Virus record (IMG/VR): IMGVR_UViG_3300017917_003339 | Location: 1 to 64,000 of that record | Source: a virus | Direction: 5' to 3' (one strand) | Length of the DNA stretch: 64,000 nucleotides | Part shown: piece by piece, positions 1 to 64,000 of the stretch | How the letters are laid out: each line of letters begins with the position of its first letter | Numbering within the stretch: the first letter of the stretch is position 1 | Program-made: the position numbers and the translations under genes | Notes under the pieces: generated by a model | What the model saw: the letters and a program-made list of their open reading frames with translations, nothing else | Databases searched by the model: none | What the model was told of the DNA's origin: nothing

Positions 1-800
1 ACCATTTCTCTGGTCAACCCGATTTCATCACCAACTTCTTGAAGTGTCATTGGTTGGTAACCATTAAGACCAAAAAGCATTTCCATGATTTTCTTGTTTC
101 TTGGTTTAAGTGTTGACAAGGCAATATTGATTTCTGACTTGATGTCAGTATCACCCAACAAATGGTCGGTTCTATCTGCGTCCTCATCAAACATTAAATC
201 AGAAACACATGTGGCGTTACCCTCATCTGAATGGATTTCTCTATCCAAAGAATCGATAGTCATTCCGTTAAGGCTATCCAACAAACGGAAATCATCTGAT
301 GACATTTCTCTAGAAAATTCAGAGATAACTTCCTCGATGTCAACTCTGTGACAGTTCTTTTGTTCAACAGCTGAAATGTATTTGTTCAACTTTGACAATT
401 CGTTGATACGATTTGCTGGGATACGTACAGTCTTACCGTAGTTAGATACATATTCCATGATTAATTTTCTCACCCACCAAACAGCGAACGAAATGAATTT
501 ATACCCTTTGGTTGGGTCATATTTCTCCACGGCTTTGATAAGACCGATGTTGCCCTCGTTTACCAAGTCTTCCAATGAAATCTTATCAGTGGCGTATTGC
601 TTAGCCACAGAAATTACGAAACGCAAGTTTTTAACCACCAATTCTTCTGAGGCTTCTTTGTCACCATTTACGGCTCTTTCAGCCAACTCAGCTTCTTGTG
701 CTGGTGTTAACATTTCGATTTCACTAACTTCTCTCATGTATTGAACGAAAGAAGAATTTTCTCTACTGGTAATCTTTTGATTGATTTTTAACGCTTTCAT
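1..800 (-). CDS. Sigma-70 family RNA polymerase sigma factor (Bacteroidota RpoD-like), 3' end outside window
   Basis: Missing from ORF track; manual translation MKALKINQKITSRENSSFVQYMREV...NLRFVISVAKQY...DLVNEGNIGLIKAVEKYD...FISFAVWWVR (region 2)...MTLQEVGDEIGLTREMV (region 4.2). Confidence 0.93.
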   Translation of the reverse strand, partial: MKALKINQKITSRENSSFVQYMREVSEIEMLTPAQEAELAERAVNGDKEASEELVVKNLRFVISVAKQYATDKISLEDLVNEGNIGLIKAVEKYDPTKGYKFISFAVWWVRKLIMEYVSNYGKTVRIPANRINELSKLNKYISAVEQKNCHRVDIEEVISEFSREMSSDDFRLLDSLNGMTIDSLDREIHSDEGNATCVSDLMFDEDADRTDHLLGDTDIKSEINIALSTLKPRNKKIMEMLFGLNGYQPMTLQEVGDEIGLTREM

Positions 801-845
801 ATACTGTAATTTTAATTATTATGGGGCAAAGATAATACTTTATTT

Positions 846-1304
846 TTATTCTCCAAAACTTTTTTTCAAAGTTTTTTTCATGTCTCGGTCTAAGTCTTTT
901 TCTTTTATAGCTAATGACTTGTCTCTCACGTTTTTACCCTTAGCAAGACCGACAATAATTTTTATAAGACCCTTGTCGTTTAACACAATTTGTAAGGGAA
1001 CTATTGTTAAACCTTTCTCACCAACTTTCTGACCGAGGCGTTCAATTTCAATTTTTTTGGCCAACAGCTTTCTATCTCTGTTAGTGTCGTGGACGTAATT
1101 CTTAACACCACCGTTGTGTGGTGCCACATACATGCCCTTAACAAACAATTCACCCTCAGATATGTAGCAATAAGCCTCACTGATAGATGTTCTAGAATCT
1201 TTTATTGGTCTTATTTCAGAACCCTTTAATTGAATCCCGCATGAGAGTGTGTCAAGTATTTGGTATTCATAATACGCTTTACGATTCGATATTAGTGTTT
1301 TCAT
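846..1304 (-). CDS. smpB: SsrA-binding protein SmpB
   Basis: NRKAYYEY...GIQLKGSEI...RDRKLL...GLTIVPL...GLAKGK motifs. Confidence 0.93.
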   Translation of the reverse strand: MKTLISNRKAYYEYQILDTLSCGIQLKGSEIRPIKDSRTSISEAYCYISEGELFVKGMYVAPHNGGVKNYVHDTNRDRKLLAKKIEIERLGQKVGEKGLTIVPLQIVLNDKGLIKIIVGLAKGKNVRDKSLAIKEKDLDRDMKKTLKKSFGE

Positions 1305-1758
1305 GTTTCTTTATAATTTTGGTTGATATATAGATTAAATCTATCGTTTTTACTTTTACTATAACATCCTTACGCCCATCCCTCTGATACAACTCGTATG
1401 GGTCTTTTACTTTCCCCACTTTTTTACCAGTCATTTTGGTTCTCATAAAGTCTTGTAATTTTAGTTTGTCAACTAAAATCCAATAATCTTCTGTTTCAAA
1501 AGCAAAGTAATCAGCTTCACCATATAACCAAGACAATTTTCCATGAACGTTTTTAATTTCGACCCAATGGAAATTCTCGTTATAAACAGTATCGTAGCGA
1601 TTTTCTTTTTTGATTGCTTTTACATCAATCTTTGTTGTTAGTTTCAAATCCCAATGTTCATACATGTCTTGTTCTTTGGTGGATGGTGTGACATTGGTGA
1701 AAAGGTTTGCAAACTCAGCTTCGCTTAATTTGCCAATAATAAATTCTTTATTGTTCAT
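1279..1758 (-). CDS. Phage protein, possible PD-(D/E)XK nuclease fold
   Basis: D...IDVK...E motif pattern; overlaps neighbours in tight operon. Confidence 0.45.
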   Translation of the reverse strand: MNNKEFIIGKLSEAEFANLFTNVTPSTKEQDMYEHWDLKLTTKIDVKAIKKENRYDTVYNENFHWVEIKNVHGKLSWLYGEADYFAFETEDYWILVDKLKLQDFMRTKMTGKKVGKVKDPYELYQRDGRKDVIVKVKTIDLIYISTKIIKKHENTNIES

Positions 1759-2461
1759 TGTTTAAAATAATCTTTCTGGCTAACGGTTCACCATTTTGAA
1801 TCACCAAATATTCATTACTGGTCCCAAGACAATCAATAGCTATGACATTTCCAGCCATATGCATTTGTCGAACAGTAGTGTGACCAACAACGTATGTAAA
1901 CCCCTTGACCATATTTCTGAGCAAAGATGGAATTCTAACCCAGATTGGTGATTGGGTTACATCATCACCGCTTCGGTCAAGATTTTCACCATATTCAAAT
2001 CTGAACGCTTCCATGTTTTTCATAAACTTAACGTTTACAGATTCTTCAATGTTATACAAGTCAATTTCGTTGTTCTCAACCCAAGTTTGTGTTAGTCCAG
2101 CATGTGAAAAAATGTATTCATCAAACACGTGACACACTTGCAAGTGACCAGAAGTCAAAGCTGGTTGCAATACTTCGTTAATATCCATTGCAGCATACTG
2201 TTGATAACCTGAATAGGTTTCACCACATCCTTTAAGATAATGAAAGTCATGGTTGCCGATAAGCAAGAATACTTTGTCTGGGTTGGCTTTTTTAAATTCT
2301 AGAATTTCTTTGAAGTTTTGAATTTGAGTAGATGCGTCGATACCGTCTCTGGTGTCAAAGTAATCACCAATAAAAATAAATTTGTCAAAGTCTTCTTCAA
2401 CCTTGACAATTTGTTTCCATATATCACGACCATGTGTATCGCCTAAAGCAACAATTTTCAT
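1748..2461 (-). CDS. Calcineurin-like metallophosphoesterase
   Basis: GDTHG, GDYFD, GNHD, HAG, GHT motifs; start moved to MKIVALGD. Confidence 0.88.
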   Translation of the reverse strand: MKIVALGDTHGRDIWKQIVKVEEDFDKFIFIGDYFDTRDGIDASTQIQNFKEILEFKKANPDKVFLLIGNHDFHYLKGCGETYSGYQQYAAMDINEVLQPALTSGHLQVCHVFDEYIFSHAGLTQTWVENNEIDLYNIEESVNVKFMKNMEAFRFEYGENLDRSGDDVTQSPIWVRIPSLLRNMVKGFTYVVGHTTVRQMHMAGNVIAIDCLGTSNEYLVIQNGEPLARKIILNNEQ

Positions 2462-2554
2462 ATTCAGTACTATTTTTTGCAAATATACTAAATAAAATGA
2501 AAAAAATCAATTTTTTTTTAATATTTTTTAAAACAATTAAACTATTGGGGTAAA

Positions 2555-2710
2555 TTAATTGTATGTCCAGTTTGATGAATCATTGTGGTTATCTAATTCG
2601 ATATTATGATGATGACCATGGTGTTTGTCCTTTTTGTTATTTCTAACAATACTCATGATTCTATTTTTGATTTTGTATGTCTTTTGAATTATGTTTACAA
2701 TTTTTTTCAT
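2555..2710 (-). CDS. Small His-rich hypothetical protein (51 aa)
   Basis: Manual translation MKKIVNIIQK...KHHGHHHNIELD...; follows glycosyltransferase. Confidence 0.4.
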   Translation of the reverse strand: MKKIVNIIQKTYKIKNRIMSIVRNNKKDKHHGHHHNIELDNHNDSSNWTYN

Positions 2711-2714
2711 GTTT

Positions 2715-3743
2715 TTAATTTTTTAATTTTAATAACCATTGTAATTTGGCTTTAATGTTATATAAATTCAAACTAAAACTTTGTAACCATGTGATAAACT
2801 TTCTATATTTGTAAGCGAATTTTAGTTTTTTAACAATACCTTCATGTGAGGTAGGTGACACTTTCATTATCCATGGCATCCAACTTATATCATCAGAAGC
2901 CACTATTGGAACCTTAGCTGTAACAAAATCAGCTGTTACAATATTGAAAGATTCCGAGAAAGATACTTGCATTCCGATATCCATTTTAGAAGCAACTTCT
3001 AAAAATTCAGCGTGTTTGTACCATCTATGTTCAATCAATTCATGTTTAGAATGTTCAAACAACGCTCGAATATTTTTTAACACATTATCCCCAGATTGTT
3101 CAGTTCTAGTTCCATTGATATGGAATCTTAATTTTTTACCAATAAGCTCAGCAAATTCAATAGCCGCCATTGCTTGTTGGTATGTATTTTTCATTGGTCT
3201 AATAGCACCGAAAGAACCAATATCAACGTGGTCATTACTTTTCACATGCTCTTTTGGTGTGAATGGTTTTGCTTTATAAATATTAGGTAAAAAGATAAAC
3301 TTACCTTCTGGGAAACAGTAACTTAACTGTTCCGTTAGTTCAGTTGTGTTAGGAGCTATTTCAATTTTCAAATCATCGATAGAAGCATATTGTTTAATCC
3401 ATCTAGTTGCGATACCTTCATTGGCCAAAAATGGCGCTTTTGAATGTAACCTTACTATCCATCTTCTGTTCTTGTGTCTTTGGATTTGAAATAATTCTTT
3501 GAATTTTGCTGGTGGAACCCATATGGCCTCAATTATAACTACATCTGGATTGAATTTAGTAACAACCTTGTCGATAGCATTTGAGTCAACAACTGGGGTG
3601 ATTTTGGCATCAAAATCATTTTCATTTAGATAATTAACAACAAAACTAGCAGAATTAAATAACCCAGAAGTGACACCATAAGTGTCTTTTACTCTGTCAC
3701 ATGTTATAAATTGTATACGTTTTTTTGGTCTTTTTTCTTCCAT
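2715..3743 (-). CDS. Glycosyltransferase (GT-B/GT4-like)
   Basis: FGAIRPMKN and SFSESFNIVTAD...VPIVAS GT-B motifs; ATATTTAT motif upstream. Confidence 0.7.
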   Translation of the reverse strand: MEEKRPKKRIQFITCDRVKDTYGVTSGLFNSASFVVNYLNENDFDAKITPVVDSNAIDKVVTKFNPDVVIIEAIWVPPAKFKELFQIQRHKNRRWIVRLHSKAPFLANEGIATRWIKQYASIDDLKIEIAPNTTELTEQLSYCFPEGKFIFLPNIYKAKPFTPKEHVKSNDHVDIGSFGAIRPMKNTYQQAMAAIEFAELIGKKLRFHINGTRTEQSGDNVLKNIRALFEHSKHELIEHRWYKHAEFLEVASKMDIGMQVSFSESFNIVTADFVTAKVPIVASDDISWMPWIMKVSPTSHEGIVKKLKFAYKYRKFITWLQSFSLNLYNIKAKLQWLLKLKN

Positions 3744-3820
3744 GATTGTTGTTTAATAATAAATATATAAACAACGTCTAAACTAGTATTTTTTTTATGT
3801 TAATTTTGTAGAATTTTTTG

Positions 3821-3915
3821 TGGCTAGGGCAGGGCTCGAACCTGCGACCTCTCTTTGCTTTTAACAATGTTATTACGTCTAATAACGAGCGCTCTACCAA
3901 CTGAGCTACCTAGCC
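3821..3915 (-). ncRNA. tRNA-like RNA with a branched, anticodon-less arm
   Basis: GGCTAGG/CCTAGCC acceptor, canonical D and T arms; anticodon arm replaced by two hairpins (GTTATTA-GACG-TAATAAC and TTG..CAA). Confidence 0.75.
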
Positions 3916-4153
3916 GTTTTCTAGTCTATTCCCAGTGTCAACCATGGCAGTAAAGTGTTCTAGACCACTTTTGTCAATTACCTATTGCTAGGGACTTAAC
4001 CGTTGGATTTCTTGCGGCCAATATTAGGGTCTTCACCTAAAAGAGACTCTTGTTCTCGGAAACCACTTGTGCTTCCATCGCCTTTTGCGACTCTTGACCT
4101 AATTGTGATGCAAATATACTAACTTTTTAATCTAAAGTCAAATTTTCACCAAA

Positions 4154-4807
4154 TTATTTTTTAATTTCAACCACAATTGGTTTATTTTGAACGTTGTAGT
4201 TGAAGTTTAGCGTTGATGCGTTGACAAACACACCACCATCTGGGAACTCAAATTTACCATAAGCCTCATGTATGTGACCACACACAAACAATTTTAAGTT
4301 TGTCATTTCAGCTGACTTCTCCAACAGATAAGGACAACCAGTAGATACACCTCTTAGAGTCAAATCCAAGATACCTTTCATTGGTCCGTGTGTAATAAGA
4401 ACATCAGTGTCAAGCGGTATCATATCCCAATGTCTGCAAATGTCAGTACCCATTCTGTTGAAAGCCCAATCGTAGAACCATGGTTGAACTGGTGAACCCC
4501 AGAACTTTACGCCATCGATTTCAACACCACTATCATTTAGATAAGTAATGTTTGGGTACTTTTCTTGAAGCATTTCATTAACAACAAAACCAGTTGTCTT
4601 TTCAAACCAGAAATCATGATTCCCAGCGATAAAAATTTTATGTGTGTATGGTAATTCATTGAACCATTCTAAGAAGGCTTCAATTTCTTTAAAGCTACCT
4701 CTTCCTGACACATCACCAGCGTGTACCAACACATCCCCACCTTCTAACCAATCAGGTGGGATGTGCAAGTGTTGATTATGTGTATCGCTTATGCAAGTTA
4801 TTTTCAT
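4154..4807 (-). CDS. Metallophosphoesterase (MPPED/239FB-like)
   Basis: SDTH, HAGD, AGNHD, THGP, GHIHE. Confidence 0.9.
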   Translation of the reverse strand: MKITCISDTHNQHLHIPPDWLEGGDVLVHAGDVSGRGSFKEIEAFLEWFNELPYTHKIFIAGNHDFWFEKTTGFVVNEMLQEKYPNITYLNDSGVEIDGVKFWGSPVQPWFYDWAFNRMGTDICRHWDMIPLDTDVLITHGPMKGILDLTLRGVSTGCPYLLEKSAEMTNLKLFVCGHIHEAYGKFEFPDGGVFVNASTLNFNYNVQNKPIVVEIKK

Positions 4808-6024
4808 TACGAAAAGTTTTCATTTATGTCGAATGAACCACCAGAACCTGAACCTGAGAAGTCACCACCCCCAAATCCTTCTTTAAATGATTCATCGTTA
4901 TTATTTAACGCATCACCAACAATGGCGCCTAGTGGGTTTCCACCTACCATAGTCCCAATCATTGCTGAATCTGTAATGTAACCAATCATTGCTGATTCAA
5001 CAAAAGAATCATCGTTGTTTACTCTTACATTTGTTGTTTGAGTTTGACCAGTGTTTTCTCTATGTTTGAAATAACTTTTAACATAGGTATCGTCTTCGGC
5101 CACATACAAACCATTCTCATCTTTCTTGTTAATGGTCTTAGCAATCGGTGTGAACTCAGTAATGCGTTTTAAGTATTGTCTATTTTCAAGAGCACCATGC
5201 CAAATGTGGTACAAGTCACCTTCAACGTATCCCAATTTACCCTTGGTCTTTTTAAAGAATTTTTTAGACCATTTGTTTACAGCGTCAATGTCTTCGGTAA
5301 ACGATTTTGTAATACACTTATGACACAAGTGACCAGCAGCAGCGTGTGCTATGATGTGGTCAGCCCCACCAACAAGCGCTTTGTCATACAAAGGCATTTC
5401 GTCTAATAGACTTCTTTTAGCTCCCCATGCAAAACCAACGTGACCGTGTTTGTCATAGTTATGGTCATCAGAATAGTTTGTGTTTACGTAGTTAGCAGCA
5501 AAGCTTGTCCACATTCTTGGGTGGCGATGGCTTGTTGCTGTTAAATATCTGTAAGAGTCCAAATTAAAATCTGGTTCGAATTGGTCCTTTTCCAAGTGAA
5601 CGCAGTATTCAAACAGTTGAACGATACGATTTTTCTGTAATTGTTCAACGGCATCAACTAACCATCTTTTGTTTGTGAACAACACATCAGCATCAACCCA
5701 CATTACGTATTTAAACGAAGCTGGCAATTTTTTAATCAAACCATTTAACAATGTTTCTTTGTGCCAAAGAGTTGTCTGTGTATGTACAAGACTAAAGTTA
5801 GGGTTTGTATGGTCCAACTCTGGTTCATCATCACCAATAACACATTCAACAATTCTGTGATTCAAATGCTTGATTGATTCATAAAACTTGTTAAAAGCAA
5901 TCAAACGATAAGGATTTTTTTCTGGGTTGAAGTAACAAGCTACAATAACAGCCTCTGGATGGTTTACATATCCGTTATTGGTTACGCTAAGGAAAAGATT
6001 TTTGATTAATTGGAATATTCTCAT
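4807..6024 (-). CDS. Glycosyltransferase-like protein (GT-A, DAD motif) with Gly-rich C-terminal tail
   Basis: WHKETLLN...WVDADV...HIWHG; tail GFGGGDFSGSGSGGSF. Confidence 0.55.
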   Translation of the reverse strand: MRIFQLIKNLFLSVTNNGYVNHPEAVIVACYFNPEKNPYRLIAFNKFYESIKHLNHRIVECVIGDDEPELDHTNPNFSLVHTQTTLWHKETLLNGLIKKLPASFKYVMWVDADVLFTNKRWLVDAVEQLQKNRIVQLFEYCVHLEKDQFEPDFNLDSYRYLTATSHRHPRMWTSFAANYVNTNYSDDHNYDKHGHVGFAWGAKRSLLDEMPLYDKALVGGADHIIAHAAAGHLCHKCITKSFTEDIDAVNKWSKKFFKKTKGKLGYVEGDLYHIWHGALENRQYLKRITEFTPIAKTINKKDENGLYVAEDDTYVKSYFKHRENTGQTQTTNVRVNNDDSFVESAMIGYITDSAMIGTMVGGNPLGAIVGDALNNNDESFKEGFGGGDFSGSGSGGSFDINENFS

Positions 6025-6185
6025 TTTGTTTTTATTTTAAATTCTTCGCAAAGATACCAAAAGAATTTTAATCTTCCAAACAAATTTATGAATTATTTTT
6101 CTTTTCTTTTTCTTCTTTTAGTTGCATGTATATCGTTTTACTACCCTTAAATCGAGTTGAAGCTCCGAACTCTCTTATGTGAGTC

Positions 6186-6998
6186 TTAGTTGTCCCACTG
6201 GCGTCTAAGTGTTTGTATTCCATATTCAAAAGTTGATGGGTTGTTACTCATTAAGCGTTCTGACGCTCTTTCCACAGCGCCATCATACCATACGTCGTAA
6301 CGTTTCATTATGTATTCATAGATACTTGGTGATTGACTACCAAAAATAGATTCAATCTTAGGTCTAGTTAACTCACCATGACCAATCCATGTGACTTTCC
6401 AGTTTCTTGGACCCAATGTTACAACTAGCTGACTGAACAAATCATTTATCTTTTCATCAATCACAGTATCTTTATACCATGTTAACAAATACTCGTTGGC
6501 ATATTCTCGTTGTTGGAACCCTTCAAACTTCAATTCGTTTTCAAAATCTGAAATAGCCTTGTCAAAAGATAATCTATCTGAATCAACCTTTTTTAGGTAT
6601 TGAATATGCTTTTCCAACTTAGGTAACAAAACGGCTTGATTGTAATAGTCTGACAAGTATTCTAAAATAAAAGACTTTTTGTATTTTTCAGAATCACCAA
6701 ATTTTTTCAATAACTCCTCTGAAATCTTAACAAACCCCTTATTCAAATTTTGTTTTTTAACAAAATCATCCAAGTCTTTTACAAGTTTTCCTTTTTGGTC
6801 GGTTATCCACTCACTTACAATGTTGTATGTGCTGTGTTCACCACCACCAAAGTCTCCTAGAATCAGTCTTAATTCAGAATGAAACGCATCAATAGATAAT
6901 GTTTTGTTTTCTACTTTATCATAAATTTTAAATTGGTCCGACAATTGAACAACATAATTTCTATTTACAAAATTCGTAATAATCTTTTTATCAGTCAT
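6186..6998 (-). CDS. Hypothetical protein
   Basis: 270-aa ORF on coding strand. Confidence 0.6.
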   Translation of the reverse strand: MTDKKIITNFVNRNYVVQLSDQFKIYDKVENKTLSIDAFHSELRLILGDFGGGEHSTYNIVSEWITDQKGKLVKDLDDFVKKQNLNKGFVKISEELLKKFGDSEKYKKSFILEYLSDYYNQAVLLPKLEKHIQYLKKVDSDRLSFDKAISDFENELKFEGFQQREYANEYLLTWYKDTVIDEKINDLFSQLVVTLGPRNWKVTWIGHGELTRPKIESIFGSQSPSIYEYIMKRYDVWYDGAVERASERLMSNNPSTFEYGIQTLRRQWDN

Positions 6999-7046
6999 AT
7001 ATCTAATTTTTACCCAATATAGTAATTTTATGTGTAAAAATAAATA

Positions 7047-9026
7047 TTAAAGATTGATTAAAGATAAATTTATGTTCTTTTTTTCAATGTCTACACTAGA
7101 TACAATTACATGAACCATATCACCAAGTCTAATTTTGTGACCTGTGTTGTAACCCTTGATACAATGGTTATTCACATCAGCTTGATACGTATCCCCTTGT
7201 ACCTCAGACAACTTGATAAGTCCCTCACACTTGTTTTCAAGTATCTCAACAAAGATACCGTACTCAGTAACCGAACTCACGATTCCCTTGAATACTTTGC
7301 CAATGTTATCATTCATGTAAACACATTGCATGAATTTGATTGAATCTCTTTCAGCCTTTTGAGCCTTTTGTTCTCTGGCCGACAAGTGTTGACACTTGGT
7401 TTCAAGCTTCTCAATCTTTGGCAGCGTTGGTTTGTTTTCCAAATACAAACTAAGCAATCTGTGAACGATTACGTCTGGATAACGTCTGATTGGACTGGTA
7501 AAGTGGCTGTAGTCTTTGAATCCAAGACCGTAGTGACCAATGTTCTTTGTAGAATAGTTGGCTTTCTGCATGGTTCTTACAACCAAGTTGTTAATCATGT
7601 CTTCCTCAGCAGTTCCTCTTACATCAATCAATAACTGATTAAGAGACCTTGTGGTTTCCTCTGGTGTGTCTATGCGTATGTCATATCCAAACTGTGAAAT
7701 AAACTCTTTTAAAGAGGCTAATTTTACTTCGTTTGGTTTGTCATGGGCTCTGTTTACGTTAGGCAACCCTCGGCTGTTTATGTATTGGGCAACGTGTCTG
7801 TTTGCCAACAACATAAATTCCTCAATCAACTTGTTTGAGTCTTTGGCAACCTTGAAGTGAATACCAATTGGCTTGTTGTTTTCATCCAACTTGAACTTAA
7901 CCTCTTGCTTGTCAAAGGAAATTGAACCTCTCTTTGAACGAGTCTTACGCATTCTCTGAGCTATCTTATTTAACAGTCTAACAGCATCAAACATTTTCTT
8001 TACTTCCGTAGCATATCTCATACTACTATCAATATTCATGTTTTTTATAAATTCAAAATCAGATATGTCAGTTTCCCATTTACCTTCCGATTCAATAATT
8101 GTTTGCGCTTCTTCGTATGTAAGTCTACAATCAGAGTTTATTACAGTTCTACCGAACCATTCTTCCAACACATGACCGTTTTGGTCAATCTTAAACACCG
8201 CTGAGAAACACAACTTGTCCTCGTTAGGTCTAAGACTACACAATCCATTAGACAAGTTCTCAGGAAGCATTGGAACACATCTGTCAACTAGATACACACT
8301 GGTACCTCTGGCAAACGCTTCTTTATCCAACTGTGTATCTGGTCGCAAGTAATGTGATACGTCAGCAATGTGAACACCAACATACAATTCACCGTCAACC
8401 CATTCAACACTCAACGCGTCATCAAAGTCTTTAGCATCCGCTGGGTCAATGGTAAACGTCAATACGTTACGCATATCTCTGCGCTTGTCAATCTCAGCTT
8501 GTGTGATTTCTGTTGGGATTGCTCTAGCCTCAGCCAATACTTCTTCATCAAAGTCGTATGGCAACCCATATTCTTCAAGAATACTGTGGATTTCAGTTTC
8601 GTGTTCACCAGCTTCACCCAACACCTTAACAACTTCACCGTTAGGGTTCTTGGCATCATCTTTCCATTCAGTAAGTCTAACCACAACCTTTTGCCCATCC
8701 TCAGCGTTATTAATCGCGTTTAATGGAATATAAAAGTCAACTGGTAGTTTGTTACTATCAGGGATAAAAAATGCGAATTTGGGACTTATTTGAAGCGTAC
8801 CCACAAACTCTGTTCTGAATCGTTCAACGATTTCAATTACTTCACCTTCCATTGCACGACCAACACCTTCTTTCACACGGATTTTAACTTTATCCAAGTG
8901 CAATGCTTTGTTGGTGTTAGACTTGTGAATGTAGATGTCTTTTGGTAGGTTTGGGTCAGTCAAGTATGCTGAACCACTGGCGTTTACACTAATTCTTCCT
9001 TCTAAAATATCTCCTATGTTAATCAT
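7047..9026 (-). CDS. rnr: Ribonuclease R (RNB family)
   Basis: TIDPADAKDFDDALS, HIADVSHY, IEEFMLLAN, HFTSPIRRYPD, C-terminal S1 domain. Confidence 0.95.
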   Translation of the reverse strand: MINIGDILEGRISVNASGSAYLTDPNLPKDIYIHKSNTNKALHLDKVKIRVKEGVGRAMEGEVIEIVERFRTEFVGTLQISPKFAFFIPDSNKLPVDFYIPLNAINNAEDGQKVVVRLTEWKDDAKNPNGEVVKVLGEAGEHETEIHSILEEYGLPYDFDEEVLAEARAIPTEITQAEIDKRRDMRNVLTFTIDPADAKDFDDALSVEWVDGELYVGVHIADVSHYLRPDTQLDKEAFARGTSVYLVDRCVPMLPENLSNGLCSLRPNEDKLCFSAVFKIDQNGHVLEEWFGRTVINSDCRLTYEEAQTIIESEGKWETDISDFEFIKNMNIDSSMRYATEVKKMFDAVRLLNKIAQRMRKTRSKRGSISFDKQEVKFKLDENNKPIGIHFKVAKDSNKLIEEFMLLANRHVAQYINSRGLPNVNRAHDKPNEVKLASLKEFISQFGYDIRIDTPEETTRSLNQLLIDVRGTAEEDMINNLVVRTMQKANYSTKNIGHYGLGFKDYSHFTSPIRRYPDVIVHRLLSLYLENKPTLPKIEKLETKCQHLSAREQKAQKAERDSIKFMQCVYMNDNIGKVFKGIVSSVTEYGIFVEILENKCEGLIKLSEVQGDTYQADVNNHCIKGYNTGHKIRLGDMVHVIVSSVDIEKKNINLSLINL

Positions 9027-9309
9027 AAATTTCTACTACTTTTCCATAGACTTGTTTGGTCCAACCATTAACAAATCCTTGATTATTACTAATTTGGCAA
9101 CCTCTTTTGTCATTCTTAGCAGTTACTAGGTGAGTATAAAACTTACCCTTTACCTTGCAGTAAACGATGTCATCAACTTCTACAGACTCCCACGTTGCTG
9201 GTTCCAGCTTGTGTTTCTGTCCAGATTTGATTAGAGGCAGCATTGAGTTTCCTTTTTCACTGGTAGTCACCGTTCCACCACTCAATAATATTTCTAATTT
9301 CTTATTCAT
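9019..9309 (-). CDS. S24/S26 peptidase-like small protein
   Basis: GNSMLPLIKSG...DIVYCK...HLV. Confidence 0.55.
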   Translation of the reverse strand: MNKKLEILLSGGTVTTSEKGNSMLPLIKSGQKHKLEPATWESVEVDDIVYCKVKGKFYTHLVTAKNDKRGCQISNNQGFVNGWTKQVYGKVVEIYD

Positions 9310-9346
9310 ATTGCAAAAATACTTAATTTTTTTGTTATTACCAATA

Positions 9347-9372
9347 AAAAAACCCACTAATTTTTAGTGGGC
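9347..9372 (-). terminator. Rho-independent terminator
   Basis: GCCCACTAA..TTAGTGGGT hairpin followed by T-run on minus strand. Confidence 0.65.
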
Positions 9373-9378
9373 TGTTTA

Positions 9379-9900
9379 TCAGTGCCTTGTTGAAGGTACA
9401 ACGTTTATGTTAAAATCGTTAAGTCTGCCTGACTCAACCTTATCATCACCCCACGCTTGGAAGATTGGAATGTGTTCTTCCCTATCATCCCATAATTCAA
9501 CCTCTTTGATTGATGGGTGTTGTTGAAGAATCTGGTCAAAGGTTTTCTTCTTTGCAGATTCTGTGCTACCACCTCTGTTAAAGTGATATTCGTGGAACTT
9601 AAGTCCATGTCTATCAAGGATGTCTTTAACCAAATCAGTTAATTTAACCATTCTACCAGTAACCATAACAACCATGGTGTTAGGGTCTTGAATTTCTTTT
9701 TTGTAATCTCTGATTACGCTTGGTATTGTTGGCATGTCAAACACTTGCATGTCAAGGCTCATGGGTTGTCCCCACCATCCAGCATGTGGCCAATCCTTGC
9801 CAGTTTTTTGTTTGTATGTTTTTTTACCGTCTTCTGGTAGCGGTGTGTCTACAAGCGTTCCGTCAAAGTCAAATACCGCTAATTTTGTAAATTTTTTCAT
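9379..9900 (-). CDS. HAD-family phosphatase (Swiss-Army-Knife RNA repair-like)
   Basis: FDFDGTL, TGR, WDDR motifs. Confidence 0.75.
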   Translation of the reverse strand: MKKFTKLAVFDFDGTLVDTPLPEDGKKTYKQKTGKDWPHAGWWGQPMSLDMQVFDMPTIPSVIRDYKKEIQDPNTMVVMVTGRMVKLTDLVKDILDRHGLKFHEYHFNRGGSTESAKKKTFDQILQQHPSIKEVELWDDREEHIPIFQAWGDDKVESGRLNDFNINVVPSTRH

Positions 9901-9904
9901 AATT

Positions 9905-10747
9905 TTAATTTTCTGTTTCTAAACGTTTAATAACGTCTTTAATGTTGATAAACGATATAATGATTTGTGGTAAGATTGAAACAGCTGCCACGAAATCAAA
10001 CAAATATCGATATGTTGAAAATACACTACCCACACTCACTGTATTAAATACTACGTAATATGTCAATAGCGCTGTCACTGTACCGTAGGCAATGAATTGA
10101 ATCAAGAAGAAAAACTTAGCATCCAAGTTAGATAACTTTATAGATAGCATTTGTCTACGTCTTAATAAATTGTTAACCAACGAAATTTTTCTATGGTTGA
10201 TTATCTCCGTTTGTTCTTCAGATATGTCGTTTGAAGCCTTGGTAATCTCAGCAATTTTTGGTGAGAAGTAATAACTTACAAACAAAGTCAAAGCACCGCT
10301 AATAATCAAAAAAGGAATCAATGTTGCATCCACTAACGATATGAAATAAATTGAACCCAACAAACCGAAAGCGGCATAAAGTATGCTAAGCATGTCTTTT
10401 TCAAAGAAACTAACAACGCTGGCCATAAGACTAAGTCTGGCGTTTATCTTGGTCGTTTCAACATTGTTGTCAAATTGATTGCTGGTTTCAATGGAAGCAA
10501 ATCGTCTGTATATCTTTGAGAAAACGATTGTATCGTAAATCCTACTCATGTAGTTGAACACCATGAGACCTAGGAAAGTAAGAAGCAAATAAATTACAAA
10601 CGAATAATCCTTAGCAATTAAGTGGTCGATTGACTCACCTAACACCTTAGGGTATATTAACATGAAAATTGATTGCATTGAAAATAAGAAATACGATAGT
10701 AAAATCTGTTTCCAGTTTTCTGTGAATATTGCTTTTAATTTGTCCAT
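9905..10747 (-). CDS. ABC transporter six-TM membrane domain protein
   Basis: Multiple TM helices; YDTIVFSKIY, SVGSVFSTYRY. Confidence 0.6.
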   Translation of the reverse strand: MDKLKAIFTENWKQILLSYFLFSMQSIFMLIYPKVLGESIDHLIAKDYSFVIYLLLTFLGLMVFNYMSRIYDTIVFSKIYRRFASIETSNQFDNNVETTKINARLSLMASVVSFFEKDMLSILYAAFGLLGSIYFISLVDATLIPFLIISGALTLFVSYYFSPKIAEITKASNDISEEQTEIINHRKISLVNNLLRRRQMLSIKLSNLDAKFFFLIQFIAYGTVTALLTYYVVFNTVSVGSVFSTYRYLFDFVAAVSILPQIIISFINIKDVIKRLETEN

Positions 10748-10769
10748 TTAAAACACTGTTATTGGTTAT

Positions 10770-11162
10770 CTAAAATATAAAAGAGAATAAAGCAAAACAA
10801 AAAACAAACATTAACATAAACAATAACAACAAATTTCCCTTGTGTATCTTAAGATAACCAGAATATGCGTTTTTATCAGCCAACAACGAACCGTATATTC
10901 TCTTGGTTGCTGAACCAATCAGCTCTTTGGTAATTGGACCATGAGCATTTATGGCTTGTTTCAAGGCACCGCTGATTCTTTTGGTTTCAAGCGTTTTGTC
11001 TTTTTTTAATTTATCAATGGTTGCTAGATTGGCCTTCTCGTAATCTTCAACTATCGACATCAACTGGTCTATGTCTTTCTCAGTTAGTTTGTTTTTTGGA
11101 AAATTATTTGATAATTTGTTTCTTAATTTTCCGTTTCTTGTTTTTAAAATATTAAACTTCAT
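10770..11162 (-). CDS. Hypothetical protein with C-terminal TM helix
   Basis: ORF on coding strand with hydrophobic C-terminus. Confidence 0.55.
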   Translation of the reverse strand: MKFNILKTRNGKLRNKLSNNFPKNKLTEKDIDQLMSIVEDYEKANLATIDKLKKDKTLETKRISGALKQAINAHGPITKELIGSATKRIYGSLLADKNAYSGYLKIHKGNLLLLFMLMFVFCFALFSFIF

Positions 11163-11227
11163 TCATTAAACAGTGCAAAAATACATCTTATATTTGAGTT
11201 ATGCAACTCTTTTAATAAATATTTTTA

Positions 11228-11815
11228 TTATTCCAAAAGTTGTCTACTTTGTGCTTCATAAAGTGCAGCAAGACTTTGTTTGGCATCGTCACCCACGTTG
11301 TCTAATAAACCACTATCTATCCATTTTCTTAGAATTTCTTGTCTATCTGGGTTTCTAGGTTTTGCTATGGTTATGTTTGGATTTTCATCCACTGGGTCAG
11401 CCGCTAATATGTAGTTTGGTGTTGGGTGGTCTAGTTCCCCATATTGATGGTCCAAGTGGAACAAATGACCAGTTGGTCCTTTTAGTGGTTGTACCGCCAC
11501 TAAATCTTGCCCTACAGTAGCTGCCATAACTCTTCTAACAATAGGCATAGCGAAATTGTAATCAATGCTATTGCTTTTCCAATAGAACTTTAAACAGTAA
11601 TCTGGTTTTTGTGATTTAGCCCAATCGTGTATAAGCCATTTGGTTCTAGTAAAAGAATAACCAAATAGTGTGACAAGTTCTTCAATTAGCTTTTTAGCGT
11701 CGGTAGGTACCTTCCATTGTCTTTCATCATCAAACGCATATATACCAGCGTTTCCAATTTCGCTTTTGTCTAAATAATAATTTTCCGTTAGATAACTGAC
11801 TATGTATTTTTTCAT
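11228..11815 (-). CDS. Protein containing T4 gp23-like major-capsid N-terminal segments
   Basis: AMPIVRRVMAATVGQDLVAVQPLKGPTGHLFHLD and KWIDSGLLD...LAALYEAQSRQLL. Confidence 0.6.
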   Translation of the reverse strand: MKKYIVSYLTENYYLDKSEIGNAGIYAFDDERQWKVPTDAKKLIEELVTLFGYSFTRTKWLIHDWAKSQKPDYCLKFYWKSNSIDYNFAMPIVRRVMAATVGQDLVAVQPLKGPTGHLFHLDHQYGELDHPTPNYILAADPVDENPNITIAKPRNPDRQEILRKWIDSGLLDNVGDDAKQSLAALYEAQSRQLLE

Positions 11816-11852
11816 AGTCCAATTATACTAACGGAAAACTAAAATGTAAACC

Positions 11853-12359
11853 TTATTTTTTTGTTTTAGGTTTAAGAGTACATTGCAATTTTTTGCCTTC
11901 AAGTTTTGGAATAGATTCAGCCGAACCATGTTCTTCAACACTAACAATAAGCTTTAACATAAGTTCTTGACCCTTATCTACAAAAGCCATCTCACGACCT
12001 CTAAACTGCATGGTTAATTTAACCTTGTGTCCTTTGTCTAAGAACTCACAGATGTGTTTTGTTCTGTATGACAAATCGTTTTCAGAAGTGTTTGGTCCCA
12101 ATTTGATTTCTTTTACGTCAAGAGATTTTTGTTTAGGTTTTTTGCTTAGTTCGTAAACAAATTTCTCATAGTTCATAATTTTACAAACTGGTGGTTGAGC
12201 GTTTTCATTGATAAGAACCAAATCCAACTCTTGTTCATCAGCCATTTTCTGGGCTTCTCTAATGGATATGATTCCATGTTCACCAACACGCACTATTGGG
12301 TGTGTAATTTCAGAATTTAACTTGTGTTGTTTTTCTTTTTGCTTGTTTTTTTTGTTCAT
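11853..12359 (-). CDS. infC: Translation initiation factor IF-3
   Basis: LDLVLINENAQPPVCKIMNYEK, VKEIKLGP, FLDKGHKVK, FRGRE. Confidence 0.95.
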   Translation of the reverse strand: MNKKNKQKEKQHKLNSEITHPIVRVGEHGIISIREAQKMADEQELDLVLINENAQPPVCKIMNYEKFVYELSKKPKQKSLDVKEIKLGPNTSENDLSYRTKHICEFLDKGHKVKLTMQFRGREMAFVDKGQELMLKLIVSVEEHGSAESIPKLEGKKLQCTLKPKTKK

Positions 12360-12827
12360 CTAAATGTGTTTTCTCATAAATTCGATTAACTCTTCCATGG
12401 TATCAAATTGGTTGACACCGTAAAACTCACAGGTTACATCTATGTTACCTTTTTTCCAGAAACCATCTGGACATACCACCATAAGTTTTTTCTCTTTAGC
12501 ATGCAAGCCTAATTCAAGCATACTAATTGGTGATAGAGTGTTTGGGTCATATACCATTACAATAATGTGAGACATTTCCATTGAGTTTAACTCCCAATTT
12601 ACTTGTTCAACAAAATTGGAATCTTCAATTGTTTGACCCCATGATGAATCCCAATCATCTCGTCTTGGGTTAAGAAATCTGATAGGTTTATCAGACAACG
12701 CGGCAATAAATTCTTTTTGCCATTCTTTTGCTTTGCCCATCTCGATGCTACCAGCCAAGAATACGTTGATGTATTCTTGGTCAATGGTAACAGGGTTTGG
12801 GGCTTGTACTTCAATTGCTTTTGGCAT
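12360..12827 (-). CDS. Nucleoside 2-deoxyribosyltransferase-like protein
   Basis: VFLAGSIEMG..WQ, NPRRDDWDSSW, EQVNWE, SPISMLELG. Confidence 0.85.
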   Translation of the reverse strand: MPKAIEVQAPNPVTIDQEYINVFLAGSIEMGKAKEWQKEFIAALSDKPIRFLNPRRDDWDSSWGQTIEDSNFVEQVNWELNSMEMSHIIVMVYDPNTLSPISMLELGLHAKEKKLMVVCPDGFWKKGNIDVTCEFYGVNQFDTMEELIEFMRKHI

Positions 12828-12831
12828 AAAT

Positions 12832-13035
12832 TTAGTTTAAACTGATATCTATGTCTATGGCTGCATCATTATCTTCGTCGTCATCGTTTCCAGAATCTTC
12901 GACGTTGGTAATATTCATCGATTCGATAATTTCATGTAATTCATCTAAAACATCTACGGATATTGAACCCGTTTCATTGTCATAGGTGATATTCACAATG
13001 TATTCACCTAAATCGATTGTTTTTTTAGTAACCAT
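12832..13035 (-). CDS. Small acidic hypothetical protein
   Basis: ORF in operon. Confidence 0.5.
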   Translation of the reverse strand: MVTKKTIDLGEYIVNITYDNETGSISVDVLDELHEIIESMNITNVEDSGNDDDEDNDAAIDIDISLN

Positions 13036-13064
13036 TTCTTTTTCATAGTTATCAAAATGTTATT

Positions 13065-14309
13065 TTATCCACCAGAAGACTCGCTTATGTCAAAGGATTC
13101 GTGAATCATTGGTTCTTCGCTAGAAAGCTTAAACGAAATGCTCTCACCGACAGATTTTTTGTTTTGGTTTCTACGACCATTTTCGTAATCATCCCAAGCC
13201 TTAGTTATGTTTTTAAGGAACTCAGAAGATTTCTTCTTAGGTCTAGTAACTTGTGTGCTTCCGAAACCATCATAAGCGTAAGCGTAGTTAACAAGGTCAG
13301 CATCTTCAATTTTAACCATGATGTTTTCTTTGAAACCAACTGGTTGACCGTCTTCCAATTCGTATGGCTCAACTTCAATTGTGTTGTAGTTAATAACTCT
13401 TACGATTTCACCAACACTCACATTGTCAACTTCTAATGAATAACCCACTGTGCCTTCGTTAAACATAGGTCTTGGGTGAACAGCAATGTTTGAAGCGATT
13501 TCAGTAAGCGTACCATCTTCCTCACGGATAGATACGTTATATTTACCTTTAAGCTTTTTAACGTTGAAGATTCCCTCGAACGCTGTTGGTGATTCTTCGT
13601 GAATGTTAACCTCATTCAACACCGCTTTAACAATATCCACTGTGATTGTTTCAAGACTAGAAATGAATTGAACACAATCGTTTGTGAATTGTTTGTGAAT
13701 CAAGATATCATCAATGATTTCTTTGATAATAGCTGGTTTCAAGTGGTCGAATGTTTTAAGATAACGAACACGACCTGGTCTTTGAATCATGTTAGATTCA
13801 ACTCTCAACTCATTGGTTGTCAACAAAAACACACGTCTGTACTCAGAGTTTGATGCACCATCCATGATTGTAAGCATGTTTGAAGCGTTTCCAAATGTCT
13901 TCTCGTACTCATCAATAAATATCGTGATATTTTGAGGAATACTATTTAAGAACGGAGGAAATTGTGGTTTATTTTCACCAACAATGATAATCGGCTGATT
14001 TAGCTGATTAGCGATTTGTTTTGATGTAACCGTTTTTCCAGTTCCTTTGAGACCATTTAACAAGATACCCAAGTTACCATGGTCAGTTGCGTTGTATGTT
14101 TTGAGAACACGTTTAATTAAATCGGATTCCAAACCATATAATTTGTAATCAAACGTAAAGTTGTCAGCAACCTTAGCCAAATATGGTCTTTCGAACATAT
14201 CCAAAGCTACTTTATAAATTACGTTTTCGAGTTTTTCAAACTCCTCTGATGGATAACCCAAATACAAGGCGTTACCATCGGCATTCCAGACTTTTTTTAC
14301 TTCAGCCAT
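13065..14309 (-). CDS. AAA+ ATPase
   Basis: GLKGTGKT Walker A, IFIDEYEK Walker B, RPGR finger. Confidence 0.88.
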   Translation of the reverse strand: MAEVKKVWNADGNALYLGYPSEEFEKLENVIYKVALDMFERPYLAKVADNFTFDYKLYGLESDLIKRVLKTYNATDHGNLGILLNGLKGTGKTVTSKQIANQLNQPIIIVGENKPQFPPFLNSIPQNITIFIDEYEKTFGNASNMLTIMDGASNSEYRRVFLLTTNELRVESNMIQRPGRVRYLKTFDHLKPAIIKEIIDDILIHKQFTNDCVQFISSLETITVDIVKAVLNEVNIHEESPTAFEGIFNVKKLKGKYNVSIREEDGTLTEIASNIAVHPRPMFNEGTVGYSLEVDNVSVGEIVRVINYNTIEVEPYELEDGQPVGFKENIMVKIEDADLVNYAYAYDGFGSTQVTRPKKKSSEFLKNITKAWDDYENGRRNQNKKSVGESISFKLSSEEPMIHESFDISESSGG

Positions 14310-14318
14310 ATATTAATT

Positions 14319-14543
14319 TTAAATTGTTACAAAATCAACGGTAAGACTACCGCCCATGTTAAAGAATTTACAAGGCTCAAGCCCATAATCCATTAACACA
14401 TTTTTTACTATTGTTTTCATTTCTGTCGAGTTGCCAGTGATAATTTCTGCTTGGTCGACTCCAAGTTTTATGCAATCCCAAACAAATGAATCTAACACGT
14501 CTGGAACTTCGCTATGTCTTAACCCGTGTAAATCTAGTTTCAT
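14319..14543 (-). CDS. Smr-domain protein
   Basis: LDLHG...IITGNS. Confidence 0.75.
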   Translation of the reverse strand: MKLDLHGLRHSEVPDVLDSFVWDCIKLGVDQAEIITGNSTEMKTIVKNVLMDYGLEPCKFFNMGGSLTVDFVTI

Positions 14544-14995
14544 TGTTCTATGATTTCTTTAATTTTGTCTAAACACTTAACTTGCGTATCGTGCAATATG
14601 TCTTTGGCTTCGTCAAGTGTTACCCACTTGTAACCATCCATTTCAGGAAAACCACCTCTGTCCTCTGGTACGTTTGAGTTGCATTTCAACTCAACAGCAT
14701 CCCAATCAAACTTTGAATTCTTGTTCTCATAAACCAAAAAAGGATAAAGCATCTTTTTCTTGTGTTTGTAGTTAACAGAGTTCAACGGATATATTGTGAA
14801 ATCGGTAGAACCGTTCAAGTCCAAGTTGGTTTCTTCGTAAGTTTCCCTAAACGCTGCTTCTAGGAAGATTTCATCATCTTCCACTTTACCCTTGGGAATA
14901 CTGTAAAAATTTTTTGGGTGGTTTGTTGGATGACAAACCAATAATGTCTTGTCTTTTTTGACAATAAACAACCCAGATGCAATCGTTTTACCCAT
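14540..14995 (-). CDS. Nudix hydrolase
   Basis: PKGKVEDDEIFLEAAFRETYEETNL Nudix box. Confidence 0.88.
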   Translation of the reverse strand: MGKTIASGLFIVKKDKTLLVCHPTNHPKNFYSIPKGKVEDDEIFLEAAFRETYEETNLDLNGSTDFTIYPLNSVNYKHKKKMLYPFLVYENKNSKFDWDAVELKCNSNVPEDRGGFPEMDGYKWVTLDEAKDILHDTQVKCLDKIKEIIEQ

Positions 14996-14997
14996 GA

Positions 14998-15363
14998 TTA
15001 AATAAGTTTAGAACCAACACTAAAGTAATCCAAACCAACTCGTGGTTTTTCAGCGTCATCATTTGTACCAACAACAATCATCGCTTCACTTACAATACCC
15101 ATCATAGTAACAGGTTCCAAGTTAACAATAAAAGGCATTGTCAAATCAAACAAAAATTCTGGTTCATGTGTTGAACCAATGTTTGTGACAACAGTTTTTT
15201 GGTCTTCTTCGTTAACCCCAAAAATAACTGTCAATTTAAGCAATTTACTGCTTTTTGGGACACGTTCAGCATGAATAATTTTACCAATGCGTATATCCAA
15301 CTTCTTCTCGATTTCCAAGAACTCTGAGAAGGGTATTTTATCCTTTGTTTTCATTAAAACCAA
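14998..15363 (-). CDS. tRNA-binding OB-fold protein (Trbp111/CsaA/MetG C-terminal-like)
   Basis: LDIRIGKII..ERVPKSSKLLKL, VNLEP..MMGIVSEAM. Confidence 0.85.
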   Translation of the reverse strand: MVLMKTKDKIPFSEFLEIEKKLDIRIGKIIHAERVPKSSKLLKLTVIFGVNEEDQKTVVTNIGSTHEPEFLFDLTMPFIVNLEPVTMMGIVSEAMIVVGTNDDAEKPRVGLDYFSVGSKLI

Positions 15364-15520
15364 AATTATTTTTTATTAACTCAATTTGTTTATTGTTTTC
15401 AGCAATCGCGTCATAAACTTCTGATGTACGAGTATGACCAACCATACGTCGTAAAATTAGATTTGATTGTTCTAAAGAAGCAATTACCCCCTCTAAAACG
15501 TGAATAGGTACTTTGTACAT
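15338..15520 (-). CDS. Hypothetical protein
   Basis: Short ORF coupled to neighbours. Confidence 0.45.
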   Translation of the reverse strand: MYKVPIHVLEGVIASLEQSNLILRRMVGHTRTSEVYDAIAENNKQIELIKNNFGFNENKG

Positions 15521-15939
15521 TATATAATAGAATTAGCTTTTAATATCATTTCTAAATGAAACCAATCAACATAAGGTCTTGACGATAACTCTTTGTTAAA
15601 AGCCAATGGAACACCAATAGCTATATCATCTATCAAGTATTGACCGTAGGCCTTTGGACTATCAGTCCACTCATGTTGGGTTGGGTTTGTGTTAATACCG
15701 TACAATGGAATGTCGTTCTTTGCAAACCAATCTACAGCTTCTTGTAAACAATCTCTTACCTCACCATCAGGGTGAATGTAAGGTCTGTGACTTCGCATTG
15801 TAAACAAAATCAGTTTGTGACCTTTAGCCACTAATTGTTTAAGGACTGGTACCGCACCTATGTCTTTACCAACGTATGGGAAGTCATGTGTTGTACACGT
15901 ACCGTCAAAATCAACTAATATTTCAAATGTTTTATTCAT
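15520..15939 (-). CDS. HAD-family hydrolase (BT0820-like)
   Basis: VDFDGT, LFTMR, YLIDD. Confidence 0.8.
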   Translation of the reverse strand: MNKTFEILVDFDGTCTTHDFPYVGKDIGAVPVLKQLVAKGHKLILFTMRSHRPYIHPDGEVRDCLQEAVDWFAKNDIPLYGINTNPTQHEWTDSPKAYGQYLIDDIAIGVPLAFNKELSSRPYVDWFHLEMILKANSII

Positions 15940-16001
15940 AATACAAAGATACTAAATTACTTTTAATGTTGCAATAAAAAAGTGGGATTTTTTATCCCAC
16001 T

Positions 16002-17588
16002 TTATATTTTAAATGTTGTAAACTCACCATCGACAAAGTTTATGTGTTGAGCCCTACCATCGTTGTGAATGATTACGTGTGATTGTAACCATGAACTTGG
16101 TCCTTGATTGTAGCCAACTCGAAGTTTGGTGGTGGTTCCTACAGCCATAGCACCGTCCTTACGACCTGGTGAATGATAGTGACCAACCACAATCTTAGTG
16201 TTCAATTTTCTGAACTGTAACAAAGAACCTCTACTACCGTTTGAACCCACATCACCATGCTGTCCTAACTCCCAACCCTTAACTCGATATGATGATGCTC
16301 TACCAAGTGTTTTGAACCTTGGGAACTTCTCGTTAATCAATGCTGGGATAACTCCTTTCACACTGTAAGGGTCTTTACCATATTGTTCAAGCAATATGTC
16401 AGAATACTTCATGTAAAGCCTTGAGTTTTTGAAAGTTGGTTGTTTTTTCCAATCCTCATTCTTAAGCCATCTGTCCAAGAAATCATCGTGGTTACTTCTT
16501 ACAATTACCACATTCTTAAATTTGTCAAATGGTTCAAGACCCATAAGCATTGCGTTAACTTCTTTCTCCAAGTCGTTGGTACCAGCAATTTCTTTACCAT
16601 ACTGAATGAAAGGGTCTTTCATTTGATGGTGGCTGATTGAATCACCATCGAATACGTCATGCAACACAACGTGTTCTGGTGTGACCTTGTCTAAGAATTC
16701 AAGTGTTTTATCTAACACTTCTTGGTCGTGGTGTCCGTAGTGTAAATCACCCAACACCGCAGCGGCCACTGAATTTATCTGGTGTATGCTACCATCTTCA
16801 ACTCGATAAATTAAATCAGTGAAGTTACCAGACTTGTCGTCAGCAGTTACTTGTCTTACAAAGAACGTTTCATCATCCTTGATTTCAACAACAGCAAAAC
16901 CAAATGTGTGGTGGAATTCACCAACTTTACCTGCCTTGGCATCTGTATAGTTCTTAACCGTTACAGCACCAGTTGTAAGCATGATTTTTGGCTTATTTCC
17001 GTCTAATACAGGAATCATTTCTAGCTGTACCTTCGGACTACCAAAGATACACGAGTTAACCCCGCTAATGGCTTGCATTCCAGTCATTGGATTTACAGCA
17101 GTTGGTTGTACTTTGATGTCAGACATAATTGACACGTACTTGTGAATGTCATGTCGGTTAGCATCTAAATAGGGTTCAACTTCTTTTTTCCAATGTTCTT
17201 CGTTTTTGTTATTGTTAGTCCAAATACTAGTTGGGTTTTTATAACGGCCAGCAATTATAAGAATCTCAGCATCAATAAATTCAGCATAAGCTTCCATATT
17301 GCGCAACAATTTCTTATGAACTGGAGTGTTATTTTGAGCCCAGCTTATAATGAACCTTTTCTTTTCAGAGTCGTGTTCTTTAGACTTGGCTTTAATGTAC
17401 TGTTCGGGTTCTACTTCTTGTTTTTCTTTAAACCCCAACTTTTCAGAACACCATTTACGGACTGTTCTTTCAGATTTACCGAAAAGCTTCATAAGAAGAA
17501 TCATTCGGTCATCCCATGGCAAATCTTTATTTAAATAAATGCTTCGGGCTTGTTCAATTTGTTCATTTGTAAGTTCTTTAAACTTCAT
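16002..17588 (-). CDS. Phage protein with N-terminal HTH and metallophosphoesterase domain
   Basis: SERTVRKW helix; GDLH, HDVFD, SNHD, HGD, GHYH. Confidence 0.75.
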   Translation of the reverse strand: MKFKELTNEQIEQARSIYLNKDLPWDDRMILLMKLFGKSERTVRKWCSEKLGFKEKQEVEPEQYIKAKSKEHDSEKKRFIISWAQNNTPVHKKLLRNMEAYAEFIDAEILIIAGRYKNPTSIWTNNNKNEEHWKKEVEPYLDANRHDIHKYVSIMSDIKVQPTAVNPMTGMQAISGVNSCIFGSPKVQLEMIPVLDGNKPKIMLTTGAVTVKNYTDAKAGKVGEFHHTFGFAVVEIKDDETFFVRQVTADDKSGNFTDLIYRVEDGSIHQINSVAAAVLGDLHYGHHDQEVLDKTLEFLDKVTPEHVVLHDVFDGDSISHHQMKDPFIQYGKEIAGTNDLEKEVNAMLMGLEPFDKFKNVVIVRSNHDDFLDRWLKNEDWKKQPTFKNSRLYMKYSDILLEQYGKDPYSVKGVIPALINEKFPRFKTLGRASSYRVKGWELGQHGDVGSNGSRGSLLQFRKLNTKIVVGHYHSPGRKDGAMAVGTTTKLRVGYNQGPSSWLQSHVIIHNDGRAQHINFVDGEFTTFKI

Positions 17589-17653
17589 TAAAAATTTTGT
17601 GTTATCAAAATGTTATTTTTACAAATATACTAACATATTTGCATATAAGCAAG

Positions 17654-18469
17654 TTAATCAGTGACTATCTCACTTTTTGGTATCAAAGACATGAGGTATT
17701 CTCGGTCTTGAGTGAAAACTGGTGTGTTATAATCTGGTAACCATTTACTACGTTGTACTGGTTCACCGTTTTGTCCTTCAATTGTTATCACATGTCTTTT
17801 AATGACAGTGCCTCGTTTATACTTTGGCGCATAGTCATTCCAATTAACACCCTTCTCTTGGAAAAGCATTTCTTGTTTTTCGTCACTAGACTTGTTCATT
17901 GTAGCTGAGTGACCCAACAACGCGTGTGCCGCCATACTAACGCTGTTACGAGTACAGTCTTGCTGGCGCCAGATAAAATAGTTGGCAACCTCTCTGATGT
18001 CTGGAATAACAAACACCCTTGAGTCGAATACCGCATCAATTTCTGGAAAATCACCAGTTACAAGCTTTTCGATTACTTCTTCTTTGGTGTATTTAAAACT
18101 CAATAAAAGTCTAAGCATCATTTTGTTAAACGAAGCTGTTATCTTTGAAGCTGAAATACTACATAGCTTCTGTACTTTACCATCAAATGGTAACTCAGAA
18201 TCAATGTTGTCAATTGTTGAAAACACAAGGCTGATTTCATCTGATTGAGTATAAGCAAAGGCTGGTACCATGTACTTACATAACTCGATTGTAGCAGCAT
18301 CCATTACGTTTGACAACAAGTCATCAAACGGCTTATTGAATTTTTTGGTATATTTGCTAAAACCCTTACCATCAAGTCGTATGATAACATACGACCTGTT
18401 TGGTATCTTAAGGTTATAACATGACTCGTATTCTTTCATACGGTCTGATAATGATTGAGTTTTTCCCAT
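17654..18469 (-). CDS. tRNA-His guanylyltransferase Thg1-like protein
   Basis: RLDGKGFSKYT, YTQSDEISL, FDSRV, WRQQDCTRNS, GVNWND. Confidence 0.93.
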   Translation of the reverse strand: MGKTQSLSDRMKEYESCYNLKIPNRSYVIIRLDGKGFSKYTKKFNKPFDDLLSNVMDAATIELCKYMVPAFAYTQSDEISLVFSTIDNIDSELPFDGKVQKLCSISASKITASFNKMMLRLLLSFKYTKEEVIEKLVTGDFPEIDAVFDSRVFVIPDIREVANYFIWRQQDCTRNSVSMAAHALLGHSATMNKSSDEKQEMLFQEKGVNWNDYAPKYKRGTVIKRHVITIEGQNGEPVQRSKWLPDYNTPVFTQDREYLMSLIPKSEIVTD

Positions 18470-18474
18470 TGTGT

Positions 18475-18750
18475 TTAAAAATTTTTTAAAATATCTTTAA
18501 TGATTTCCTCTCTTGTTATCACTCCATCTGAAATAAGTTTATTGTTAGCATTAACCTGAGCTTTAAGTAAAGTATCCATGTCTTCCATTTTGACAATAAA
18601 TTTACTTCCATTTCTTTGGTAAAAAATTTCTTTGGTTTTTAACTCTTCCTCAACAAGATTATATACTTTATTCATGTACTCGTCTGGAAGTGAAGTGTTA
18701 AAATCTTCACCTTTACTGTTTTTAAATCTAATTTTTTCTATTTTTCCCAT
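18475..18750 (-). CDS. Hypothetical protein
   Basis: ORF in operon. Confidence 0.5.
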   Translation of the reverse strand: MGKIEKIRFKNSKGEDFNTSLPDEYMNKVYNLVEEELKTKEIFYQRNGSKFIVKMEDMDTLLKAQVNANNKLISDGVITREEIIKDILKNF

Positions 18751-18762
18751 AATTATAATTTT

Positions 18763-19707
18763 TTAACCTCCACAACCACCGCAGCCACCGCATCCTGATG
18801 AACCACACCCTGATGAACCACACCCTGATGAACCACATCCTGATGAACTACTACTGCTGTCGCTACCGCACCCGAAAAAAGATGAGATTATCGTACAACC
18901 GCTGTCAGCCGAGCTAGATGAAGAATTAGATGAGGACCTAGATGATGAACTAGATGAGGACCTAGACGATGAACTAGATGAGGACCTAGACGATGAACTA
19001 TTGTATCTACTAGAAGTGTTATTGTATCTGTTGCTTCTAGAACTTCTAGTTAAATATCGATATATACCTCTGAATAAGAAGTAGAAACCAATAGAAATTA
19101 AAATAGCCCAGATAACGACTGATATCTCACCTTCTGAATCCGATGGTTTTGCTGATAAAAACAAAACCGCACCAAACAATGTAAACAAGATTGTCGCAAG
19201 GCTTAATGTGTGTTTTTGAACCTTTTCTTTGTTTAACACATAGTTATCGTGCATGCTCACACGTCTAAAGTTAATCTTACCAAATCTGATTTCGTGACTT
19301 GGCCAAATGTCTCTTGGTGCGTCATGGCCGAATTCGTTTCGATAAAATTCAAGCGTTTGTGAGTATTGGTCGTCGTATCTTTTTTTCTCTACAACACCAC
19401 CCTTGGTTGGACCGTGATGTAATCTAAACCCACCGAGAGTATTTTCACACATTTCTACCCAATATGAGTAGGAATAAACCAAGTGCAAATGCCATGCTTG
19501 GTCTACTTCATCTGATGGCGTCAAGGACTTTCCAGATACGACTGACATGTAGATGAATTTCTTGTATTCATCAACCACTCGTTTTGAAAACTCAATCGAC
19601 CATCCATTCTCTCTGGCAAGTCTGTCAGTAAAAGAGAATGACGCTTCTGGGTTATCTAAACTAAAGTTAGATAGTTTTTCCCACAATTCTAAATTTGTCT
19701 TTACCAT
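18763..19707 (-). CDS. Glycine-rich-domain membrane protein with Ser-rich linker and (SSGCG)n/GCGG tail
   Basis: RLARENGWS, PSDEVDQAWHLHL, LHHGP; two TM helices; Cys/Gly tail. Confidence 0.8.
   Translation of the reverse strand: MVKTNLELWEKLSNFSLDNPEASFSFTDRLARENGWSIEFSKRVVDEYKKFIYMSVVSGKSLTPSDEVDQAWHLHLVYSYSYWVEMCENTLGGFRLHHGPTKGGVVEKKRYDDQYSQTLEFYRNEFGHDAPRDIWPSHEIRFGKINFRRVSMHDNYVLNKEKVQKHTLSLATILFTLFGAVLFLSAKPSDSEGEISVVIWAILISIGFYFLFRGIYRYLTRSSRSNRYNNTSSRYNSSSSRSSSSSSSRSSSSSSSRSSSNSSSSSADSGCTIISSFFGCGSDSSSSSSGCGSSGCGSSGCGSSGCGGCGGCGG
18764..18998. repeat. Coding tandem repeats (15-bp GATGAACCACAYCCT-type and 21-bp GATGAACTAGATGAGGACCTA-type)
   Basis: About three copies of each, encoding SSGCG and RSSSSSS. 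Confidence 0.8.
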
Positions 19708-19732
19708 ATTTTAATTTTTACAAATATACTGA

Positions 19733-20668
19733 TTATTTTTCTAACCACAAAAAATCATGGCTAATTTTTGTGTCATACAAGCAAAATTCTACGATAACCT
19801 TTTCGTATTCCATACCATTTCTGGTCAAATGCAATTTGGTTCGTTGTACATCATGCTTAACTTTCTCATAGTTAACATCATACCATCTGAGTGTCATCAT
19901 GTTAACAAACATTCCGTTGTCCAACTTCTTAAAGTAGTTTCTGGACAAGTGAGCATTGTTAATCTCTGCCAATTCTTGAAGTCTTGGTTTCTGGTCTTCC
20001 GTTATAATACAACCAATATGTGCTTCAAAGTAACAATCCTTTGGCATCGGGGCATCACCAACTGGAGCAGCTGGGTGCCATGGCACTGTTTCAATCTTCT
20101 TGCGGACAACCTTAAAACCTTGGCTTTCTAACACACTTTCAATCTTTAAACATTCATTGTAAGCCCCAGTGTTGGTACCGAAAAAGTGTGATGATGTCAT
20201 TACGTCACGCATAACGCTTTGACCTTTGTTCTCTAAATCTAAGATGATTGGTTTAACTGGGGTTGCTGAATTTATCAACCCACAGATACCTCTGAATCTA
20301 TCTTCTTGACCTTCTTTCAATTGTACCGTAACATGTATCTCAAATGGAATCATGTCGTCAACTTGGGATTCTTTGTATTGAATACCTTGCCATTTTTCCG
20401 CTTTTAAGCGCATTGTTTCTTCGATTTCCTCGTGGGAATACCCTAACTCATATGCGATGGAGATAGCGGTTAAAATCACGTCTACTGACTCTTCTAGGAT
20501 TCTACCTTTCTCTATGAATCTGTGGATTGTACCAGCAGCATTGTCAAAAGGCAATACCACCTTGGCCAACTCACCAGATTCCTCAGCAACCTTAAGTGCT
20601 TTTTGAGATAGCGTTTTCTTGTCAGCTAGTGAAAGTCTTTGTATATAGTCTAATAACTTGAATTCCAT
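19733..20668 (-). CDS. MazG-like nucleotide pyrophosphohydrolase domain fused to unknown domain
   Basis: KVAEESGELAK...EESVDV. Confidence 0.7.
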   Translation of the reverse strand: MEFKLLDYIQRLSLADKKTLSQKALKVAEESGELAKVVLPFDNAAGTIHRFIEKGRILEESVDVILTAISIAYELGYSHEEIEETMRLKAEKWQGIQYKESQVDDMIPFEIHVTVQLKEGQEDRFRGICGLINSATPVKPIILDLENKGQSVMRDVMTSSHFFGTNTGAYNECLKIESVLESQGFKVVRKKIETVPWHPAAPVGDAPMPKDCYFEAHIGCIITEDQKPRLQELAEINNAHLSRNYFKKLDNGMFVNMMTLRWYDVNYEKVKHDVQRTKLHLTRNGMEYEKVIVEFCLYDTKISHDFLWLEK

Positions 20669-21651
20669 TAGAATCTTTCCCCTTTTAAACCTTCATAACT
20701 TGAATGACTGTTAATGGCTAGGATGGCTAAACCAATTTGTTTTGCCATAGATACCACTTTTATCTTAGGGATACCGTAACCTATAGGTTCGTTACCCTTA
20801 TCCAACGAATCACTGATAACCAATTCGGTAAGAACTGATTTTTCAATACGACCCAAAGCAGGACCAGACAACACGCCATGGCTGATAATTGCTCTAACGC
20901 TGTTGGCACCAGCTTCCATGATAACTTCAGCGGCTTTACATAGTGTACCAGCGGTATCAACCATATCATCCAATATGATTACGTCTTTGCCAGTTACATC
21001 ACCGATGATAACCATTTCATCAATTACGTTAGCTTGTTTACGTGTTTTATCAAGCATTACATAGTTAATAGCAATATCATGATATTTACCCAATTGGTCT
21101 TTCATGCGCTTAACGCGTTTACCAGAACCAGCATCAGGACCACACAAGATTGTATTCTCGTTGTAGATGCTAGCGATGTAGCTATCGAAAATGTTTTTAC
21201 CTTCCAAGTGTGTTATTGGAATGTTGAAGAACCCTTGGATTTGGTCAGCATGTAAGTCAAATGTAACCACACCTGTGGCACCACGATGCTCAATCATTTC
21301 AGCCATAACCTTTGCACCGATTGGACCACGAGATTGGTCTTTCTTGTCTTGGCGAGCATAAGGAAAGTAAGGTAAGATAGGGATAATCTCTTTGGCGGCA
21401 GCACGCTTAGCAGCATCTATCGCCAAATTGAGTTTGATAATCTCATCTGAGTTGTTAGGGCTTGTCAGCAAGTAAACACGTTTACCTCTGATTGAATTGC
21501 AGAAATCAACACATAATTCACCATCGGAAAATTTTTGTGAATTGGCATAATCAACAAAAATTGGGTCTGTAGACTTTTCTCGAATTGATTTGATAATCGC
21601 TTCGGCCAATTTTTGTCTGTCATCAATTGATATAAGGACTGATTCTAACAT
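20668..21651 (-). CDS. prs: Ribose-phosphate pyrophosphokinase
   Basis: FSDGE, PYFPYARQDKK, DLHADQIQGFF, PDAG, DDMVDTAGTL. Confidence 0.93.
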   Translation of the reverse strand: MLESVLISIDDRQKLAEAIIKSIREKSTDPIFVDYANSQKFSDGELCVDFCNSIRGKRVYLLTSPNNSDEIIKLNLAIDAAKRAAAKEIIPILPYFPYARQDKKDQSRGPIGAKVMAEMIEHRGATGVVTFDLHADQIQGFFNIPITHLEGKNIFDSYIASIYNENTILCGPDAGSGKRVKRMKDQLGKYHDIAINYVMLDKTRKQANVIDEMVIIGDVTGKDVIILDDMVDTAGTLCKAAEVIMEAGANSVRAIISHGVLSGPALGRIEKSVLTELVISDSLDKGNEPIGYGIPKIKVVSMAKQIGLAILAINSHSSYEGLKGERF

Positions 21652-21887
21652 AAGTTGTAATTTTTAGCAAAGATACAAAATAAAAAATGAATAACCAAGC
21701 GGTTATTCATCTTTTTTTAATTTTTTGCTAATCCAGTAGGCTCCATATGCGATAGCGGCTGCTATTGCTATGTATTTTACAAGATGAACAAAGATTACCA
21801 CACCAACAAATATCATCTTAAAGACGATAATAAGCAGCAATGCTGCCAAAAAGAATAAAATTAGTTTAAGTTTCATATTTTTTGTTT

Positions 21888-22244
21888 TTAATCAATTTTT
21901 TTCCACACTCTATCGTGCCATTTTGTCTTGTATGTCCCTAACTCATAGCTACCATTGTACAACACAATGTCAAGCGCTGTTGGTAGTTCGGAATACAATT
22001 TATCCCATTCAGCTTTCTGTTCTTCTGAAAAACCCTCCGTTTGTATTTTGAAAGTTTTTTCTTCATCCCTGAAACCATTTAGAATTATGTCTATGGCTTC
22101 ATAAATGGTGTCTTCACCGAACGGTGGTATATAATCTTCACCATCGTTATGCATGTTAACTATAAAACCGTCTTTTAGGCTCCAACGTAAATTTTTTAAG
22201 AGTTTTACGTGTTCCTCTTTTAATTCAAATTTAATTACGCTCAT
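21888..22244 (-). CDS. Hypothetical protein
   Basis: ORF in operon. Confidence 0.55.
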   Translation of the reverse strand: MSVIKFELKEEHVKLLKNLRWSLKDGFIVNMHNDGEDYIPPFGEDTIYEAIDIILNGFRDEEKTFKIQTEGFSEEQKAEWDKLYSELPTALDIVLYNGSYELGTYKTKWHDRVWKKID

Positions 22245-22999
22245 TACTCGTCGTTTTTATCACTTCCAATGGCTTGAACCATTAGATTATTAACCAATTC
22301 TGTTACCCCTTCAACAGCACCCTTTTCAATGTAAGTGATGTTAAGTTCTGGGTACTCCAACCCTAACGATTTTGTTGGCGCTGGGTCGACAAAATAGATA
22401 GGCACATCTCGTTTACACTTTTCAAAAAAGTTATAAGTGTAACCAATATTCATACTGGTACCAATCACAATGATTATGTCAGCTTCAATAAACGCTTCTA
22501 ACGCATTGTAAAAGAAAAACGGAAACTCACCAAACCAAACAATGTGTGGTCTTAACTGTGAACCGTATTCTTCATCCTTATCACCAATGTTTATATCATC
22601 GTAACCAATATCATAAACCTTTTGTGTTGCAACTAATAGTGGGTTGTCCATACCAAAACATGTTCTAGCCTTAGTCAACTCACCGTGTAAGTGTAAGATT
22701 TTAGTTGAACCCGCTCTTTCGTGTAGGTCGTCTACGTTTTGTGTGACAATCGTTACATCATACTCTGATTCAAGTGTAACCAACGCTTTGTGGGCATCGT
22801 TAGGATGAACAGTTGGTAACTGTCTACGTCTTGCGTTGTAGAAATCCAATACCTTAGAACGGTCTTTTCTCCAACCTTCTGGTGTGGCAACTTCATCAAT
22901 CTTAAAGTTTTCCCACAACCCATCCTTGGTATCCCTAAACGTATCGATACCAGACTCTTTGCTGACTCCAGCACCTGTAAATATAACTACCTTTTTCAT
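22244..22999 (-). CDS. Sir2/CobB-family NAD-dependent deacylase
   Basis: TGAGVSKESGIDTFR, TQNVDDLHERAG, HLHG, RPHIVWFGE, GTS. Confidence 0.93.
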   Translation of the reverse strand: MKKVVIFTGAGVSKESGIDTFRDTKDGLWENFKIDEVATPEGWRKDRSKVLDFYNARRRQLPTVHPNDAHKALVTLESEYDVTIVTQNVDDLHERAGSTKILHLHGELTKARTCFGMDNPLLVATQKVYDIGYDDINIGDKDEEYGSQLRPHIVWFGEFPFFFYNALEAFIEADIIIVIGTSMNIGYTYNFFEKCKRDVPIYFVDPAPTKSLGLEYPELNITYIEKGAVEGVTELVNNLMVQAIGSDKNDE

Positions 23000-23301
23000 T
23001 ATCTAAGGGTTCTAATGAACGCCAAGGTTCTTAGAAATAATCTAAGTGTTATGAAAAAACCACCAACAAAACCAAAGTCATACCATGCTCCGTTGTTACG
23101 TACTGCATATATCGCCACATCGTCCCATATAAGACTACCAATAAAAGATGGGAACATAATCAAACCATGCCATGTTCCACCCCAGAACCCGTATACATGC
23201 TCGTCAGGGTTCGTGAAAGTCACATGTGCTGCATCAGCACATCCAGTGAATAACATTGCTGCCAGCAACGCTATAATTACTACTAAAATTCTTTTTTTCA
23301 T
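22999..23301 (-). CDS. Small membrane lipoprotein
   Basis: Lipobox-like FTGC; GFWGGTWHG, NNGAWYDFGF. Confidence 0.65.
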   Translation of the reverse strand: MKKRILVVIIALLAAMLFTGCADAAHVTFTNPDEHVYGFWGGTWHGLIMFPSFIGSLIWDDVAIYAVRNNGAWYDFGFVGGFFITLRLFLRTLAFIRTLR

Positions 23302-23684
23302 TCGTCTAATAATTTTTTAAGTCTTTTTTTAACTTCTTGTTTTACCCTTTCTTCAAAGGTTCTACTCATTACATTTTCAATGACTTCTTGAGTAATTTTG
23401 TTTATTTTGTTATCAACGTGTTGTCTTAAAGATAACTCAAATTCATTTAGTTTTTTATCAAGTTCACGCTTAAGGTATTCTTTCTTACATTCAATCTCAT
23501 CACTTGTCATTGAACTAAAATGTAAGTCAATAAATTTATTCAACTCTTCTTTGAGTTCTATTGGTGTGATAACCATTGTATCACCCTTTTGGTTTTCAAA
23601 ACTTATTGTTTTCTTTTCAAATGGTAACCATGTGTCATCGATTCTTAACTTATTAAATTCTTTTAATTTAGATATTCTCGCCAT
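23298..23684 (-). CDS. Hypothetical coiled-coil protein
   Basis: ORF in operon. Confidence 0.5.
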   Translation of the reverse strand: MARISKLKEFNKLRIDDTWLPFEKKTISFENQKGDTMVITPIELKEELNKFIDLHFSSMTSDEIECKKEYLKRELDKKLNEFELSLRQHVDNKINKITQEVIENVMSRTFEERVKQEVKKRLKKLLDE

Positions 23685-24111
23685 AATGGTTAAACATTAA
23701 CTCATAAACCTCAGCCCATTCTGTTTCGGCATCAAAACCAGCCTTGTCTTCAAACAAAACATTCATGTAAGGTTTTTTATCGTAATTGCCATAACCCTTA
23801 AGGTCTGTGACAACTTCTGGATTTTCATTCACATACTTAAAATGAATGTTATTCTCTTCAAACAATTGAAGATATTCTTCAACTTCATTTGGGTGAGAAC
23901 ATGTGTATATCACCATTTCAACATCTGGCAATTTGCTTAAATATTGCAAGGTCTCTTTGGCCATTGGGTAAAATTCCTTTGGAACATTACCTGCCTTGTA
24001 ATTTGGTCTTAGTATTGTACTATGAATGTCAAAAAACCAAAATGTTTTGTCCCACCCTCTTTGACTCTTAAGGTCAAAATGATTGATTTGAATTGCTCTT
24101 GTTATGCTCAT
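23668..24111 (-). CDS. HAD-like protein
   Basis: FDIHST, YTCS, FEDKAGF. Confidence 0.65.
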   Translation of the reverse strand: MSITRAIQINHFDLKSQRGWDKTFWFFDIHSTILRPNYKAGNVPKEFYPMAKETLQYLSKLPDVEMVIYTCSHPNEVEEYLQLFEENNIHFKYVNENPEVVTDLKGYGNYDKKPYMNVLFEDKAGFDAETEWAEVYELMFNHYGENI

Positions 24112-24290
24112 AATTTGTATAATTGTCTAAAATCAACTACTTTCATTGAATAATACGTATCTCCTTGTTTGAAGAATACGGTGTCGCCAATTTGTGTTGT
24201 GTTTTTAGGTTCCCATTTTTCCAACACACTTATTGGTAACACGGTTTCGCCTTCATTGGCTACACCAACTTTAATCGACTGTTCCGCCAT
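24108..24290 (-). CDS. Hypothetical protein
   Basis: Short coupled ORF. Confidence 0.45.
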   Translation of the reverse strand: MAEQSIKVGVANEGETVLPISVLEKWEPKNTTQIGDTVFFKQGDTYYSMKVVDFRQLYKL

Positions 24291-24858
24291 TAGTATCGTT
24301 TAAAAATTTTATTATTTTCTCTTTGACCCCAGATTGTTTAATACCCTCATAGAGTCTTGGTGTGTGAACAAAGTTCTTAAGTCCATAAACCAAATTACCG
24401 TCAGGTGTTATGTATTCACCAAGTTGCATATCATCTACCGCCACCCAAGATTCAACTTGGTTGTTTTTAAGCCAATGGTCAATCTCAAGAATTCTAGCAC
24501 GTTCATACCAACCCTTGTACATAAACATAGCACCAGCCAATTCATCAAAATCGCTAAGTTTAGGTGTTAGTGCTATGGGTTTTTTTATAATGCCTTGTGA
24601 TTCATAAAAAATACCTAATTCTTCTAAATTAGCCCATCTTTTCCAATCAGAAGAAACAACTATTTCAGCACCAGTTTTTTCAAGGATTTCATTAAGAACC
24701 TTTATGGCTTTTTTGTTGAAATTATCAAATCGTTCTATAACTGGAATAGACCCGTCGGCTATTGTTTGCCCAACACTTCTATTTTGTTTCTTGAATCGGC
24801 TACCAAATTCACTACCTAAACATATAACCCCATCGTGGTCTAAAAATATAACTTTCAT
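24271..24858 (-). CDS. HAD-domain protein (Swiss-Army-Knife RNA repair type)
   Basis: IFLDHDGV, VSSDW, VAVDD. Confidence 0.8.
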   Translation of the reverse strand: MKVIFLDHDGVICLGSEFGSRFKKQNRSVGQTIADGSIPVIERFDNFNKKAIKVLNEILEKTGAEIVVSSDWKRWANLEELGIFYESQGIIKKPIALTPKLSDFDELAGAMFMYKGWYERARILEIDHWLKNNQVESWVAVDDMQLGEYITPDGNLVYGLKNFVHTPRLYEGIKQSGVKEKIIKFLNDTNGGTVD

Positions 24859-24904
24859 AAAAAAATAAATTCGTACCGCAAAGATACGAATTTATTTTGA
24901 AAAA

Positions 24905-25159
24905 TCAAAGCTTTATTACGATTATTTCCATTGTCCCTCTTTGTTCAAAAGTTTCCACGAATTCAACCCATTTGTCGTCATCTATTTCAAACAAATCTGA
25001 TTCTAATTCTAAACCTATTTCATTTAGAGAATCTTCATAGGTATTCTCCCAATAATCACCATCGTGAATTACCTTTAAAAGCTCTAATACTTCTTTTCTA
25101 TTCTCTAACTTAGCAACATTGAAATGGCCATTGCCATCCATACATACACAGGCTACCAT
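24905..25159 (-). CDS. Hypothetical protein
   Basis: ORF in operon. Confidence 0.5.
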   Translation of the reverse strand: MVACVCMDGNGHFNVAKLENRKEVLELLKVIHDGDYWENTYEDSLNEIGLELESDLFEIDDDKWVEFVETFEQRGTMEIIVIKL

Positions 25160-25824
25160 TATGGAACATATTTTACAACCGTAACATCTTCACCGTTCAG
25201 TTCCTCTTGGATTATCCTTTCAATGATATTCCAATCACCACCAGCCAATCCAGCGCCAATCATCGGCAACCCGAATTTCTTGCCACTAAACTTAGCTTTC
25301 ATGGCAGCTAAGGACTTGCGTAAAGCTGTGTAATCTAAGTCCATTCTACCTTGCAAACGTCCCTTGTAGTCAAATTGACCATACAAGTTTACAACGATGG
25401 GTGTTGTGTTCTCAGTGTAGGTAATGGTTCCTAGCTTGTCTTGGTCACCAGAATTGGTGGTGCAATCAACAGCGTAAGCCTCAGGGAACTTATGTTTAAT
25501 TTGTGGGGCTATACCAGCACCCATTGTACAAAAGCAGTTGCAACAGTGTGCGATAACTTCGTACTGGTCAGCGTCGCGAACTAAATCGCCTTCTACATAC
25601 TTTATCATACTCAATACAGGTTTTGTTAAGTCTCGGTATAAGAACACAGTCTCAACACTGTATCGTCTTAAACCGTTAATTATTGTTGGATTCAATACTG
25701 AATCAATTGTTTTCAATCGGTGTTTTCCGATTTTAAGGATTTTTTTTACTTGGCCGCTTCTTAGCGTTTTGTATCTCCCAGTCTTTTTGATTAGGAAATC
25801 GTCTTTTTTCAACTCGTTAACCAT
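25159..25824 (-). CDS. Macrodomain protein (ADP-ribose binding/hydrolase); domain begins near MIKYVEGDL
   Basis: AHCCNCFCTMGAGIA, NLYGQ, PMIGAGLAGGDW. Confidence 0.88.
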   Translation of the reverse strand: MVNELKKDDFLIKKTGRYKTLRSGQVKKILKIGKHRLKTIDSVLNPTIINGLRRYSVETVFLYRDLTKPVLSMIKYVEGDLVRDADQYEVIAHCCNCFCTMGAGIAPQIKHKFPEAYAVDCTTNSGDQDKLGTITYTENTTPIVVNLYGQFDYKGRLQGRMDLDYTALRKSLAAMKAKFSGKKFGLPMIGAGLAGGDWNIIERIIQEELNGEDVTVVKYVP

Positions 25825-26302
25825 TTTGTTCTTTTTTTATAGTTTCACGTACTTTCATGATGGCTTCACCAAGCCAGTTGGTTCCTTTCCATTTTGACTT
25901 GTCAAGGATGTGTGGGTCTGTTTCATGTAACCCTATACCCCAAATGGTATCGTAAGGACTAGCTTCAACTAATTCTCTATCGCCAGTTTTTAACAACTCC
26001 GATTTCATTTTAGGGTTTTGTGTGAACTTAGCGTAGTTTGCTTCGTAAACGATTTCACGACATACAGCTTCCCATTGGTCTTTGTCAAACCCCTTAACTT
26101 TTCTACCCAAGGCTTTTTGTTCTTTTGGACCTTTGGTTTCCATGATTTCTTTGTAAGAATCAACATCACCAAACAACAAGGCTTTTTTGGCCATCATGTA
26201 TTGCTCACAGCAATTGTATTTAACTCCGTCGATTGTAAACTCTGAGGGACACCATTGGCTAAACGTGCCACCCCAGAAGAATACGTATTTGTCTGTTTTC
26301 AT
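25817..26302 (-). CDS. NADAR-family protein (YbiA-like)
   Basis: FSQW, EQYMMAKKA, KFTQN, EASPYDTIWGIG, GTNWLG. Confidence 0.92.
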   Translation of the reverse strand: MKTDKYVFFWGGTFSQWCPSEFTIDGVKYNCCEQYMMAKKALLFGDVDSYKEIMETKGPKEQKALGRKVKGFDKDQWEAVCREIVYEANYAKFTQNPKMKSELLKTGDRELVEASPYDTIWGIGLHETDPHILDKSKWKGTNWLGEAIMKVRETIKKEQNG

Positions 26303-26916
26303 TATTCAGATAAAGATTTAAAGTGTCTTTTACCGATTTCGTCATAAGCGTTAGCCACAAGGCTGTACGTATACTCGAATAATCGTCTAAAAGGGTTGTT
26401 CAACAAAGTTGCTAACAATGACAACGGCCAATAAGAAATCCAAGCTACAATAGCTGATTTGTTTTCACTACCTATTGGCACGACTTTTATTTTTAACTCA
26501 GCCATTGATTTAACATTGTAACTCCAGATACTTAACCCATTATCTTTAAGCCTATCGCATAACATGGATATATGATTATCATTTTTTTCATCAAAGTCAG
26601 GTCGGTCTATAATTAACTTGGCTTTTGTTCTTTTGAAAATGTTAATTTTACGTTTAACAAATTCATTCCACTTCAAGAATGACCAAATTACACCTGCGAC
26701 TAAATACCCTAACACAAATAGTGTTGTGGATGCATAATCGTTCTTCACGAATTCCCAGACATCACGTCCGTAATTCCATAACAACAAAGCTAATGCAATA
26801 CTTACTGCGGTTGTTGCTACCCCTTCTTTTTCTACCTCTAGTGAAATCATTGTCACTATGGCCGCTACTATACCTACTATAAGTATTACATAGCTATTTG
26901 CTAAAATTTCTAACAT
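26302..26916 (-). CDS. Membrane protein
   Basis: Several TM helices. Confidence 0.6.
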   Translation of the reverse strand: MLEILANSYVILIVGIVAAIVTMISLEVEKEGVATTAVSIALALLLWNYGRDVWEFVKNDYASTTLFVLGYLVAGVIWSFLKWNEFVKRKINIFKRTKAKLIIDRPDFDEKNDNHISMLCDRLKDNGLSIWSYNVKSMAELKIKVVPIGSENKSAIVAWISYWPLSLLATLLNNPFRRLFEYTYSLVANAYDEIGKRHFKSLSE

Positions 26917-27145
26917 CTCTAATGTGTGTTAATATTGGTTTATAAATAATTTTTAACCCTAAGAGTTTTAATAAGTCGGTAATAGTTGATAATTCGTGTT
27001 TAAGAATTGGGGTGTTTTCTATAAATTCAATTATGGGTTCAAAATCATTTGAATATTTATCAAACTTTATAAAAACACCCCTATCTTCCAATCTGATTGT
27101 AACGTTATTACCGAGTAACGTTTCAGCAGATACATCTTTAATCAT
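26894..27145 (-). CDS. Hypothetical protein
   Basis: ORF in operon. Confidence 0.45.
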   Translation of the reverse strand: MIKDVSAETLLGNNVTIRLEDRGVFIKFDKYSNDFEPIIEFIENTPILKHELSTITDLLKLLGLKIIYKPILTHIRDVRNFSK

Positions 27146-27150
27146 ACGTA

Positions 27151-28713
27151 TTAAACTAATTTGGCACGTTCTCTAACCTCTTCAAAGGTCCATTCTTGGG
27201 TTAGTTTACCCATGTTAAACACTTCTACTAATTCGTCTTTTACAGTCTCAAAATCAGGTTCAGCTGATGTTACAGTTCTGTATGTACCATCATCGTTTTT
27301 AACCAATTTCAATCGACCTTTTTTAGACTTCTTGAATGAGCGAGTAATATTACCGTCAGCATCCATTTCAGTTGGTGATTTAACCACGTCGACCTCTTTA
27401 CCATCCAACACAGCAAAGCATGCTTTGGTTGCGAAGTTTTGAGTATCACGGTCAATACCAGCTTGTAGCAATTTACCACCCATACCCAACGCTAAGTTCT
27501 CTGGAGAAATCTTTTCTTCTTCAAGCAACGCGTAGATTTCTTTGATAGATTCCAAGTTGATACCATCACCTTGAATCACACGTACTTGTGGTGGCAATAC
27601 TTTGTAACCTTTATCGTTTACAGTGTAACCGAATTTGTCAAAAAGAATACGGAAAATCTCTCTAAGTGAGTTGATTACGTGTCCAGAATCAGGACGGATA
27701 ACGAGTTGGTTGCCAGGCTCGGCAGGTCTAGAAAGGATAAGGTCTTTCAATTCACCACCCCAATAATCAGAACATGCTCTAAAGATGTTAAATGAGTCAG
27801 AAACACAAGCCACAAGCCCAGTTGGGAACAATGTCAATACGCGTTTCATCATTTCAATTTCACCATCTTCACCTCTAAGTGTCATGATTGAGTGTTCAGT
27901 TGCAGGGATTGACAAACCATAAACGGTGTCAGTGTTGTAGTTTTCTACAATGTACTTAGAGCCCATTAGCGTGTCTGAACCTCTAAAGTTTACAAGGTGA
28001 GCAGAACCACCAATACCCGCTGATTCAACAGAAGATACACCTCTGAAACCGAAGTCATTCAATACGAAATCTACAAGGAAACTTCTAAGAGCATCATCGT
28101 AAGATGTGCAGTTTTTGAACGCTTCGTCAACAATTTTACGAACTTCTCTTGAAAGAGTAGCTACAGTGATAGGATACCACACTTGTAAAAGGATTGTTTC
28201 TAAGAAGTTAGTTAACCAAGCACACTCTGGGTCAAGGCTTTCGATAATCATAAGTACGTTGTGTGTACCTACTACAGTCCCCTCAGGAACAGCTTTGATG
28301 CTTACTGGCAAACGACCATCGTATTTGTCAACGATGTAGTCAAATTTACGTCTGTCAAATACATCGTCACGACCAAACACACCATGTTTGGTTCCAAGAT
28401 AATCATACGCTTCATCAATTTCCTCACGTGTGATAGCTAAACCCTCTAGGTATCGTTTCATGATGATTTGAAGACCGTAGAATACAGTTTCTGAGAATTT
28501 ACCACCTCTTGATTCCAAATAGGAAACCATTTTGGTCATTTCAGTACCGTAAAACTCATGATGCGAATACTTGTAAGCATCAGAACAAAGAATTAAATTC
28601 TCTGGTTTTTCTAGGATTTTAGCAATTGGTTTTGCTAAGGATTCAACCAACGCCATGTCGTTGATTTCAATCGCTTCCCTAAGTCGCTCAATAAGATATT
28701 TTTTTAGTCTCAT
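27151..28713 (-). CDS. nadV: Nicotinamide phosphoribosyltransferase (Nampt/NadV)
   Basis: DAYKYSH, DFGFRG, GSDT, SIPATEHS, VIRPDSG, IQGDG. Confidence 0.92.
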   Translation of the reverse strand: MRLKKYLIERLREAIEINDMALVESLAKPIAKILEKPENLILCSDAYKYSHHEFYGTEMTKMVSYLESRGGKFSETVFYGLQIIMKRYLEGLAITREEIDEAYDYLGTKHGVFGRDDVFDRRKFDYIVDKYDGRLPVSIKAVPEGTVVGTHNVLMIIESLDPECAWLTNFLETILLQVWYPITVATLSREVRKIVDEAFKNCTSYDDALRSFLVDFVLNDFGFRGVSSVESAGIGGSAHLVNFRGSDTLMGSKYIVENYNTDTVYGLSIPATEHSIMTLRGEDGEIEMMKRVLTLFPTGLVACVSDSFNIFRACSDYWGGELKDLILSRPAEPGNQLVIRPDSGHVINSLREIFRILFDKFGYTVNDKGYKVLPPQVRVIQGDGINLESIKEIYALLEEEKISPENLALGMGGKLLQAGIDRDTQNFATKACFAVLDGKEVDVVKSPTEMDADGNITRSFKKSKKGRLKLVKNDDGTYRTVTSAEPDFETVKDELVEVFNMGKLTQEWTFEEVRERAKLV

Positions 28714-28755
28714 ATTAATTAAAATTTATGCAAATATACAATTTTATTTTTGTTC

Positions 28756-29100
28756 CTACAAATTATTTGTGTTAATTATCAACACTTTTTTTCCTAGTTT
28801 TTCCGCTTTGGATATGGAATCCTTGGTACCCTTAGATTCCATATCCCAGAAAGCAACTACAAATTCAGCTTCTTCAATTATTTGAGTATTGCGTTTAAAA
28901 CCAGCTGATTTACCATACTTTTCCCAATCAGGTAAAAAGATTTTTGTCGGTATGTTGTTTTCGTTGGCAAAGCGCTCACCTAATTTGTCAGCACCAACAG
29001 CGCCACCGCTAACTATTTCGGTTATTTTTAACCCTGATAGCGTTTCAACAACTTTATCATAGTTGTTAAACCCTCTTGAACCAACCACAGCTACTTTCAT
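28756..29100 (-). CDS. SLOG-superfamily protein (DUF2493-like)
   Basis: VVGSR, VSGGAVGAD, GKSAGFKRN, AFWD..SKGT. Confidence 0.85.
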   Translation of the reverse strand: MKVAVVGSRGFNNYDKVVETLSGLKITEIVSGGAVGADKLGERFANENNIPTKIFLPDWEKYGKSAGFKRNTQIIEEAEFVVAFWDMESKGTKDSISKAEKLGKKVLIINTNNL

Positions 29101-30597
29101 TCTAACACACCATTTTCGTTTCTAACCGCAAAGTACTCTGTGGTTAACTTTGATGGTTCTTTAACCCCAGCAGCAGCCAATAACTCTTTCATTTCGTGCA
29201 TAACAGCCTTGTGGTAGTTGTACACCCTAACTTTTTTGTCTTCTGGGTTAAGACCCTTGATAAGAATTTTGTTTTGGGTTGCTATACCTACTGGGCATGT
29301 GTTTTTATTGCACTCTCTAGCTTGAATACATCCAAGGCTAAGCATGAACGCTCTAGCAGCGTTTACAATGTCAGCACCGTTGGCTCTTAGCTTAAGTATG
29401 TCATAAGCTGACGTGGCTTTACCAGAAGCTATAACTCTGATATCCTCTCTAAGTCCAAACAAAGACAATGTTTCATCAACATAACGCAACGCATCCATAA
29501 GTGGCATACCAACATGGTTGGTGAATACTATTGGAGCAGCACCAGTACCGCCTTCACCACCGTCAACTGTTATGAAATCTGGCCACATTTTATGAACAGC
29601 CATTTCATTACAAAGTCTTTTAAATTCATATTCATCACCCAAACACAATTTAATTCCGATTGGAAGACCATTGCTAAGGCTACGCAAACGTGCAATAAAG
29701 ATTAATAATTCTTTTGGATTTGAAAAAGCAGAGTGAAATGGTGGGCTTAACACATCAGTGTTTGGTTCTACACCACGAATATCCGCAATTTCTTGTGTAT
29801 TCTTGGCAGCTGGCAATATACCGCCGTGACCAGGTTTGGCCCCTTGTGACAGTTTAATTTCCACCAACTTAACGTTGGCTTTTTTGATAGAAGCTAAGAA
29901 TGCTTTCTCATCAAAAACTCTTTTACCATCAATGGTTTTACCAGCTCCAAAATACCCTGTACCTATTTGGAAACACAAATCACCACCGTTTTTGATATGG
30001 TATGGGGAAATCCCACCCTCACCAGTATTGTGATAAAATTGTCCCAACTTGGCACCACCATTCAAAGCCAACACAGCAGCGTTGGACAATGCGCCATAAC
30101 TCATGGCGCTGATATTGAAGATAGAAGCTGAATAAGGCTTCTTACAAAATTTTGAACCTATTTGTATTCTAGGGATTGTTACATCGTCAACAGATACTGG
30201 GTACATAGAATGTCTAAGGAATTCGTACCCTTTTTTGGTATACGTCTAGCTGAGTTCCAAATGGTGTGCTATTGACATCACCCTTGGCTTTTTGGTAAAC
30301 GTCAGAGCGTTTCTCTCTGTTGTAAGGCGTTCCGTTAGTATCGTGTTCAATAAAGTATTGCTGTATCTTTGAACGCTCGTGTTCAAAAACCCATCTAAGC
30401 CTACCCAATAGTGGATAGTTTCGTAACAACGCGTGTTTTGTTTGCATAATGTCGTGAATAACAACAACCAAACAAACAGCTGAAATAGTTGCCAAAGCCC
30501 ATAACACAGGACTTTGTAGGAAGTATGATGCAAATCCGAAGATAAACATCCAAGCGATAAAAAATGTCAGTATTTTATCTCTAGTAAGATTGCTCAT
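29097..30597 (-). pseudogene. FMN-binding glutamate synthase family protein split by a 1-nt frameshift (ORFs 30214-30597 and 29097-30206)
   Basis: N-part RNYPLLGRLR...VYQKAKG..PFGT; C-part SAMSYGALS, NTGEGG, EIKLSQGAKPGHGG, CPVGIATQ; removing one A from CAAAAAAGGG restores VYQKGYEFLRHSMYP. Confidence 0.8.
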
Positions 30598-30599
30598 GA

Positions 30600-31205
30600 T
30601 TATTTAATTTTTACGTTCTCAAAATCAACGTGTAAGTCTGTGGTAAATTCTTTACCGAATCTGTTTTTAACAACTTTTAAAGTTGTGTTAGGTCTTTTCT
30701 TCCAAAACAAAAGAAAATCATACCATTTTTTTCCGTGGTTAACTCTTTTAATAGCGACAAACATGTCAGCAAGATGTAATTGAGAACGATTGGTTTGAAA
30801 ACTATCGTTCTTTGGTGCAAAACGTTTTAACTGAGTTGAGACGAATATTGGTGTATTGTAGTCTTGAGACAGACGAGCCAAATCTTCATAATTTATAATC
30901 GGAAAATCAATTATCACCAAATCAAATCCCTTTTGGAAAAAAGGTTTTAAGTTAGTTTCAGGTAAGACCACAGAGTCAATAGTGATAGCACCATTAACAT
31001 CTACTTTTTTACCCAAATATTTCTCAATTCTTTTTAAGATTGGTTTAGATTTTGTTTCGGTAAGATATAATACTTTCTTCCCATCTAAATAAACCTCAGC
31101 GGCCAATATAGAAAGCAATGTGGTTTTACCACTACCAGCGTATGAACCAAAAAACACTTTTGGTTTGTCTTCTAGGTTTAGCCCTAGTAATTTTAATAAT
31201 TTCAT
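30600..31205 (-). CDS. P-loop NTPase, RecA/DnaB-like short domain
   Basis: AGSGKTT, LVIID, STQLKR, VVKNRFG. Confidence 0.65.
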   Translation of the reverse strand: MKLLKLLGLNLEDKPKVFFGSYAGSGKTTLLSILAAEVYLDGKKVLYLTETKSKPILKRIEKYLGKKVDVNGAITIDSVVLPETNLKPFFQKGFDLVIIDFPIINYEDLARLSQDYNTPIFVSTQLKRFAPKNDSFQTNRSQLHLADMFVAIKRVNHGKKWYDFLLFWKKRPNTTLKVVKNRFGKEFTTDLHVDFENVKIK

Positions 31206-32188
31206 TTTAAAGCAATCAATTTGTCGGTTACTACTTTTTTCAAGAATGTTTTCATAAGTTCAATATGCTCTGGAACGATTTTATCCTCCAATTTCCATGT
31301 GTATTTGATTGGTGGTACGTGACCGTCGCCAAGACTTGGTTCTTGTTCATGTTCAAACAAATCAGTCAAATCAAAATATTTAACCTCAGCAATATCGTCA
31401 GAAGCCTCAGGTTTTCCCATTTGGTCCCATTCATAGAACAAGAACAATGTTGTCATGATACCAGAATCTTCTCTCTCATAACGCCAATCCTTGATTTGTT
31501 GACTGGCAACATACGTTGGTTTAAGGCCAGATAATTTGGTTTCTTCAAACAACTCTCTACGAGCAGCGGTTTCATAACAATCATCCGTTCTGTCGACAAA
31601 CCCACCAACAAATCTAAATTTGTCTTCTGCTGGTTTTCTCGCTAAAAGGATTTGTCCGTTATAGTTGGCTACAACAATGTCAACAGTTGGATAAGTTACT
31701 GGTCTTTGTTTTGAAATACCGTAGATGACCCCAGCTCTGAAATCCTCAGAGTCTAACACTTCACTAGAAGCATTTGCTCTAATATCTGTAGCGTTGTGTG
31801 AAGACACTTGGTCTAGCATTTCTGTTTTGTGTTCCCCTGAATAGAAAGGAATAAATGAATCTCTGCTACCATACAAGATAGCTTGTTTTTCAGGGAATAT
31901 CGTTGCAAGAGTGTTGTCAACATTTTCAGACCATTTTTCATCGCTTCTATGGTCTGGCAACGCCATAACAATAACCTCTGGGTATCTTTCTTGGATTAAT
32001 TTTCTACGAGTTGCAAAATCCAATGGATTTCTTTTTGTGTTTTGAATTCTAGGGATTCCCAAGAAAACAACAACGTTTGAGTGCATTTCACATACTTTGT
32101 CTAAAACGCTAGTATGTCCTTCGTGTAAATATGGTGTTTGGAATCTTCCAATCATTACACCAACTTCTGGTTTTTTAATATCTTCCAT
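31202..32188 (-). CDS. Bifunctional NMN adenylyltransferase/Nudix hydrolase (NadM-Nudix)
   Basis: GRFQTPYLHEGH, NPL, NATDIR; GGFVD..AARRELFEET, ASDD. Confidence 0.9.
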   Translation of the reverse strand: MEDIKKPEVGVMIGRFQTPYLHEGHTSVLDKVCEMHSNVVVFLGIPRIQNTKRNPLDFATRRKLIQERYPEVIVMALPDHRSDEKWSENVDNTLATIFPEKQAILYGSRDSFIPFYSGEHKTEMLDQVSSHNATDIRANASSEVLDSEDFRAGVIYGISKQRPVTYPTVDIVVANYNGQILLARKPAEDKFRFVGGFVDRTDDCYETAARRELFEETKLSGLKPTYVASQQIKDWRYEREDSGIMTTLFLFYEWDQMGKPEASDDIAEVKYFDLTDLFEHEQEPSLGDGHVPPIKYTWKLEDKIVPEHIELMKTFLKKVVTDKLIALK

Positions 32189-32256
32189 TTTTTATTCTTT
32201 TACGATGCAAATATACACAAAAAATCCCAATAAAAAAATTTATTGGGACTTTTTTT

Positions 32257-33573
32257 TTAGTTAATAAAACCCATTTTGGATTTTTCTTTGTCTACTTGGC
32301 TCATATAGAAGCCTTTGTACGACTCTTTGATAAGACTCACAGTGTCTTCAAGGGTCCAATTTTCATCTTCTTCTGACATTTCAATGATGTTGTCAGCCAA
32401 GTTAGCAATAAACGCACCAGTAATATTTGGTTTTTTACCACCAATGTTTTCGGTTAACGCATCATATACTTCTTTGATTCTCCATTTCTCTGGTAAGTGG
32501 ATATCACAAACTTTGATGATTTGTTCTTCGTTCAAGAATGTGTAATCCAAAGTGAAGTTGAAACGACCTGGTCTCTCTGCCGCTTTGTCAACAAGTCCTT
32601 TGTCGTTGGTTGAAGCCAAAAGGCTGATTTTACGTTTCTTAACACCATCAAAGAATGATAAGAATTGACCAAGCATTCTTGTGTAGGACCCGTTATCACG
32701 AGAACCCAAGTACAAGTCGATGTCGTCCATGATGATTACAGCGCTTTCAAAAATCTCACATGCTTCCATGATTGAATTCAAGTCACCAGTAGTGGTAAAG
32801 TCTGGAATCACAAAGGTAACATCTGGGATAAGACGACGACAGATTTCACGGATACTTTCGGTTTTTCCCGTACCAGGCTCGCCATTCAATAAGTATCTAG
32901 CACTACCACCTCTGGCCACACGAGTAATAAAGTGTTCAATGTATCTACGTTGAACAGGAGTCATAATTAACTCGTTAGACGCCTCTTTGATGTCGATTAC
33001 AGAGATACCCTTAAAACGACCCTCGATAAGAGAAATTTTAATACACTTGCCTTTGTACTCAGAGTTGTTGAACGCAAGAGATTTGATTTTCTTGAACGCT
33101 TCTTCGAACTCTTTGTATTTGAGACCTTTCTTGCTTGTGATGTGGATTTGGTTAATTAAATCACCTCTACCATCTGTAAACATTTTGGTTTGGATAAACC
33201 ACTCATTTTCATCCTCGGCAAACGTACAGTTAAACCAGAAAGAATCAATGTTGTTGAAAGAACCACCAATAGTAATTCTACCGATGTTATCAGTGTCACC
33301 GTACATTCTAACACTGATGTCTTTGTTGTTTTTTTTGACGTATGCGTCATGAAGAAAAGAATTTACGATAGCAAATTCAACAAACGATACTTCTTCTGTG
33401 TGTTCGTTGCTAGTATAGTCATCAAATTCATCTTCATCTAGGTCGATTGGCTTAGATTCTGGGTCCGTATAAGTAATTTCTGGTTCTTGCATGTTTTTAC
33501 TTTTTTTATTTGATTTTAAAGAGTTAACAATGTCTTCAAATGGTAACTCTATTGTTTTAATCTTATTTGACAT
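32257..33573 (-). CDS. AAA+ ATPase
   Basis: GEPGTGKT, IMDDID, RPGRF. Confidence 0.85.
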   Translation of the reverse strand: MSNKIKTIELPFEDIVNSLKSNKKSKNMQEPEITYTDPESKPIDLDEDEFDDYTSNEHTEEVSFVEFAIVNSFLHDAYVKKNNKDISVRMYGDTDNIGRITIGGSFNNIDSFWFNCTFAEDENEWFIQTKMFTDGRGDLINQIHITSKKGLKYKEFEEAFKKIKSLAFNNSEYKGKCIKISLIEGRFKGISVIDIKEASNELIMTPVQRRYIEHFITRVARGGSARYLLNGEPGTGKTESIREICRRLIPDVTFVIPDFTTTGDLNSIMEACEIFESAVIIMDDIDLYLGSRDNGSYTRMLGQFLSFFDGVKKRKISLLASTNDKGLVDKAAERPGRFNFTLDYTFLNEEQIIKVCDIHLPEKWRIKEVYDALTENIGGKKPNITGAFIANLADNIIEMSEEDENWTLEDTVSLIKESYKGFYMSQVDKEKSKMGFIN

Positions 33574-33595
33574 AAAATTTGTTTTAATGGTTATT

Positions 33596-34186
33596 TTAAT
33601 GGTGGTCAACTGATTCAATTTCTCTACTTTTCATAATCTCTTTGATTTGAGAATAGCTGACTGGCTTATAATCCCATCCGTTGCAACCCATATCCAAAAC
33701 TTTACGTTTGTAATACTCTGGGTTGTTTGGTACCAGACTCTGGTGACAGTGACCGTGCAAATGCCAATCACCGTGGTGTGCTTTGTCCCATGATAATATA
33801 GGATAGTGCATTATCATTATCCCTTGATATTTTCTTGGGTTATCAGTGTCTAACACCGATAAGTTAATGTAATCGCTTACTGTTTCAAATCTGCCTAGTT
33901 TGCGTATGTCTTTTTCATTGTCATGATTACCCAATACGAAGTGTATCTTACCGTTTAGCTGGTCTACAATCGCCTTTGCAGCACCGCCAGAGCGGTCGAA
34001 GCATAAGTCACCCATGTAGATTACTGTATCGTTTACACCAACCAATTCGTTCCAATTCTCTATGAGCGTATGGTCCATCTCTTGCGAGTTGGCGAATGGT
34101 CGGTTATCGTATTTAATAACGTTAGTATGACAAAAATGATAATCAGACGCAAACCAAACGTTTTGGTTATCTATTTTTAATCTCAT
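33596..34186 (-). CDS. Calcineurin-like phosphoesterase
   Basis: SDYHF, MGD, GNHD, HYP, HGHCH. Confidence 0.88.
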   Translation of the reverse strand: MRLKIDNQNVWFASDYHFCHTNVIKYDNRPFANSQEMDHTLIENWNELVGVNDTVIYMGDLCFDRSGGAAKAIVDQLNGKIHFVLGNHDNEKDIRKLGRFETVSDYINLSVLDTDNPRKYQGIMIMHYPILSWDKAHHGDWHLHGHCHQSLVPNNPEYYKRKVLDMGCNGWDYKPVSYSQIKEIMKSREIESVDHH

Positions 34187-34769
34187 TTTTTTCTAACTGT
34201 TCTTTTAATTTTAACAGCGCTTCACTGGCGTCACCCAATGAATATGTTGCACCATGTTTTTTTGTTTCTAATTTTTTTACTTTGTTTTGGATGTTCTCGT
34301 CTCCAATTTGTTTTGCTCTTTCTAAGAAAGACTCACGTCTGATGTCACCCAACAACCAATTGATGTGTTTATCACCTCTAAGTGATTTGGTGATAACCCA
34401 ATCAAAAAATTCTTGATAGGCATCGATAGACATGAACGTTGTGGTTTTTTCGCCAGTCACCCCAAGTTTTCTATCACCAACTAATTTTTTCATTGGTGTA
34501 ATGCTAGGTGCCTTGTCATCCAACGCTAGTTTAAGACTTTCCAAAAAGTCTTTTTTGAACTGCTCAGTTTGTGTTCCTTCAAGGATGTCTTGGATTGAGA
34601 ATAGTTTATCCCCAGTTAAAACACAAACGAATGGTCCTTTTGGTCTGTCGAAAACTTTTTCAGCTTTGTTTATTGGTACATATGAACGTACCAAATGGTT
34701 TAAAAAGTTTCTCTTTTTGTTGTCGGTTAGCATAGCATCTAGCTTTGCGAAAATTTCTTGTTTGTCCAT
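34167..34769 (-). CDS. Hypothetical protein
   Basis: ORF in operon. Confidence 0.55.
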   Translation of the reverse strand: MDKQEIFAKLDAMLTDNKKRNFLNHLVRSYVPINKAEKVFDRPKGPFVCVLTGDKLFSIQDILEGTQTEQFKKDFLESLKLALDDKAPSITPMKKLVGDRKLGVTGEKTTTFMSIDAYQEFFDWVITKSLRGDKHINWLLGDIRRESFLERAKQIGDENIQNKVKKLETKKHGATYSLGDASEALLKLKEQLEKNEIKNR

Positions 34770-34771
34770 TT

Positions 34772-35167
34772 TTATGATAAAATTATGTAATTAAATACTG
34801 CAAAAATTTGAAGATAATGTAACCATTGGTCAAAGCCTATGGTGGTGAAAAACTGCCTATATTTTTTGTTTTTGTAATATCTTCCAGTGATACGACTGGT
34901 GATGTAATCCGTAATAAAATGCATCACAAATATCGACAAAGCTGCTATTACGTATTGTAATAAGGTTGCATGTAAGCCAACTATCGAAAATAGTATAAAC
35001 CATGATAGAATAGTCGTTAAAGTATAAACACCTACATGCATCCCTAACCAATAATTGCTGGTACTTTTATTGTTAGCCATTTGTTCGGTTTGCAAAACGA
35101 AATCCGCAACCCAATGAACAAATAGGAAAAATAATACGTAAGCAAAAAATATAGTAACTAAATCCAT
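34772..35167 (-). CDS. DUF3307-like membrane protein
   Basis: HWVADFVLQ, HFITD, GFDQWLH. Confidence 0.8.
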   Translation of the reverse strand: MDLVTIFFAYVLFFLFVHWVADFVLQTEQMANNKSTSNYWLGMHVGVYTLTTILSWFILFSIVGLHATLLQYVIAALSIFVMHFITDYITSRITGRYYKNKKYRQFFTTIGFDQWLHYLQIFAVFNYIILS

Positions 35168-35559
35168 TACACTTCTGCAATTATAGTAGAAACTAGCTTC
35201 ATATCAGCTAACCCTTTATATTCTTTGCTAAACAAGCCCATGATTTGACCTGCGTTTGTAAAACCGCTATTTTTGTAACCACTGATGATTTCTCTGATTT
35301 GAGCTTCATCCATCAATTGTGGTAAATACGGTTTTAAGTATTCCAACTCAGTCAAAGATTGTTCGTTGTCAGTTTGTTTAAGCGATTTTTCCAATCTACG
35401 TAGAATAGTCAATGTGTTACCGTCATTGCTAACCACATTTGGTCGCATTTCTTCATTTTGGATTTCACTCTTTAAGAGACCCAAAAAATTCTTTCTATCC
35501 ATGTCCTTGGCTTTAAACGCTTCGATAAAATCTGCGTTAATTCTTTCTTTAATTGTCAT
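35167..35559 (-). CDS. GatB/YqeY-domain protein
   Basis: AFKAKD..LKSEI, YLPQLM, GQIMG..ADMKLVS. Confidence 0.85.
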   Translation of the reverse strand: MTIKERINADFIEAFKAKDMDRKNFLGLLKSEIQNEEMRPNVVSNDGNTLTILRRLEKSLKQTDNEQSLTELEYLKPYLPQLMDEAQIREIISGYKNSGFTNAGQIMGLFSKEYKGLADMKLVSTIIAEV

Positions 35560-35564
35560 GATAA

Positions 35565-35903
35565 TTAATGTTTGTTTATGAAATAATAATGATAAGCGTT
35601 GTCTCCGTCAACAGCATAATACGCTAAAGTTAACTCACCTTTTTGTACTCTATCGGCTATGTGTTTTCTTTCTTCGATATCAGCATTGGATGCGACTCTT
35701 ATCGTTTTAAAATCTGTTTTTTTTCTTTTTTCTTCTTTTGGTTTTGGTTCCTCTATAGAAACCTCAACGGGTTTAACTTCCTCAACTTTAGGTTTTGTAA
35801 CTCTAGTCTTAACGGGTTTTGGTTCCTCAACTTTCTCCCTTTTTTTAGGAACTATGGGTTTAACCACTGGTTTAAGTTCTGCTTTTTTTCTTTCCTTAGC
35901 CAT
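35565..35903 (-). CDS. Lys/Pro/Glu-rich hypothetical protein
   Basis: ORF on coding strand. Confidence 0.5.
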   Translation of the reverse strand: MAKERKKAELKPVVKPIVPKKREKVEEPKPVKTRVTKPKVEEVKPVEVSIEEPKPKEEKRKKTDFKTIRVASNADIEERKHIADRVQKGELTLAYYAVDGDNAYHYYFINKH

Positions 35904-35930
35904 ATGTTACAAAGTTACTAAATTAAAATG

Positions 35931-36437
35931 TTAAAAACAATCTTTTAGTTGTTTTTTTTCGTATAATTCAAATCTGAATTTAAGACCATTTTCTTCGTGC
36001 ATCTCACTACCTTCAACAAGACACCAATCTTCTGAGTTTAACCCTTCCAAAAAGACATCACCTTCAATCTCGTGGTGTATTTGAGTCAAATACAATCTGT
36101 GAGCGTATTTAAACGCTTCTCTGTACAATTCAGCACCACCAATTATGAAAACTTGGTCATGGCTATTTTCGTTTGATGTTAGGATTTGTTCTAAGTCATT
36201 TGACACAATAGCACCGTTGGCCACATAATTTTCATCTCTAGTCATCACAATGTTCTTACGATTAGGCAAAGGTCTGAATTTTTCTGGTATACTCTCCCAA
36301 CACTTACGACCCATAACCACAGTGTGTCCCTTGGTTGTGTCTTTAAAGTATTTCATGTCTGTTGGCAAATGCCATGGCAAATCGTTATCTTTACCGATAA
36401 CTAAATTAGTTGACGCTGCTACGATTATGTTTATCAT
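35931..36437 (-). CDS. folA: Dihydrofolate reductase
   Basis: IGKDNDLPWHLPTDMKYFK, VMGRK, RPLPNRKN, IIGGAELY. Confidence 0.95.
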   Translation of the reverse strand: MINIIVAASTNLVIGKDNDLPWHLPTDMKYFKDTTKGHTVVMGRKCWESIPEKFRPLPNRKNIVMTRDENYVANGAIVSNDLEQILTSNENSHDQVFIIGGAELYREAFKYAHRLYLTQIHHEIEGDVFLEGLNSEDWCLVEGSEMHEENGLKFRFELYEKKQLKDCF

Positions 36438-36615
36438 CTTCTTGTTGTTTTAAGGTTTCGTCTGTTATTGATACTAGAGTGTTTTTATCGTAAGTCATTA
36501 CATCAAAAACAACTGAGCGGCCTTGGTTTAGCCAGCGTTTGAAAATGAGTTCTCCTTTTCCATTGAATAAGTACAACTCGTTTCCGTGAATTTCTTTTCT
36601 AAATGTCCCTTCCAT
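36406..36615 (-). CDS. Hypothetical protein
   Basis: ORF in operon. Confidence 0.5.
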   Translation of the reverse strand: MEGTFRKEIHGNELYLFNGKGELIFKRWLNQGRSVVFDVMTYDKNTLVSITDETLKQQEDDKHNRSSVN

Positions 36616-36617
36616 AA

Positions 36618-37529
36618 TTATGATTTTAAGGTTTCAAGCATTGTTTTAAACAATTTATGTGTTGGTAAATCGTTAGGGTCTCCAGCAAACGGATTTTCAA
36701 TCTCACTACTGATAATCTCAACCCCAGCAATTATATAATATATCAACATTACTAGTGGAACTGACCAGATACCTAAGTCATGGAACATACCGAATGGCAA
36801 TGTTAACAAATAAATCATCACACTAACTTTGATATGAAACACGTAAGACAAAGGGATTGGTGTGTTTTTGATTCTTTCCAATTGGTTAGAATATTCCATC
36901 AATTTTAAGAAAGAATTATTTAACATACCCTTTACGTTATCGTCTTGTTTAAGATATGAAACGTTTCTAAACAAACTTTCCAAGTAATTTTTTTGTTTTA
37001 CATGAAAAGCAAGTGAATGTTGATTGTCTTGACCAATGGTAAGGTAATTTCTAAGTGATAATAGAAAATCATTCAATTGTTTCTTTATTTCACGTACATG
37101 GTCCGATTCATATATATCTAAATGTGATATTCTTAAACTATTAAGTCTAGCTGTTACGATTGATACTTCGCTGGCTACACTAGCGATAATCTTTCTACCA
37201 TCCCACCAACGGTCATACGCTGTATTGGTTCTAAATACTAACAATAAACCAATCACGATACCAATAAGGCTGTGCATAGCTGATGGGATTGTAAAAGATG
37301 TTAATTCAAAATATTTTATTGAATACCAAACAACAAATGTAAACAACCCCATCCCTAGTGTTCTGTATAACAAAACCTTCAAGTAAATGTTCGGTTTAGC
37401 AAACAATAAATAAAAAATGTTACCCTTGATTTTACTCTGAATCTCGTTGGATTTAATATCTGAAATCACAACTAAGTTCTTGCCTTTTTTCGTTAAGCTT
37501 TTCAACCAATTTGGTATAAAATTCTTCAT
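36618..37529 (-). CDS. Bestrophin-family ion channel
   Basis: LLVFRTNTAYDRWWDGR, ERIKNTPIP, EIENPFAGDPNDLP. Confidence 0.9.
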   Translation of the reverse strand: MKNFIPNWLKSLTKKGKNLVVISDIKSNEIQSKIKGNIFYLLFAKPNIYLKVLLYRTLGMGLFTFVVWYSIKYFELTSFTIPSAMHSLIGIVIGLLLVFRTNTAYDRWWDGRKIIASVASEVSIVTARLNSLRISHLDIYESDHVREIKKQLNDFLLSLRNYLTIGQDNQHSLAFHVKQKNYLESLFRNVSYLKQDDNVKGMLNNSFLKLMEYSNQLERIKNTPIPLSYVFHIKVSVMIYLLTLPFGMFHDLGIWSVPLVMLIYYIIAGVEIISSEIENPFAGDPNDLPTHKLFKTMLETLKS

Positions 37530-37653
37530 TGTTTGTTTGTTGTTTAAAATTTTCTAAATAGTTTGCAGCATTCTTTACATGCACACATGTTGTACATGAA
37601 GCTATAATGTTACTAGCCTTGTTAACCGCTTTTGTTAAATCAAGTTTATTCAT
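37453..37653 (-). CDS. Hypothetical protein
   Basis: ORF in operon. Confidence 0.45.
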   Translation of the reverse strand: MNKLDLTKAVNKASNIIASCTTCVHVKNAANYLENFKQQTNNEEFYTKLVEKLNEKRQELSCDFRY

Positions 37654-37654
37654 A

Positions 37655-38074
37655 TTATTCCTCTTTAAGAGAAAGCTTTTCAAAACTCAAATTGTGGTGG
37701 TGAGATTTTTTGTTTTTCATACTAACAAACGTAAAGTTAGCAGCACATATTTCTTCAACTTCACCAGTTTGGCTTTCTCGCGTTACTGTAATTTTGATTT
37801 GGATAGAAGAACGACCTAGTCCCTTAATCTCAGCTTTCATTGTAATTAAATCACCTAAGAAGGCTGGTTTCTTGAAGTCGATTTTGTCGACACTAGCGGT
37901 AACCGCCCCATCACATTCTGTGTCATATAATGCTCTACGAACAACCTTAACACCAGCAACGTCCATCTCGGCCATTACTTTACCACCAAATAGTGTATCA
38001 GCATAATTTAAGTCTTGCGGGAACACTGTGAATGAATGAGTGGCAGTTAATCTATCACCTTTAAATTTTTCCAT
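37655..38074 (-). CDS. Acyl-CoA thioesterase (hotdog fold)
   Basis: VFPQDLN..TLFGG..MD, VTASVDKIDF. Confidence 0.88.
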   Translation of the reverse strand: MEKFKGDRLTATHSFTVFPQDLNYADTLFGGKVMAEMDVAGVKVVRRALYDTECDGAVTASVDKIDFKKPAFLGDLITMKAEIKGLGRSSIQIKITVTRESQTGEVEEICAANFTFVSMKNKKSHHHNLSFEKLSLKEE

Positions 38075-38316
38075 TACTTTAATTCTTTATTTAGTCTAAC
38101 AATAATTTTTGTAATCATGTCATTCCCATTGACGTATCCGTTGTCTTCGGCCACACCAACCATAAAACATAACGCTTCTGTTAAACAGTTTATGTCTGTG
38201 GTAATCACCTCTTTAGCTTCTTCAGCTGTTGTTGGTGGTGCCACATCCTCAGGTTTGTTTATTGAAATCGGAGTTTTGCTTTCTGTGTCGATGGTAATGT
38301 TTATTACGGTTTTCAT
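38074..38316 (-). CDS. Hypothetical protein
   Basis: ORF downstream of host-type promoter. Confidence 0.5.
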   Translation of the reverse strand: MKTVINITIDTESKTPISINKPEDVAPPTTAEEAKEVITTDINCLTEALCFMVGVAEDNGYVNGNDMITKIIVRLNKELK

Positions 38317-38384
38317 ACTAATATTTTTTGCAAATATACTAATTATTTCAACAAATACCAATATTTATAGTAAAAATTAATGTT

Positions 38385-38537
38385 ATGGCTAAAACACAAT
38401 CAAAATCAACAAGCGTTTCTGTTAGAATTGCAAAACCTAAGAAAAAAAGACCAGGCGTACACGCAAAGTCAAAGTCGTCAAAATTAAAGAAATCTAAAAA
38501 TTACTTGAAAAAGTACAAAGGACAGGGTCAAAATTAA
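38385..38537 (+). CDS. Small highly basic protein (50 aa)
   Basis: MAKTQSKSTSVSVRIAKPKKKRPGVHAKSKSSKLKKSKNYLKKYKGQGQN; ATATTTATA motif upstream and terminator downstream. Confidence 0.7.
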   Translation: MAKTQSKSTSVSVRIAKPKKKRPGVHAKSKSSKLKKSKNYLKKYKGQGQN

Positions 38538-38563
38538 AAAGAGGGGTCAAACCCCTCTTTTTT
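38536..38563. terminator. Bidirectional terminator
   Basis: AAAAAGAGGGGT-CAA-ACCCCTCTTTTT between convergent genes. Confidence 0.8.
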
Positions 38564-40017
38564 TAATATGTGTATTTAAACCACGTTTCATAATTTTTAC
38601 CTAACGCATCCAGCGCTAACTCAACTTCTTTTAAACATTCGTTGATACCGCCACCGACGAGAACTATATTGTTAAGTCTATCTATAAAATCCATAAGGTC
38701 TGGAATGTTAATACAATCATCAGAATCTTCCATAAGTTCTCTTATGTTCTCTGAACCATATTCATCAACAAACGCCCCCCAAAAATCCTCATCTAGCTCC
38801 CTAGAATCGTTTATGTTGTTATCACGCATGAATTTAACTAAGTTTACTAGTTCTTCATCATCACCACCACGGTCCATACAATTCCTAAAGAAGGCATAAC
38901 CCTTGTCGTATAAAGTAGCTTCATAAGCTATATCTTCATCAAGCCCATTTTCAAAAAGCCAATTTCTATACTCACCTTCTGATACCATACCTAAAGTGTC
39001 ATAACCATTGTATAAGAATGTAAGACCAGCTAACTCATCTATGTGTTGGTTGATATATTGAAACAATTTATATTGCATACCACCCATATATGGTGCGTAC
39101 TCTGGTTGAACATCTACCACGACTAAGTGTCTACCAACAGCGCTTTCTTTAATAAGGTCAGATTCTTTAAGTGTTTTTTGTTGTAATTTGTCTACCCCTC
39201 TATTTAATAACTTTTCCCTTACAGAGATATAATAGGTGTATAGTCGTTTAATTAAACGAGTAGCCATTTTAGGTTTAATAACTTTAAACCCTTCAAATTT
39301 TTGTTCAAATTCGTTTTTTACCCTATCAAAAGGCACCATATCAAAAGAACCATCGCTTTTTTTAAAGATTAATCTTAGATTTTTAATTGTTTCTGTGAAT
39401 CTAGCGTTTATTTCGTGTGGTAACCTTAAATAATCTTTGTATTGTTGTGGTGTGATTGGAGCGTTTTCATCTGGATAATCAGCTCTATATTTTGCAACAG
39501 TCTTATTAGCCACATATTTTCTTTTGCTTCTCCAAGCATCATAAGCATGTTGTAATTCATGTGCAACCGTATCACGCATATCATTGGTTATAATATCTTT
39601 ATAAACATTATCAACCATTTGTTCAATTGATTCTTGGGTGATAGGTCCTGATAACTTTGTTAACACATGTCTTTCTAACGATTCTTTAATTTGTTGTGGA
39701 GACAACCTTAATATTAACAAACCATCATCATCTGAATATGGTTTGAATTTCCCTGCGGTGCTATCATCACCTAATGACCTACTAAATTTAACAACTAATT
39801 TAAAATTACTTAAAAAATCATTTATTTTAGTGTATATAGCTTTGGTTTTATCAAATATATTAAAAATAGATGTAAAAACGTTTAAAGCACTTCTTTGTCG
39901 TATTGCAAGATTAACAATATTCCTAATAGCCGCTTTTAAGACATCAGCGCTCAACACACTGATATCCGTAATTGTTTCAAAATCTTCTTTTAATAGTTTT
40001 TTGATTAAATCTCTCAT
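38563..40017 (-). CDS. Two-domain late protein: HExxH metallopeptidase-like plus cysteine-hydrolase (isochorismatase-like) domain
   Basis: AHELQHAYD...HEINA; LVVVDVQPEY...VGGGINECL. Confidence 0.55.
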   Translation of the reverse strand: MRDLIKKLLKEDFETITDISVLSADVLKAAIRNIVNLAIRQRSALNVFTSIFNIFDKTKAIYTKINDFLSNFKLVVKFSRSLGDDSTAGKFKPYSDDDGLLILRLSPQQIKESLERHVLTKLSGPITQESIEQMVDNVYKDIITNDMRDTVAHELQHAYDAWRSKRKYVANKTVAKYRADYPDENAPITPQQYKDYLRLPHEINARFTETIKNLRLIFKKSDGSFDMVPFDRVKNEFEQKFEGFKVIKPKMATRLIKRLYTYYISVREKLLNRGVDKLQQKTLKESDLIKESAVGRHLVVVDVQPEYAPYMGGMQYKLFQYINQHIDELAGLTFLYNGYDTLGMVSEGEYRNWLFENGLDEDIAYEATLYDKGYAFFRNCMDRGGDDEELVNLVKFMRDNNINDSRELDEDFWGAFVDEYGSENIRELMEDSDDCINIPDLMDFIDRLNNIVLVGGGINECLKEVELALDALGKNYETWFKYTY

Positions 40018-40021
40018 TTGA

Positions 40022-40129
40022 TTATTTTAATTTACTTAGAATTTCTTCGTTTTGTCTGATTAATTTAATTCTTTTTACAATGTTACCTCTGTTAGGTTTT
40101 GCTTTGGGTTTTTCTTTTCTTCTTGCCAT
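40022..40129 (-). CDS. Small basic protein (35 aa)
   Basis: MARRKENPKAKPNRGNIVKRIKLIRQNEEILSKLK after GATATTTATA motif. Confidence 0.45.
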   Translation of the reverse strand: MARRKEKPKAKPNRGNIVKRIKLIRQNEEILSKLK

Positions 40130-40163
40130 AATATTGTTTTTACTATAAATATCTGGCCTAAAT

Positions 40164-40189
40164 AAAAAAACCCATCATATGATGGGTTT
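40164..40189 (-). terminator. Rho-independent terminator ending tRNA-like cluster
   Basis: AAACCCATC-ATAT-GATGGGTTT plus T-run. Confidence 0.75.
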
Positions 40190-40191
40190 AG

Positions 40192-40316
40192 TGGAGGGGG
40201 CGGGAATCGAACCACGCGTTTTTCAAATTTACAGTTTGCTTGATAATAAATTTATTTGCTGCAAACATTCTTTAACAGAAGCAGAATGTGTGTTTAACCA
40301 ACATTTCAACCCCTCC
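40192..40316 (-). ncRNA. tRNA-Tyr(GTA)-like RNA with helix+CAGCAA insertion
   Basis: GGAGGGG/CCCCTCC acceptor, T arm, CAAA-CTGTAAA-TTTG; insert ACATTCT..AGAATGT-TTGCAGCAA. Confidence 0.7.
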
Positions 40317-40325
40317 TTGTTTTAG

Positions 40326-40438
40326 AGCCTAGCAGAGGACTCGAACCTCTCCTTATTCACCTAACGCAGCTTGTACAATGCCACTTGGTTCTCTTTCTGC
40401 TGGGATTTGCAGCGTGCTCCCTGATACACTAACTAGGC
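40326..40438 (-). ncRNA. tRNA-like RNA (Thr-type body) with expanded central region containing CCCAGCAG
   Basis: GCCTAGT/GCTAGGC acceptor, D arm GTGT/GCAC, T arm AGAGG-TTCGAGT-CCTCT. Confidence 0.6.
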
Positions 40439-40456
40439 AAATTCATGAAGCTTTTT

Positions 40457-40544
40457 CACACCTGACAGGATTCGAACCTGCAATCTGGGGCTATCTAAAA
40501 CGCAAGTGCTGGGTCCCCATGTGATACCCTTTCACTACAAGCAT
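40457..40544 (-). ncRNA. tRNA-like RNA with 24-nt anticodon loop starting ACCCAGCAC
   Basis: D arm GTGA/TCAC, stem TGGGG/CCCCA, T arm GCAGG-TTCGAAT-CCTGT; weak acceptor. Confidence 0.6.
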
Positions 40545-40765
40545 AATACTCACTTCAAGACTACTCAGTACACGTACTAACCATACCTACGCATCTTTTT
40601 ACTCATTTACCATTCTTTACCGCTTTTTCCCAAAATACCTTATCATGCCCTTCCCATGATTTGGTTTTTAAAGCCTTTGCGTTTGATATATTCTGGAATA
40701 CTCACAGCACGCCTTGATAAACTTTCAATCAACTCTCAATATGCTTTTCAACATACCTTTCATAG

Positions 40766-40797
40766 AGCGGATGACGGGATTCGAACCCGCGACCTCT
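40766..40797 (-). pseudogene. 3' half of a disrupted tRNA (Gly-type acceptor)
   Basis: AGGTCGCGGGTTCGAATCCCGTCATCCGCT; complements 5' half at 41334-41361. Confidence 0.75.
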
Positions 40798-40798
40798 G

Positions 40799-40870
40799 AG
40801 CGACTAACCAGAATCGAACTGGCATCCTCGACTTGGCAAGCCGATGCACTAACCGTTGTGCTATAGTCGC
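40799..40870 (-). tRNA. tRNA-Gly(GCC)
   Basis: Cloverleaf; TCGGC-TTGCCAA-GTCGA; U73. Confidence 0.9.
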
Positions 40871-40871
40871 G

Positions 40872-41276
40872 TTATTTTTTTTCTTGTCTCTTTACCCTAC
40901 GTAATTCTCTACCATTACCTTTATTCAGCGCACCAAATGTTGGTGTTAGAGAATGACAATTAGGGCAAAGTAACTTTAAATTATCCAAAGAATTATTATC
41001 AGAATTCCCATCAATATGTTCTAATTGTATTGGAACGTTATTGGTGATTGGGTTTCTTTCATTCCAACCACATTCCATACATTTTTCACCATATTTGAAA
41101 ATTAAATAATTTCGATAATTATTGATATAAAGAGTGGTATCACCTTTTTCAATATTTTCAAATATTAATTTTCTTTTATGTTCACCTTGGCAGTTATTAT
41201 TACAGTATACATTCCTATTAGGGATTTTACCACCGCAATTTAAACATTCTTTTTCTAATTTTTCTCTTTCTCTCAC
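40872..41276 (-). CDS. HNH homing endonuclease (probable GTG start)
   Basis: CMECGW...LEHIDGNSDNNSLDNLKLLCPNCH. Confidence 0.88.
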   Translation of the reverse strand: MREREKLEKECLNCGGKIPNRNVYCNNNCQGEHKRKLIFENIEKGDTTLYINNYRNYLIFKYGEKCMECGWNERNPITNNVPIQLEHIDGNSDNNSLDNLKLLCPNCHSLTPTFGALNKGNGRELRRVKRQEKK

Positions 41277-41333
41277 GGACAACCTTATTTTATTATAAAT
41301 ATCGGTCGTCCGTGAAAAAGTTAAAAAAAATTT

Positions 41334-41361
41334 GGCGCTCAACCAGCCGAGCTCCATCCGC
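41334..41361 (-). pseudogene. 5' half of disrupted tRNA (GCGGATG acceptor plus D arm)
   Basis: GCGGATG-GA-GCTC-GGCTGGTT-GAGC; pairs with CATCCGC at 40767-40773. Confidence 0.75.
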
Positions 41362-41441
41362 AGTTTGTGGCACTCTCGCCACCCGTCACCTTATCCTGTG
41401 TTGTTTAATTTCGGACGTTTAAGGTCACACCGACGTACTTC

Positions 41442-42248
41442 TTACCAATACCACCATTTAGCTTCGTTTCTTGGTCTGTATTTGAACTCGTAGAAGTCTT
41501 GACTCCAAGCACTTGCACAAGCCCAATTGGTCCAATCACTATCGGTGATAAATTCTTTTTCAGACATCTCAACACCTTGTTCTTTATACCACTCATAAGA
41601 GTCGTTAATGAAATCAGTGTTAAGGTTCTTTTGAAGAGCCATTTTATCATTTCTTCTGTTGGCTTTTTTGTATCTTTTCAAAAATCTAGAATAACCGCTG
41701 TCGTTCCATGGTTTCATTCTAACTTCAATAGCCCAGATTTGGTCTTTGATAAAAGCTCTTTCACTTTCCAACTCACCATCTACCACTTTGCGGTGAGTGA
41801 TGTAGCTGTTTTTGATTTTAGTAACCAAGTAGTGTTGTGGGATGTAAGGAACATAGTAACTATATTCTTGTCCCCAAACAAACTCGGTTCTTTTGTGAAG
41901 ATACTCTTGAACCCATGGTAAAAAACCATCGTATTCTTTTTGAGTGACTCTTCTAAAGTATGGTCTTTTGTCCCACACTTTACCTTTTTTGTTTTTGATA
42001 TAGAACTCTTTGGTTCTAGACCAAGTTTCAACTGCAAAGTTGTCAATAAAGTATTGGTATAACCAAGCTACTCTATCTTCTCGTTTTGCAACATCTTCTC
42101 TTAGAGTTAAGAAAGCGTTGTAACCGTGATGTACTGGTTTTTCAAGCTCAACATAACCTAAATTTCTGATGGCTTGGATAAGCTCATCTTCTCTTTCGCG
42201 TAACGCTAATAAGCGTTTGTAATCTTTGTGTTTTGTGTTTTTACTCAT
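41442..42248 (-). CDS. Hypothetical basic/aromatic protein
   Basis: 268-aa ORF on coding strand. Confidence 0.6.
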   Translation of the reverse strand: MSKNTKHKDYKRLLALREREDELIQAIRNLGYVELEKPVHHGYNAFLTLREDVAKREDRVAWLYQYFIDNFAVETWSRTKEFYIKNKKGKVWDKRPYFRRVTQKEYDGFLPWVQEYLHKRTEFVWGQEYSYYVPYIPQHYLVTKIKNSYITHRKVVDGELESERAFIKDQIWAIEVRMKPWNDSGYSRFLKRYKKANRRNDKMALQKNLNTDFINDSYEWYKEQGVEMSEKEFITDSDWTNWACASAWSQDFYEFKYRPRNEAKWWYW

Positions 42249-42312
42249 TGTTCTCGGTGTTGGTAATTAGTACCTTACCACCTCGAACCTTTAAAAATTG
42301 CCATCATAGTTT

Positions 42313-42579
42313 TTATTTTAAATCAATTTTACCAACTATTGTAAAACCCTTAGGTTTCCATCTTTCTTTTTCTTTGTCACTTATTGTGTTGCCGTTTTTA
42401 CCGACATGAAATTTATGACAAGACTTGCATTTATACGCCACCACTTTGAATTTTCTTTCAGGTAGTGCGTTCACACTCTTAGCGTGCTTGATAGCTTGCT
42501 CAAGTGTGTCGAAGGCTTTTTTAGGTTTATCAACCAATTGACCGTTTATTCTACTTACTACTTGAGTTGTGCAATCCAT
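42313..42579 (-). CDS. Small Zn-finger-like protein
   Basis: YKCKSCHKFHVG. Confidence 0.55.
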   Translation of the reverse strand: MDCTTQVVSRINGQLVDKPKKAFDTLEQAIKHAKSVNALPERKFKVVAYKCKSCHKFHVGKNGNTISDKEKERWKPKGFTIVGKIDLK

Positions 42580-42806
42580 TATGAATTTTCTTTGATGTAT
42601 CTTCTGATTACCGCTTCGCAATCACGCTCAACATCTGGTTGTTTTCTTTTTTTCTTTTGACTTTCCCATTTGTCTTTCTCAACTTCTTTGAAAAACAAAT
42701 CATCAAAAATTTCTACATAACCAATAATTTTATCTTGATAAAGAATATATGTTAAATTGTTGGTTGAATAGAATTTTGGTACGATTCTGAAATCTTCTCT
42801 ATTCAT
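42579..42806 (-). CDS. Hypothetical protein
   Basis: ORF after host-type promoter. Confidence 0.5.
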   Translation of the reverse strand: MNREDFRIVPKFYSTNNLTYILYQDKIIGYVEIFDDLFFKEVEKDKWESQKKKRKQPDVERDCEAVIRRYIKENS

Positions 42807-42845
42807 AATATTTACGTTTTATGATGCAAATATACGAATTATTTT

Positions 42846-43115
42846 TTAAATACCAAAATTTTCTTCACCCATTTTTTTTATTAACACAGCTTCAGAAATA
42901 GCATGTTTAGCATCTTCTAAATCCTTGGCAAATGTAACAACCTCACCATCCCATAGGGTTATTTTAATATAACCATCTTCACCCTTTTCAATGACAGTGT
43001 TTTTCATATCTTCAACCATCTTAGCCAATCGTCTATTTCTACTTTCCCAGTCTCTGAGAAATCTTTTCTTTCCTTCTTCGGTCATAAAACGACCAGTAAA
43101 ACTTAACCCTTTCAT
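42846..43115 (-). CDS. Hypothetical protein
   Basis: ORF after tRNA array. Confidence 0.5.
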   Translation of the reverse strand: MKGLSFTGRFMTEEGKKRFLRDWESRNRRLAKMVEDMKNTVIEKGEDGYIKITLWDGEVVTFAKDLEDAKHAISEAVLIKKMGEENFGI

Positions 43116-43134
43116 AATACTTAAATTTAATTTG

Positions 43135-43207
43135 AGCACTAGACGGGCCTCGAACCCATGACCTCTCCCATACCAAGGGAGTGTTCTGCCTACTGAACTA
43201 CAAGTGC
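43135..43207 (-). tRNA. tRNA-Thr(GGT)
   Basis: CTCCC-TTGGTAT-GGGAG. Confidence 0.88.
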
Positions 43208-43213
43208 ATTTAG

Positions 43214-43287
43214 AGCCTCCGACAGGAATCGAACCTGCGACCTTCTCCTTACAAGGGAGTTGCTCTGGCCTGCTGAGCTACGGAGGC
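43214..43287 (-). tRNA. tRNA-Thr(TGT)
   Basis: CTCC-CTTGTAA-GGAG. Confidence 0.9.
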
Positions 43288-43351
43288 ATAACGGCCTATA
43301 ACGTTTGCCATTCGGTGCATTTTGTTTCTCGCAGAACACTTACTGCTTGTG

Positions 43352-43434
43352 TGAGAGTAGTAGGATTCGAACCTACTCAGGCATAGCCAACGGTTTTACA
43401 GACCGCCCCAGCTCTCCAACTCTGGCGTACTCCC
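43352..43434 (-). tRNA. tRNA-Tyr(GTA)
   Basis: GCGGT-CTGTAAA-ACCGT with long variable arm. Confidence 0.9.
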
Positions 43435-43443
43435 AATATTTAG

Positions 43444-43522
43444 TGGGCCTAGTAGGAATCGAACCTACAAGAATTAACACGATTTTACAGACCGCTGAGC
43501 TCACCACCTGCTCAATAGACCC
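43444..43522 (-). tRNA. tRNA-Tyr(GTA)
   Basis: GCGGT-CTGTAAA-ATCGT. Confidence 0.85.
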
Positions 43523-43527
43523 AAGTT

Positions 43528-43589
43528 CAGGGTGGTGTATCGGTTTCAAATTAAAAGTTTGATGATAATGATTGCTGAAACCACCCTTT
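43528..43589 (-). ncRNA. Helix+CAGCAA RNA presenting an isolated Lys(TTT) anticodon stem-loop
   Basis: AGGGTGGT-TTCAGCAA...TCAAA-CTTTTAA-TTTGA...ACCACCCT-G. Confidence 0.7.
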
Positions 43590-43591
43590 AG

Positions 43592-43663
43592 TTGGAGGAT
43601 AGGGACTCGAACCCTAAAAACGACAGTCAAAGTGTCGTATGTTGCCAATTACATCATCCTCCA
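43592..43663 (-). tRNA. tRNA-Gln(TTG)
   Basis: CGACA-CTTTGAC-TGTCG. Confidence 0.88.
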
Positions 43664-43672
43664 ATATGTTAG

Positions 43673-43754
43673 TTGGGAAAGAGGGACTCGAACCCCCATG
43701 TACTTCGCGTCTTCTGGCTCAAAACCAGAGGTGTTACCATTACACCATTTCCCA
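43673..43754 (-). tRNA. tRNA-Gln(TTG) with long variable region
   Basis: TCTGG-TTTTGAG-CCAGA; 15-nt variable region. Confidence 0.8.
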
Positions 43755-43812
43755 AAATTTCTAATTCTATGCTTGTCCTCACGCAACTCTATGAATTAGT
43801 AACAGTCTCATC
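43755..43812 (-). repeat. Conserved inter-tRNA element, copy 1
   Basis: GATGAGACTGTTA-CTAATTC-ATAG..GCATA-GAATTAG-AAATTT. Confidence 0.8.
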
Positions 43813-43817
43813 AACTG

Positions 43818-43890
43818 AGCGGAAGACGGGACTCGAACCCGCAACCCCCGACTTGGAAGGACGGTGCTCTACCAATTGAGCTACTTCCGC
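43818..43890 (-). tRNA. tRNA-Gly(TCC)
   Basis: GCGGAAG acceptor; loop CTTCCAA. Confidence 0.9.
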
Positions 43891-43952
43891 AAATTTTTAA
43901 TTCTATGCAGACACTTACAAATGGGCCCCTATGAATTAATAACAGTCTCTTC
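43891..43952 (-). repeat. Conserved inter-tRNA element, copy 2
   Basis: GAAGAGACTGTTA-TTAATTC-ATAG..GCATA-GAATTAA-AAATTT. Confidence 0.8.
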
Positions 43953-43955
43953 TCG

Positions 43956-44031
43956 TCGGGATGACTGGACTCGAACCAGCATGATGTCCTGCTCCCAAAG
44001 CAGGCGACTTAACCAATTAGTCCACATCCCG
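43956..44031 (-). tRNA. tRNA-Pro(TGG)
   Basis: CCTGC-TTTGGGA-GCAGG; C1-G72, A73. Confidence 0.9.
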
Positions 44032-44568
44032 TTTAAATTTTTCTACATATTCTAAAACCGTTTCTTCTATTAAATTTCTATACCTACTATGCCAATAAGC
44101 ATGATGTGTTGCACATAGAGGTATTAAATTCTCAGGTTTATTATTGTTTCTATCCCCATCTAAATGGTGAACATCTAACAATAATTTTTCATCACAAACA
44201 ACACATTTATGTTCGTGGTGTAAGAAACATGTTGACCTGTATGCATGTTCTTTCCAGTTTGGGTTTTTATCACCACTTCTAAAGAAAGAGTTTGCACAAG
44301 CATGAGAACATGTAATTTTTTCTCTTTTTGAACCTGATTGAGTTTCAAATTCATTCTCACAAACAGGACAAATTTTAATTATTCGTTCATATTTGAGAAA
44401 ATGTTTTTTCTTTCTATTAGGTTCAAATTTTAAACCATTTATTTCAAATAACGCATCTAACTTTTTATACCCAGCACCATTATTGCTGATATTTAACCTT
44501 TTACAAGCTTCATTTTTAGAACTACATTCTAGTATAATTTTTTCTAATTCTTCTTTTTCGATATTCAT
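44017..44568 (-). CDS. HNH homing endonuclease
   Basis: CPVC, CSHAC, CVVC..DVHHLDGDRNNNKPENLIPLCATHH; stop lies inside tRNA-Pro. Confidence 0.88.
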   Translation of the reverse strand: MNIEKEELEKIILECSSKNEACKRLNISNNGAGYKKLDALFEINGLKFEPNRKKKHFLKYERIIKICPVCENEFETQSGSKREKITCSHACANSFFRSGDKNPNWKEHAYRSTCFLHHEHKCVVCDEKLLLDVHHLDGDRNNNKPENLIPLCATHHAYWHSRYRNLIEETVLEYVEKFKRDVD

Positions 44569-44631
44569 AACTTATTTTTATTATAAATATCATCAAATGT
44601 CGAAAAAATCACTTTTGGGAAATTTTATTTT

Positions 44632-44675
44632 CTGCATCCCAAATGCAGCGGATTAGCCAACTTTCCCACTACCCG
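44632..44675 (-). pseudogene. Truncated tRNA-Pro(TGG), 5' two-thirds only
   Basis: CGGGTAG, D arm, CTGCA-TTTGGGA-TGCAG, then no T arm. Confidence 0.8.
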
Positions 44676-44684
44676 TAATATTTG

Positions 44685-44758
44685 TACCCCCGAAGGGACT
44701 CGAACCCATGACCCCCCGCTTAAAAGGCGGGTGCTCTAACCAACTGAGCTACGAAGGC
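44685..44758 (-). tRNA. tRNA-Lys(TTT)
   Basis: CCCGC-CTTTTAA-GCGGG. Confidence 0.9.
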
Positions 44759-44763
44759 ATTTG

Positions 44764-44836
44764 TTCCCCCGACGGGCCTCGAACCCGCTACCCACTGGTT
44801 AAAAGCCAGTTGCCCGTCCACATGAGCTTCGAAGGA
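44764..44836 (-). tRNA. tRNA-Lys(TTT)
   Basis: ACTGG-CTTTTAA-CCAGT. Confidence 0.88.
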
Positions 44837-44853
44837 ATTTATATTTCTATTTG

Positions 44854-44925
44854 TTCCCCCGCCCAGAGTCGAACTGGATTCCGTAGATTAAAAGTCTACT
44901 GCATCACCACCAATGCTTCGAGGGA
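44854..44925 (-). tRNA. tRNA-Lys(TTT)
   Basis: GTAGA-CTTTTAA-TCTAC. Confidence 0.85.
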
Positions 44926-45009
44926 ATATGTATCTTGCCCCTCAAAACATTGAGGGAATTACTGTTTACTCTTTATCTTCTTTATTGTTTTCATTGTTTT
45001 TATTTTATT

Positions 45010-45087
45010 TGGCCTCCCAGAAGGATTCGAACCTTCCATCCATAAGCCCCCAATGGGCTGCGCTTTTCCTACTAAGCTATGGGACGC
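45010..45087 (-). ncRNA. Atypical tRNA-like gene (loop CATTGGG; Gln/Pro-like)
   Basis: D and T arms intact, CCA encoded; non-canonical anticodon loop and acceptor top. Confidence 0.55.
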
Positions 45088-45101
45088 ATATTTTATTTTT
45101 G

Positions 45102-45196
45102 TCTGGTAAACAGGATTCGAACCTGTGGTAGACACTACCTTTGTGCCCACATCGGATTCCAAGTCCGACCGCTTAAACCATCTCGCGCATTACCAG
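45102..45196 (-). tRNA. tRNA-Pro(TGG) with long (class II-like) variable arm
   Basis: CTGGTAA/TTACCAG, A73; TCGGA-CTTGGAA-TCCGA; 25-nt variable arm. Confidence 0.75.
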
Positions 45197-45210
45197 TTAT
45201 TTTGTTGCAT

Positions 45211-45246
45211 AAAAAAACCCAGTTTAGATTTTACTCTGAACTGGGT
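45211..45246 (-). terminator. Attenuator terminator A
   Basis: ACCCAGTTCAGA-GTAAAA-TCTAAACTGGGT-TTTTTT just 5' of first tRNA. Confidence 0.88.
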
Positions 45247-45271
45247 CTATAATTTGTACTTGCGTACTTTA

Positions 45272-45373
45272 TTATATTGTTGTCAAGTCTGAAAACATGA
45301 CATACCCAGTCGACCTGAACGGTTTCCCGCCCTTAGGTTGATATTGCGTTTGATATGTTTTAGTTGTTTTCAT
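45272..45373 (-). CDS. Leader peptide A (33 aa) MKTTKTYQTQYQPKGGKPFRSTGYVMFSDLTTI
   Basis: Manual translation; codons 2-18 encode only K,T,Y,Q,P,G; contains antiterminator GACTGGGT. Confidence 0.85.
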   Translation of the reverse strand: MKTTKTYQTQYQPKGGKPFRSTGYVMFSDLTTI

Positions 45374-45390
45374 AACTTTGTTTTTTGTTT

Positions 45391-45481
45391 TGTTTATAAA
45401 TATGTTGTTTTTTAAAAAAATTCTGTTTTTGTTTATTAATTTTTACAATGCAAAGATACTAACTATTATAATACAAGTCAA
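45391..45481 (-). promoter_or_regulatory. Dual promoter of leader A: host-type TTGAC..TATCTTTG and phage ACATATTTATAAAC motif
   Basis: TATCTTTG at 45451-45458, TATTTATA at 45395-45402; homologous to 61925-62015. Confidence 0.7.
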
Positions 45482-45515
45482 GTTTTTTTGTAAAAAAATT
45501 TAAAATATTTTATAA

Positions 45516-45995
45516 CTACTTGAATTTCAGTTTAATATCCATTGAAATTTTTTCTGGCGCTGGGGTTGAACCACCGAAATATGGGTTTAATTGGTATCTT
45601 ACAAAATCCCATGATGAGGTTCTTTTTGCCGCCACAACTGATTTATTGATTCTTATCTTGTAATAATCGTCAAGAATATCAATTGCAAAATAGTGTTGTT
45701 TGTTAGGTTCCACGTGTGTTATTGCAAACACACTTCTAACGGTATTGTTGTAAATTATCCCAACTATCTCAACCATGTCTGGATATCTTGGGTTGTATCT
45801 CCAACCGATTCTAACGCTATCAATATGGTGTGACCAGCTATCTGATAACCCAATTAGTTTGTTTGAATCCTTTTGTTTTGGTATTGAATACTTGTAACCA
45901 TCTATAAAGGTAAAGACCCCACTTATGGAGTCTTTGATAGTGAACGTTGGAATCAACGTACTTCTATGTTTACCTTTATTGATAGTGTATATCAT
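45516..45995 (-). CDS. Hypothetical protein (possible beta-sandwich)
   Basis: ORF on coding strand; PYFGG motif. Confidence 0.5.
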   Translation of the reverse strand: MIYTINKGKHRSTLIPTFTIKDSISGVFTFIDGYKYSIPKQKDSNKLIGLSDSWSHHIDSVRIGWRYNPRYPDMVEIVGIIYNNTVRSVFAITHVEPNKQHYFAIDILDDYYKIRINKSVVAAKRTSSWDFVRYQLNPYFGGSTPAPEKISMDIKLKFK

Positions 45996-46168
45996 TTTCT
46001 TCTGTAAGAGTTTATCGCAAAATATGTTAGTGCTATAAAGCTGTAACCGATGTATAGACCACAAGGGATTGTTATAAATTTAGACCAAGCTTCATCTTGG
46101 AAAAGAAGACCTACAAAACCTAGTATGGCCGATGTTACTAATAAATATAAATTTACTTTCATTTATTT

Positions 46169-46609
46169 TTATTTTTTTGCTTTATTAGCGTTTCGCTTTG
46201 CGATTCTATCTCTTAGCTTTGCCGCCAACTCGTAATTTTCTTCTTTAACCGCAGTTTCCAATTGTTGTTCCAATGGGATTCTAGGTTTCTTGGTGTTTGT
46301 TTTGTTTTTTGATTCAGAAAACGGAACATCTGATATAACCGTCTTAATAATTTTACCGTGTTGTGTTTCCCAAATTCTTTTTTGGTAATACATACCACCT
46401 TCCTCATAGCTTTCCACCTTGTCTGGCTCACCCAAAGAAGAATCAAAATTCTTAAGAGCCTTAATGTGGTCAAAAATGTCTCTGTCGCTGATATCACCAT
46501 TATCGTTTAACTTATTAAAAAGTTTATCCATAAAGTTTTCAGCCTCGTTTTTTTTATTGTTTGACTTATCATTCATAAAGTCATTGAACAATGAATCGAA
46601 ATCACTCAT
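46169..46609 (-). CDS. UvrB/UvrC-motif protein
   Basis: LEQQLETAVKEENYELAAKLRDRI. Confidence 0.75.
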   Translation of the reverse strand: MSDFDSLFNDFMNDKSNNKKNEAENFMDKLFNKLNDNGDISDRDIFDHIKALKNFDSSLGEPDKVESYEEGGMYYQKRIWETQHGKIIKTVISDVPFSESKNKTNTKKPRIPLEQQLETAVKEENYELAAKLRDRIAKRNANKAKK

Positions 46610-47034
46610 TTTTTAGCAGATTTATTTGTTAGTTTCTTTTTTGTTTTAATAGTACTGTATTTTAGAATTCTATAAACATTTATCTTTGACAAATAAATGA
46701 ATAAACCGAAAAATACTGTAGCCAAAAAATACATTATTGACATTGTGTACCAATAGTTTTGTGTTAGTTGGTTTATACCGTAAACAACCCAATCGTAACC
46801 TAACGGATTTAAAAATAACCCTACCGTTACCAACATGTTGCCTACAGCTCTTTTGTTTGTTTTAAAGAAGTAGTAAGACAAGGATAACGCTAACAGCGCC
46901 AACCCATATAGAACGTACATTGTACTCCAATAATCGTTGGTCAATTGAGTCAGTTTGTATACCAAAATATCGAACCCAAAAGGGTTTAGAAAGGTCGCCA
47001 TCATCAAGCTGGCTGTCGCCATTTTCTTTCTCAT
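46606..47034 (-). CDS. Membrane protein with internal duplication
   Basis: FLNPFGFD..LTNDYWSTM and FLNPLGYD..LTQNYWYTM. Confidence 0.65.
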   Translation of the reverse strand: MRKKMATASLMMATFLNPFGFDILVYKLTQLTNDYWSTMYVLYGLALLALSLSYYFFKTNKRAVGNMLVTVGLFLNPLGYDWVVYGINQLTQNYWYTMSIMYFLATVFFGLFIYLSKINVYRILKYSTIKTKKKLTNKSAKK

Positions 47035-47151
47035 TCCTGTAACTATCACCTTCCATACATTTGTGTTTAATGACATGTCGGGTAACACATCATATTGTTA
47101 CCCAACATCTTATTTTATTATAAATATACTGAAATATTTATTTTTGTCAAC

Positions 47152-47973
47152 TTATGAGTTTAACAAAATTTCTTTCATTTCAGTCACTAACTTTCTATGA
47201 CCCTCACCGTACTGTGTCCAAGCCAACCCCATTTGTTTTAGGTCATAGTGTTTCAATACTGTACTGTAGTCTTCAACACCCTCTGGTCTACCGATGATAT
47301 AGATACTGTCAGCTAATTCAGCCGCAAGTCTAATATCGTGTGTTGAGAACATAATGGTGTTAGACTCATGTGCAGCACCAATTCTTTCAAAGGATTGTTT
47401 AACCTTTTCAATGTTACCAACATCCAAACCAGAGAATGGTTCATCAAGAATCATAAAGTGTTTGTTGGTAAGCATTTGCTCAATAATCGCTGTGCGCTGT
47501 CTTTGACCACCCGACAATTCACAAGGGTATTTGTCTTTGTGTTCTAACAACCCCCATTCAGTTAAGTAATCCGTGATGATTGTGTCCTTTTCAGCTTTTG
47601 ATAAGTTTGATTTACGCATAGCGTATTGACAAATCTGAGTCACGGTCTTGTGTCTGAAAAGCGTGTATTTTTGGTCCACAAAACCTACATCACCCTCATC
47701 AAGTTGTTTGGCATCATTCACATCGTCTGTGTTCATGTTGGCCAAAAGGATTTGGCCAGATATTGGTTTTAACAACCCAGTTAACACTTTAAACAATGTT
47801 GATTTACCACGTCCAGAACGACCTAATACTGCAATCACTTGACCAGTTGAGTCGATGTCTTTTCTGATAACATTCTTTTCAATAATGCTAATGTCTTTGA
47901 TGATAACCTTACCATCGTAGCCAGCGCTTACGTTATCAACGTATAATAGCGTTTCATTTGTTGTATATGGCAT
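47152..47973 (-). CDS. ABC transporter ATP-binding protein (TauB/SsuB-like)
   Basis: GRSGRGKST, LSGGQRQR, LDEPFSGLD, THD. Confidence 0.92.
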   Translation of the reverse strand: MPYTTNETLLYVDNVSAGYDGKVIIKDISIIEKNVIRKDIDSTGQVIAVLGRSGRGKSTLFKVLTGLLKPISGQILLANMNTDDVNDAKQLDEGDVGFVDQKYTLFRHKTVTQICQYAMRKSNLSKAEKDTIITDYLTEWGLLEHKDKYPCELSGGQRQRTAIIEQMLTNKHFMILDEPFSGLDVGNIEKVKQSFERIGAAHESNTIMFSTHDIRLAAELADSIYIIGRPEGVEDYSTVLKHYDLKQMGLAWTQYGEGHRKLVTEMKEILLNS

Positions 47974-47984
47974 AATTCTTAGTT

Positions 47985-48764
47985 TTAGAAGTTAGAATAT
48001 CTGAAAATTAACTTTCTTAATTTAGTCATTAAGAAGTCCAATAAAATCCCTACAAGGATAATAACAATCTGTACCGCAATAACTCTACCGTTATCACCCA
48101 CTTTGTCACCATTTTTGATAAGTACACCCAAACCACCAGCAGCGATAAGGATACTTTCAATACTTACAAGCATCATCCATACAATCGCAAGGTTTTGTCT
48201 TACCAATTCAAATACGTAGTCAAAACGACCTTTGATTACCACTTCCCAAAGCATTTCCCATCTGTTACAACCCAACGTTCTAGCATGGTCAAATTCTTCT
48301 TGTGGAATGTCTTTAATCATCTGTACAAGGCTTGTAATCAAATAAGTCGACATGAACATTACAAGCACCCATACTTGGATAGTTCTTGCGCTAGAAAGGA
48401 TAATAGTAATGTAGAACGTAATACCAGCCAGAGGTAAGAATCTAAGTTTTGAAATGAAATCAGCCCAACCCTTAAAGAATGGCAACGTACTCAAATAGGT
48501 GAAAAACAAAGAGATAATCACCGATAGTACAACAGCTTGAGCACACAATGACAAAGAACTGAACAAATGTACAATAAGACCATCGTTCCAGATTGTACTA
48601 AAACCCTTCAACACCTGTGCTGGTGTTGGAAACAAATTTGTCGTCCCAGTAGACGATAAACCCCAAAAAGCAAACAATAGACCTAACCAAATGGTCAGCA
48701 TCAATGTTTTACTAGAACCCTTTACTGACTGAAAGGGGATAAACATTTTCAATACGTTTTTCAT
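47985..48764 (-). CDS. ABC transporter permease (TauC/SsuC-like)
   Basis: FPTPAQV, ARTLG EAA-like loop, GGLG. Confidence 0.88.
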   Translation of the reverse strand: MKNVLKMFIPFQSVKGSSKTLMLTIWLGLLFAFWGLSSTGTTNLFPTPAQVLKGFSTIWNDGLIVHLFSSLSLCAQAVVLSVIISLFFTYLSTLPFFKGWADFISKLRFLPLAGITFYITIILSSARTIQVWVLVMFMSTYLITSLVQMIKDIPQEEFDHARTLGCNRWEMLWEVVIKGRFDYVFELVRQNLAIVWMMLVSIESILIAAGGLGVLIKNGDKVGDNGRVIAVQIVIILVGILLDFLMTKLRKLIFRYSNF

Positions 48765-48878
48765 TATTGTTATTTTTAAATTCTTTACAAAAATACGATT
48801 TAATTTCCATTCTACCAAATAATTAGGTAAAAAAAAAAATCCCTGATTTCTCAGGGACTTTTTAATTAAGCATAAGCA

Positions 48879-50693
48879 TTATTTCAAGAGAGTAATTTCT
48901 ACACGTCTGTTTTTAGCTTTACCTGACACGGTGTTGTTGTCACCGATAGGTTGAGTATCACCTCTACCGTCTACCAATTGGAAACGTTCTTTTGAGATAC
49001 CACGGCTAGTTAAGTATTCAACTACTGAGTTAGCACGACCTCTAGACAATACTAAGTTTGAATCTGGGTTACCTACGTTGTCAGTGTGACCAACAATTTT
49101 AAGTTTAGTTTCCTCAGCTTGAACTAACAAGTTGTAAATGGTTTCTAAGTCTTTTTCGGAACCTTGGATAGCAGTACTACCAGTTGCGAAGTTGATATTC
49201 CATTGACCGTTAGCCAATACTTTAGTTTTTGTTTCAGCATATGAAATCTTTTCAACTTTACCAGCATCACCGATGTTGATTGATTTCAAGAAGTACAAGT
49301 TAACTGCATCATCGTAAGGTACTACACCGTCAGGACACATACCGTTGAAATCCATAGGGTTCAAGTCGGTTAAGTAAGCAGAAACTTGGTCGTACACAGC
49401 TTTATATCTGTTGTTACCGTCAGAGATACCGTTGTATTGCATCGCATCAGCGTAGTTGAATACTCTTGTACCACCGATATCGTAACCTAAACCAGCTTTG
49501 GTACCTTTTTGCCCTTTGAACATGTTGTACCAATATTCAGGTGTTTCAGCATTGTATGTTTTAGCGACACATTCAGCAGCTTTACGAGCCCACTCGTCAT
49601 ATTGTTTGATTTGGTTACAAGCCACGTAAGTTTGTTTCAATAAGTTGATAACTTCTTTATCGTGTTGTACAGCCCACTCTTTGATGATTACAAGTGTAGT
49701 AGCCATTTGATTTACGAACTCTTTAGTTGATACCACATCGGTGAAACCTGTTAGAGCATCGAAAGCCATTTTGTCACCTGGAGTCCACGTAGTGGCACCA
49801 TCAATTTTACGGTTAACTGTTTTACCAGTCAATTTACCATCTTTAACCTCTTTCAAAGGCACAGTGTAACCTGCGGTTTGAGATTTAATTAAGTCTTTTA
49901 CAGACTCAATGAAATCATCGTTTGGTGATGGAACGAAGTTAATCGCATTAGGGTCGTAAGTTTTAGGGTCTGGGTTTACTGGAATTTTGTTAGCGAACGC
50001 ATAGTTACAAGCTACAACCCAGTCACCGTCACCGATTACAGAAGAGATAACACAACCTTTCATCGATTGAGGATTATCTTTCCAAATTTGTGGACCAATC
50101 AACTTGTCCTCACCGTATGATAAACCATATTGTGCGATAGCTTGAACGTGGTATTTACCCTTACCGAATTTTTCGTCTAATGATTTCTGAGTAGTTGTGA
50201 TATAGAACGGTACACCATCACCCATGATAGATACAGCTACAGCTGATTTATCAGATTTAGGATAAGCGGCACCACCGTCAAATTCCTCAACAAACTTGAT
50301 TTGCATATCACGTAAACCACCAACCATGTCTTGACGAACGATTTCTAAGTTTACACCTGCGGCTTCCATAAGTGACCCCTCAGTTGTACGAGGACCACCG
50401 TTGGCTACAATCATACCAGAGTTACCATTCCATGCATACTCTGCAATTCTAATAAGACCTTTTGAAGCAACTTCACTTGATGGAGCGCTAGATGGCAAAG
50501 GCAATTTAGCACCAGCCGTTACGTTGTTCAAGTTTTCGGAATTAAGTTCCAAACCACCAAGGGTTTTTGAAACTTCCACTCGTAGACCTGGTGAAACGAA
50601 ATACACCACAGCCATTACCAATACTGCTCCAAGAGCAACTAAAGCACCTTCTGCGAAGGTTGTCAATTTCTGAATTTTAAGGATTCTTCCCAT
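48879..50693 (-). CDS. Substrate-binding-like protein fused to OmpA C-terminal domain
   Basis: N-terminal TM; INFATGS, VGHTDNVG..NLVLSRGRA, NRRVEI. Confidence 0.85.
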   Translation of the reverse strand: MGRILKIQKLTTFAEGALVALGAVLVMAVVYFVSPGLRVEVSKTLGGLELNSENLNNVTAGAKLPLPSSAPSSEVASKGLIRIAEYAWNGNSGMIVANGGPRTTEGSLMEAAGVNLEIVRQDMVGGLRDMQIKFVEEFDGGAAYPKSDKSAVAVSIMGDGVPFYITTTQKSLDEKFGKGKYHVQAIAQYGLSYGEDKLIGPQIWKDNPQSMKGCVISSVIGDGDWVVACNYAFANKIPVNPDPKTYDPNAINFVPSPNDDFIESVKDLIKSQTAGYTVPLKEVKDGKLTGKTVNRKIDGATTWTPGDKMAFDALTGFTDVVSTKEFVNQMATTLVIIKEWAVQHDKEVINLLKQTYVACNQIKQYDEWARKAAECVAKTYNAETPEYWYNMFKGQKGTKAGLGYDIGGTRVFNYADAMQYNGISDGNNRYKAVYDQVSAYLTDLNPMDFNGMCPDGVVPYDDAVNLYFLKSINIGDAGKVEKISYAETKTKVLANGQWNINFATGSTAIQGSEKDLETIYNLLVQAEETKLKIVGHTDNVGNPDSNLVLSRGRANSVVEYLTSRGISKERFQLVDGRGDTQPIGDNNTVSGKAKNRRVEITLLK

Positions 50694-50946
50694 TTTGTTA
50701 TAAATTTTAATGTTATTGTTTTACGGTACAAATATACGAACTAATTTTTAATGTACCAAATTTTCTTTTGTTTGTTAACTTTTTTTTAATGTTCGCCAGT
50801 TAGAGGAACTACCCATGCGGTATAAAACTCTTCTGACTTCCTACTTACGTATATTGGCTCGGCAATCCTCATTATTATGTCCACCACTTTGCTTGGGGAT
50901 ACATGGTCAACCCACAGCTACTCGAACAGTTCTTTATTGTTTTTGA

Positions 50947-52077
50947 TTAGAACAACTCACCAAAACCACCAGATTTTTGTCTGTCAGTTGATGACAACAC
51001 ATACTCTGGGTTGTTGTATTGTTTTGCGCTAGGGATGATATCTTCTCCCACTTTGATTTTGTCAGCAACAGCATTCAAGTTAGCGAACAACTCATCAGAG
51101 TCTAACGTGTAGTTAGTGGTAAGTGTTTCGATATCCTTCAAATTACCAGCGGTAATTGCGATATCAGCGGCAATTGTTGATGTTACTACGTCAAGGGCAT
51201 AGTCGAACTCCCATCCTTTGGTGAAGCCCATTGCGTTTTTAGCGGCAGTTGTAGCAGCGTTTGATTTACGACCAAACTCGTAGTCTTTCTTAAGCATTTC
51301 AACGGTAGCGTCAAAATCAGAGATTTTAATCTCCATGGCAGTTTCAACCATTGTCAACTTGTGACCCATTTTCTTCATGATGTTGGCACGGGTACCATAT
51401 TTTTGCACGAAGTCTTTGGCTTGAGTCAATTTGTTTGACACACGCAACGCTTCAGCGTTTACTTTTTGGAATTCAGCGGCCAAGTTTACATATTCATCTT
51501 CACCTCTAGCTTCAACACCACCCTTTTGAACCATTTCGTCCATTCTGGTTTTGATTTTTTGTGCTTTAGCTTGAAGTCTTAGAATAGACTTTTGCCCTTC
51601 CTCAGCTTCTGTTTGTGCTCTACTAGCTTCCAATTCCATGTCGTTTTTCAACTGAGCGATGTTACCCTTAGCAACTCTAAATGTTTGTTGGTTGGCAATC
51701 ATCTTTTGACGCTCAATGTCCAACTGAGCAAAAGGGTCGTGACGGATAATCATCTTGTGAAGACCTCTTGTAAGCGCTCTAAGACCCTTAAGGATTACTG
51801 GTGCAGCGATTATAAGACCTACAATCATTACCCCAGTTGCGGCAACAGCAAGCATGTGACCGATGGCTTGGAATACGGTTGGTAATACATATTTCCATAA
51901 CCCGTATCCAATAGCACCAAATGCGGCTAATTTAATGAACCAGAAAAGGTTTTTTTCACCTTTACGGAAAGTGTCTACCTTAGTAGCAATTTGATTTTGG
52001 TCAAAGTGCTTAAGGATTGGTAACTCCATCAAATTGGCATTCAATGTAGTTTGTTTGAATTGTGTTTGTGTACTCAT
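50947..52077 (-). CDS. Membrane-anchored coiled-coil protein (PspA/IM30-like)
   Basis: Two TM helices then DP-led long coiled coil. Confidence 0.5.
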   Translation of the reverse strand: MSTQTQFKQTTLNANLMELPILKHFDQNQIATKVDTFRKGEKNLFWFIKLAAFGAIGYGLWKYVLPTVFQAIGHMLAVAATGVMIVGLIIAAPVILKGLRALTRGLHKMIIRHDPFAQLDIERQKMIANQQTFRVAKGNIAQLKNDMELEASRAQTEAEEGQKSILRLQAKAQKIKTRMDEMVQKGGVEARGEDEYVNLAAEFQKVNAEALRVSNKLTQAKDFVQKYGTRANIMKKMGHKLTMVETAMEIKISDFDATVEMLKKDYEFGRKSNAATTAAKNAMGFTKGWEFDYALDVVTSTIAADIAITAGNLKDIETLTTNYTLDSDELFANLNAVADKIKVGEDIIPSAKQYNNPEYVLSSTDRQKSGGFGELF

Positions 52078-52078
52078 C

Positions 52079-52801
52079 TTATTTAATGTTTATGTTAATT
52101 CCAGATTTTACTGTTTCGATAGCTTCAACAATTTTGTTTTTAGCAATAGTGTTAGCATTTAACTTGCTATCAACTTCATCCAACTGTGGTTGGTATTTAC
52201 CATCAATGTCTTGAAGCTTGGATTGTCTGTCAGCAATTTGAATTTGCAACGCTTCCAATTGTTGTTGGAACATTGTCAATTCGTTAGCTAGAGTTTGATT
52301 CTCAGATTCTTTTTGTTTCAAAAGATTGTCTTTTTTACCCTTACCCTTAGCAACGTTTTCATCGTATACTTTGGTAATCTCACCAATATAGAAATCAGCT
52401 TGAGAGATAAGTTTCTCTTTGCTAATCGTTTTATCCATTGCCGTACCCATAGCGTATGCCATTGCATATACTTGTGGATTGGTCATACCACCATGTGATA
52501 CTGATTGGAAAAACTCATAGAAATCAAAACCATCTTGGTTAAGGGAGTTAAAACCATTCTCATACAATTCAACAGCTTTTTCTAAGTGTTCTTGAGACAC
52601 GTTAGCTTGCGATGCAAATGTTGGTTGTGGAGTTGGTGCTGAAGTTGGAAACGAGAAAACAGGTGTTGCAACCTCAGATGTTTGCGCATTTTCAGGAAAC
52701 TTTGTAGCAGTTTGCTGTTTAGCAGGTGCTGGCGCTTGTTGACTAGTACCCTCACTAGAATTTTCATCTTGAGTGAAGATTAGATTTCTTAAAAAACTCA
52801 T
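52079..52801 (-). CDS. Coiled-coil hypothetical protein, first gene of ABC/OmpA operon
   Basis: Pro/Ala linker, GFDFYEF motif, coiled coil. Confidence 0.55.
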   Translation of the reverse strand: MSFLRNLIFTQDENSSEGTSQQAPAPAKQQTATKFPENAQTSEVATPVFSFPTSAPTPQPTFASQANVSQEHLEKAVELYENGFNSLNQDGFDFYEFFQSVSHGGMTNPQVYAMAYAMGTAMDKTISKEKLISQADFYIGEITKVYDENVAKGKGKKDNLLKQKESENQTLANELTMFQQQLEALQIQIADRQSKLQDIDGKYQPQLDEVDSKLNANTIAKNKIVEAIETVKSGININIK

Positions 52802-53034
52802 TTTGTAATTGTTTATGTTTTACGATGCAAATATACGAAGTGTTTTTGTGTGTACCAAATTTTTAATGTTAACTGATTGTTAACAAAGACAGCGGCACGT
52901 GGGAATGACAAAACCTAAGTTCTAGAAACCGTTCACTCGTAAACGAGCTACACGCGCTTGTCTTTTTTATTAAGTTTAGAGGTAGCTTTACCGATAAAGT
53001 CAATGGACGATATCAATACATTTTACTAAACTAG

Positions 53035-53119
53035 TACAAGGAGCAGGACTCGAACCTGCGACCCTTCGGTCTGGGATTTCTCCCTCGCCAACCGCTCTAA
53101 CCAACTGAGCTACCCCCGT
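53035..53119 (-). ncRNA. tRNA-like RNA with anticodon replaced by GGGA-GAAA-TCCC tetraloop stem
   Basis: Canonical D and T arms; extended arm TTGG-CGA-GGGA-GAAA-TCCC-AGA-CCGA. Confidence 0.75.
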
Positions 53120-53120
53120 A

Positions 53121-53276
53121 TATAGGCAACAAGATTAACTTTTTAATACGCGCTCTAAACCAACTGAGCTACCACCCGAAATCTTTAATCTAGTTGGGTG
53201 GGAAGGACTCGAACCTCCGACCTCGTGCTTAAGAGGCTATTGATTTAAATTGCTGAAATAATCTTTTATACCTATT
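53121..53276 (-). ncRNA. Circularly permuted tRNA-Lys(CTT) enclosed by helix+CAGCAA module
   Basis: 3' half (53194-53237) is transcribed before 5' half (53148-53178); joining CGT|GC gives CGTGC-CTCTTAA-GCACG. Confidence 0.8.
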
Positions 53277-53278
53277 TT

Positions 53279-53458
53279 TTAAGCCTTAACTTTGGCTTTT
53301 AAAATGTCAATCTGTTTGTTGATGCGTTGTCTATCCGCATCGGTCAAAGCAACCTTTACGTCACTTGTACCCTTTTGGGTTTTTACACCACTTTTAAGTT
53401 GCGCCTCAAATTGCGCTAATGCTCTAGCTTGTCTAGATTTTTGTGCTAATGTAGCCAT
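53279..53458 (-). CDS. Small basic hypothetical protein (59 aa)
   Basis: MATLAQKSRQARALAQFEAQLKSGVKT... Confidence 0.6.
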   Translation of the reverse strand: MATLAQKSRQARALAQFEAQLKSGVKTQKGTSDVKVALTDADRQRINKQIDILKAKVKA

Positions 53459-53479
53459 ATTTAAAAATTAATAATTTAG

Positions 53480-53556
53480 TCGAGGAGAAGGGACTCGAAC
53501 CCTTCAGCAACTAGTATACACCCCGCAATGAGGCTGCCGCACCAATACCATCCCCG
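53480..53556 (-). ncRNA. tRNA-like RNA lacking D stem, with G3.U70 and A73
   Basis: CGGGGA/TCCTCG-A acceptor, AAGGG-TTCGAGT-CCCTT T arm, GGCAGC/GTTGCT helix. Confidence 0.55.
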
Positions 53557-53729
53557 TGTTTTGGTGCTAACTTTCCCACGATAGCACCGTTGCAGTCTTT
53601 TCTTTGGGAGAGGGTCCGAACTGCAAACCCAGAAGTTGTAGCACTTCCTCAGCTGTTACGCTCATTTCCTTTTAACACCTTCCATGGTATGTTAAAATTC
53701 TTTACGTAAGTGTAACCGTCTTACTGTAG

Positions 53730-53802
53730 TGGTACCGACTGGAATCGAACCAGTGACACATGGATTTTCAGTCCATTGCTCTACCAACTGAGCTACGGTA
53801 CC
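53730..53802 (-). tRNA. tRNA-Phe(GAA)
   Basis: ATGGA-CTGAAAA-TCCAT. Confidence 0.92.
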
Positions 53803-54030
53803 TTGAATGGATAAACATTTCCAAGTGTTTACCCTAGCAGTTTTTACGCACTAGCACGGCTAAAAAACTACAAAAAACCTACTCGATGTTTTATGCTTGG
53901 ACAAGGGGCTGCACGAGCAACAACCCAGTTGTTCTGGTACAACTTTAAACCCCAAACTTGAGTCGTTGGCACTGAGTCAATAGTTCCGACACAAAGATTC
54001 CTAGGTTTTTGTGTGTTTCCTATTTAGTCG

Positions 54031-54107
54031 TGGGGGAAGCTGGACTCGAACCAGCGACCTTTCGCTCTCCTAAGACAGCGAACATCTGCCAACTGAAATA
54101 TTCCCCC
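54031..54107 (-). ncRNA. tRNA-like RNA with enlarged anticodon arm
   Basis: GGGGGAA/TTCCCCC; TTCGCT-GTCTTAGGAG-AGCGAA. Confidence 0.65.
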
Positions 54108-54336
54108 GATTGCCTCGGTTAAAAACCGAGGGCTTGTTCCGTGACGCTACCGCCCCAGAGATTTACGTCTTTGTGTTTGATACCACCGCCAGTACAAAGT
54201 TTCATTATCACAAAGATAAGAGGAGGAACTTTCCTATTGGCTACTACTCTCAAACACCCTACGATGTCTAATTAAAATTACAATGCAAATATACTAAGTG
54301 TTTTTCAATCTTGCAAGTTTTTTAAAAGTTTTTTTT

Positions 54337-54963
54337 TTAAGAGTTAGGGTAATTTATCAACTTTTCACTAAAATAGTAAAAACTTGTTTTACCCATTCTT
54401 TTAAACCCTAAATTTTCCCAAAACTTTTTAACTCTTTTATGGCTTGCTTTGTTTTCTCTGTCGTCAATCGCAAAAGGTATAACAACAAACAAACTATCAG
54501 GTTTACCTATAGTGTCTATTATTTCATGTATTACAGCAGAACCAATACCCATACCTCTATTTTTTTCATTTATTCTAAATAAATCAATATAGATATATTC
54601 ACTAAACTCTTCCAAACTAAATTTAGTTTTGCTTCTGCTATCAGAATCTTTGAAACACGCATCGAAACCATCCACAAAGTTTTGTGATATAATATCACAA
54701 AAATCATAAGCTTCTTCAAACCCCATCCAAGAAATGTGACGCATAAAATTTATTTTAACTTCACCAATTTCTTCAACGACATCTTTATTTGTCTCTTCGT
54801 CATATGAATAATTATCAACTATTTTAACGTTAATATCTTTTATATGACCCTCACATTCATAATGGATAGATGTTGAATAGTTTATTTCTATCAAGTTTTC
54901 TCTCAAAAGTTCAATAGAATCTGCCACATCTTCACCTAGCATTAACTCAAAGTATTGTTCCAT
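54337..54963 (-). CDS. GNAT-family acetyltransferase-like protein
   Basis: NRGMGIGS, KFWENLGFK. Confidence 0.7.
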   Translation of the reverse strand: MEQYFELMLGEDVADSIELLRENLIEINYSTSIHYECEGHIKDINVKIVDNYSYDEETNKDVVEEIGEVKINFMRHISWMGFEEAYDFCDIISQNFVDGFDACFKDSDSRSKTKFSLEEFSEYIYIDLFRINEKNRGMGIGSAVIHEIIDTIGKPDSLFVVIPFAIDDRENKASHKRVKKFWENLGFKRMGKTSFYYFSEKLINYPNS

Positions 54964-55031
54964 TTTTTTTATTATTATTATTATTAATACAATGCAAATA
55001 TACTAAGTGTTTTTTAATGTTACAAGTATTT

Positions 55032-55547
55032 TTAAAATTTTTTTCCAATCAACAGATAATAGTTTGAATTTGTTTTTCTTACAGATGTTGATTCTGATGC
55101 GTATATAGGTTCATCAGAATCAATATAGTAATCACGTACTATATCATCTAAAACCTCTTTCAAACTACAACCATCTTCTGAAAAATAAAGTTCAGCATAG
55201 TTTACGTAATCATCCTCATCGATTCCAACAGTGTCTTCAATCATCGATGTATCACAATCATCACTAGTGATGACAATAATGTTATCCGAATTATGTAAAC
55301 TTTTTCTTGAAAAAGCTTCAATTTGTTCATAAAGACCCTTACCGATAATCGCGAAATCTTCACACGCATCAACTTCTGCTGGTACGATAACCATTTGGTC
55401 ACATTCCAATAATTGTTTATGTGAATAGGTACCACCTTTGAATTCAACTATTTCCAAGTTGTAATTGGAAAGAGTTTGGCGAACTCTAGCCACCACATCT
55501 GGGTTAGCTTTGTTAGACTTCGCCAAGTACACTTTCATCTTTTTCAT
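55032..55547 (-). CDS. Hypothetical protein (TIR/NDT-like Rossmann fold possible)
   Basis: KVYLAKSN...IIGKGLYEQI. Confidence 0.45.
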   Translation of the reverse strand: MKKMKVYLAKSNKANPDVVARVRQTLSNYNLEIVEFKGGTYSHKQLLECDQMVIVPAEVDACEDFAIIGKGLYEQIEAFSRKSLHNSDNIIVITSDDCDTSMIEDTVGIDEDDYVNYAELYFSEDGCSLKEVLDDIVRDYYIDSDEPIYASESTSVRKTNSNYYLLIGKKF

Positions 55548-55553
55548 AGCAGA

Positions 55554-55889
55554 TTACTTTTCAGTTTCTTCTTCACCGAAGTATTCGTTGTAGATAGCTT
55601 CGGCTTCAGCCAATTCAACCTCTTTCAAAGCTAAATCCATACGACATTGGTGTAATTCGGAAACCCATTTAGCTGGTTCGAAATCTGGATGACCAGGTCT
55701 CAACGATGTTGTGTTTTCTGGTGCCAAGTCGGTTAACTTGTTGATAGTGCTTTTTAATTTAGATTTCTCTTTTTTCAAGTTGTTGATGAAAGAGTTTAAC
55801 TCCAATACAACATCTTCTGCCAAGTCGCTTGCTCTATTAGCCAATGTAGCTGAATTGCTAGACGAAATCATTTTTTCAAATTTACTCAT
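55554..55889 (-). CDS. Hypothetical coiled-coil protein
   Basis: ORF after host-type promoter. Confidence 0.55.
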   Translation of the reverse strand: MSKFEKMISSSNSATLANRASDLAEDVVLELNSFINNLKKEKSKLKSTINKLTDLAPENTTSLRPGHPDFEPAKWVSELHQCRMDLALKEVELAEAEAIYNEYFGEEETEK

Positions 55890-55957
55890 AAAGTTTATTT
55901 TTAATGTTATAATTAATACATTGCAAATATACGAGTAATTTTCCAATCTAGCAAATC

Positions 55958-58285
55958 TTACTTAAGAAATTTTTTGATTTTTTTGATTTCTTCAAATAAT
56001 TTGTAGTTTTTGAAGTAAGAAGGGATATCTTTGATAAACATGAATCCATTATAGGTGCTGTTATCATCCTTATGGACCACAGTGGTATATATTGAACCGT
56101 TGGTTTTGATTTTGCTTCTGTCGAAGACAATTCTAACCAATTCGTTTTCTATCTCATTGGTGTTTTCATCTTGACCTAAATTTTTAAGTGTTTTTTCAAA
56201 AGCGGTAAGAATATCGTACTTGGTTTTCTTCAGAGCTTCAATTTCATCTTCTGAACGTTCATCTTCCTCATCGTTATCATATATTTTGTCATCTATGATT
56301 TCGTAGATTTCATCTTTTATACGTTGCTCTATCGCAGCACTATCAATATTCATGTTATTATGTTCTCTTATGGTTTCCCATAATTCATCATAACTGCTCG
56401 GTAACTCAGCTTGTTCAAGCATGTCCTCCAACAAAGATTCAAAAGCACTTTCAAAGTCTGTTTTGTCTTTGGTTAAAATATCAGCATCTGAAATCAACGC
56501 ACCAATAAAATTAGGTATTGCTATTGTTATCTCTTTATAGTCTCTACTACGATAACTATATCTATTTGATTCATATGTTATTATTTTTTGAAACTTATTA
56601 CTAAGGTCTGTAAAGGTTTCTTCTTCAGCTTCATCTTGAGCATTTGAATATACTTCGTCTATGTATTCTTTGATTGAATCTTCTACCCCAAATTTTTCTA
56701 ACATAGAAGCTACAATTTCTTGTGTTGGGTTGATTCCATTTTTTCTTAACCTCGTAACCAATTCTGAATCTGTTAAGACTCTTTCAATAAAATGCTGATA
56801 TTCTTCGTCAAGACCATCTCTCCATCCTTCAAAATAACTATCATTCCATGACTGCCAATTGCTATCTGACAATTCAGACATTAAGTCTTCCAAATTATGA
56901 CCAAACTTAACATCAGAACCAAATTCAAATGTAAGTTTATCTGAATAATCGCCATATGTAACAGATACTGTATCTGGTAGCATTTCATTTAAAGTTTCAA
57001 TGGTCGCATCATCTTCTTTATACCTATGTTCAGCACTATGTTTTAACCCATCGATAATTGGTTTAATTTCAGAATAGTTTTTTACCAATTTACCAGAAGC
57101 ATGTTTTTCAAGCATTTCTAATTTATCAGCACCGTTAATAGCAATGAAATTACCAATTTGTTTTTTGTTTAGGCTACTTAAATACGCTGAAATTCTATCG
57201 TCTGGTAAAACAACCAACTCAGTATACATCATACGTAGCCTTTTTCTATTCCAATTGTCAGCGTTCAAATAAGTGTCCAATTTTCTATCACTAATTTGTG
57301 CATAACGCTTAACAAGTTTAGAATTGTTTTTGATACTAGCAAATTGCTCATCATCCAATCCAATACCAAATGAAACATACAAATTCTTTAAGTCATCTGG
57401 CAGCATCAAGAATTGGTTAGTTGAAATTGGCCTTGCAATTGTTGGGTATATATCCAAATAAGCCTTTTTATCTTCGTAGCTAAGACTTTTAAATTCGTTG
57501 TCGCTTATCCCTTTTTTGAATCTCTCATGTTGAGCTCTTTCTTCTGGTGTGAACGGTTTTGGTTTTAATACTTCTTTGATACCAGCTAACTTAGGGTTTA
57601 TTTCAAGTATTTGGTTCCAACTCATTTGATTATCACCATCATTGTTTGCTGATGTAACTATGTATTGTGGTGTTTCGTTATCCTCAGGGTTAAGGTTCTT
57701 AGGTACTTGAATAACAAAGAAGTGGTATCTATTTTCAAAACCACCACTAACACCGCCTTTTTTTGCAATAGCAGCCAATTCTGTTTCAGTTGCTTTAACA
57801 TCCTTAACAAAATAAAATGCTGGTTCGTATGGTTTAAATCTGTAAGTATAGAACATGTTTGAAGAGTCTGACCTTGCGACACACCAGCTATATGGCATAC
57901 TACCCTTGTATTTGATACAAGCTCTTGGGCTATCAGCATAAAACACTTCTATACCATTTTTGTTGTACACAGCTTCACCAGTAACTTCAATGTCATTTTG
58001 TTTCGACATAGTTGTTTTTACTGGTCTTTGACCTGACACATAATCTACAAGAGTTTCAAGGGAATTAAATGTTGGATAAGCGTCAATATCAAAACGCTTT
58101 TCAACTGGAACGTTGATATTTAAGTCTGGATTAAGAGCTTCACGGTATTTACCATCTCTAATGTGTTTGAATTTTTCAATATAACTTCTAACAATCTCTG
58201 GGTCATAATTTTGAGATATGAATTTCTGAGTTTGACTCTTGAAATCTTCGTTTAATAAATCCTTGAATATATGTGATAATTTCAT
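55958..58285 (-). CDS. Large late protein, probable virion/internal protein
   Basis: 775 aa; GATATTTATA upstream; N-terminal FKDLLNE. Confidence 0.55.
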   Translation of the reverse strand: MKLSHIFKDLLNEDFKSQTQKFISQNYDPEIVRSYIEKFKHIRDGKYREALNPDLNINVPVEKRFDIDAYPTFNSLETLVDYVSGQRPVKTTMSKQNDIEVTGEAVYNKNGIEVFYADSPRACIKYKGSMPYSWCVARSDSSNMFYTYRFKPYEPAFYFVKDVKATETELAAIAKKGGVSGGFENRYHFFVIQVPKNLNPEDNETPQYIVTSANNDGDNQMSWNQILEINPKLAGIKEVLKPKPFTPEERAQHERFKKGISDNEFKSLSYEDKKAYLDIYPTIARPISTNQFLMLPDDLKNLYVSFGIGLDDEQFASIKNNSKLVKRYAQISDRKLDTYLNADNWNRKRLRMMYTELVVLPDDRISAYLSSLNKKQIGNFIAINGADKLEMLEKHASGKLVKNYSEIKPIIDGLKHSAEHRYKEDDATIETLNEMLPDTVSVTYGDYSDKLTFEFGSDVKFGHNLEDLMSELSDSNWQSWNDSYFEGWRDGLDEEYQHFIERVLTDSELVTRLRKNGINPTQEIVASMLEKFGVEDSIKEYIDEVYSNAQDEAEEETFTDLSNKFQKIITYESNRYSYRSRDYKEITIAIPNFIGALISDADILTKDKTDFESAFESLLEDMLEQAELPSSYDELWETIREHNNMNIDSAAIEQRIKDEIYEIIDDKIYDNDEEDERSEDEIEALKKTKYDILTAFEKTLKNLGQDENTNEIENELVRIVFDRSKIKTNGSIYTTVVHKDDNSTYNGFMFIKDIPSYFKNYKLFEEIKKIKKFLK

Positions 58286-58317
58286 GCTAATTTTTTAATA
58301 TAAATATCACAAAAAAA

Positions 58318-58842
58318 CTAAACAGACATCCTTTTAACCATCTTTCTGTATATTCTATCTTCAAAATCTTTCATCAAAGAATCTGGGATTCTAATTCCTT
58401 TAGATTCGAATTCACCTATAATCTCACGTTTAAGAAATGTACCCTCAACAATTCCATCACCCCATTGGTCACACCAAAGTCCCCAGCTTTTCTTACCAAC
58501 AATCACAGCCTTGACTATGTTTGGGTGTCTGGTTACTATGGGTTTTCCACCAGAGTATTGTCCGTTATCGAATTTTCTAAATGTGTTTTTACCTTCGGAT
58601 TCATTGACATCAAATTCAACATTGACGATAGAACCGCAAAAGGTAAGAATACCTTTCCTATAAGAAGATAGAAAGAAATTGAAGATTTCATTGAAGTTGT
58701 CGGAATACTTTGATAACTTTCTATCAAGTCTGTTACCAGTTTCCTTTTTGCGTAATTCAATACGCTCTTGTTTTGTTAGGCTCCCAAGCGGTCGCCTCCT
58801 GATTGTGTTGTTTTCATATTCTTGTGTTTTTTGTTTAACCAA
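58318..58842 (-). CDS. Hypothetical protein
   Basis: ORF on coding strand. Confidence 0.5.
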   Translation of the reverse strand: MVKQKTQEYENNTIRRRPLGSLTKQERIELRKKETGNRLDRKLSKYSDNFNEIFNFFLSSYRKGILTFCGSIVNVEFDVNESEGKNTFRKFDNGQYSGGKPIVTRHPNIVKAVIVGKKSWGLWCDQWGDGIVEGTFLKREIIGEFESKGIRIPDSLMKDFEDRIYRKMVKRMSV

Positions 58843-59579
58843 TTTAATTTATTCAAGTCAATACTTGAATTAGATTTTACAATATGACCATCTGGAAAAT
58901 GTTTTATCATATCAGACATACTCAATACTGGAAAATCTTTGTCAAAGTTTGCGTTTGGATGTGACCAACCAAATTTAAACAACCAATTCAACAACGCATC
59001 AACATCATAGTCATTATAATCATCCGTAGTACAGTTACCAGTTCTTTTAGATAACTTACTACCCTTATAAAACAATAAACCAGCATGTTGAACATTTGGA
59101 AATTGTTTTTGACCATATACGTTGCAAATCATATCCCACAACTTTTGTTGTTTTGGTAAATTTGTAATGTGGTCCACACCTCTGATTATGTCTGTAATGT
59201 CATAATCATAGTCATCTAATATCGAAGCAAAATTATAGGTTGGATAACCGTTATCTCTAAGGATAACCATATCGTAATCTCCCATGTTTACGTTTAACGT
59301 ACCATCGTCTTTTTTAAACCCTATAGCTGTTGCCACTTGTTTGTATCGGTCAAGTCTGCTACTTTGCTTAAATGTTACATCATAATTTAACCCAAAGTAA
59401 TTCATTTGTTGATATATGAAATCTACATCTGAATCATTGTTCCTAGACAAATCTGTGTCATCGATTCTAAGGATAAAATTACCATCATTTGATTTACTCA
59501 ATAAATAATTGAATAAAGCAGTACGTAATGTCCCTAAATGAAATTTGCCCGTTGGTGAAGGGGCAATTCTTGTTTTCAT
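58776..59579 (-). CDS. Truncated glutamyl-tRNA synthetase-like protein (GluQ/YadB-like catalytic domain)
   Basis: TRIAPSPTG.FHLGTLRTA, LRIDDTD, PTYNFA, IRGVDH, KLSKR; no anticodon-binding domain. Confidence 0.85.
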   Translation of the reverse strand: MKTRIAPSPTGKFHLGTLRTALFNYLLSKSNDGNFILRIDDTDLSRNNDSDVDFIYQQMNYFGLNYDVTFKQSSRLDRYKQVATAIGFKKDDGTLNVNMGDYDMVILRDNGYPTYNFASILDDYDYDITDIIRGVDHITNLPKQQKLWDMICNVYGQKQFPNVQHAGLLFYKGSKLSKRTGNCTTDDYNDYDVDALLNWLFKFGWSHPNANFDKDFPVLSMSDMIKHFPDGHIVKSNSSIDLNKLNWLNKKHKNMKTTQSGGDRLGA

Positions 59580-59600
59580 AATACTATTTTTTATATTTTG

Positions 59601-59673
59601 TGGAGCTGACGGGAGTTGAACCCGCATCCTCTACCTTGCAAAGGTAGCGCTCAGCCAGTTGAGCTACAGCCCC
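59601..59673 (-). tRNA. tRNA-Ala(TGC)
   Basis: G3.U70; CTACC-TTTGCAA-GGTAG. Confidence 0.9.
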
Positions 59674-59674
59674 A

Positions 59675-59731
59675 AAATTTCTAATTCTACGCTTACAATA
59701 TGTAGTTCTATGAATTAGTAACAGTCTCATC
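59675..59731 (-). repeat. Conserved inter-tRNA element, copy 3
   Basis: GATGAGACTGTTA-CTAATTC-ATAG..GCGTA-GAATTAG-AAATTT. Confidence 0.8.
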
Positions 59732-59735
59732 TGTG

Positions 59736-59856
59736 CGGACGCAGTGGGACTCGAACCCACAGCTTTTTCGTGACAGGAAAATTAACTAATGCTGCTGGAG
59801 ATAACCTTGTCAGGTTATGACTTGTTTTTAACATGTTACCCTTACACCATACGTCC
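59736..59856 (-). ncRNA. tRNA-Asp(GTC) with ~50-nt helix+CAGCAG insertion before the anticodon stem
   Basis: GGACGTA/TGCGTCC-G73; TTTTC-CTGTCAC-GAAAA; insert ATAACCT-GACA-AGGTTAT-CTCCAGCAG. Confidence 0.8.
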
Positions 59857-59994
59857 AAAAATACCTTTACATTTCAAAGGTTAAGCAGGTTTAGTTGCGG
59901 ACTTTCCTTCCAGTCAGTGCTTCTTTTTCCAGAGATTGCCTCTATACGCACGTTATCTGACAATTTTAACACGAAGCGACCGTGTTAGCAATCG

Positions 59995-60068
59995 TGGAGA
60001 CTGCGGGAGTCGAACCCGCGACCTTCTGCGTGCAAGGCAGACGCTCTAGCCAGCTGAGCTAAGTCCCC
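59995..60068 (-). tRNA. tRNA-Ala(TGC)
   Basis: TCTGC-CTTGCAC-GCAGA; G3.U70. Confidence 0.92.
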
Positions 60069-60078
60069 AAATATTTTA

Positions 60079-60149
60079 GAAGCGCAATTGGTTTCGAACC
60101 AATGTTTCCAGCTACGCGCCAGCGTCCTAAGCCCCTAGACGATACACTT
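60079..60149 (-). ncRNA. tRNA-like RNA (Glu-type D arm) with 5-nt loop
   Basis: GTCTAG..AGGAC; CTGGC-GCGTA-GCTGG; ATTGG-TTCGAAA-CCAAT. Confidence 0.55.
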
Positions 60150-60251
60150 TAACTACTCTCAATACAACTGCCATCATATATTGAGTAGAATGGCCTTGTT
60201 ACTTCACCTTTCAGTTGGCAGACCTACTTGGTTTTTCACTCACCTTTTTTG

Positions 60252-60325
60252 CCGAGATACTGGGATTCGAACCCAGTTCGCACGCCGTGACAGGGCGGCA
60301 TCCTTCGCCAGTGGACCTTACCTCG
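60252..60325 (-). tRNA. tRNA-Asp(GTC)
   Basis: CGCC-CTGTCAC-GGCG; G73. Confidence 0.82.
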
Positions 60326-60331
60326 AATCTA

Positions 60332-60408
60332 TGGCGGTCTGTACGGGACTCGAACCCGTGACCTTCGCCGTGACAGGGCGACATTGTAACCAACTCTACT
60401 AACAGACC
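60332..60408 (-). tRNA. tRNA-Asp(GTC)
   Basis: TCGCC-CTGTCAC-GGCGA; GCCA end. Confidence 0.92.
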
Positions 60409-60414
60409 AAATAT

Positions 60415-60490
60415 TGGTAGTCTGTACGGGATTCGAACCCGTGTTTTACCCGTGAAAGGGGCACGTCCTGACCAACTAGACGAACAGACC
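60415..60490 (-). tRNA. tRNA-Glu(TTC)
   Basis: TGCCC-CTTTCAC-GGGTA; CCA encoded. Confidence 0.9.
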
Positions 60491-60524
60491 ATTTAGATTT
60501 TTGATTACTGGAATCTTAACCAGA

Positions 60525-61163
60525 TTATTTTCTCCCTTTTAACCAACCTTCGTTTAAATAAGTTTCAAGGTCTTCTTTTTTAATTTTTTTGTTAGTACCA
60601 TCCTTGGTTATCCAACATGTACCATATTGACTGTTTGTTTCACCAGTCCCAGTACCTTTTCTTTTTTCTGATATTAATTGTTTAGTTTCTTCCGAATGAC
60701 ATTTACCTTCAAAAGTATTATAATTAATTTTACCTAATTTATGTGCTTTTTTTAATGTTTCAGATGATATTTCTGTATGTTTTTTAAAAAACTCTTCATC
60801 AATTTTTAATTTGTCAGAAAACGCTTTTCCACCAGCCTTAATACATTTCTCCATATGTTCTTTATTAGCAAAACCACCTTGACCACCTTCTTTTAAATTC
60901 ATACATAAACCATCAGATATCAACTCTTTTGTTATAATTTCAATCTCTCTAAGAACTAATTTTTCTCTTGTTGGTAAAAATTCTAATATTTCTTTTGTAT
61001 GGTTTTCAACACCATATTTCCTAATACTATATCTTAATATCTTACCACTTCCCATGTAACCGTCATCTAATTTCGTAGTTGAATGCATTCCAATATACCA
61101 TCTTCCTGTTACATTACATGTTGTTTTATATATGTAATGTATATTTGCTTTTTTTCTTGCCAT
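60525..61163 (-). CDS. GIY-YIG (Seg-like) homing endonuclease with NUMOD3-like region
   Basis: YIYKTT..TGRWYIG.H..YMGSG...NLKEGG; HSEETKQLISEK. Confidence 0.88.
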   Translation of the reverse strand: MARKKANIHYIYKTTCNVTGRWYIGMHSTTKLDDGYMGSGKILRYSIRKYGVENHTKEILEFLPTREKLVLREIEIITKELISDGLCMNLKEGGQGGFANKEHMEKCIKAGGKAFSDKLKIDEEFFKKHTEISSETLKKAHKLGKINYNTFEGKCHSEETKQLISEKRKGTGTGETNSQYGTCWITKDGTNKKIKKEDLETYLNEGWLKGRK

Positions 61164-61220
61164 TTCAGTTTATCTTTAATAATAAATATCAAGATAAACT
61201 GAAAAGTACAAAAAAGTTTA

Positions 61221-61299
61221 TGGTAGCCTCGACGGGGCTCGAACCCGCATTGCACACCTTGAAAGGATGGCTTCCTAGTCCGATTTAGAAGACAAGGCC
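61221..61299 (-). tRNA. tRNA-Glu(TTC)
   Basis: loop CTTTCAA; imperfect anticodon stem; CCA encoded. Confidence 0.78.
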
Positions 61300-61356
61300 A
61301 TGTTTATCGTTTCGGTTACCCCCACGCAGTGCACTTACGCAGGGACCTACTCCTTG

Positions 61357-61520
61357 TAGGAATGAGTGGATTCGAACCACTGACCTTCTCCCTTATGATG
61401 GGAGTCGTTCTGAATGTGTTTTTTCAACCAACTTAATGGTAATTCATTAAGCACACACCCCGATTGTTGTTATTTACCATCTCCTTAAGGAGCCAATCAG
61501 ACCGCTGAACGTACATTCCT
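61357..61520 (-). ncRNA. tRNA(CAT), Ile2/Met, with ~90-nt structured insertion in the D loop
   Basis: AGGAATG/CATTCCT; GTTC..GAAC D stem split by insert; CTCCC-ATCATAA-GGGAG. Confidence 0.75.
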
Positions 61521-61522
61521 AG

Positions 61523-61595
61523 TGGTACCTCCCAGATTCGAACTGGGGACACCTGCATCTTCAGTGCAGTGCTCTACCAACTGAGCTAAGGTACC
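61523..61595 (-). tRNA. tRNA-Phe(GAA)
   Basis: CTGCA-CTGAAGA-TGCAG. Confidence 0.92.
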
Positions 61596-61605
61596 TTTTA
61601 ATTTC

Positions 61606-61640
61606 GTTGCAAAGATACAACTTATTTTTTAATCTCCAAA
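61606..61640 (-). promoter_or_regulatory. Internal host-type promoter (TTTG..TATCTTTG)
   Basis: TTTGGAGATTAAAAAATAAGTTGTATCTTTGCAAC. Confidence 0.55.
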
Positions 61641-61674
61641 TTTTCAATGAACTTTTTTTATTTTTTTTTTCTTG

Positions 61675-61745
61675 TGGAATCAACGGGAGTCGACCCCGTG
61701 TCTCTGGCTCTTCAGGCCAGCGCTAAACCCCTCAGCTATGACTCC
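61675..61745 (-). tRNA. tRNA-Phe(GAA), variant T loop
   Basis: CTGGC-CTGAAGA-GCCAG; T loop GTCGACT. Confidence 0.8.
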
Positions 61746-61758
61746 AATTTTTGTACAT

Positions 61759-61789
61759 AAAAAAAGCCTGACTTATTAGGGTCAGGCTT
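61759..61789 (-). terminator. Attenuator terminator B
   Basis: AAGCCTGAC-CCTAATAA-GTCAGGCTT-TTTTT just 5' of first tRNA-Phe. Confidence 0.88.
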
Positions 61790-61817
61790 GTTACTATGGT
61801 TGAGTTATTTCTAACTG

Positions 61818-61907
61818 TTAACTATTGGCAACACACGACCCTCCAGAAGAGCAATCCTCCTCGGCAGCAAAAAATGCAAAATCAAATATGTTAGCAAAAG
61901 TTCTCAT
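61818..61907 (-). CDS. Leader peptide B (29 aa) MRTFANIFDFAFFAAEEDCSSGGSCVANS
   Basis: Manual translation; codons 4-18 almost only F,A,D,E,I; contains antiterminator AGGGTCG. Confidence 0.85.
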   Translation of the reverse strand: MRTFANIFDFAFFAAEEDCSSGGSCVANS

Positions 61908-61924
61908 AGTAATATTTTTATGTT

Positions 61925-62015
61925 TGTTTATAAATATGTTCTTTTTTTAAAAAGTTTATTTTTTGTTTGTTTTTAAATTCTTTGCAAATATACGAACTAT
62001 TTTAATACTAGTCAA
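61925..62015 (-). promoter_or_regulatory. Dual promoter of leader B
   Basis: TTGAC at 62011-62015, TATATTTG at 61985-61992, ACATATTTATAAAC near 61926-61939. Confidence 0.7.
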
Positions 62016-62042
62016 GTTTTTTTGCAACTTTTTTAAATTATT

Positions 62043-62630
62043 TTATAATTCGTTGTTTCTCAATTGATTAAGATAAGCTTCCATTTCATCTTTTTCATCG
62101 TATTTGAATGTTTTTAACACTCTCACGCTTTTGGTTGAAATTGATTTACCACCAGCTGCTCCTTTCCTAACATATATTCTATCAGAATCTAACTGATGTG
62201 CTGGTACAGCTTGATAGTAATATTTAGGGTCTAAATATGCCATTGGTATTATGATTTCAATAACTGCATAATCTGGACCTTCAAATTCTTCTGTCATGTT
62301 GAATAAATCATCGTGGTGTTTATGTTTGAATTTAACACCTAAGTCAGTCATCATAGAAGGAACGTATTTTGCATCTGGATGTTGTTGTTTAATATACTGC
62401 ATCATCTTAGAACCAATTCCTAACCTTCTATATTTTGGTAAGACTATAATATTACCAACAGTCAATTCACCATCGTATATTGTGTATTGTACCATTCCAA
62501 GAATGTCATCATTCAAATACACACCCAACTCATAATCATCTTGACCATGGTGATAACCCATGTGTTCTGTTCTATAATCTAACTCGCCAGTGAGCCCTTC
62601 TCTTAACAATTTTTTTATTAGTGCTTTCAT
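62043..62630 (-). CDS. GNAT-domain late protein
   Basis: MKALIKKLLREG; PKYRRLGIGSKMM. Confidence 0.7.
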   Translation of the reverse strand: MKALIKKLLREGLTGELDYRTEHMGYHHGQDDYELGVYLNDDILGMVQYTIYDGELTVGNIIVLPKYRRLGIGSKMMQYIKQQHPDAKYVPSMMTDLGVKFKHKHHDDLFNMTEEFEGPDYAVIEIIIPMAYLDPKYYYQAVPAHQLDSDRIYVRKGAAGGKSISTKSVRVLKTFKYDEKDEMEAYLNQLRNNEL

Positions 62631-62659
62631 ACTAATAAATATGTCAAAGAATTGATTTG

Positions 62660-62742
62660 TACCGCTGACTGGACTCGAACCAGCACACCCTTTCGGGCAC
62701 CAGATTCTTAGTCTGGCGTGTCTACCATTCCACCACAGCGGC
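62660..62742 (-). tRNA. tRNA-Leu(AAG)
   Basis: CCAGA-CTAAGAA-TCTGG; long variable arm. Confidence 0.88.
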
Positions 62743-62747
62743 AGGTA

Positions 62748-62836
62748 CAAGATAGTTAATTTTGTGGATTTGAACCACTTCGTTCGCATTTTAAGTGTGA
62801 ATTTTTAACCAATTTTGTTTGCTGAAACTATCTTTT
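62748..62836 (-). ncRNA. Helix+CAGCAA RNA with Leu(TAA) anticodon hairpin and T arm but no acceptor stem
   Basis: AAGATAGTT-TCAGCAA..TTCACA-CTTAAAA-TGCGAA..GTGG-TTCAAAT-CCAC..AACTATCTT-G. Confidence 0.72.
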
Positions 62837-62837
62837 G

Positions 62838-62912
62838 TAGGTCTGGAGGGATTCGAACCCCCGACTTTTTCCTTGTAAGAGAAACACTCTGAACCAACTG
62901 AGTTACAGACCC
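62838..62912 (-). tRNA. tRNA-Val(TAC)
   Basis: TTTCT-CTTACAA-GGAAA. Confidence 0.9.
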
Positions 62913-62921
62913 ATTATATTG

Positions 62922-63004
62922 TACCGCTGGCGAGACTCGAACTCGCACGCTTATTTCAGCACTGGTTTCTAAGACCAGCGGGTCTACCATTCCCCCACAG
63001 CGGC
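62922..63004 (-). tRNA. tRNA-Leu(TAG)
   Basis: CTGGT-CTTAGAA-ACCAG. Confidence 0.92.
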
Positions 63005-63014
63005 ATATATGATG

Positions 63015-63155
63015 TTAAGCTTCTTCTAGCTCAACATCTTCAATTTCTTTATCTTGTTCTAATTTTTTAGCACATGTAATGTGCATAAATTTTTTGTCTA
63101 CTACTAAAGCAGCACCGTGGATAACACCACCACATTCACAACAATTAAACTTCAT
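63015..63155 (-). CDS. Small Zn-binding protein (46 aa)
   Basis: MKFNCCECGG...MHITC. Confidence 0.55.
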   Translation of the reverse strand: MKFNCCECGGVIHGAALVVDKKFMHITCAKKLEQDKEIEDVELEEA

Positions 63156-63188
63156 ACTTCCATAATTTTAATTAACACGTTATTTTTG

Positions 63189-63272
63189 TAGCCAGAGTGG
63201 GAATCGAACCCACACGTCCTTGCGGACACCAGATTTTGAGTCTGGCGCGTCTACCAATTCCGCCATCTGGCC
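63189..63272 (-). tRNA. tRNA-Leu(CAA)
   Basis: CCAGA-CTCAAAA-TCTGG. Confidence 0.92.
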
Positions 63273-63277
63273 AGTTG

Positions 63278-63363
63278 TAGCCGAGGAGGGACTCGAACCC
63301 TCACGCCCATTACTGAGCACGGGATTTTAAGTCCCGCGTGTCTACCAATTCCACCACTCGGCC
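63278..63363 (-). tRNA. tRNA-Leu(TAA)
   Basis: CGGGA-CTTAAAA-TCCCG. Confidence 0.92.
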
Positions 63364-63464
63364 ATTTATGTGTTGTGAGAACTGTACCGTAGGCTATTCT
63401 CCGCATACCACATGGGTATTGTTCTATCGCCATAGCAGCCTCCATAAAGGACAACACATATTTT

Positions 63465-63542
63465 TGGTACACCCAACTGGATTCGAACCAGTGGCCTCTT
63501 GCGTGTAAAACAAGCGCTCTCAACCAACTGAGCTATGGGTGC
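63465..63542 (-). tRNA. tRNA-Val(TAC)
   Basis: CTTGT-TTTACAC-GCAAG; CCA encoded. Confidence 0.9.
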
Positions 63543-63554
63543 ATATGGTAGGGT

Positions 63555-63872
63555 TTAACCTACCTTGATAAAATCTTCATTATCGATGGCTCTTTCAATC
63601 CATCTGATTAATTCTGAACCCTTGATTTCTGCATCGAATGTGGTTGTACCCAAATCCTCAGCCAATACTAGTGTTGCAATTTTTTCTCTTTCAAAAGAAT
63701 CCATTACAAATGATTTTTGTACAGTTTTGATTGGAAACTGATAGGTTCCATCCAACACATCAACTTTATAATATAGGTTCCCACCTACATAGTGACTAAA
63801 TTTAGCCAGATTCTTTGACTTATACAAGTCTTTTTTAATTTCATTCTTTTCCATTGTTTCACTCTTTATCAT
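63555..63872 (-). CDS. Hypothetical phage protein
   Basis: ORF on coding strand within tRNA array. Confidence 0.6.
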   Translation of the reverse strand: MIKSETMEKNEIKKDLYKSKNLAKFSHYVGGNLYYKVDVLDGTYQFPIKTVQKSFVMDSFEREKIATLVLAEDLGTTTFDAEIKGSELIRWIERAIDNEDFIKVG

Positions 63873-63874
63873 TG

Positions 63875-63945
63875 AGGCGCCGACTGGATTCGAACCAGTG
63901 TACGGGGTTTTGCAGACCCCTGCCTAGCCACTCGGCCACGGCGCC
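63875..63945 (-). tRNA. tRNA-Cys(GCA)
   Basis: GGGGT-CTGCAAA-ACCCC; U73. Confidence 0.92.
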
Positions 63946-63958
63946 ATTGTTATAAAAT

Positions 63959-63989
63959 AAAAAACCCATCTGGTTAGGATGGGCTTTTT
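63959..63989 (-). terminator. Terminator immediately 5' of Cys/Val/Leu tRNA array (candidate attenuator C)
   Basis: GCCCATC-CTAACCA-GATGGGT-TTTTT about 13 nt before tRNA-Cys. Confidence 0.75.
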
Positions 63990-64000
63990 GAGAGATACTT

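What the first reader, a model, noticed from the sequence alone, without database searches (positions are those of the whole stretch)
43528..43589. Minimal helix+CAGCAA RNA displaying only a Lys(UUU) anticodon stem-loop
The 8-bp helix AGGGTGGT/ACCACCCT followed by TTCAGCAA encloses TCAAA-CTTTTAA-TTTGA, a canonical 5-bp/7-nt anticodon hairpin with no other tRNA parts. It lies inside the Lys-containing attenuated array. tRNA-Lys(UUU) is the known target of PrrC and PARIS AriB. Inference: an anticodon decoy or protein-tethered bait.
Basis: partly seen in the sequence, partly recalled or inferred. Interest (0 to 1): 0.75.

Follow-up and report, generated by a model that had tools for sequence, protein, structure and literature searches.

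The report
Minimal partner RNA of phage Ro60-like protein
This 59-base RNA gene in a giant phage's tRNA cluster is real and conserved; it most likely carries the binding "handle" for a Ro60-shaped phage protein joined to a copy of the lysine tRNA anticodon arm, a kind of Y RNA that I found in neither Rfam nor the papers searched.

Summary
On the minus strand at 43587-43529 lie an 8-bp closing helix, UUCAGCAA, a 5-bp/7-nt hairpin with loop CUUUUAA, and the helix's 3' strand followed by G.

It is not a decayed tRNA. Orthologues sit in the same Gln-Tyr slot of related 230-370 kb phages. In 58 distinct sequences all 8 helix pairs covary, and CAGCAA is invariant.

The same "helix + CAGCAA" handle clamps other cargoes in this window:
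- a permuted, YrlA-like tRNA body (53265-53131)
- a T arm plus a Leu-like loop (62834-62749)

The handle travels with a DUF2828/DUF7788 gene.
- All 27 large or complete phage records tested that carry the RNA also carry the gene.
- In 41 of 80 loci chosen for the gene, a handle RNA lies within 500 nt on the same strand.
- The protein's model matches Ro60/TROVE structures over its whole length.

The gene is absent from this incomplete contig. By synteny it should lie beyond the contig's end.

Best reading: a minimal Y-RNA-like partner of a divergent phage Ro60, displaying a tRNA-Lys anticodon arm. The decoy idea is untested.

This scan found the same family earlier on other DNA. I found no paper or Rfam family for it.

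The parts
43529..43587 (-). Whole minimal handle RNA (59 nt): P1 helix, CAGCAA motif, Lys-type anticodon-arm hairpin
   Evidence: Covariance model R1 scores 77.4 bits. Covariation.
43580..43587 (-). P1 5' strand, AGGGUGGU
   Evidence: Pairs with 43529-43536. All 8 pairs covary across 58 sequences. RNAalifold predicts this helix on its own.
43572..43579 (-). UUCAGCAA. CAGCAA is invariant and single-stranded, directly 3' of the P1 5' strand. Proposed binding motif for the Ro60-like protein.
   Evidence: Invariant columns. The wider family reads (U/A)(U/A)C(A/C)GCAA. Its position matches the CGAA/GNCGAA motif of Y RNAs (PMC4201824; PMC12135203).
43546..43562 (-). Anticodon-arm look-alike: stem UCAAA/UUUGA (43558-43562 with 43546-43550) and loop CUUUUAA (43551-43557), identical to the loops of the phage's three tRNA-Lys(UUU) genes
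   Evidence: Stem pairs covary: 3 of 5 and 4 of 5. The loop is conserved. It is not predicted by energy alone.
43539..43566 (-). Possible 3-bp extension P1.1: AUC (43564-43566) with GAU (43539-43541), around an A / AACC internal loop
   Evidence: Read from the sequence. Many distant members have AGC/GCU at the same place. Not tested statistically.
43528..43536 (-). P1 3' strand ACCACCCU plus the conserved G that follows it
   Evidence: G follows P1 in 134 of 196 regex-detected elements.
53131..53265 (-). Sibling. The same handle (AAGAUUA/UAAUCUU + UUUCAGCAA) clamps a circularly permuted tRNA-like body: T arm, acceptor closed by a loop, then D arm.
   Evidence: Rfam YrlA scores 34.7 bits, E 3.7e-6, below the gathering score of 69. 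Orthologues.
62749..62834 (-). Sibling. Handle (AAGAUAGUU/AACUAUCUU + UCAGCAA) with a Leu(UAA)-like loop and a T arm.
   Evidence: R1 scores 26.3 bits.
40192..40316 (-). tRNA-Tyr(GUA)-like gene with the handle as a closed hairpin (ACAUUCU...AGAAUGU + UUGCAGCAA) between the D arm and the anticodon arm
   Evidence: The same hairpin and motif occur in L011, L015, L023 and L025.
59736..59856 (-). tRNA-Asp(GUC)-like gene with a closed hairpin (AUAACC...GGUUAU) + CUCCAGCAG at the same place
   Evidence: Rfam tRNA scores 39.9 bits. Relatives read UUCAGCAU or UGCAGCAU, and one carries a Glu loop.

Best explanation
**What it is.** The element is a small non-coding RNA of about 60-70 nt, co-transcribed with the tRNA array. 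I infer that it is cut out by the enzymes that trim its neighbours: RNase P at the 5' end of tRNA-Tyr, and 3' trimming of tRNA-Gln.

**Part one, the handle.** This is the closing helix P1 plus the single-stranded CAGCAA beside its 5' strand. It is most likely the binding site of a divergent Ro60-like ring protein (Pfam DUF2828 + DUF7788; helical-repeat ring plus a vWA domain with a MIDAS motif). Every sufficiently complete relative of this phage encodes that protein. The handle plays the part that the basal stem with the CGAA/GNCGAA motif plays in Y RNAs.

**Part two, the cargo.** This is a look-alike of the tRNA-Lys(UUU) anticodon stem-loop. By analogy with Y RNAs, which tether Ro60 to other proteins or gate its RNA-binding cavity, the Lys arm would bring the ring protein together with something that reads the tRNA-Lys anticodon loop. 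Candidates are an anticodon nuclease, LysRS or a modification enzyme. It might instead present a bait loop to such a protein.

**Shown here.**
- the RNA structure and its conservation
- the shared handle
- the genomic linkage of handle RNAs to the gene
- the Ro60 fold of the modelled protein

**Inferred.**
- physical binding
- processing
- what the Lys arm is for; I put the nuclease decoy or bait version at roughly 0.25
For: **1. The RNA is real and under selection.** See for covariation. It keeps the same Gln-Tyr slot in the window, G001, L016 and L020.

**2. The handle is a module shared by different cargoes.** This holds in the window and in relatives. One case is a tandem array of seven units in L035.

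**3. From the RNA to the protein.** Among 118 loci holding the minimal RNA, the commonest neighbouring protein family is DUF2828/DUF7788, on the same strand in 27 loci. In L081, four handle RNAs lie just upstream of the gene, inside the tRNA array.

**4. At genome level.**
- 20 of 20 large phage records with the RNA carry exactly one such gene.
- So do G001-G005 and the complete records G027 and G028.

**5. From the protein to the RNA.** In 80 loci chosen for the protein:
- all 33 R1 matches lie on the gene's strand, and 28 of them within 400 nt of the gene
- a pattern search finds 73 handles on the gene strand against 7 on the other strand, and 41 of 80 loci have one within 500 nt
- no protein neighbour is comparably conserved

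**6. The closest relative.** G002, whose anchor protein is 95% identical, has a handle RNA 49 nt after the gene's stop codon.

**7. The protein's fold.** The AlphaFold model has pLDDT 81.8 and pTM 0.73. Its 12 best Foldseek matches are all Ro60/TROVE/Rsr over about 500 columns, with E 5e-11 to 3e-5 and TM up to 0.61. DxSxS is invariant.

**8. Same architecture as Y RNAs.**
- A 5'-3' stem flanks a large internal loop that holds a short conserved motif (PMC12135203).
- YrlA has a tRNA-like domain (PMC4201824).
- The sibling at 53131-53265 gives a sub-threshold YrlA match.
Against: - **No gene on this contig.** The 92.5-kb contig has no DUF2828/DUF7788 gene. It is only 26% complete. By synteny with G002 the gene would lie about 16 kb beyond its end (coordinates; the Rnl1 gene confirms the synteny). 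For this genome the partner is therefore extrapolated.
- **Different motif.** The motif is CAGCAA, not CGAA/GNCGAA. Neither Pfam TROVE nor a sequence profile against PDB recognises the protein. The kinship to Ro60 rests on a predicted fold.
- **Shared descent.** Co-occurrence could partly reflect common ancestry of these phages.
- **No direct evidence.** There is no binding or expression evidence.
- **Weak hairpin.** The Lys hairpin is thermodynamically weak.
- **Mixed cargoes.** Handle RNAs next to the gene often carry cargoes that are not anticodon-like. Anticodon display is therefore not a general property of the family.
Confidence: 0.68

Rival explanations
1. It is a free-standing anticodon-nuclease decoy. 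The Lys loop soaks up or inhibits PrrC-, RloC- or AriB-type nucleases by itself. The helix and CAGCAA serve only stability or processing and have no Ro60-like partner.
For: - The Lys loop is conserved in 14 of 15 unbiased orthologues and is identical to the phage's tRNA-Lys loops.
- The phage keeps three tRNA-Lys(UUU) genes and a T4 Rnl1-family ligase. Both fit pressure on tRNA-Lys.
- Phage tRNA-Lys is known to counter PARIS (PMC11464382, listed).
Against: - It does not explain why CAGCAA is invariant across cargoes that have no anticodon loop.
- It does not explain why handle RNAs sit next to the Ro60-like gene on its strand.
- One orthologue shows a Pro loop instead (L016).
- No nuclease test was possible.
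Confidence: 0.1
2. The handle binds some other protein, for example a host or phage RRM-type or RNase-type factor. The linkage to DUF2828/DUF7788 then reflects shared regulation or ancestry, not binding.
For: - Dictyostelid Class I RNAs have a very similar layout: 42-65 nt, a short stem joining the ends, a conserved motif beside the 5' stem strand, start AAG and end CUGU. One of them directly binds an RRM protein, Rnp1A (PMC7919456).
- In this phage lineage most handle RNAs lie in tRNA arrays, kilobases from the gene.
Against: - Adjacency within a few hundred nt on the same strand recurs in lineages whose proteins are only 44-60% identical.
- No other conserved neighbour exists.
- Ro60 relatives are the proteins known to use stem-plus-motif RNAs encoded next door.
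Confidence: 0.12
3. It is a processing or punctuation element of the polycistronic tRNA precursor. The helix and the A-rich flanks guide RNase E, RNase P or exonucleases, and the RNA has no function after release.
For: - It sits 1-6 nt from its tRNA neighbours.
- Units in L035 are separated by GA(A)AAUAA-like spacers.
Against: - The loop sequence and CAGCAA are conserved far beyond what a spacer needs.
- Many family members lie outside tRNA arrays, next to the Ro60-like gene.
Confidence: 0.05
4. It is a decaying tRNA-Lys pseudogene, or a working 'armless' tRNA.
For: - It occupies a tRNA-sized slot in the array and keeps a canonical Lys anticodon loop.
- UUCAGCAA could descend from tRNA positions 8-15. 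This is inference only.
Against: - Compensatory changes in all P1 pairs show selection for this structure.
- It has no D arm, no T arm and no discriminator/CCA-type end; a conserved G follows a flush 8-bp helix.
- ARAGORN and the Rfam tRNA model do not score it.
Confidence: 0.02

Closest known systems
Y RNAs of bacterial and phage Ro60 (Rsr): YrlA/YrlB (Rfam RF02553; Chen et al. 2014, PMC4201824) and Yrl1/Yrl2 of Thermus phage phiLo (PMC12135203)
   Same: - Small RNAs whose 5' and 3' ends form a stem next to a large internal loop with a short conserved motif on the 5' side.
- Encoded beside or near a ring-shaped Ro60-type protein, often in several copies.
- The distal part mimics tRNA. The sibling at 53131-53265 has the permuted T arm - closed acceptor - D arm order of YrlA.
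   Different: - The motif is C(A/C)GCAA rather than CGAA/GNCGAA.
- The protein is DUF2828/DUF7788, which the Pfam TROVE model does not see.
- This member carries only an anticodon arm, which YrlA lacks, and no T or D arm.
- In this lineage the RNAs are scattered through tRNA arrays.
- Rfam YrlA does not match the element.
Ro60/TROVE proteins with solved structures (Xenopus 1YVP/1YVR, D. radiodurans Rsr 2NVO, phage phiLo 9KOP/9L5Y)
   Same: - The predicted fold of the linked phage protein matches them over its whole length.
- It is of similar size (about 480-600 aa) and has a vWA domain with DxSxS.
   Different: - Sequence identity is only 12-19%.
- There is no significant sequence-level match.
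- RNA binding by this family is untested.
Class I RNAs of dictyostelid social amoebae (Kjellin et al. 2021, PMC7919456)
   Same: As described in that paper, and as in the phage RNAs:
- about 60 nt
- a 6-bp covarying stem joining the ends
- a conserved motif directly after the 5' stem strand
- a variable remainder
- conserved AAG at the start and CUGU at the end; the phage RNAs read AAAG...CUG(U)
   Different: - They are eukaryotic, and their known direct binder is an RRM protein.
- The letters of their 11-nt motif are given only in figures I could not read. From memory it contains ACAGCAA; that was not checked here.
- No link to a Ro60-like protein has been reported.
T4 rnaC and rnaD (species 1 and 2 stable RNAs) in the T4 tRNA cluster
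   Same: Small stable RNAs of unknown function, encoded inside a phage tRNA array and released from the same precursor. rnaC ends in a T arm and an acceptor-like 3' end.
   Different: No P1 + CAGCAA handle is visible in them, and T4 has no known Ro60-like partner.
Phage tRNA-Lys variants that escape anticodon nucleases (T5 tRNA-Lys against PARIS, PMC11464382)
   Same: A phage-encoded RNA with the tRNA-Lys(UUU) anticodon loop, in a phage that multiplies its tRNA-Lys genes.
   Different: Those are complete, chargeable tRNAs that replace the cleaved host tRNA. This element cannot be charged and has a separate protein handle.

Membership tests
Y RNA (partner RNA of Ro60/Rsr) | The 5' and 3' ends pair into a basal stem that closes the RNA | tested here: met
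   P1 is 8 bp. All pairs covary in 58 sequences, and RNAalifold predicts it.
Y RNA (partner RNA of Ro60/Rsr) | Conserved Ro-binding motif CGAA / GNCGAA(N)G on the 5' side of the stem or internal loop | tested here: not met
   At that position stands an invariant CAGCAA (CCGCAA in some members), not CGAA. The position matches; the sequence does not.
Y RNA (partner RNA of Ro60/Rsr) | Encoded next to, or in the same genome as, a Ro60-type protein gene | tested here: inconclusive
   The gene is not on this 26%-complete contig. It is present in all 27 large relatives tested and adjacent in many lineages.
Y RNA (partner RNA of Ro60/Rsr) | Physically bound by the Ro60-type protein | not testable with these tools
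   Needs EMSA or co-purification.
YrlA (Rfam RF02553) | tRNA-like domain with T arm, closed acceptor stem and D arm, scoring over the gathering threshold | tested here: not met
   No YrlA match on the element even at E up to 10. The sibling at 53131-53265 scores 34.7 bits against a gathering score of 69.
tRNA | Cloverleaf with D and T arms, a 7-bp acceptor stem, a discriminator base and a CCA-type end | tested here: not met
   No call by ARAGORN or Rfam tRNA. 17 nt and 9 nt stand in place of the arms.
tRNA | Anticodon arm with a 5-bp stem and a 7-nt loop that has U33 and a purine at position 37 | tested here: met
   UCAAA / CUUUUAA / UUUGA. The loop equals that of the three tRNA-Lys genes.
Ro60/TROVE protein (for the linked DUF2828/DUF7788 gene of relatives) | Helical-repeat ring plus a vWA domain with MIDAS | tested here: met
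   The model of the G002 protein has all 12 best Foldseek matches among Ro60/TROVE/Rsr structures. DxSxS is invariant.
Ro60/TROVE protein (for the linked DUF2828/DUF7788 gene of relatives) | Match to Pfam TROVE (PF05731) | tested here: not met
   No match in G000-G004. The protein matches DUF2828 and DUF7788 instead.
Dictyostelid Class I RNA | 42-65 nt, a short stem joining the ends, an 11-nt motif beside the 5' stem strand, AAG start and CUGU end | tested here: inconclusive
   Layout and flanks agree with the description in PMC7919456. The motif's letters could not be read, and no amoeba sequence was compared.
Anticodon-nuclease decoy | Bound or cleaved by a tRNA-Lys anticodon nuclease, and protecting the phage | not testable with these tools
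   Context only.

The most novel reading that the evidence does not exclude
Giant phages use one Ro60-like ring protein with a kit of interchangeable 'handle' RNAs. Each RNA displays a different tRNA part.

This minimal member displays only the tRNA-Lys anticodon arm. It would act as a tethered bait that captures or senses host nucleases that cut tRNA-Lys, coupling that event to the ring protein and the phage's RNA-repair ligase.

The same handle may be shared with the unexplained Class I RNAs of social amoebae. That would point to an ancient, unrecognised branch of Ro60/Y-RNA particles.
Probability: 0.2. Interest if true: 0.85.

Novelty: new variant of a known kind. Interest (0 to 1): 0.65.

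Why it matters
- **A function for an unnamed protein family.** DUF2828/DUF7788 is very large: at least 7,961 proteins match at E <= 1e-10, and more than 533 viral contigs carry it. Every name I saw was "hypothetical" or "DUF". A likely RNA partner and a Ro60 fold give it a testable function.
- **Unannotated genes in tRNA clusters.** The tRNA arrays of giant phages contain non-tRNA genes that standard tools skip.
- **A simple test object.** The minimal Lys member is a 59-nt RNA with two separable parts. One part can be mutated to test protein binding. The other can be used to ask which anticodon-reading protein it meets, including the nucleases that bacteria use against phages.

Tried and rejected
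- **Canonical Rsr or RtcB partners.** Pfam TROVE and RtcB are absent from G000-G004.
- **tmRNA-like reading.** GCA might have been a resume codon, but the frames after GCA are inconsistent between copies, and ARAGORN calls no tmRNA here.
- **CAGCAA pairing in trans with UUGCUG.** One exact complement lies at 53503-53510, and one tRNA-Lys D loop in relatives contains it. Neither is conserved.
- **Permuted or split tRNA matured by splicing.** In relatives the acceptor of the permuted bodies is closed by tight or degenerate loops, and I saw no bulge-helix-bulge motif. I read them as YrlA-like mimics.
- **Retron-like ncRNA.** A helix followed by a conserved AGC resembles one. I considered this only and did not search for a reverse transcriptase.
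- **T4 rnaC and rnaD.** They show no shared handle.
- **Sequence-level kinship of the protein to solved structures.** Not significant.
- **Energy-based folding.** It does not recover the anticodon hairpin.
- **Rfam on the element alone.** Only chance-level matches.
- **Protein Atlas.** It added nothing on range beyond viruses.
- **Automated tally of anticodon loops.** It is noisy and biased by the fetch pattern. I did not use it for conclusions.

Full report
**Setting**

The window is the first 64 kb of a 92.5-kb IMG/VR viral contig. CheckV rates the contig 26% complete. It has 36% G+C, and its genes and tRNAs lie on the minus strand.

ARAGORN finds 32 tRNA genes and Rfam adds three aberrant ones. 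HNH and GIY-YIG homing endonucleases are scattered between them.

Relatives found through the OmpA-domain protein at 48879-50693 are metagenomic phage contigs of up to 368 kb. The only relative in GenBank's phage set is an uncultured 462-kb phage.

**The observation**

Read on the minus strand, 43587-43529 has these parts in order:
- AGGGUGGU
- UUCAGCAA
- a 9-nt linker
- UCAAA-CUUUUAA-UUUGA
- a 9-nt linker
- ACCACCCU, followed by G

The element exactly fills the gap between tRNA-Gln and tRNA-Tyr. No tRNA or Rfam family is called there. The loop is identical to the anticodon loops of the phage's three tRNA-Lys(UUU) genes.

**Is it more than chance or decay?**

Orthologues occur in most of the 34 related loci, and they keep the same Gln-Tyr slot. 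A covariance model built from 14 of them recovers 15 distinct orthologues.
- 92% of cells pair, against about 40% when partners are slid.
- 10 of 13 pairs change on both sides.

A pattern scan of IMG/VR returned more than 118 contigs. The model confirmed 80 matches, 58 of them distinct.
- All eight P1 pairs and four of five hairpin pairs change on both sides.
- 95.5% of cells pair, against 35-48% in controls.
- 0 of 500 shuffles reach this.

CAGCAA is invariant. The residues before it vary: UUU, CUU, AUA, AAA or UUG.

In the loop-unbiased set, 13 of 15 loops carry UUU, one CUU and one UGG. The most distant relative, L035, has two such elements in tandem, one with CUU and one with UUU.

Two caveats apply:
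- Energy alone predicts only P1.
- The 58-sequence set was fetched with the Lys loop fixed.

**The handle is modular**

In this window the same helix + (U)UUCAGCAA closes two other RNAs.
- 53265-53131 holds a permuted tRNA-like body: T arm, acceptor closed by a loop, then D arm. It gives a sub-threshold Rfam YrlA match of 34.7 bits (E 3.7e-6; gathering score 69).
- 62834-62749 holds a Leu-like loop plus a T arm.

Two tRNA-like genes, 40316-40192 (Tyr) and 59856-59736 (Asp), carry the handle in circularly permuted form. P1 is closed into a hairpin, followed by UUGCAGCAA or CUCCAGCAG, between the D arm and the anticodon arm. Relatives keep this arrangement.

Relatives show further cargoes. L035 has seven handle RNAs in tandem, followed by a terminator.

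**The partner gene**

I clustered the ORFs around the 118 RNA-bearing loci. The commonest neighbour was a family of about 460-600 aa on the same strand, present in 27 loci. It matches Pfam DUF2828 and DUF7788.

In L081 four handle RNAs lie directly upstream of this gene inside the tRNA array.

The gene is not on the window's contig. It is in all four large relatives, G001-G004.

In G002 the gene lies about 57 kb upstream of the anchor gene. That places it about 16 kb beyond the end of this contig. The Rnl1-family ligase gene falls roughly where the same synteny predicts, which supports the extrapolation.

Genome-level co-occurrence:
- Twenty of 20 further large records with the RNA have exactly one such gene.
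- Two complete, more distant relatives (G027, G028) and the fragment holding L035 have the gene with handle RNAs directly downstream.

The reverse test started from the protein. More than 533 viral contigs hold it. In the best 80 loci:
- all 33 model matches are on the gene's strand, 28 of them within 400 nt of the gene
- a pattern search gives 73 handles on that strand against 7 on the other
- 41 of 80 loci have a handle within 500 nt
- no protein neighbour is conserved to that degree

In G002 a 138-nt handle RNA starts 49 nt after the gene's stop codon.

**What the protein is**

Sequence searches against solved structures are not significant, and Pfam TROVE does not match.

An AlphaFold model built from 22 homologues has pLDDT 81.8 and pTM 0.73. 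Its 12 best Foldseek matches are all Ro60/TROVE/Rsr structures, aligned over about 500 columns (E 5e-11 to 3e-5, TM up to 0.61). They include the Ro60 of Thermus phage phiLo and Xenopus Ro60 bound to RNA.

The vWA MIDAS motif DxSxS is invariant. Public sources call the family "hypothetical" or "DUF2828".

**Comparison with what is known**

Y RNAs are encoded next to Ro60. Their ends form a stem, and they carry a short motif on the 5' side (GNCGAA; CGAA in phiLo). In bacteria and mycobacteriophages they have a tRNA-like domain (PMC4201824; PMC12135203).

They are thought to gate Ro60 or to tether it to partners such as PNPase. Jumbo phages are known to carry TROVE proteins occasionally (PMC7824862).

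The present family has the same layout and the same genomic logic. It differs in three ways:
- a different motif
- a protein family not recognised as TROVE
- cargoes that include a bare anticodon arm

I therefore file it as working like a Y RNA. I do not file it as a member of YrlA, because the motif and Rfam criteria are not met.

Dictyostelid Class I RNAs share the layout and the AAG...CUGU flanks (PMC7919456). I could not check their motif letters.

**Mechanism**

Steps that are shown:
- the RNA structure
- the modular handle
- the linkage to a Ro60-fold protein

Steps that are inferred:
- The protein binds P1 + CAGCAA.
- The RNA is released from the tRNA precursor.
- The Lys arm brings the ring protein together with a protein that reads the tRNA-Lys anticodon loop.

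The genome has three tRNA-Lys(UUU) genes and a T4 Rnl1-family RNA ligase. The T4 enzyme's known role is to mend tRNA-Lys cut by PrrC; that is established knowledge, not tested here. This makes a role in conflict over tRNA-Lys plausible. The decoy or bait idea remains a hypothesis at about 0.25.

**Earlier notes of this scan**

After I had reached this reading, a look-up showed that other agents had reported the same CAGCAA-handle/DUF2828 pairing on many other genomes. These are unchecked AI notes and not independent evidence. They agree with this reading, and one supplied the Class I RNA lead.

**Verdict**

- This is a new variant of a known kind, a Ro60/Y-RNA-type particle.

Noticed in passing
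window 53478-53730 (minus strand): A stretch of about 250 nt between tRNA-Phe and the permuted tRNA-like RNA ends in a good T arm (GAAGGGUUCGAGUCCCUUC) and an acceptor-like 3' strand. I saw no matching 5' acceptor strand, and neither Rfam nor ARAGORN calls anything there. It also holds the exact complement (UUGCUGAA) of the handle motif; relatives do not conserve that.
   Followed up: partly
window 40330-40545 (minus strand): Two more aberrant tRNA-like RNAs have long insertions. One scores 38.3 bits with Rfam tRNA at 40457-40544. The other has a roughly 50-nt extra region before a normal T arm. They lie just upstream of the Tyr-like gene that carries the handle.
   Followed up: no
G000 77423-78028 (minus strand, outside the window; locus L261): A T4 Rnl1-family RNA ligase gene (Pfam RNA_lig_T4_1, E 2.3e-15). 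Relatives G001-G004 also have it.
   Followed up: partly
window 58776-59627 (minus strand): A 283-aa protein has only the catalytic domain of class I Glu/Gln-tRNA synthetases (E 1.7e-46), the size and layout of glutamyl-queuosine tRNA-Asp synthetase. It lies downstream of the Asp(GUC)-like handle-carrying tRNA gene (59736-59856), with tRNA-Ala (59600-59673) in between.
   Followed up: no
window 43134-45196, 59600-63945: Most isoacceptors occur as two or three diverged copies side by side: Lys UUU x3, Gln UUG x3, and Tyr, Thr, Asp, Phe and Ala x2. One copy scores well and the others poorly with Rfam tRNA. Most genes end in N-A/U-C without an encoded CCA.
   Followed up: no
G001 224670-224885 (loci L049 and L050 region): A handle (AAGAUAG/CUAUCUU + GUCCAGCAA) encloses a 216-nt structured cargo of unknown kind at the head of the first tRNA array of the complete 368-kb relative.
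   Followed up: no
window 62043-62789 (minus strand): A GNAT acetyltransferase gene (248-aa ORF) lies inside the Leu/Val tRNA array. Its longest ORF starts inside the handle RNA at 62749-62834, so the true start is probably further downstream.
   Followed up: no
window 47152-50693 (minus strand): The phage carries an ABC-transporter ATPase, a permease-like membrane protein and a 604-aa protein with a C-terminal OmpA domain in a row. The last is well conserved across the phage group and served as the anchor.
   Followed up: no
window 54030-54107 and 61221-61299 (minus strand): ARAGORN gives odd calls: a tRNA with an irregular anticodon loop (two-base 'anticodon') and a 'tRNA-SeC(UCA)' of normal length that may be a suppressor-type or misread tRNA.
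   Followed up: no

What the first reader, a model, noticed from the sequence alone, without database searches (positions are those of the whole stretch)
53121..53276. Circularly permuted tRNA-Lys(CTT) held by a conserved helix+CAGCAA module
Transcript order is ATAGG..AAGATTA-TTTCAGCAA, spacer, tRNA 3' half (GC-CTCTTAA-GCACG, T arm, CCACCCAA), 15-nt linker, 5' half (CGGGTGG, D arm, GCGT), then TAATCTT-G..CCTAT. Joining the halves at 29/30 gives a perfect CGTGC/GCACG anticodon stem and a Lys CTT loop, an anticodon otherwise absent from the window. Permuted tRNA genes are known in some algae and archaea, and bacterial YrlA Y RNAs have a permuted tRNA-like domain. This could be a spliced permuted tRNA or a Y-RNA-like mimic that retains an anticodon.
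Basis: partly seen in the sequence, partly recalled or inferred. Interest (0 to 1): 0.85.

Follow-up and report, generated by a model that had tools for sequence, protein, structure and literature searches.

The report
Swapped-order tRNA-shaped phage Y-like RNA
This is a small RNA gene of a very large phage that contains a whole tRNA written back-to-front and clamped by a conserved "handle". It is most likely a tRNA look-alike that partners a Ro60-like ring protein, not a tRNA gene that has to be cut and re-joined.

Summary
On the minus strand at 53275-53122 the order is: outer-helix strand, 7-bp handle arm plus UUUCAGCAA, tRNA 3' half, 15-nt linker, tRNA 5' half, then the two closing strands. 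Joined at 29/30, the halves give a cloverleaf that ARAGORN calls tRNA-Lys(CUU). That anticodon is absent from all 47 tRNA genes of the 92-kb record.

It belongs to a large family. The same handle, with covarying arms, flanks 73 of 100 distinct IMG/VR pattern hits. It wraps tRNA bodies opened anywhere from 26/27 to 31/32, and their acceptor stems are closed by loops as short as 4 nt.

Records holding the pattern carry a DUF2828 gene far more often than controls (38/42 against 5/25). The gene usually lies within 10 kb of the RNA, and its predicted fold is Ro60. This record is only 26% complete and lacks the gene, but its closest complete relative has it.

I found no RtcB, splicing endonuclease or bulge-helix-bulge. 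The element fails Rfam YrlA (34.7 against 69 bits; no GNCGAA motif).

Most likely it is a non-decoding, tRNA-shaped Y-type RNA. Binding to the protein is inferred, not shown. This scan has met the family before in other phages. I found no paper or Rfam family for it.

The parts
53269..53275 (-). Outer (terminal) helix, 5' strand, 7 nt. A 3-nt bulge follows at 53266-53268.
   Evidence: Pairs with 53122-53128 in the minimum-energy fold. Equivalent outer helices of different sequence occur in relatives.
53259..53265 (-). Handle helix, 5' arm (AAGAUUA; family rule A-R-G-N4)
   Evidence: All 7 pairs covary in alignment A2.
53250..53258 (-). Conserved single strand UUUCAGCAA, directly 3' of the handle arm
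   Evidence: CAGCAA, or CAGCAG in one hit, also appears in hits found by the covariance model that were not selected for it.
53238..53249 (-). A/U-rich spacer between the handle and the tRNA body
   Evidence: unpaired in the consensus structure.
53224..53237 (-). Anticodon part: positions 30-31 (GC), 7-nt loop CUCUUAA (CUU), positions 39-43
53202..53223 (-). Variable region (5 nt) and T arm
53194..53201 (-). Acceptor 3' strand (7 nt) plus A at the discriminator position
   Evidence: The acceptor pairs covary in relatives.
53179..53193 (-). 15-nt linker closing the acceptor stem
   Evidence: The family range for this loop is 4-64 nt.
53148..53178 (-). tRNA 5' half: acceptor 5' strand, D arm, G26, positions 27-29 (CGU)
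53138..53147 (-). A-rich linker from position 29 to the handle
   Evidence: It is A-rich in most relatives.
53131..53137 (-). Handle helix, 3' arm (UAAUCUU; family rule N4-C-Y-U). The conserved G follows at 53130.
53122..53128 (-). Outer helix, 3' strand. The next tRNA-shaped RNA starts at 53119.
43529..43587 (-). Second handle RNA: same module with different arms, wrapping a bare anticodon-type stem-loop (UUU)
62749..62834 (-). Third handle RNA: same module wrapping an anticodon-type hairpin (UAA) plus a T arm
40196..40316 (-). Normal-order tRNA-shaped RNA with the handle as a hairpin branch, followed by UUGCAGCAA, between the D arm and the anticodon arm
   Evidence: (39.5 bits).
59735..59855 (-). 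Normal-order tRNA-shaped RNA with a handle hairpin followed by a CAGCAG variant; the loop carries GUC

Best explanation
The element is one of at least five small RNA genes in this window that share a conserved handle. The handle is a terminal helix, a small bulge, and a 7-bp helix followed by the single strand CAGCAA. In this copy the handle clamps a complete tRNA fold whose chain is opened in the anticodon stem (29/30) instead of at the acceptor end. I think the RNA stays in this form, that is, a tRNA-shaped Y-type RNA. I also think the handle is the docking site for a Ro60-shaped ring protein of the DUF2828 + DUF7788 (vWA-like) family. That protein is encoded elsewhere in the phage genome, outside this 26%-complete record. 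The tRNA body, including an anticodon-type loop, would be the displayed module. It could recruit or distract enzymes that recognise tRNA, much as YrlA does for bacterial Ro60. Shown: the anatomy, the family, the covariation, the genomic link to DUF2828 and the Ro60 fold of that protein. Inferred: physical binding, that the RNA is not re-joined, and the downstream function.
For: Anatomy and fold. Family: 120 IMG/VR loci hold the pattern. 73 of 100 distinct hits have the helix plus G, against 3-9 of 100 for shifted arms. 25 of 29 consensus pairs show compensatory changes, including all 7 handle pairs and the acceptor pairs that join the two halves. The tRNA shape is kept although the opening point moves. 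A 5-bp composite anticodon stem with a 7-nt loop holds in 54 of 68 elements, against about 4 of 68 after shuffling, with openings at 26/27, 27/28, 28/29, 29/30, 30/31 and 31/32. Protein link: DUF2828 occurs in 38 of 42 pattern-bearing large records against 5 of 25 random tRNA-bearing large records (Fisher p 6e-9). By my reading of the coordinates, the gene lies within 10 kb of the RNA in 20 of 26 helix-positive records that have it. The reverse also holds: 4 of 5 DUF2828-positive controls have full-length model hits of 67-74 bits, against 0 of 20 DUF2828-negative controls above 47 bits. No other protein family is shared across the neighbourhoods. The AlphaFold model of a DUF2828 protein (pLDDT 84) has Ro60/TROVE as its 12 best PDB matches over its full length, including a phage Ro60. 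Own lineage: the window's RNase R-like protein is 90% identical to one in a complete 362-kb phage record. That record holds the closest homologue of the element (72% identity; 138.8 bits) and an intact DUF2828 gene. By synteny that gene would lie about 32 kb past the end of this record. Layout: Rfam YrlA aligns over its whole length, at E 2e-5, though below its threshold.
Against: No DUF2828 or TROVE gene is present in the 92 kb held. Binding of the protein to the handle has not been tested by anyone I could find. The records compared are not independent, because several are close relatives, so part of the association could be shared ancestry. A Y-RNA role does not by itself explain why anticodon-type loops are kept: U33 in 57 of 68, a purine at 37 in 61 of 68, and UUAA at 35-38 invariant in the window's subfamily. 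This copy has a relatively long unstructured 15-nt acceptor linker and an A at position 73, which would suit processing into tRNA-Lys. An Rnl-type RNA ligase gene lies in the same record.
Confidence: 0.6

Rival explanations
1. It is a genuine circularly permuted tRNA-Lys(CUU) gene. The handle brings the transcript ends together, both strands are cut next to positions 29 and 30 and ligated, and RNase P plus a 3' nuclease open the acceptor linker to give a decoding tRNA.
For: The joined halves make a canonical cloverleaf with a Lys-type CUU loop and A73. No other Lys(CUU) gene exists in the record. The 15-nt linker is long enough for end processing. An Rnl-type RNA ligase gene is present in the record and in the complete relative.
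Against: By inspection, the junction has no bulge-helix-bulge. No splicing endonuclease was found in this record or in four complete genomes of the family. No RtcB was found here or in the complete relative. The closest homologue caps its acceptor stem with a 5-nt loop and carries GUU instead of CUU. Across the family the opening point varies from 26/27 to 31/32, and some acceptor loops are only 4 nt. In the largest subfamily the triplet varies (GAA, GUA, GGA, GCA, ACG, AUG, UAG) while the neighbouring anticodon stem and the rest of the loop stay constant. The phage's tRNA set uses only U34 tRNAs for Lys, Glu and Gln, so a missing CUU is not a special gap. There is also a C1.A72 mismatch.
Confidence: 0.07
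2. The handle is a real conserved RNA module, but it serves something other than the DUF2828 protein. It could be a processing or stability signal for tRNA-array transcripts, or the docking site of a host factor. In that case the DUF2828 link reflects only that both features belong to the same phage lineages.
For: All copies sit inside tRNA arrays, directly abutting tRNA genes. In this lineage the DUF2828 gene lies about 70 kb from the RNAs. The compared records are phylogenetically clustered.
Against: The link holds in both directions and across handles and proteins that have diverged greatly: the proteins are 31-46% identical to the reference, and the arms are very varied. In 20 of 26 records the gene is within 10 kb. 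DUF2828 is the only protein family shared by the neighbourhoods. The protein has the fold of a known RNA-stem-binding ring.
Confidence: 0.15
3. It is an evolutionary by-product without a function of its own. A junction between two tandem tRNA genes that each carried a handle insertion could leave 3' half, spacer and 5' half between two handle halves.
For: Positions 39-117 of the family model match ordinary tandem-tRNA junctions, for example the tRNA-Lys pair at 44731-44808 (46.5 bits). Normal-order tRNA-shaped RNAs with the handle as an inserted hairpin exist in the same window. A normal-order body 83% identical to the joined halves carries a hairpin at the same 29/30 position.
Against: This explains origin, not persistence. 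Dozens of diverged permuted copies keep every helix through compensatory changes. They also keep the tRNA tertiary-contact nucleotides of the D and T loops. That is not expected of decaying remnants.
Confidence: 0.08
4. It is an ordinary YrlA bound by a canonical Ro60 (TROVE) of the phage or the host.
For: There is a full-length alignment to Rfam YrlA with E 2e-5. The order T arm, closed acceptor stem, D arm inside a terminal stem is the same.
Against: The score is 34.7 bits against a gathering score of 69. The GNCGAA motif that defines the Ro60 site of YrlA (PMC4201824) is absent. No TROVE gene is found in this record or in any of 42 records carrying the pattern.
Confidence: 0.05

Closest known systems
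YrlA, the bacterial and mycobacteriophage Y RNA with a tRNA-like domain, bound by Ro60/Rsr (Rfam RF02553; Chen et al. 2014, PMC4201824)
   Same: The 5' and 3' ends pair into a terminal stem. The inner module is a tRNA look-alike in the order T arm, acceptor-like stem closed by a loop, D arm. It is encoded in genomes with a Ro60-shaped ring protein. The conserved single-strand motif sits on the 5' strand just inside the stem.
   Different: The handle motif is CAGCAA after a 7-bp A-R-G-N4 helix, not GNCGAAN0-1G. The element scores half the Rfam threshold. It keeps a full anticodon arm with an anticodon-type loop, which YrlA lacks. The linked protein is DUF2828 + DUF7788, not Pfam TROVE. There are several copies per genome, scattered in tRNA arrays. 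The family also occurs in normal tRNA order and as handles around bare stem-loops.
Thermus phage phiLo Ro60 with Yrl1/Yrl2 (PMC12135203; PDB 9KOP, 9L5Y)
   Same: It is a phage-encoded Ro60-fold protein with phage-encoded partner RNAs. 9KOP and 9L5Y are among the best structural matches of the DUF2828 model.
   Different: The phiLo protein is a recognised Ro60 homologue, and its RNAs carry the CGAA motif in a stem-bulge-stem with no tRNA body described.
Circularly permuted tRNA genes of Cyanidioschyzon merolae, other algae and some archaea (my own knowledge; the topic also appears in PMC3400036 and PMC4238349, which I listed but did not read)
   Same: The gene order is 3' half, linker, 5' half. 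The flanks pair. Joining the halves gives a canonical cloverleaf.
   Different: Those genes rely on a bulge-helix-bulge at the paired flanks, a splicing endonuclease and a ligase, and pass through a circular intermediate. None of these features was found here. The opening point in this family is not fixed either.
Metazoan Y RNAs with Ro60 (PDB 1YVP)
   Same: A terminal stem with a bulge acts as the protein site, and a variable module is displayed beyond an internal loop.
   Different: There is no sequence similarity, and metazoan Y RNAs have no tRNA body.

Membership tests
Rfam YrlA (RF02553) | Covariance-model score at or above the gathering score (69 bits) | tested here: not met
   34.7 bits, E 2e-5, at 53120-53246 minus strand. 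No hit at the gathering threshold in the window or in ten related loci.
Rfam YrlA (RF02553) | tRNA-like domain in the order T arm, closed acceptor-like stem, D arm, inside a stem formed by the RNA ends | tested here: met
   Alignment, fold, consensus structure.
Rfam YrlA (RF02553) | 5' motif GNCGAAN0-1G thought to be the Ro60/Rsr contact (PMC4201824) | tested here: not met
   Neither G.CGAA nor CGAA occurs in the 5' part of the element. CAGCAA stands in the equivalent place.
Rfam YrlA (RF02553) | Encoded beside a TROVE-domain Ro60 gene | tested here: not met
   No PF05731 in the 92-kb record or in 42 pattern-bearing records.
   53259-53265 pairs with 53131-53137, UUUCAGCAA lies at 53250-53258 and the G at 53130. 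The rule was derived.
   72% identity over 149 nt to the element of the complete relative. The 118 bits with model R1 do not count as independent, because the element was in the training alignment.
   Absent from the 92 kb held, but the record is 26% complete. It is present in the closest complete relative.
Permuted tRNA genes (algal/archaeal type) | 3' half upstream of 5' half; the joined product is a canonical tRNA | tested here: met
   ARAGORN calls the joined halves tRNA-Lys(ctt).
Permuted tRNA genes (algal/archaeal type) | Bulge-helix-bulge motif formed by the flanks at the joining site | tested here: not met
   By inspection, the strands leaving positions 29 and 30 are 10 and 21 nt of mostly unpaired A/U-rich sequence, and no 3-4-3 motif is present.
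Permuted tRNA genes (algal/archaeal type) | Splicing endonuclease and a ligase for 2',3'-cyclic phosphate ends available | tested here: not met
   PF01974 is absent from this record and from four complete family genomes. RtcB is absent here and in the complete relative. Only an Rnl-type ligase is present. The host genome is unknown.
Permuted tRNA genes (algal/archaeal type) | Circular intermediate and mature, aminoacylated tRNA | not testable with these tools
   This needs RNA from infected cells.

The most novel reading that the evidence does not exclude
The handle RNAs could form a modular display system. A Ro60-like ring would hold one constant handle while the RNA exposes a whole tRNA body or a bare anticodon stem-loop. 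In this window the exposed loops are of Lys type (CUU and UUU), Leu type (UAA), Asp type (GUC) and Tyr type (GUA). These could act as bait: decoys, sensors or repair guides aimed at host nucleases that cut tRNA anticodon loops during phage defence. This would explain why loop features U33, R37 and A38 are kept although the RNAs cannot be ordinary tRNAs. It would also explain why, in this subfamily, U35 U36 A37 A38 are invariant while position 34 changes.
Probability: 0.2. Interest if true: 0.85.

Novelty: new variant of a known kind. Interest (0 to 1): 0.6.

Why it matters
Ro60 and its Y RNAs are an old puzzle: the particle is conserved from bacteria to humans and is a lupus autoantigen, yet its function is only partly understood. 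This element belongs to what appears to be a large, undescribed phage branch of that system. The branch has a divergent Ro60-fold protein (DUF2828) and several partner RNAs per genome, and these RNAs carry interchangeable tRNA parts on one handle. Because the displayed part here is a complete tRNA with an anticodon-type loop, the family offers a direct way to ask what the tRNA-like module of bacterial Y RNAs is for. There is also a practical point for annotation. Such genes are missed by tRNA finders when permuted. When in normal order they are miscalled as tRNAs with odd introns or long variable arms.

Tried and rejected
- **Rfam:** at gathering threshold it finds only tRNAs, both on the window and on ten related loci.
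- **Phage GenBank blastn:** a search with the 3-kb surroundings gave only tRNA matches.
- **Own record:** TROVE, RtcB and DUF2828 are all absent, which is uninformative at 26% completeness.
- **RNase R-like gene as partner nuclease:** I tested the window's gene by analogy with Ro60-Y RNA-PNPase. RNB domains occur in only 4 of 67 records, all of this lineage, so it is not a general part of the system.
- **Gene-neighbourhood clustering around DUF2828:** 29 loci share no second conserved protein.
- **PDB sequence search with a DUF2828 protein:** nothing found. Only the fold comparison showed Ro60.
- **Splicing endonuclease:** absent.
- **Literature:** five papers mention DUF2828, none about phages or RNA. 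No paper was found on permuted tRNAs in phages, and the phage Ro60 papers describe only CGAA-type Y RNAs.
- **CAGCAA pairing with the UUGUUG after the 3' arm:** considered and dropped, because the complement is not conserved in the other copies.
- **Control record G049:** its 35.7-bit model hit is a false match to tandem tRNAs.

Full report
**Setting.** The window is the first 64 kb of a 92,494-bp IMG/VR virus record that CheckV rates 26% complete. All genes and 33 tRNA-model hits lie on the minus strand. The whole record has 47 ARAGORN tRNA genes. The phage is AT-rich (about 36% GC). It encodes an RNase R-like exonuclease, NAMPT, a GluRS-like protein and homing-endonuclease-like proteins. This is the profile of a very large phage.

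**Observation.** Read on the minus strand, the element runs as follows:
- a 7-nt outer-helix strand (53275-53269) and a 3-nt bulge;
- the handle arm AAGAUUA (53265-53259);
- UUUCAGCAA (53258-53250) and a 12-nt spacer;
- a tRNA 3' half from position 30 to 73 (53237-53194);
- a 15-nt linker;
- a tRNA 5' half from position 1 to 29 (53178-53148);
- a 10-nt A-rich linker;
- the handle arm UAAUCUU (53137-53131), then G and U;
- the closing outer strand (53128-53122).

The minimum-energy fold of the native order forms the outer helix, the handle helix, the T arm and the acceptor stem (-43 kcal/mol, z -3.6). Joined in silico at 29/30, the halves are called tRNA-Lys(ctt) by ARAGORN, with a perfect 5-bp anticodon stem and a C1.A72 mismatch. 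The native order gives no call. No Lys(CUU) gene exists elsewhere in the record.

**The module is a family.**
- In the window, the same 7-bp helix + UUUCAGCAA + closing arm + G occurs at 43529-43587 and 62749-62834, with different but complementary arms.
- Of 100 distinct hits, 73 have a perfect 7-bp complement followed by G within 260 nt. Only 3-9 do when the 7-mer is taken 10-30 nt further upstream.
- The arms obey A-R-G-N4 / N4-C-Y-U and otherwise vary freely.
- A MAFFT alignment of 19 members gave an RNAalifold consensus of 29 pairs. Of these, 25 show compensatory double changes, including all seven handle pairs, the outer helix and the acceptor pairs that join the two halves.
- A covariance model built from that alignment (R1) found members in records not chosen by the motif. 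Those members have CAGCAA, or in one hit CAGCAG, preceded by 2-4 variable bases. The conserved core is therefore CAGCAA, not the three U's.

**What the payloads say.** I parsed 68 elements.
- 54 keep a 5-bp anticodon stem and a 7-nt loop, against about 4 after shuffling.
- The stem is assembled from the two chain ends in different proportions. The chain is opened at 26/27 (34 cases), 27/28 (6), 28/29 (20), 29/30 (this element only), 30/31 (4) or 31/32 (3).
- The closest homologue differs from this element at position 41. That single change moves the opening from 29/30 to 28/29.
- Acceptor stems are closed by loops of 4 to 64 nt.
- In the largest subfamily the anticodon stem and the loop frame stay constant while the triplet reads GAA, GUA, GGA, GCA, ACG, AUG or UAG.
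- In this element's subfamily the loop reads CUU, UUU or GUU, with U35 U36 A37 A38 invariant.

A fixed splice site, processable acceptor ends and an anticodon matched to its body would be expected of real permuted tRNA genes. None of the three is seen. The same fold also occurs in normal tRNA order with the handle as a side hairpin, at about 40196-40316 and 59735-59855. What is conserved is therefore the three-dimensional object, a tRNA plus a handle, and not the position of the chain ends.

**The protein link.**
- Among 42 large records (at least 80 kb) holding a pattern hit, 38 encode a DUF2828 protein of about 470-530 aa. Among records at least 90% complete the figure is 19 of 20.
- Among 25 large records drawn with a plain tRNA pattern, 5 do, and 3 of 13 complete ones do. 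Fisher p is 6e-9.
- In 20 of the 26 helix-positive records with the gene, it lies within 10 kb of the RNA. This is my reading of the coordinates.
- In the other direction, 4 of the 5 DUF2828-positive controls have full-length R1 hits of 67-74 bits. None of the 20 negatives exceeds 47 bits, which gives p 4e-4.
- No canonical TROVE gene occurs in any of the 42 records.
- No second protein family is shared by the neighbourhoods.
- The protein is DUF2828 + DUF7788 with a weak vWA signal. An AlphaFold model from an 18-sequence alignment (pLDDT 84, pTM 0.86) has Ro60/TROVE structures as its twelve best PDB matches over the full length. E-values run from 6e-10 to 8e-7 and TM-scores from 0.46 to 0.60. 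The matches include Xenopus, human, Deinococcus and Thermus-phage Ro60.

The caveat is that the records are not phylogenetically independent.

**This phage.** The record has no DUF2828 gene. However, the window's RNase R-like protein is 90% identical to one in a complete 362-kb record. That record holds the element's closest homologue (72% identity; 138.8 bits) at the syntenic distance. It also holds an intact 495-codon DUF2828 frame. By synteny this frame would fall about 32 kb beyond the end of the present record. The partner is therefore probably encoded in the unsampled part of the genome, but this is an inference.

- Rfam YrlA gives a full-length but sub-threshold hit: 34.7 against 69 bits.
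- The GNCGAA motif that defines the YrlA protein site (PMC4201824) is absent.
- TROVE and RtcB are absent from the record.
- RtcB is absent from the complete relative.
- An Rnl-type RNA ligase is present in both.
- A splicing endonuclease is absent from this record and from four complete family genomes.

**Mechanism proposed.** The RNA is cut out of the tRNA-array transcript. The next tRNA-shaped RNA begins 2 nt after it, and a 59-codon ORF ends 3 nt before it. The ends pair into the outer helix and the handle. The Ro60-like ring binds the handle, with CAGCAA standing where YrlA and the phiLo RNAs carry their CGAA motif (PMC4201824, PMC12135203). The tRNA body is then presented to tRNA-recognising proteins. 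Only the anatomy, the conservation and the genomic link are shown. Binding and function are inferred. Retention of anticodon-type loops suggests the displayed loop matters. Bait for host anticodon nucleases is the most interesting possibility I cannot exclude.

**Origin.** Model positions 39-117 match ordinary junctions of tandem tRNA genes. A normal-order tRNA-shaped RNA at 3820-3915 is 83% identical to the joined halves and has a hairpin inserted at the same 29/30 position. The permuted copy could therefore have arisen from the stretch between the insertions of two tandem handle-bearing tRNA genes.

**Novelty.** I found the family in neither Rfam nor the searchable literature. Notes of this scan show that other agents reached the same reading on other phage DNA. 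I rate it a new variant of the Ro60/Y-RNA kind.

Noticed in passing
window 53035-53119 (-): A tRNA-shaped RNA starts 2 nt after the element. Its anticodon arm is replaced by a longer stem capped with a GAAA tetraloop, so it has no anticodon. Rfam tRNA scores 42 bits, and ARAGORN does not call it.
   Followed up: partly
window 3820-3915 (-): ARAGORN's 'tRNA-Ser(aga)' is a normal-order tRNA body 83% identical to the element's joined halves. It has a 7-bp hairpin inserted at 29/30, the same opening point as the element, but no CAGCAA, and its loop is not anticodon-like.
   Followed up: partly
window 40330-40450 (-): A tRNA-like RNA with an 8-nt anticodon loop and a variable region of about 45 nt. 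ARAGORN does not call it.
   Followed up: no
window 53470-53728 (-): About 260 nt of non-coding sequence lies between tRNA-Phe and a small ORF, and it ends in a good T arm plus an acceptor 3' strand. A possible 5' acceptor partner lies about 170 nt upstream. The only Rfam signal is a 14.6-bit partial tmRNA hit.
   Followed up: no
window 53279-53458 (-): A 59-codon ORF rich in Lys, Ala and Gln, whose stop codon lies 3 nt before the element. I did not search for relatives.
   Followed up: no
window 7047-9026 (-): A phage-encoded RNase R/RNase II-like exonuclease (RNB, two cold-shock domains, S1). RNB domains are present in only 4 of 67 large phage records examined, all from this lineage.
   Followed up: yes
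own record 72564-73151 (-), outside the window: An Rnl-type RNA ligase gene (PF09414, 350-codon frame). A counterpart exists in the complete relative.
   Followed up: partly
L047, L067, L036 and about 30 other loci (AGGTTCT-arm subfamily): The 5' flank UUGACCA is complementary to the conserved acceptor-capping loop UUGGUCA. This suggests a pseudoknot that locks the acceptor end.
   Followed up: no
window 54031-54107 (-): A tRNA-like RNA with an 11-nt anticodon loop. ARAGORN reports 'tRNA-???' with a two-base anticodon.
   Followed up: no
window 44731-44808 (-) and control records: The permuted-tRNA model matches junctions between ordinary tandem tRNA genes over positions 39-117. This is a source of false positives for any search for permuted tRNAs, and a hint to their origin.
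   Followed up: partly

Follow-up and report, generated by a model that had tools for sequence, protein, structure and literature searches.

The DNA analysed belongs to a 92-kb fragment of a giant phage (IMGVR_UViG_3300017917_003339, here G000), of which positions 1–64,000 form the window. Four leader–array units (A, B, C and E) were found in the 92-kb fragment, all with the same layout: a promoter, a short ORF, a hairpin with a U-tract and then an array of tRNA genes. Between them the four arrays cover 20 of the 20 amino acids. The features of units A, B and C given below are all on the minus strand. The leader promoter of unit B (61985..62015) consists of TTGACT and TATATT separated by 17 nt and overlaps a Bacteroidota-type −7 box, TAnnTTTG; this 34-nt pattern heads each of the four leader units. 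Matches to the promoter pattern at L012, L013, L016, L025, L034 and L037 were rejected as unrelated false positives, with a protein gene and no tRNAs downstream. An A-rich and mostly unpaired 5′ UTR (61908..61978) carries the motif CATATTTATAAACAA, which is also present in other leader units. The leader ORF placed at 61818..61907 by the initial annotation was present there, running for 29 codons from ATG to TAA and beginning ∼70 nt 3′ of the promoter. The leaders have no Shine-Dalgarno sequence, as is expected in hosts of the Bacteroidota type. An intrinsic terminator follows (61757..61789; hairpin 61789-61764), with a 9-bp stem, an 8-nt loop and a run of seven thymines, which was also recovered by an independent scan, and the first tRNA gene begins 14 nt past the T run.

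Array B opens with a tRNA-Phe(GAA) gene (61674..61745). As this is the only gene of the array upstream of an internal promoter-like motif (TTG..TATCTTTG; 61610..61639), which was identified by pattern matching, its expression requires transcription through the terminator. A second copy of tRNA-Phe(GAA) (61522..61595) is followed by a tRNA with the anticodon CAT (61354..61520), which ARAGORN called only once an insert of ∼90 nt in the D-loop had been taken out. This tRNA had been put forward as Ile2; aligned to the phage's own tRNAs it leans only weakly in that direction, with 42/75 identities to Ile(GAT) versus 35/75 to Met, and by its sequence it may be either Met or Ile2. The next tRNA (61221..61299) is divergent, and was called SeC(tca) by ARAGORN on an alternative loop register that reads UCA; in a relative, however, a close homologue was called Glu(ttc), and the gene is probably tRNA-Glu(UUC). 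A homing-endonuclease-like gene (GIY-YIG/NUMOD3; 60525..61163) is inserted in the array at this point. The remaining tRNA genes are Glu(UUC) (60490-60415), Asp(GUC) (60408-60332 and 60325-60251), Ala(UGC) (60068-59994), a third Asp(GUC) with an insert (59856-59736; Rfam tRNA 39.9 bits, anticodon loop read by eye) and a further Ala(UGC) (59673-59600). The tRNA content reported initially (two Phe, CAT, two Glu, three Asp and two Ala) therefore stands, with the second Glu assigned by homology.

As had also been claimed, the array ends in a GluRS-like gene (58776..59579), which begins 20 nt past the final tRNA gene, the intervening stretch carrying no promoter motif. The gene is truncated, retaining the catalytic core only and missing the anticodon-binding domain: it covers profile positions only to ∼320 of 470, with an internal gap, and falls below the curated cut-offs, scoring 224 bits against 290 for gltX_bact and 120 bits against 257–277 for the GluQRS models. 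HIGH-like and KMSKS-like motifs were read by eye in its translation.

Codons 4–18 of leader B (61854..61898) were the basis of the proposal that the leader reports on the array below it, and their sequence reads as originally given. It had been argued that 14 of these 15 codons match the downstream tRNAs. Thirteen are indeed Phe, Ala, Asp or Glu codons; the match counted for the single Ile codon, ATA, as a codon read by Ile2, is not supported, and the remaining codon is Asn. Codons 6–7 (AAC ATA) form part of a conserved helix arm, and the AACATA motif is common to the leaders of other arrays. The ATA codon is accordingly not used here as evidence for a sensor match. The sensor core, codons 8–18 (61886-61854), consists exclusively of Phe, Asp, Ala and Glu codons (11/11).

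The relationship between leader and array was compared across the four units using codons 2–18 of each leader. Codons for the amino acids of the leader's own array made up 17/17 in unit A (binomial P = 2e-9), 14/17 in unit B (binomial P = 2e-5), 16/17 in unit E (P = 4e-8) and 9/17 in unit C (P = 4.5e-4); scored against the arrays of the other units, the leaders gave 0–4/17. The joint probability of the four leader–array matches is about 1e-24. There are 418 short ORFs in the genome, and no other short ORF equals the scores of leaders A, B and E, the 14/17 of leader B being reached by none of the other 417. Leader C is less exceptional, with eight other short ORFs equalling or exceeding its score (nine including itself). 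A cognate codon was found in the unit's own sensor for 27 of the 27 distinct anticodons of the four arrays (CAT being entered for array E only), rare codons included, which has P ∼0.012 given the peptides. The sensors are not enriched in rare codons, the mean within-family codon fraction being 0.37–0.48 compared with 0.41–0.55 expected.

Unit A (45210..45481 from promoter to terminator T run) illustrates the layout. Codons 2–18 of its leader ORF (45373-45272) are all Lys, Thr, Tyr, Gln, Pro or Gly; a G-segment, ACTGGGT, lies at 45310-45304; and the terminator with its T run (45247-45218) is followed by an array of Pro, Gln, Lys, Gly, Tyr and Thr tRNAs (45196-43134). The in-window part of unit C (62659..63989) comprises the terminator (63989-63959) and an array of one Cys, two Val and four Leu tRNAs, while its leader ORF (64096-64013 of G000) crosses the window edge. 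In arrays A and C the internal promoter motif is absent and the first tRNA begins only 14–15 nt after the U-tract, so that their tRNAs can be transcribed only by way of the terminator.

Leader B can be drawn in alternative pairings, as first claimed, and these were recovered on folding. Region 1, a putative protector arm (61878..61893; TAACATAT and GATTTT), can pair with region 2 (61829..61842; the G-rich AGGGTCG together with GTGTGTTG): in the minimum-free-energy fold, TAACATAT is paired to GTGTGTTG and GATTTT to AGGGTC. The other potential partner of region 2 is the 5′ arm of the terminator, where AGGGTCG is complementary to the antiterminator target TGACCCT (61784-61778), which spans the 5′ arm and the loop. 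This antiterminator is the weakest of the units: it has only 7 bp, shares just 4 nt with the stem and does not outperform shuffled controls (z = −0.6). In the relatives of unit B the pairing is retained after a 1-nt deletion on each side. Across units, antiterminator duplexes had a mean energy of −13.1 kcal/mol when both strands came from the same unit versus −9.3 kcal/mol for cross-unit combinations. In the alignment of the E family, 95.9% of the antiterminator cells are paired, with compensatory changes at two pairs, compared with 17–51% in slid controls; in the terminator helix the paired fraction is 98%, and three pairs are compensatory. Three-way changes, affecting the leader segment and both the 5′ and the 3′ arms of the terminator, were observed between unit A and its counterpart in a 248-kb relative (G001) and among the E variants. 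Antiterminator pairing is thus apparent from these comparisons at the level of the system, and for unit B alone it appears weak.

The helix between regions 1 and 2 was found in the minimum-free-energy fold of 7 of 7 leaders; it is nearly invariant and hence gives no covariation signal. It fails to hold the G-segment at equilibrium. When the full leader was folded at equilibrium with a ribosome footprint, the terminator was kept at every ribosome position, and a purely thermodynamic switch was therefore rejected. When the transcript was cut before the 3′ arm, the antiterminator formed even without a ribosome in 6 of 7 leaders. With the terminator always winning on the full leader and the antiterminator forming unaided on the shortened transcript, the decision must be kinetic. 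By geometry, a ribosome with its A site at any codon up to ∼17–18 leaves the G-segment free, and at later codons masks it; the sensor codons thus lie at positions from which a stalled ribosome would not block the antiterminator strand. In a merged leader of G001 the G-segment lies further 3′ (nt 79–85) and the sensor run is longer, extending to codon 24.

The initial annotation had called for an alignment of the leader across related phages. In 17 IMG/VR contigs from close relatives, substitutions in the sensor stayed within the amino-acid set of the array in 30 cases and left it in 9, compared with 18 in and 41 out for the tail (Fisher P = 1e-5). The frame is kept, with indels inside the ORF of the E-family alignment being multiples of three. 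Searched at near identity against phage records, the DNA of 58300-62100 gave no match. In G001, tRNA-Glu sits in the Pro/Gln/Tyr/Lys/Gly/Thr array, and the leader of this array has gained a Glu codon and scores 17/17; the leader of the merged Cys/Val/Leu/Asp/Phe/Ala array lacks Glu and scores 17/23, and the third leader scores 22/23. A distant 635-kb phage (LR745206.1) has its tRNAs sorted differently, and there too the leaders match their own arrays: the leader for Asn/Arg/Leu/Val/Ile/Thr/Met scores 23/24, that for His/Phe/Lys/Trp/Arg/Ser scores 14/24, and a run of Pro, Gln and Asp codons precedes a Pro/Asp/Gln array. Upstream of its array beginning Met/Glu/Tyr/Gly the shared UTR motif is present and the leader ORF is absent; not all arrays are therefore gated.

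The proposal that unit B is a leader-peptide attenuator is supported by these data. The features that such a reading calls for at the sequence level are all present, namely a short ORF whose codons match the array, an intrinsic terminator immediately ahead of its first tRNA, an antiterminator pairing that is mutually exclusive with this terminator, and sensor codons at which a stall would leave the antiterminator strand open. The main gain for this reading is the existence of three sister units together with the co-change of leader and array in G001 and LR745206.1. The anatomy, the codon–array match, the leader–array co-variation and the compensatory changes in antiterminator and terminator were observed directly. 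We consider it likely that unit B is a ribosome-mediated transcription attenuator of the trp/ilv type, placed before a tRNA array and sensing slow decoding.

We infer the translation of the leader, the direction and timing of the switch, and the read-through itself, in a scheme that would operate as follows. A transcript would be initiated from the leader promoter, and its 29-codon leader would be translated by a ribosome. A shortage of the matching charged tRNAs would slow the reading of Phe, Asp, Ala or Glu codons (8–18), and the ribosome would stall upstream of the G-rich segment (ORF nt 66–72). The freed segment could then pair with the 5′ arm of the terminator; no hairpin would form and the polymerase would enter the Phe/CAT/Glu/Asp/Ala and GluRS-like genes. 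With fast decoding, the ribosome would sit over the G-rich segment during synthesis of the terminator, and transcription would end 14 nt short of the first tRNA. Slow decoding could be brought about by codon demand, by host shut-off or by anticodon nucleases that the host uses in defence.

The same elements could be read with the logic reversed: efficient leader translation would open the helix between regions 1 and 2 and free the G-segment, and plentiful tRNAs would raise read-through, as a feed-forward or licensing check. Folding alone does not fix the sign of the switch, and truncated transcripts form the antiterminator whenever the G-segment is uncovered; leader B and all three G001 leaders do so even with a ribosome at the stop codon. 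However, the matched codons end where a stalled ribosome would start to mask the G-segment, and this boundary shifts with the G-segment. Only a mechanism signalled by stalling in the sensor would require such placement, which counts against reversed logic. A positive loop of this kind would also yield no homeostasis, and we regard it as improbable. We give still less credence to the idea that each short ORF is a micro-gene in its own right, or a chance frame, lying before an ordinary leaky terminator, with the codon match a coincidence. Leader C, matched or beaten as it is by other short ORFs, would fit such an explanation, but the joint probability of the four matches, their recurrence with different partitions in two other phages, the confinement of substitutions to the array's amino-acid set and an antiterminator with compensatory changes all argue against it.

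A bypass of the terminator for most of array B by a host-type internal promoter had been raised as a caveat by the initial annotation, and the motif at 61639-61610 is present in this genome. It has the correct spacing and ends ∼14 nt before the second Phe gene, and a copy differing by one base lies within array E (G000 83598). It is possible, though we think it rather doubtful, that this promoter mainly drives array B and that the attenuator controls little beyond the first tRNA-Phe, as a relic or fine-tuner. The motif is a mere pattern match, however, and is not conserved: in relatives the Phe genes are adjacent or single, leaving no space for it, and yet leader, terminator and compensating antiterminator are kept. 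Both routes could also operate at different times of infection.

Attenuation by a ribosome stalled on unit B would resemble that of the enterobacterial systems (ilvGMEDA, sensing Ile/Leu/Val; thr, sensing Thr/Ile; trpL, hisL and pheL), with a short leader rich in the sensed codons, an intrinsic terminator whose 5′ arm is taken up by an alternative antiterminator, and a 1:2 helix (here predicted by folding) that overlaps the leader; in ilvGMEDA and thr, as proposed here, a single leader senses several amino acids. In contrast to those systems, the controlled genes are tRNA genes rather than biosynthetic enzymes, between four and eight amino acids are represented in each leader (four or five in the case of B), every isoacceptor having one codon or more, and several leaders share out the whole code, in a phage of a Bacteroidota-type host. 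The pheM leader of the Escherichia coli pheST operon, encoding Phe-tRNA synthetase, responds to a single amino acid, and the gene under its control encodes a protein. T-box leaders of aminoacyl-tRNA synthetase genes in Firmicutes bind uncharged tRNA directly, with no ribosome and a single specifier codon. In both, attenuation turns on a translation component in response to poor charging of its own tRNA, and unit B likewise ends in a GluRS-like gene; to our knowledge, neither controls tRNA genes. Only tRNA scored above threshold in Rfam in the window, and a permissive scan of 59550-61800, given as spanning both ORF and terminator, turned up neither a leader family nor a T-box.

A long accessory array of tRNA genes also makes up the trn operon of Anabaena PCC 7120, which is stress-induced and off until translation is impaired (PMC8421152, PMC10272220). 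Control is exerted there at the promoter, through direct repeats on which the protein repressor TrcR acts, and the paper makes no mention of a leader or attenuation. It differs from unit B in having no amino-acid specificity and in being cellular rather than phage-borne.

Phage tRNA genes are usually viewed as constitutive supplements to codon usage or as spares against host tRNA cleavage. We found no description in the literature of leader-peptide control of tRNA genes, and leaders or attenuation are not mentioned in the huge-phage paper. We lean towards a general arrangement in huge phages of Bacteroidota-type hosts in which the tRNA set is divided into blocks, each with a leader listing every isoacceptor, such that a slow codon activates only its own block. 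The four units described here, each reporting the amino acids of its own array, would then act together as a homeostat that adjusts tRNA supply block by block for all 20 amino acids. Leaders of this kind could find use as small, programmable sensors of how fast chosen codons are decoded. If correct, the arrangement would be the first class of attenuator in which the sensed molecule, tRNA, is also the output, and would carry attenuation beyond amino-acid metabolism into the decoding machinery. With a leader gauging decoding speed for exactly those tRNAs encoded downstream, tRNA supply would be driven by demand, and this would explain why the tRNA genes of these phages are sorted into isotype blocks.

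Unit B, the unit under study, lies on an IMG/VR phage fragment of 92.5 kb (completeness estimate 26%), whose bases 1–64000 make up the window; all the genes discussed are on the minus strand. The closest named record is the uncultured phage LR745206.1 (635 kb), with a GluRS-like protein 64% identical to the one here. B's promoter and leader start are repeated 5′ of every large array, and four units (A, B, C and E) have the same order of parts: a 34-nt promoter pattern, an A-rich UTR, an ORF of 27–33 codons, a U-tract hairpin and the tRNA array. The promoters are of the Bacteroidota form (TTG, then TAnnTTTG). A motif, CATATTTATAAACAA, recurs in leader-unit 5′ UTRs (61945–61931, 45405–45391 and the leaders of G001, a 248-kb relative) at a variable distance from the promoter; it may act as a translation signal or represent a second type of promoter. 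At 4141–3820, a fifth promoter like those of the four units stands ahead of an insert-bearing tRNA-Ser(AGA); the ∼190-nt gap between the two holds neither a matched leader ORF nor a terminator.

The leader ORF of unit A (45373–45272) is rich in Lys, Thr, Tyr, Gln, Pro and Gly, and its array holds the same six isotypes; that of unit B (61907–61818) is rich in Phe, Ala, Asp and Glu, ahead of Phe, CAT, Glu, Asp and Ala tRNAs. On the whole fragment (G000 coordinates), unit C (64096–64013) has a Leu/Val/Cys-rich leader and a Cys, Val and Leu array, and unit E (85249–85148) an Ile/Asn/His/Met/Ser/Arg/Trp-rich leader and an array of the same seven isotypes. Combined, the four arrays cover all 20 amino acids. 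Over codons 2–18, matches to the leader's own array number 17/17 for A, 14/17 for B, 9/17 for C and 16/17 for E, against 0–4/17 throughout for the arrays of other units. For 27/27 distinct anticodons counted, the cognate codon is present in the unit's own sensor (the matched codons of the leader ORF), and, for instance, both codon families of Arg and of Ser are sampled, as are four Leu isoacceptors; coverage of all anticodons has P ∼0.012, conditional on the peptides and on phage codon usage. In unit E, a 59-codon ORF conserved in all relatives separates the terminator from the first tRNA (G000:C1 85079–84900), so the E attenuator would also control a small protein.

Comparing leaders across related phages, as the initial annotation had suggested, places the same leader families ahead of the same kinds of array: scanning IMG/VR with the promoter pattern yielded 31 loci across 17 contigs, and all but six unrelated matches have one of these leader families, followed by the corresponding kind of array. 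Within the sensor, amino-acid substitutions fall 30 times inside the array's set and nine times outside it, compared with 18 inside and 41 outside in the peptide tail (Fisher P = 1e-5). G001 has three units, not four. Its Pro/Gln/Tyr/Lys/Gly/Thr array also holds a tRNA-Glu, and the leader has a Glu codon (17/17 matches). Its Cys/Val/Leu genes share one array with the Phe/Asp/Ala genes, behind a single leader that mixes just those six, with no Glu (17/23). The third G001 leader matches at 22/23 despite a wide sequence difference from leader E. LR745206.1 is far more distant, with 61 tRNAs sorted differently and leaders before three arrays. The first leader scores 23/24 for Asn/Arg/Leu/Val/Ile/Thr/Met, exactly the isotypes in the array behind it; the second has a Pro/Gln/Asp run ahead of a Pro/Asp/Gln array; and the third scores 14/24 for His/Phe/Lys/Trp/Arg/Ser. 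Off-diagonal scores are low, the one exception (11/24) not being significant. Since the matches in G001 and LR745206.1 occur under different sorting, leader composition, judged from the sequences, tracks array composition across independent rearrangements. G001 also has a 0.9-kb insert between one terminator and the first tRNA of its array. At one further array of LR745206.1 (Met, Glu, Tyr, Ile(TAT), Gly, Ala; 364200–369300), the UTR motif abuts the tRNA-Met, with no leader ORF between them.

The G-rich leader stretch (G-segment) lies at ORF nt 59–72 in every unit and at nt 79–85 in the merged G001 leader; a more 3′ position goes with a correspondingly longer run of matched codons. As a repeat of the terminator 3′ arm, the G-segment is able to pair with the 5′ arm. 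All three strands co-change: in A the leader segment ACTGGGT faces the 5′ arm ACCCAGT, and in G001 ATTGGGT faces ACCCAAT; in E GTCGGGT faces ACCCGAC, with CAGGT/ACCTG and AATCAGG/CCTGATT in E variants. Antiterminator pairing in the E-family alignment reaches 95.9%, with two compensatory pairs changed on both sides, versus 17–51% for slid controls; the terminator is 98% paired. The duplex energy of leader and own terminator averaged −13.1 kcal/mol, compared with −9.3 ± 2.6 across units. The A family has a small hairpin, GTAC-GCAA-GTAC, after the leader stop codon and ahead of the terminator (45268–45255), perhaps serving as a pause or spacer; one relative (L014) has the double compensatory change GTAG-GTAA-CTAC.

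When folded without constraint, 7/7 leaders formed the terminator and a long helix in which the sensor start (a shared AACATAT) pairs with the G-segment and a GTATGT or GTGTGTT flank, confirming the alternative sensor pairing initially proposed for B. The antiterminator proposed there for B (AGGGTCG/TGACCCT) is indeed complementary over 7 bp and kept in relatives, but it shares only 4 nt with the stem, does no better than shuffles and is the weakest of the four. Among B relatives the pairing is retained after loss of one leader G and one loop C, and in one a different leader segment pairs with an altered terminator. In folds of the complete leader, the terminator prevailed wherever the ribosome was placed. 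Transcripts cut short of the 3′ arm formed the antiterminator whenever no ribosome covered the G-segment, and in 6/7 leaders did so with no ribosome on the RNA at all. Given both results, the predicted switch decision must be kinetic, as in trp. In the modelled geometry, a ribosome with its A site up to ∼codon 17–18 would leave the G-segment exposed, and beyond that point, up to ∼codon 28, would mask it.

The B leader ORF exists as first read (61907–61818; 29 codons). Its codons 4–18 comprise 13 for Phe, Ala, Asp or Glu, one for Ile (ATA) and one for Asn. Codons 4–5 are Leu-Thr in relatives, so the conserved sensor is codons 8–18. Codons 6–7 (AAC-ATA) recur as a helix arm in leaders C, E and the merged G001 leader, and ATA therefore cannot be counted as the Ile2 sensor codon it had been taken for; the closeness of the CAT tRNA to the phage's Ile(GAT) over its Met is weak. 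The terminator (61789–61757), also found in an independent scan, comprises a 9-bp stem, an 8-nt loop and a T7 run, 14 nt from the start of tRNA-Phe. ARAGORN and Rfam called two Phe, one Glu, two Asp and two Ala tRNAs; a third, insert-bearing Asp(GTC) (59856–59736) has an Rfam tRNA score of 39.9 bits and a readable anticodon loop, the CAT tRNA (∼61520–61354) was recognised after removal of ∼90 nt of D-loop, and a divergent tRNA (61299–61221) was called SeC(tca), its close homologue in a relative being called Glu(ttc). The tRNA list in the initial annotation stands on these grounds. The terminal gene, there described as GluRS-like, has the GluRS catalytic core but lacks the anticodon-binding domain and scores under every curated cut-off.

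The attenuator-type unit before the tRNA array is a real feature, and it probably gates the array through trp/ilv-style attenuation. If any listed codon is decoded slowly, the ribosome would be held upstream of the G-segment, the antiterminator would form and the array would be transcribed; with fast decoding the ribosome would come to cover the G-segment, letting the terminator form. The sequences show the anatomy, the match statistics, the co-variation of leader and array and the compensatory pairs; that the leader is translated, and the sign and timing of the switch, we infer. The same parts could work with reversed logic, read-through rising when matching tRNAs are plentiful, which we consider improbable. 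Set against binomial P-values for own-array matches of 2e-9 (A), 2e-5 (B), 4.5e-4 (C) and 4e-8 (E), a chance match of leader and array is scarcely credible. Bypass of the B terminator from an internal promoter would modify attenuation rather than exclude it. The motif previously flagged in array B is real as a pattern (61639–61610) and could drive everything past the first Phe, but relatives have no room for it, and we regard bypass as doubtful. A near copy within array E (G000:C1 83598–83569) differs by a single base, and the two motifs suggest a second, unattenuated expression route for distal tRNAs. Arrays A and C have no such motif, so their tRNAs would be transcribable only through the terminator.

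The nearest known mechanism to the proposed attenuation is that of the multivalent ilvGMEDA and thr leaders. The nearest published biology is the Anabaena trn array, which translational stress switches on; its control is by the TrcR repressor at the promoter, with no mention of a leader or attenuation (PMC8421152, PMC10272220). Rfam leader families and the T-box gave no match, the huge-phage paper makes no mention of leaders or attenuation, and no account of tRNA genes under leader-peptide control turned up in literature searches.

Array B has further oddities. A GIY-YIG/NUMOD3 homing-endonuclease-like gene interrupts it (61163–60525), and the stretches 60250–60069, 59993–59857 and 61349–61300, one with a T-arm-like TTCGAAA hairpin, are assigned to no tRNA and may represent additional odd or permuted tRNA genes. 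The long inserts of the CAT and third Asp genes lie upstream of the anticodon stem; the G001 CAT gene has an insert of different sequence at the same place. In the divergent tRNA the anticodon register is ambiguous, UUC (Glu) or UCA (a UGA reader), and ARAGORN calls relatives' copies either way. With CTA-anticodon tRNAs also present in related contigs, stop-codon recoding in this clade merits a look.
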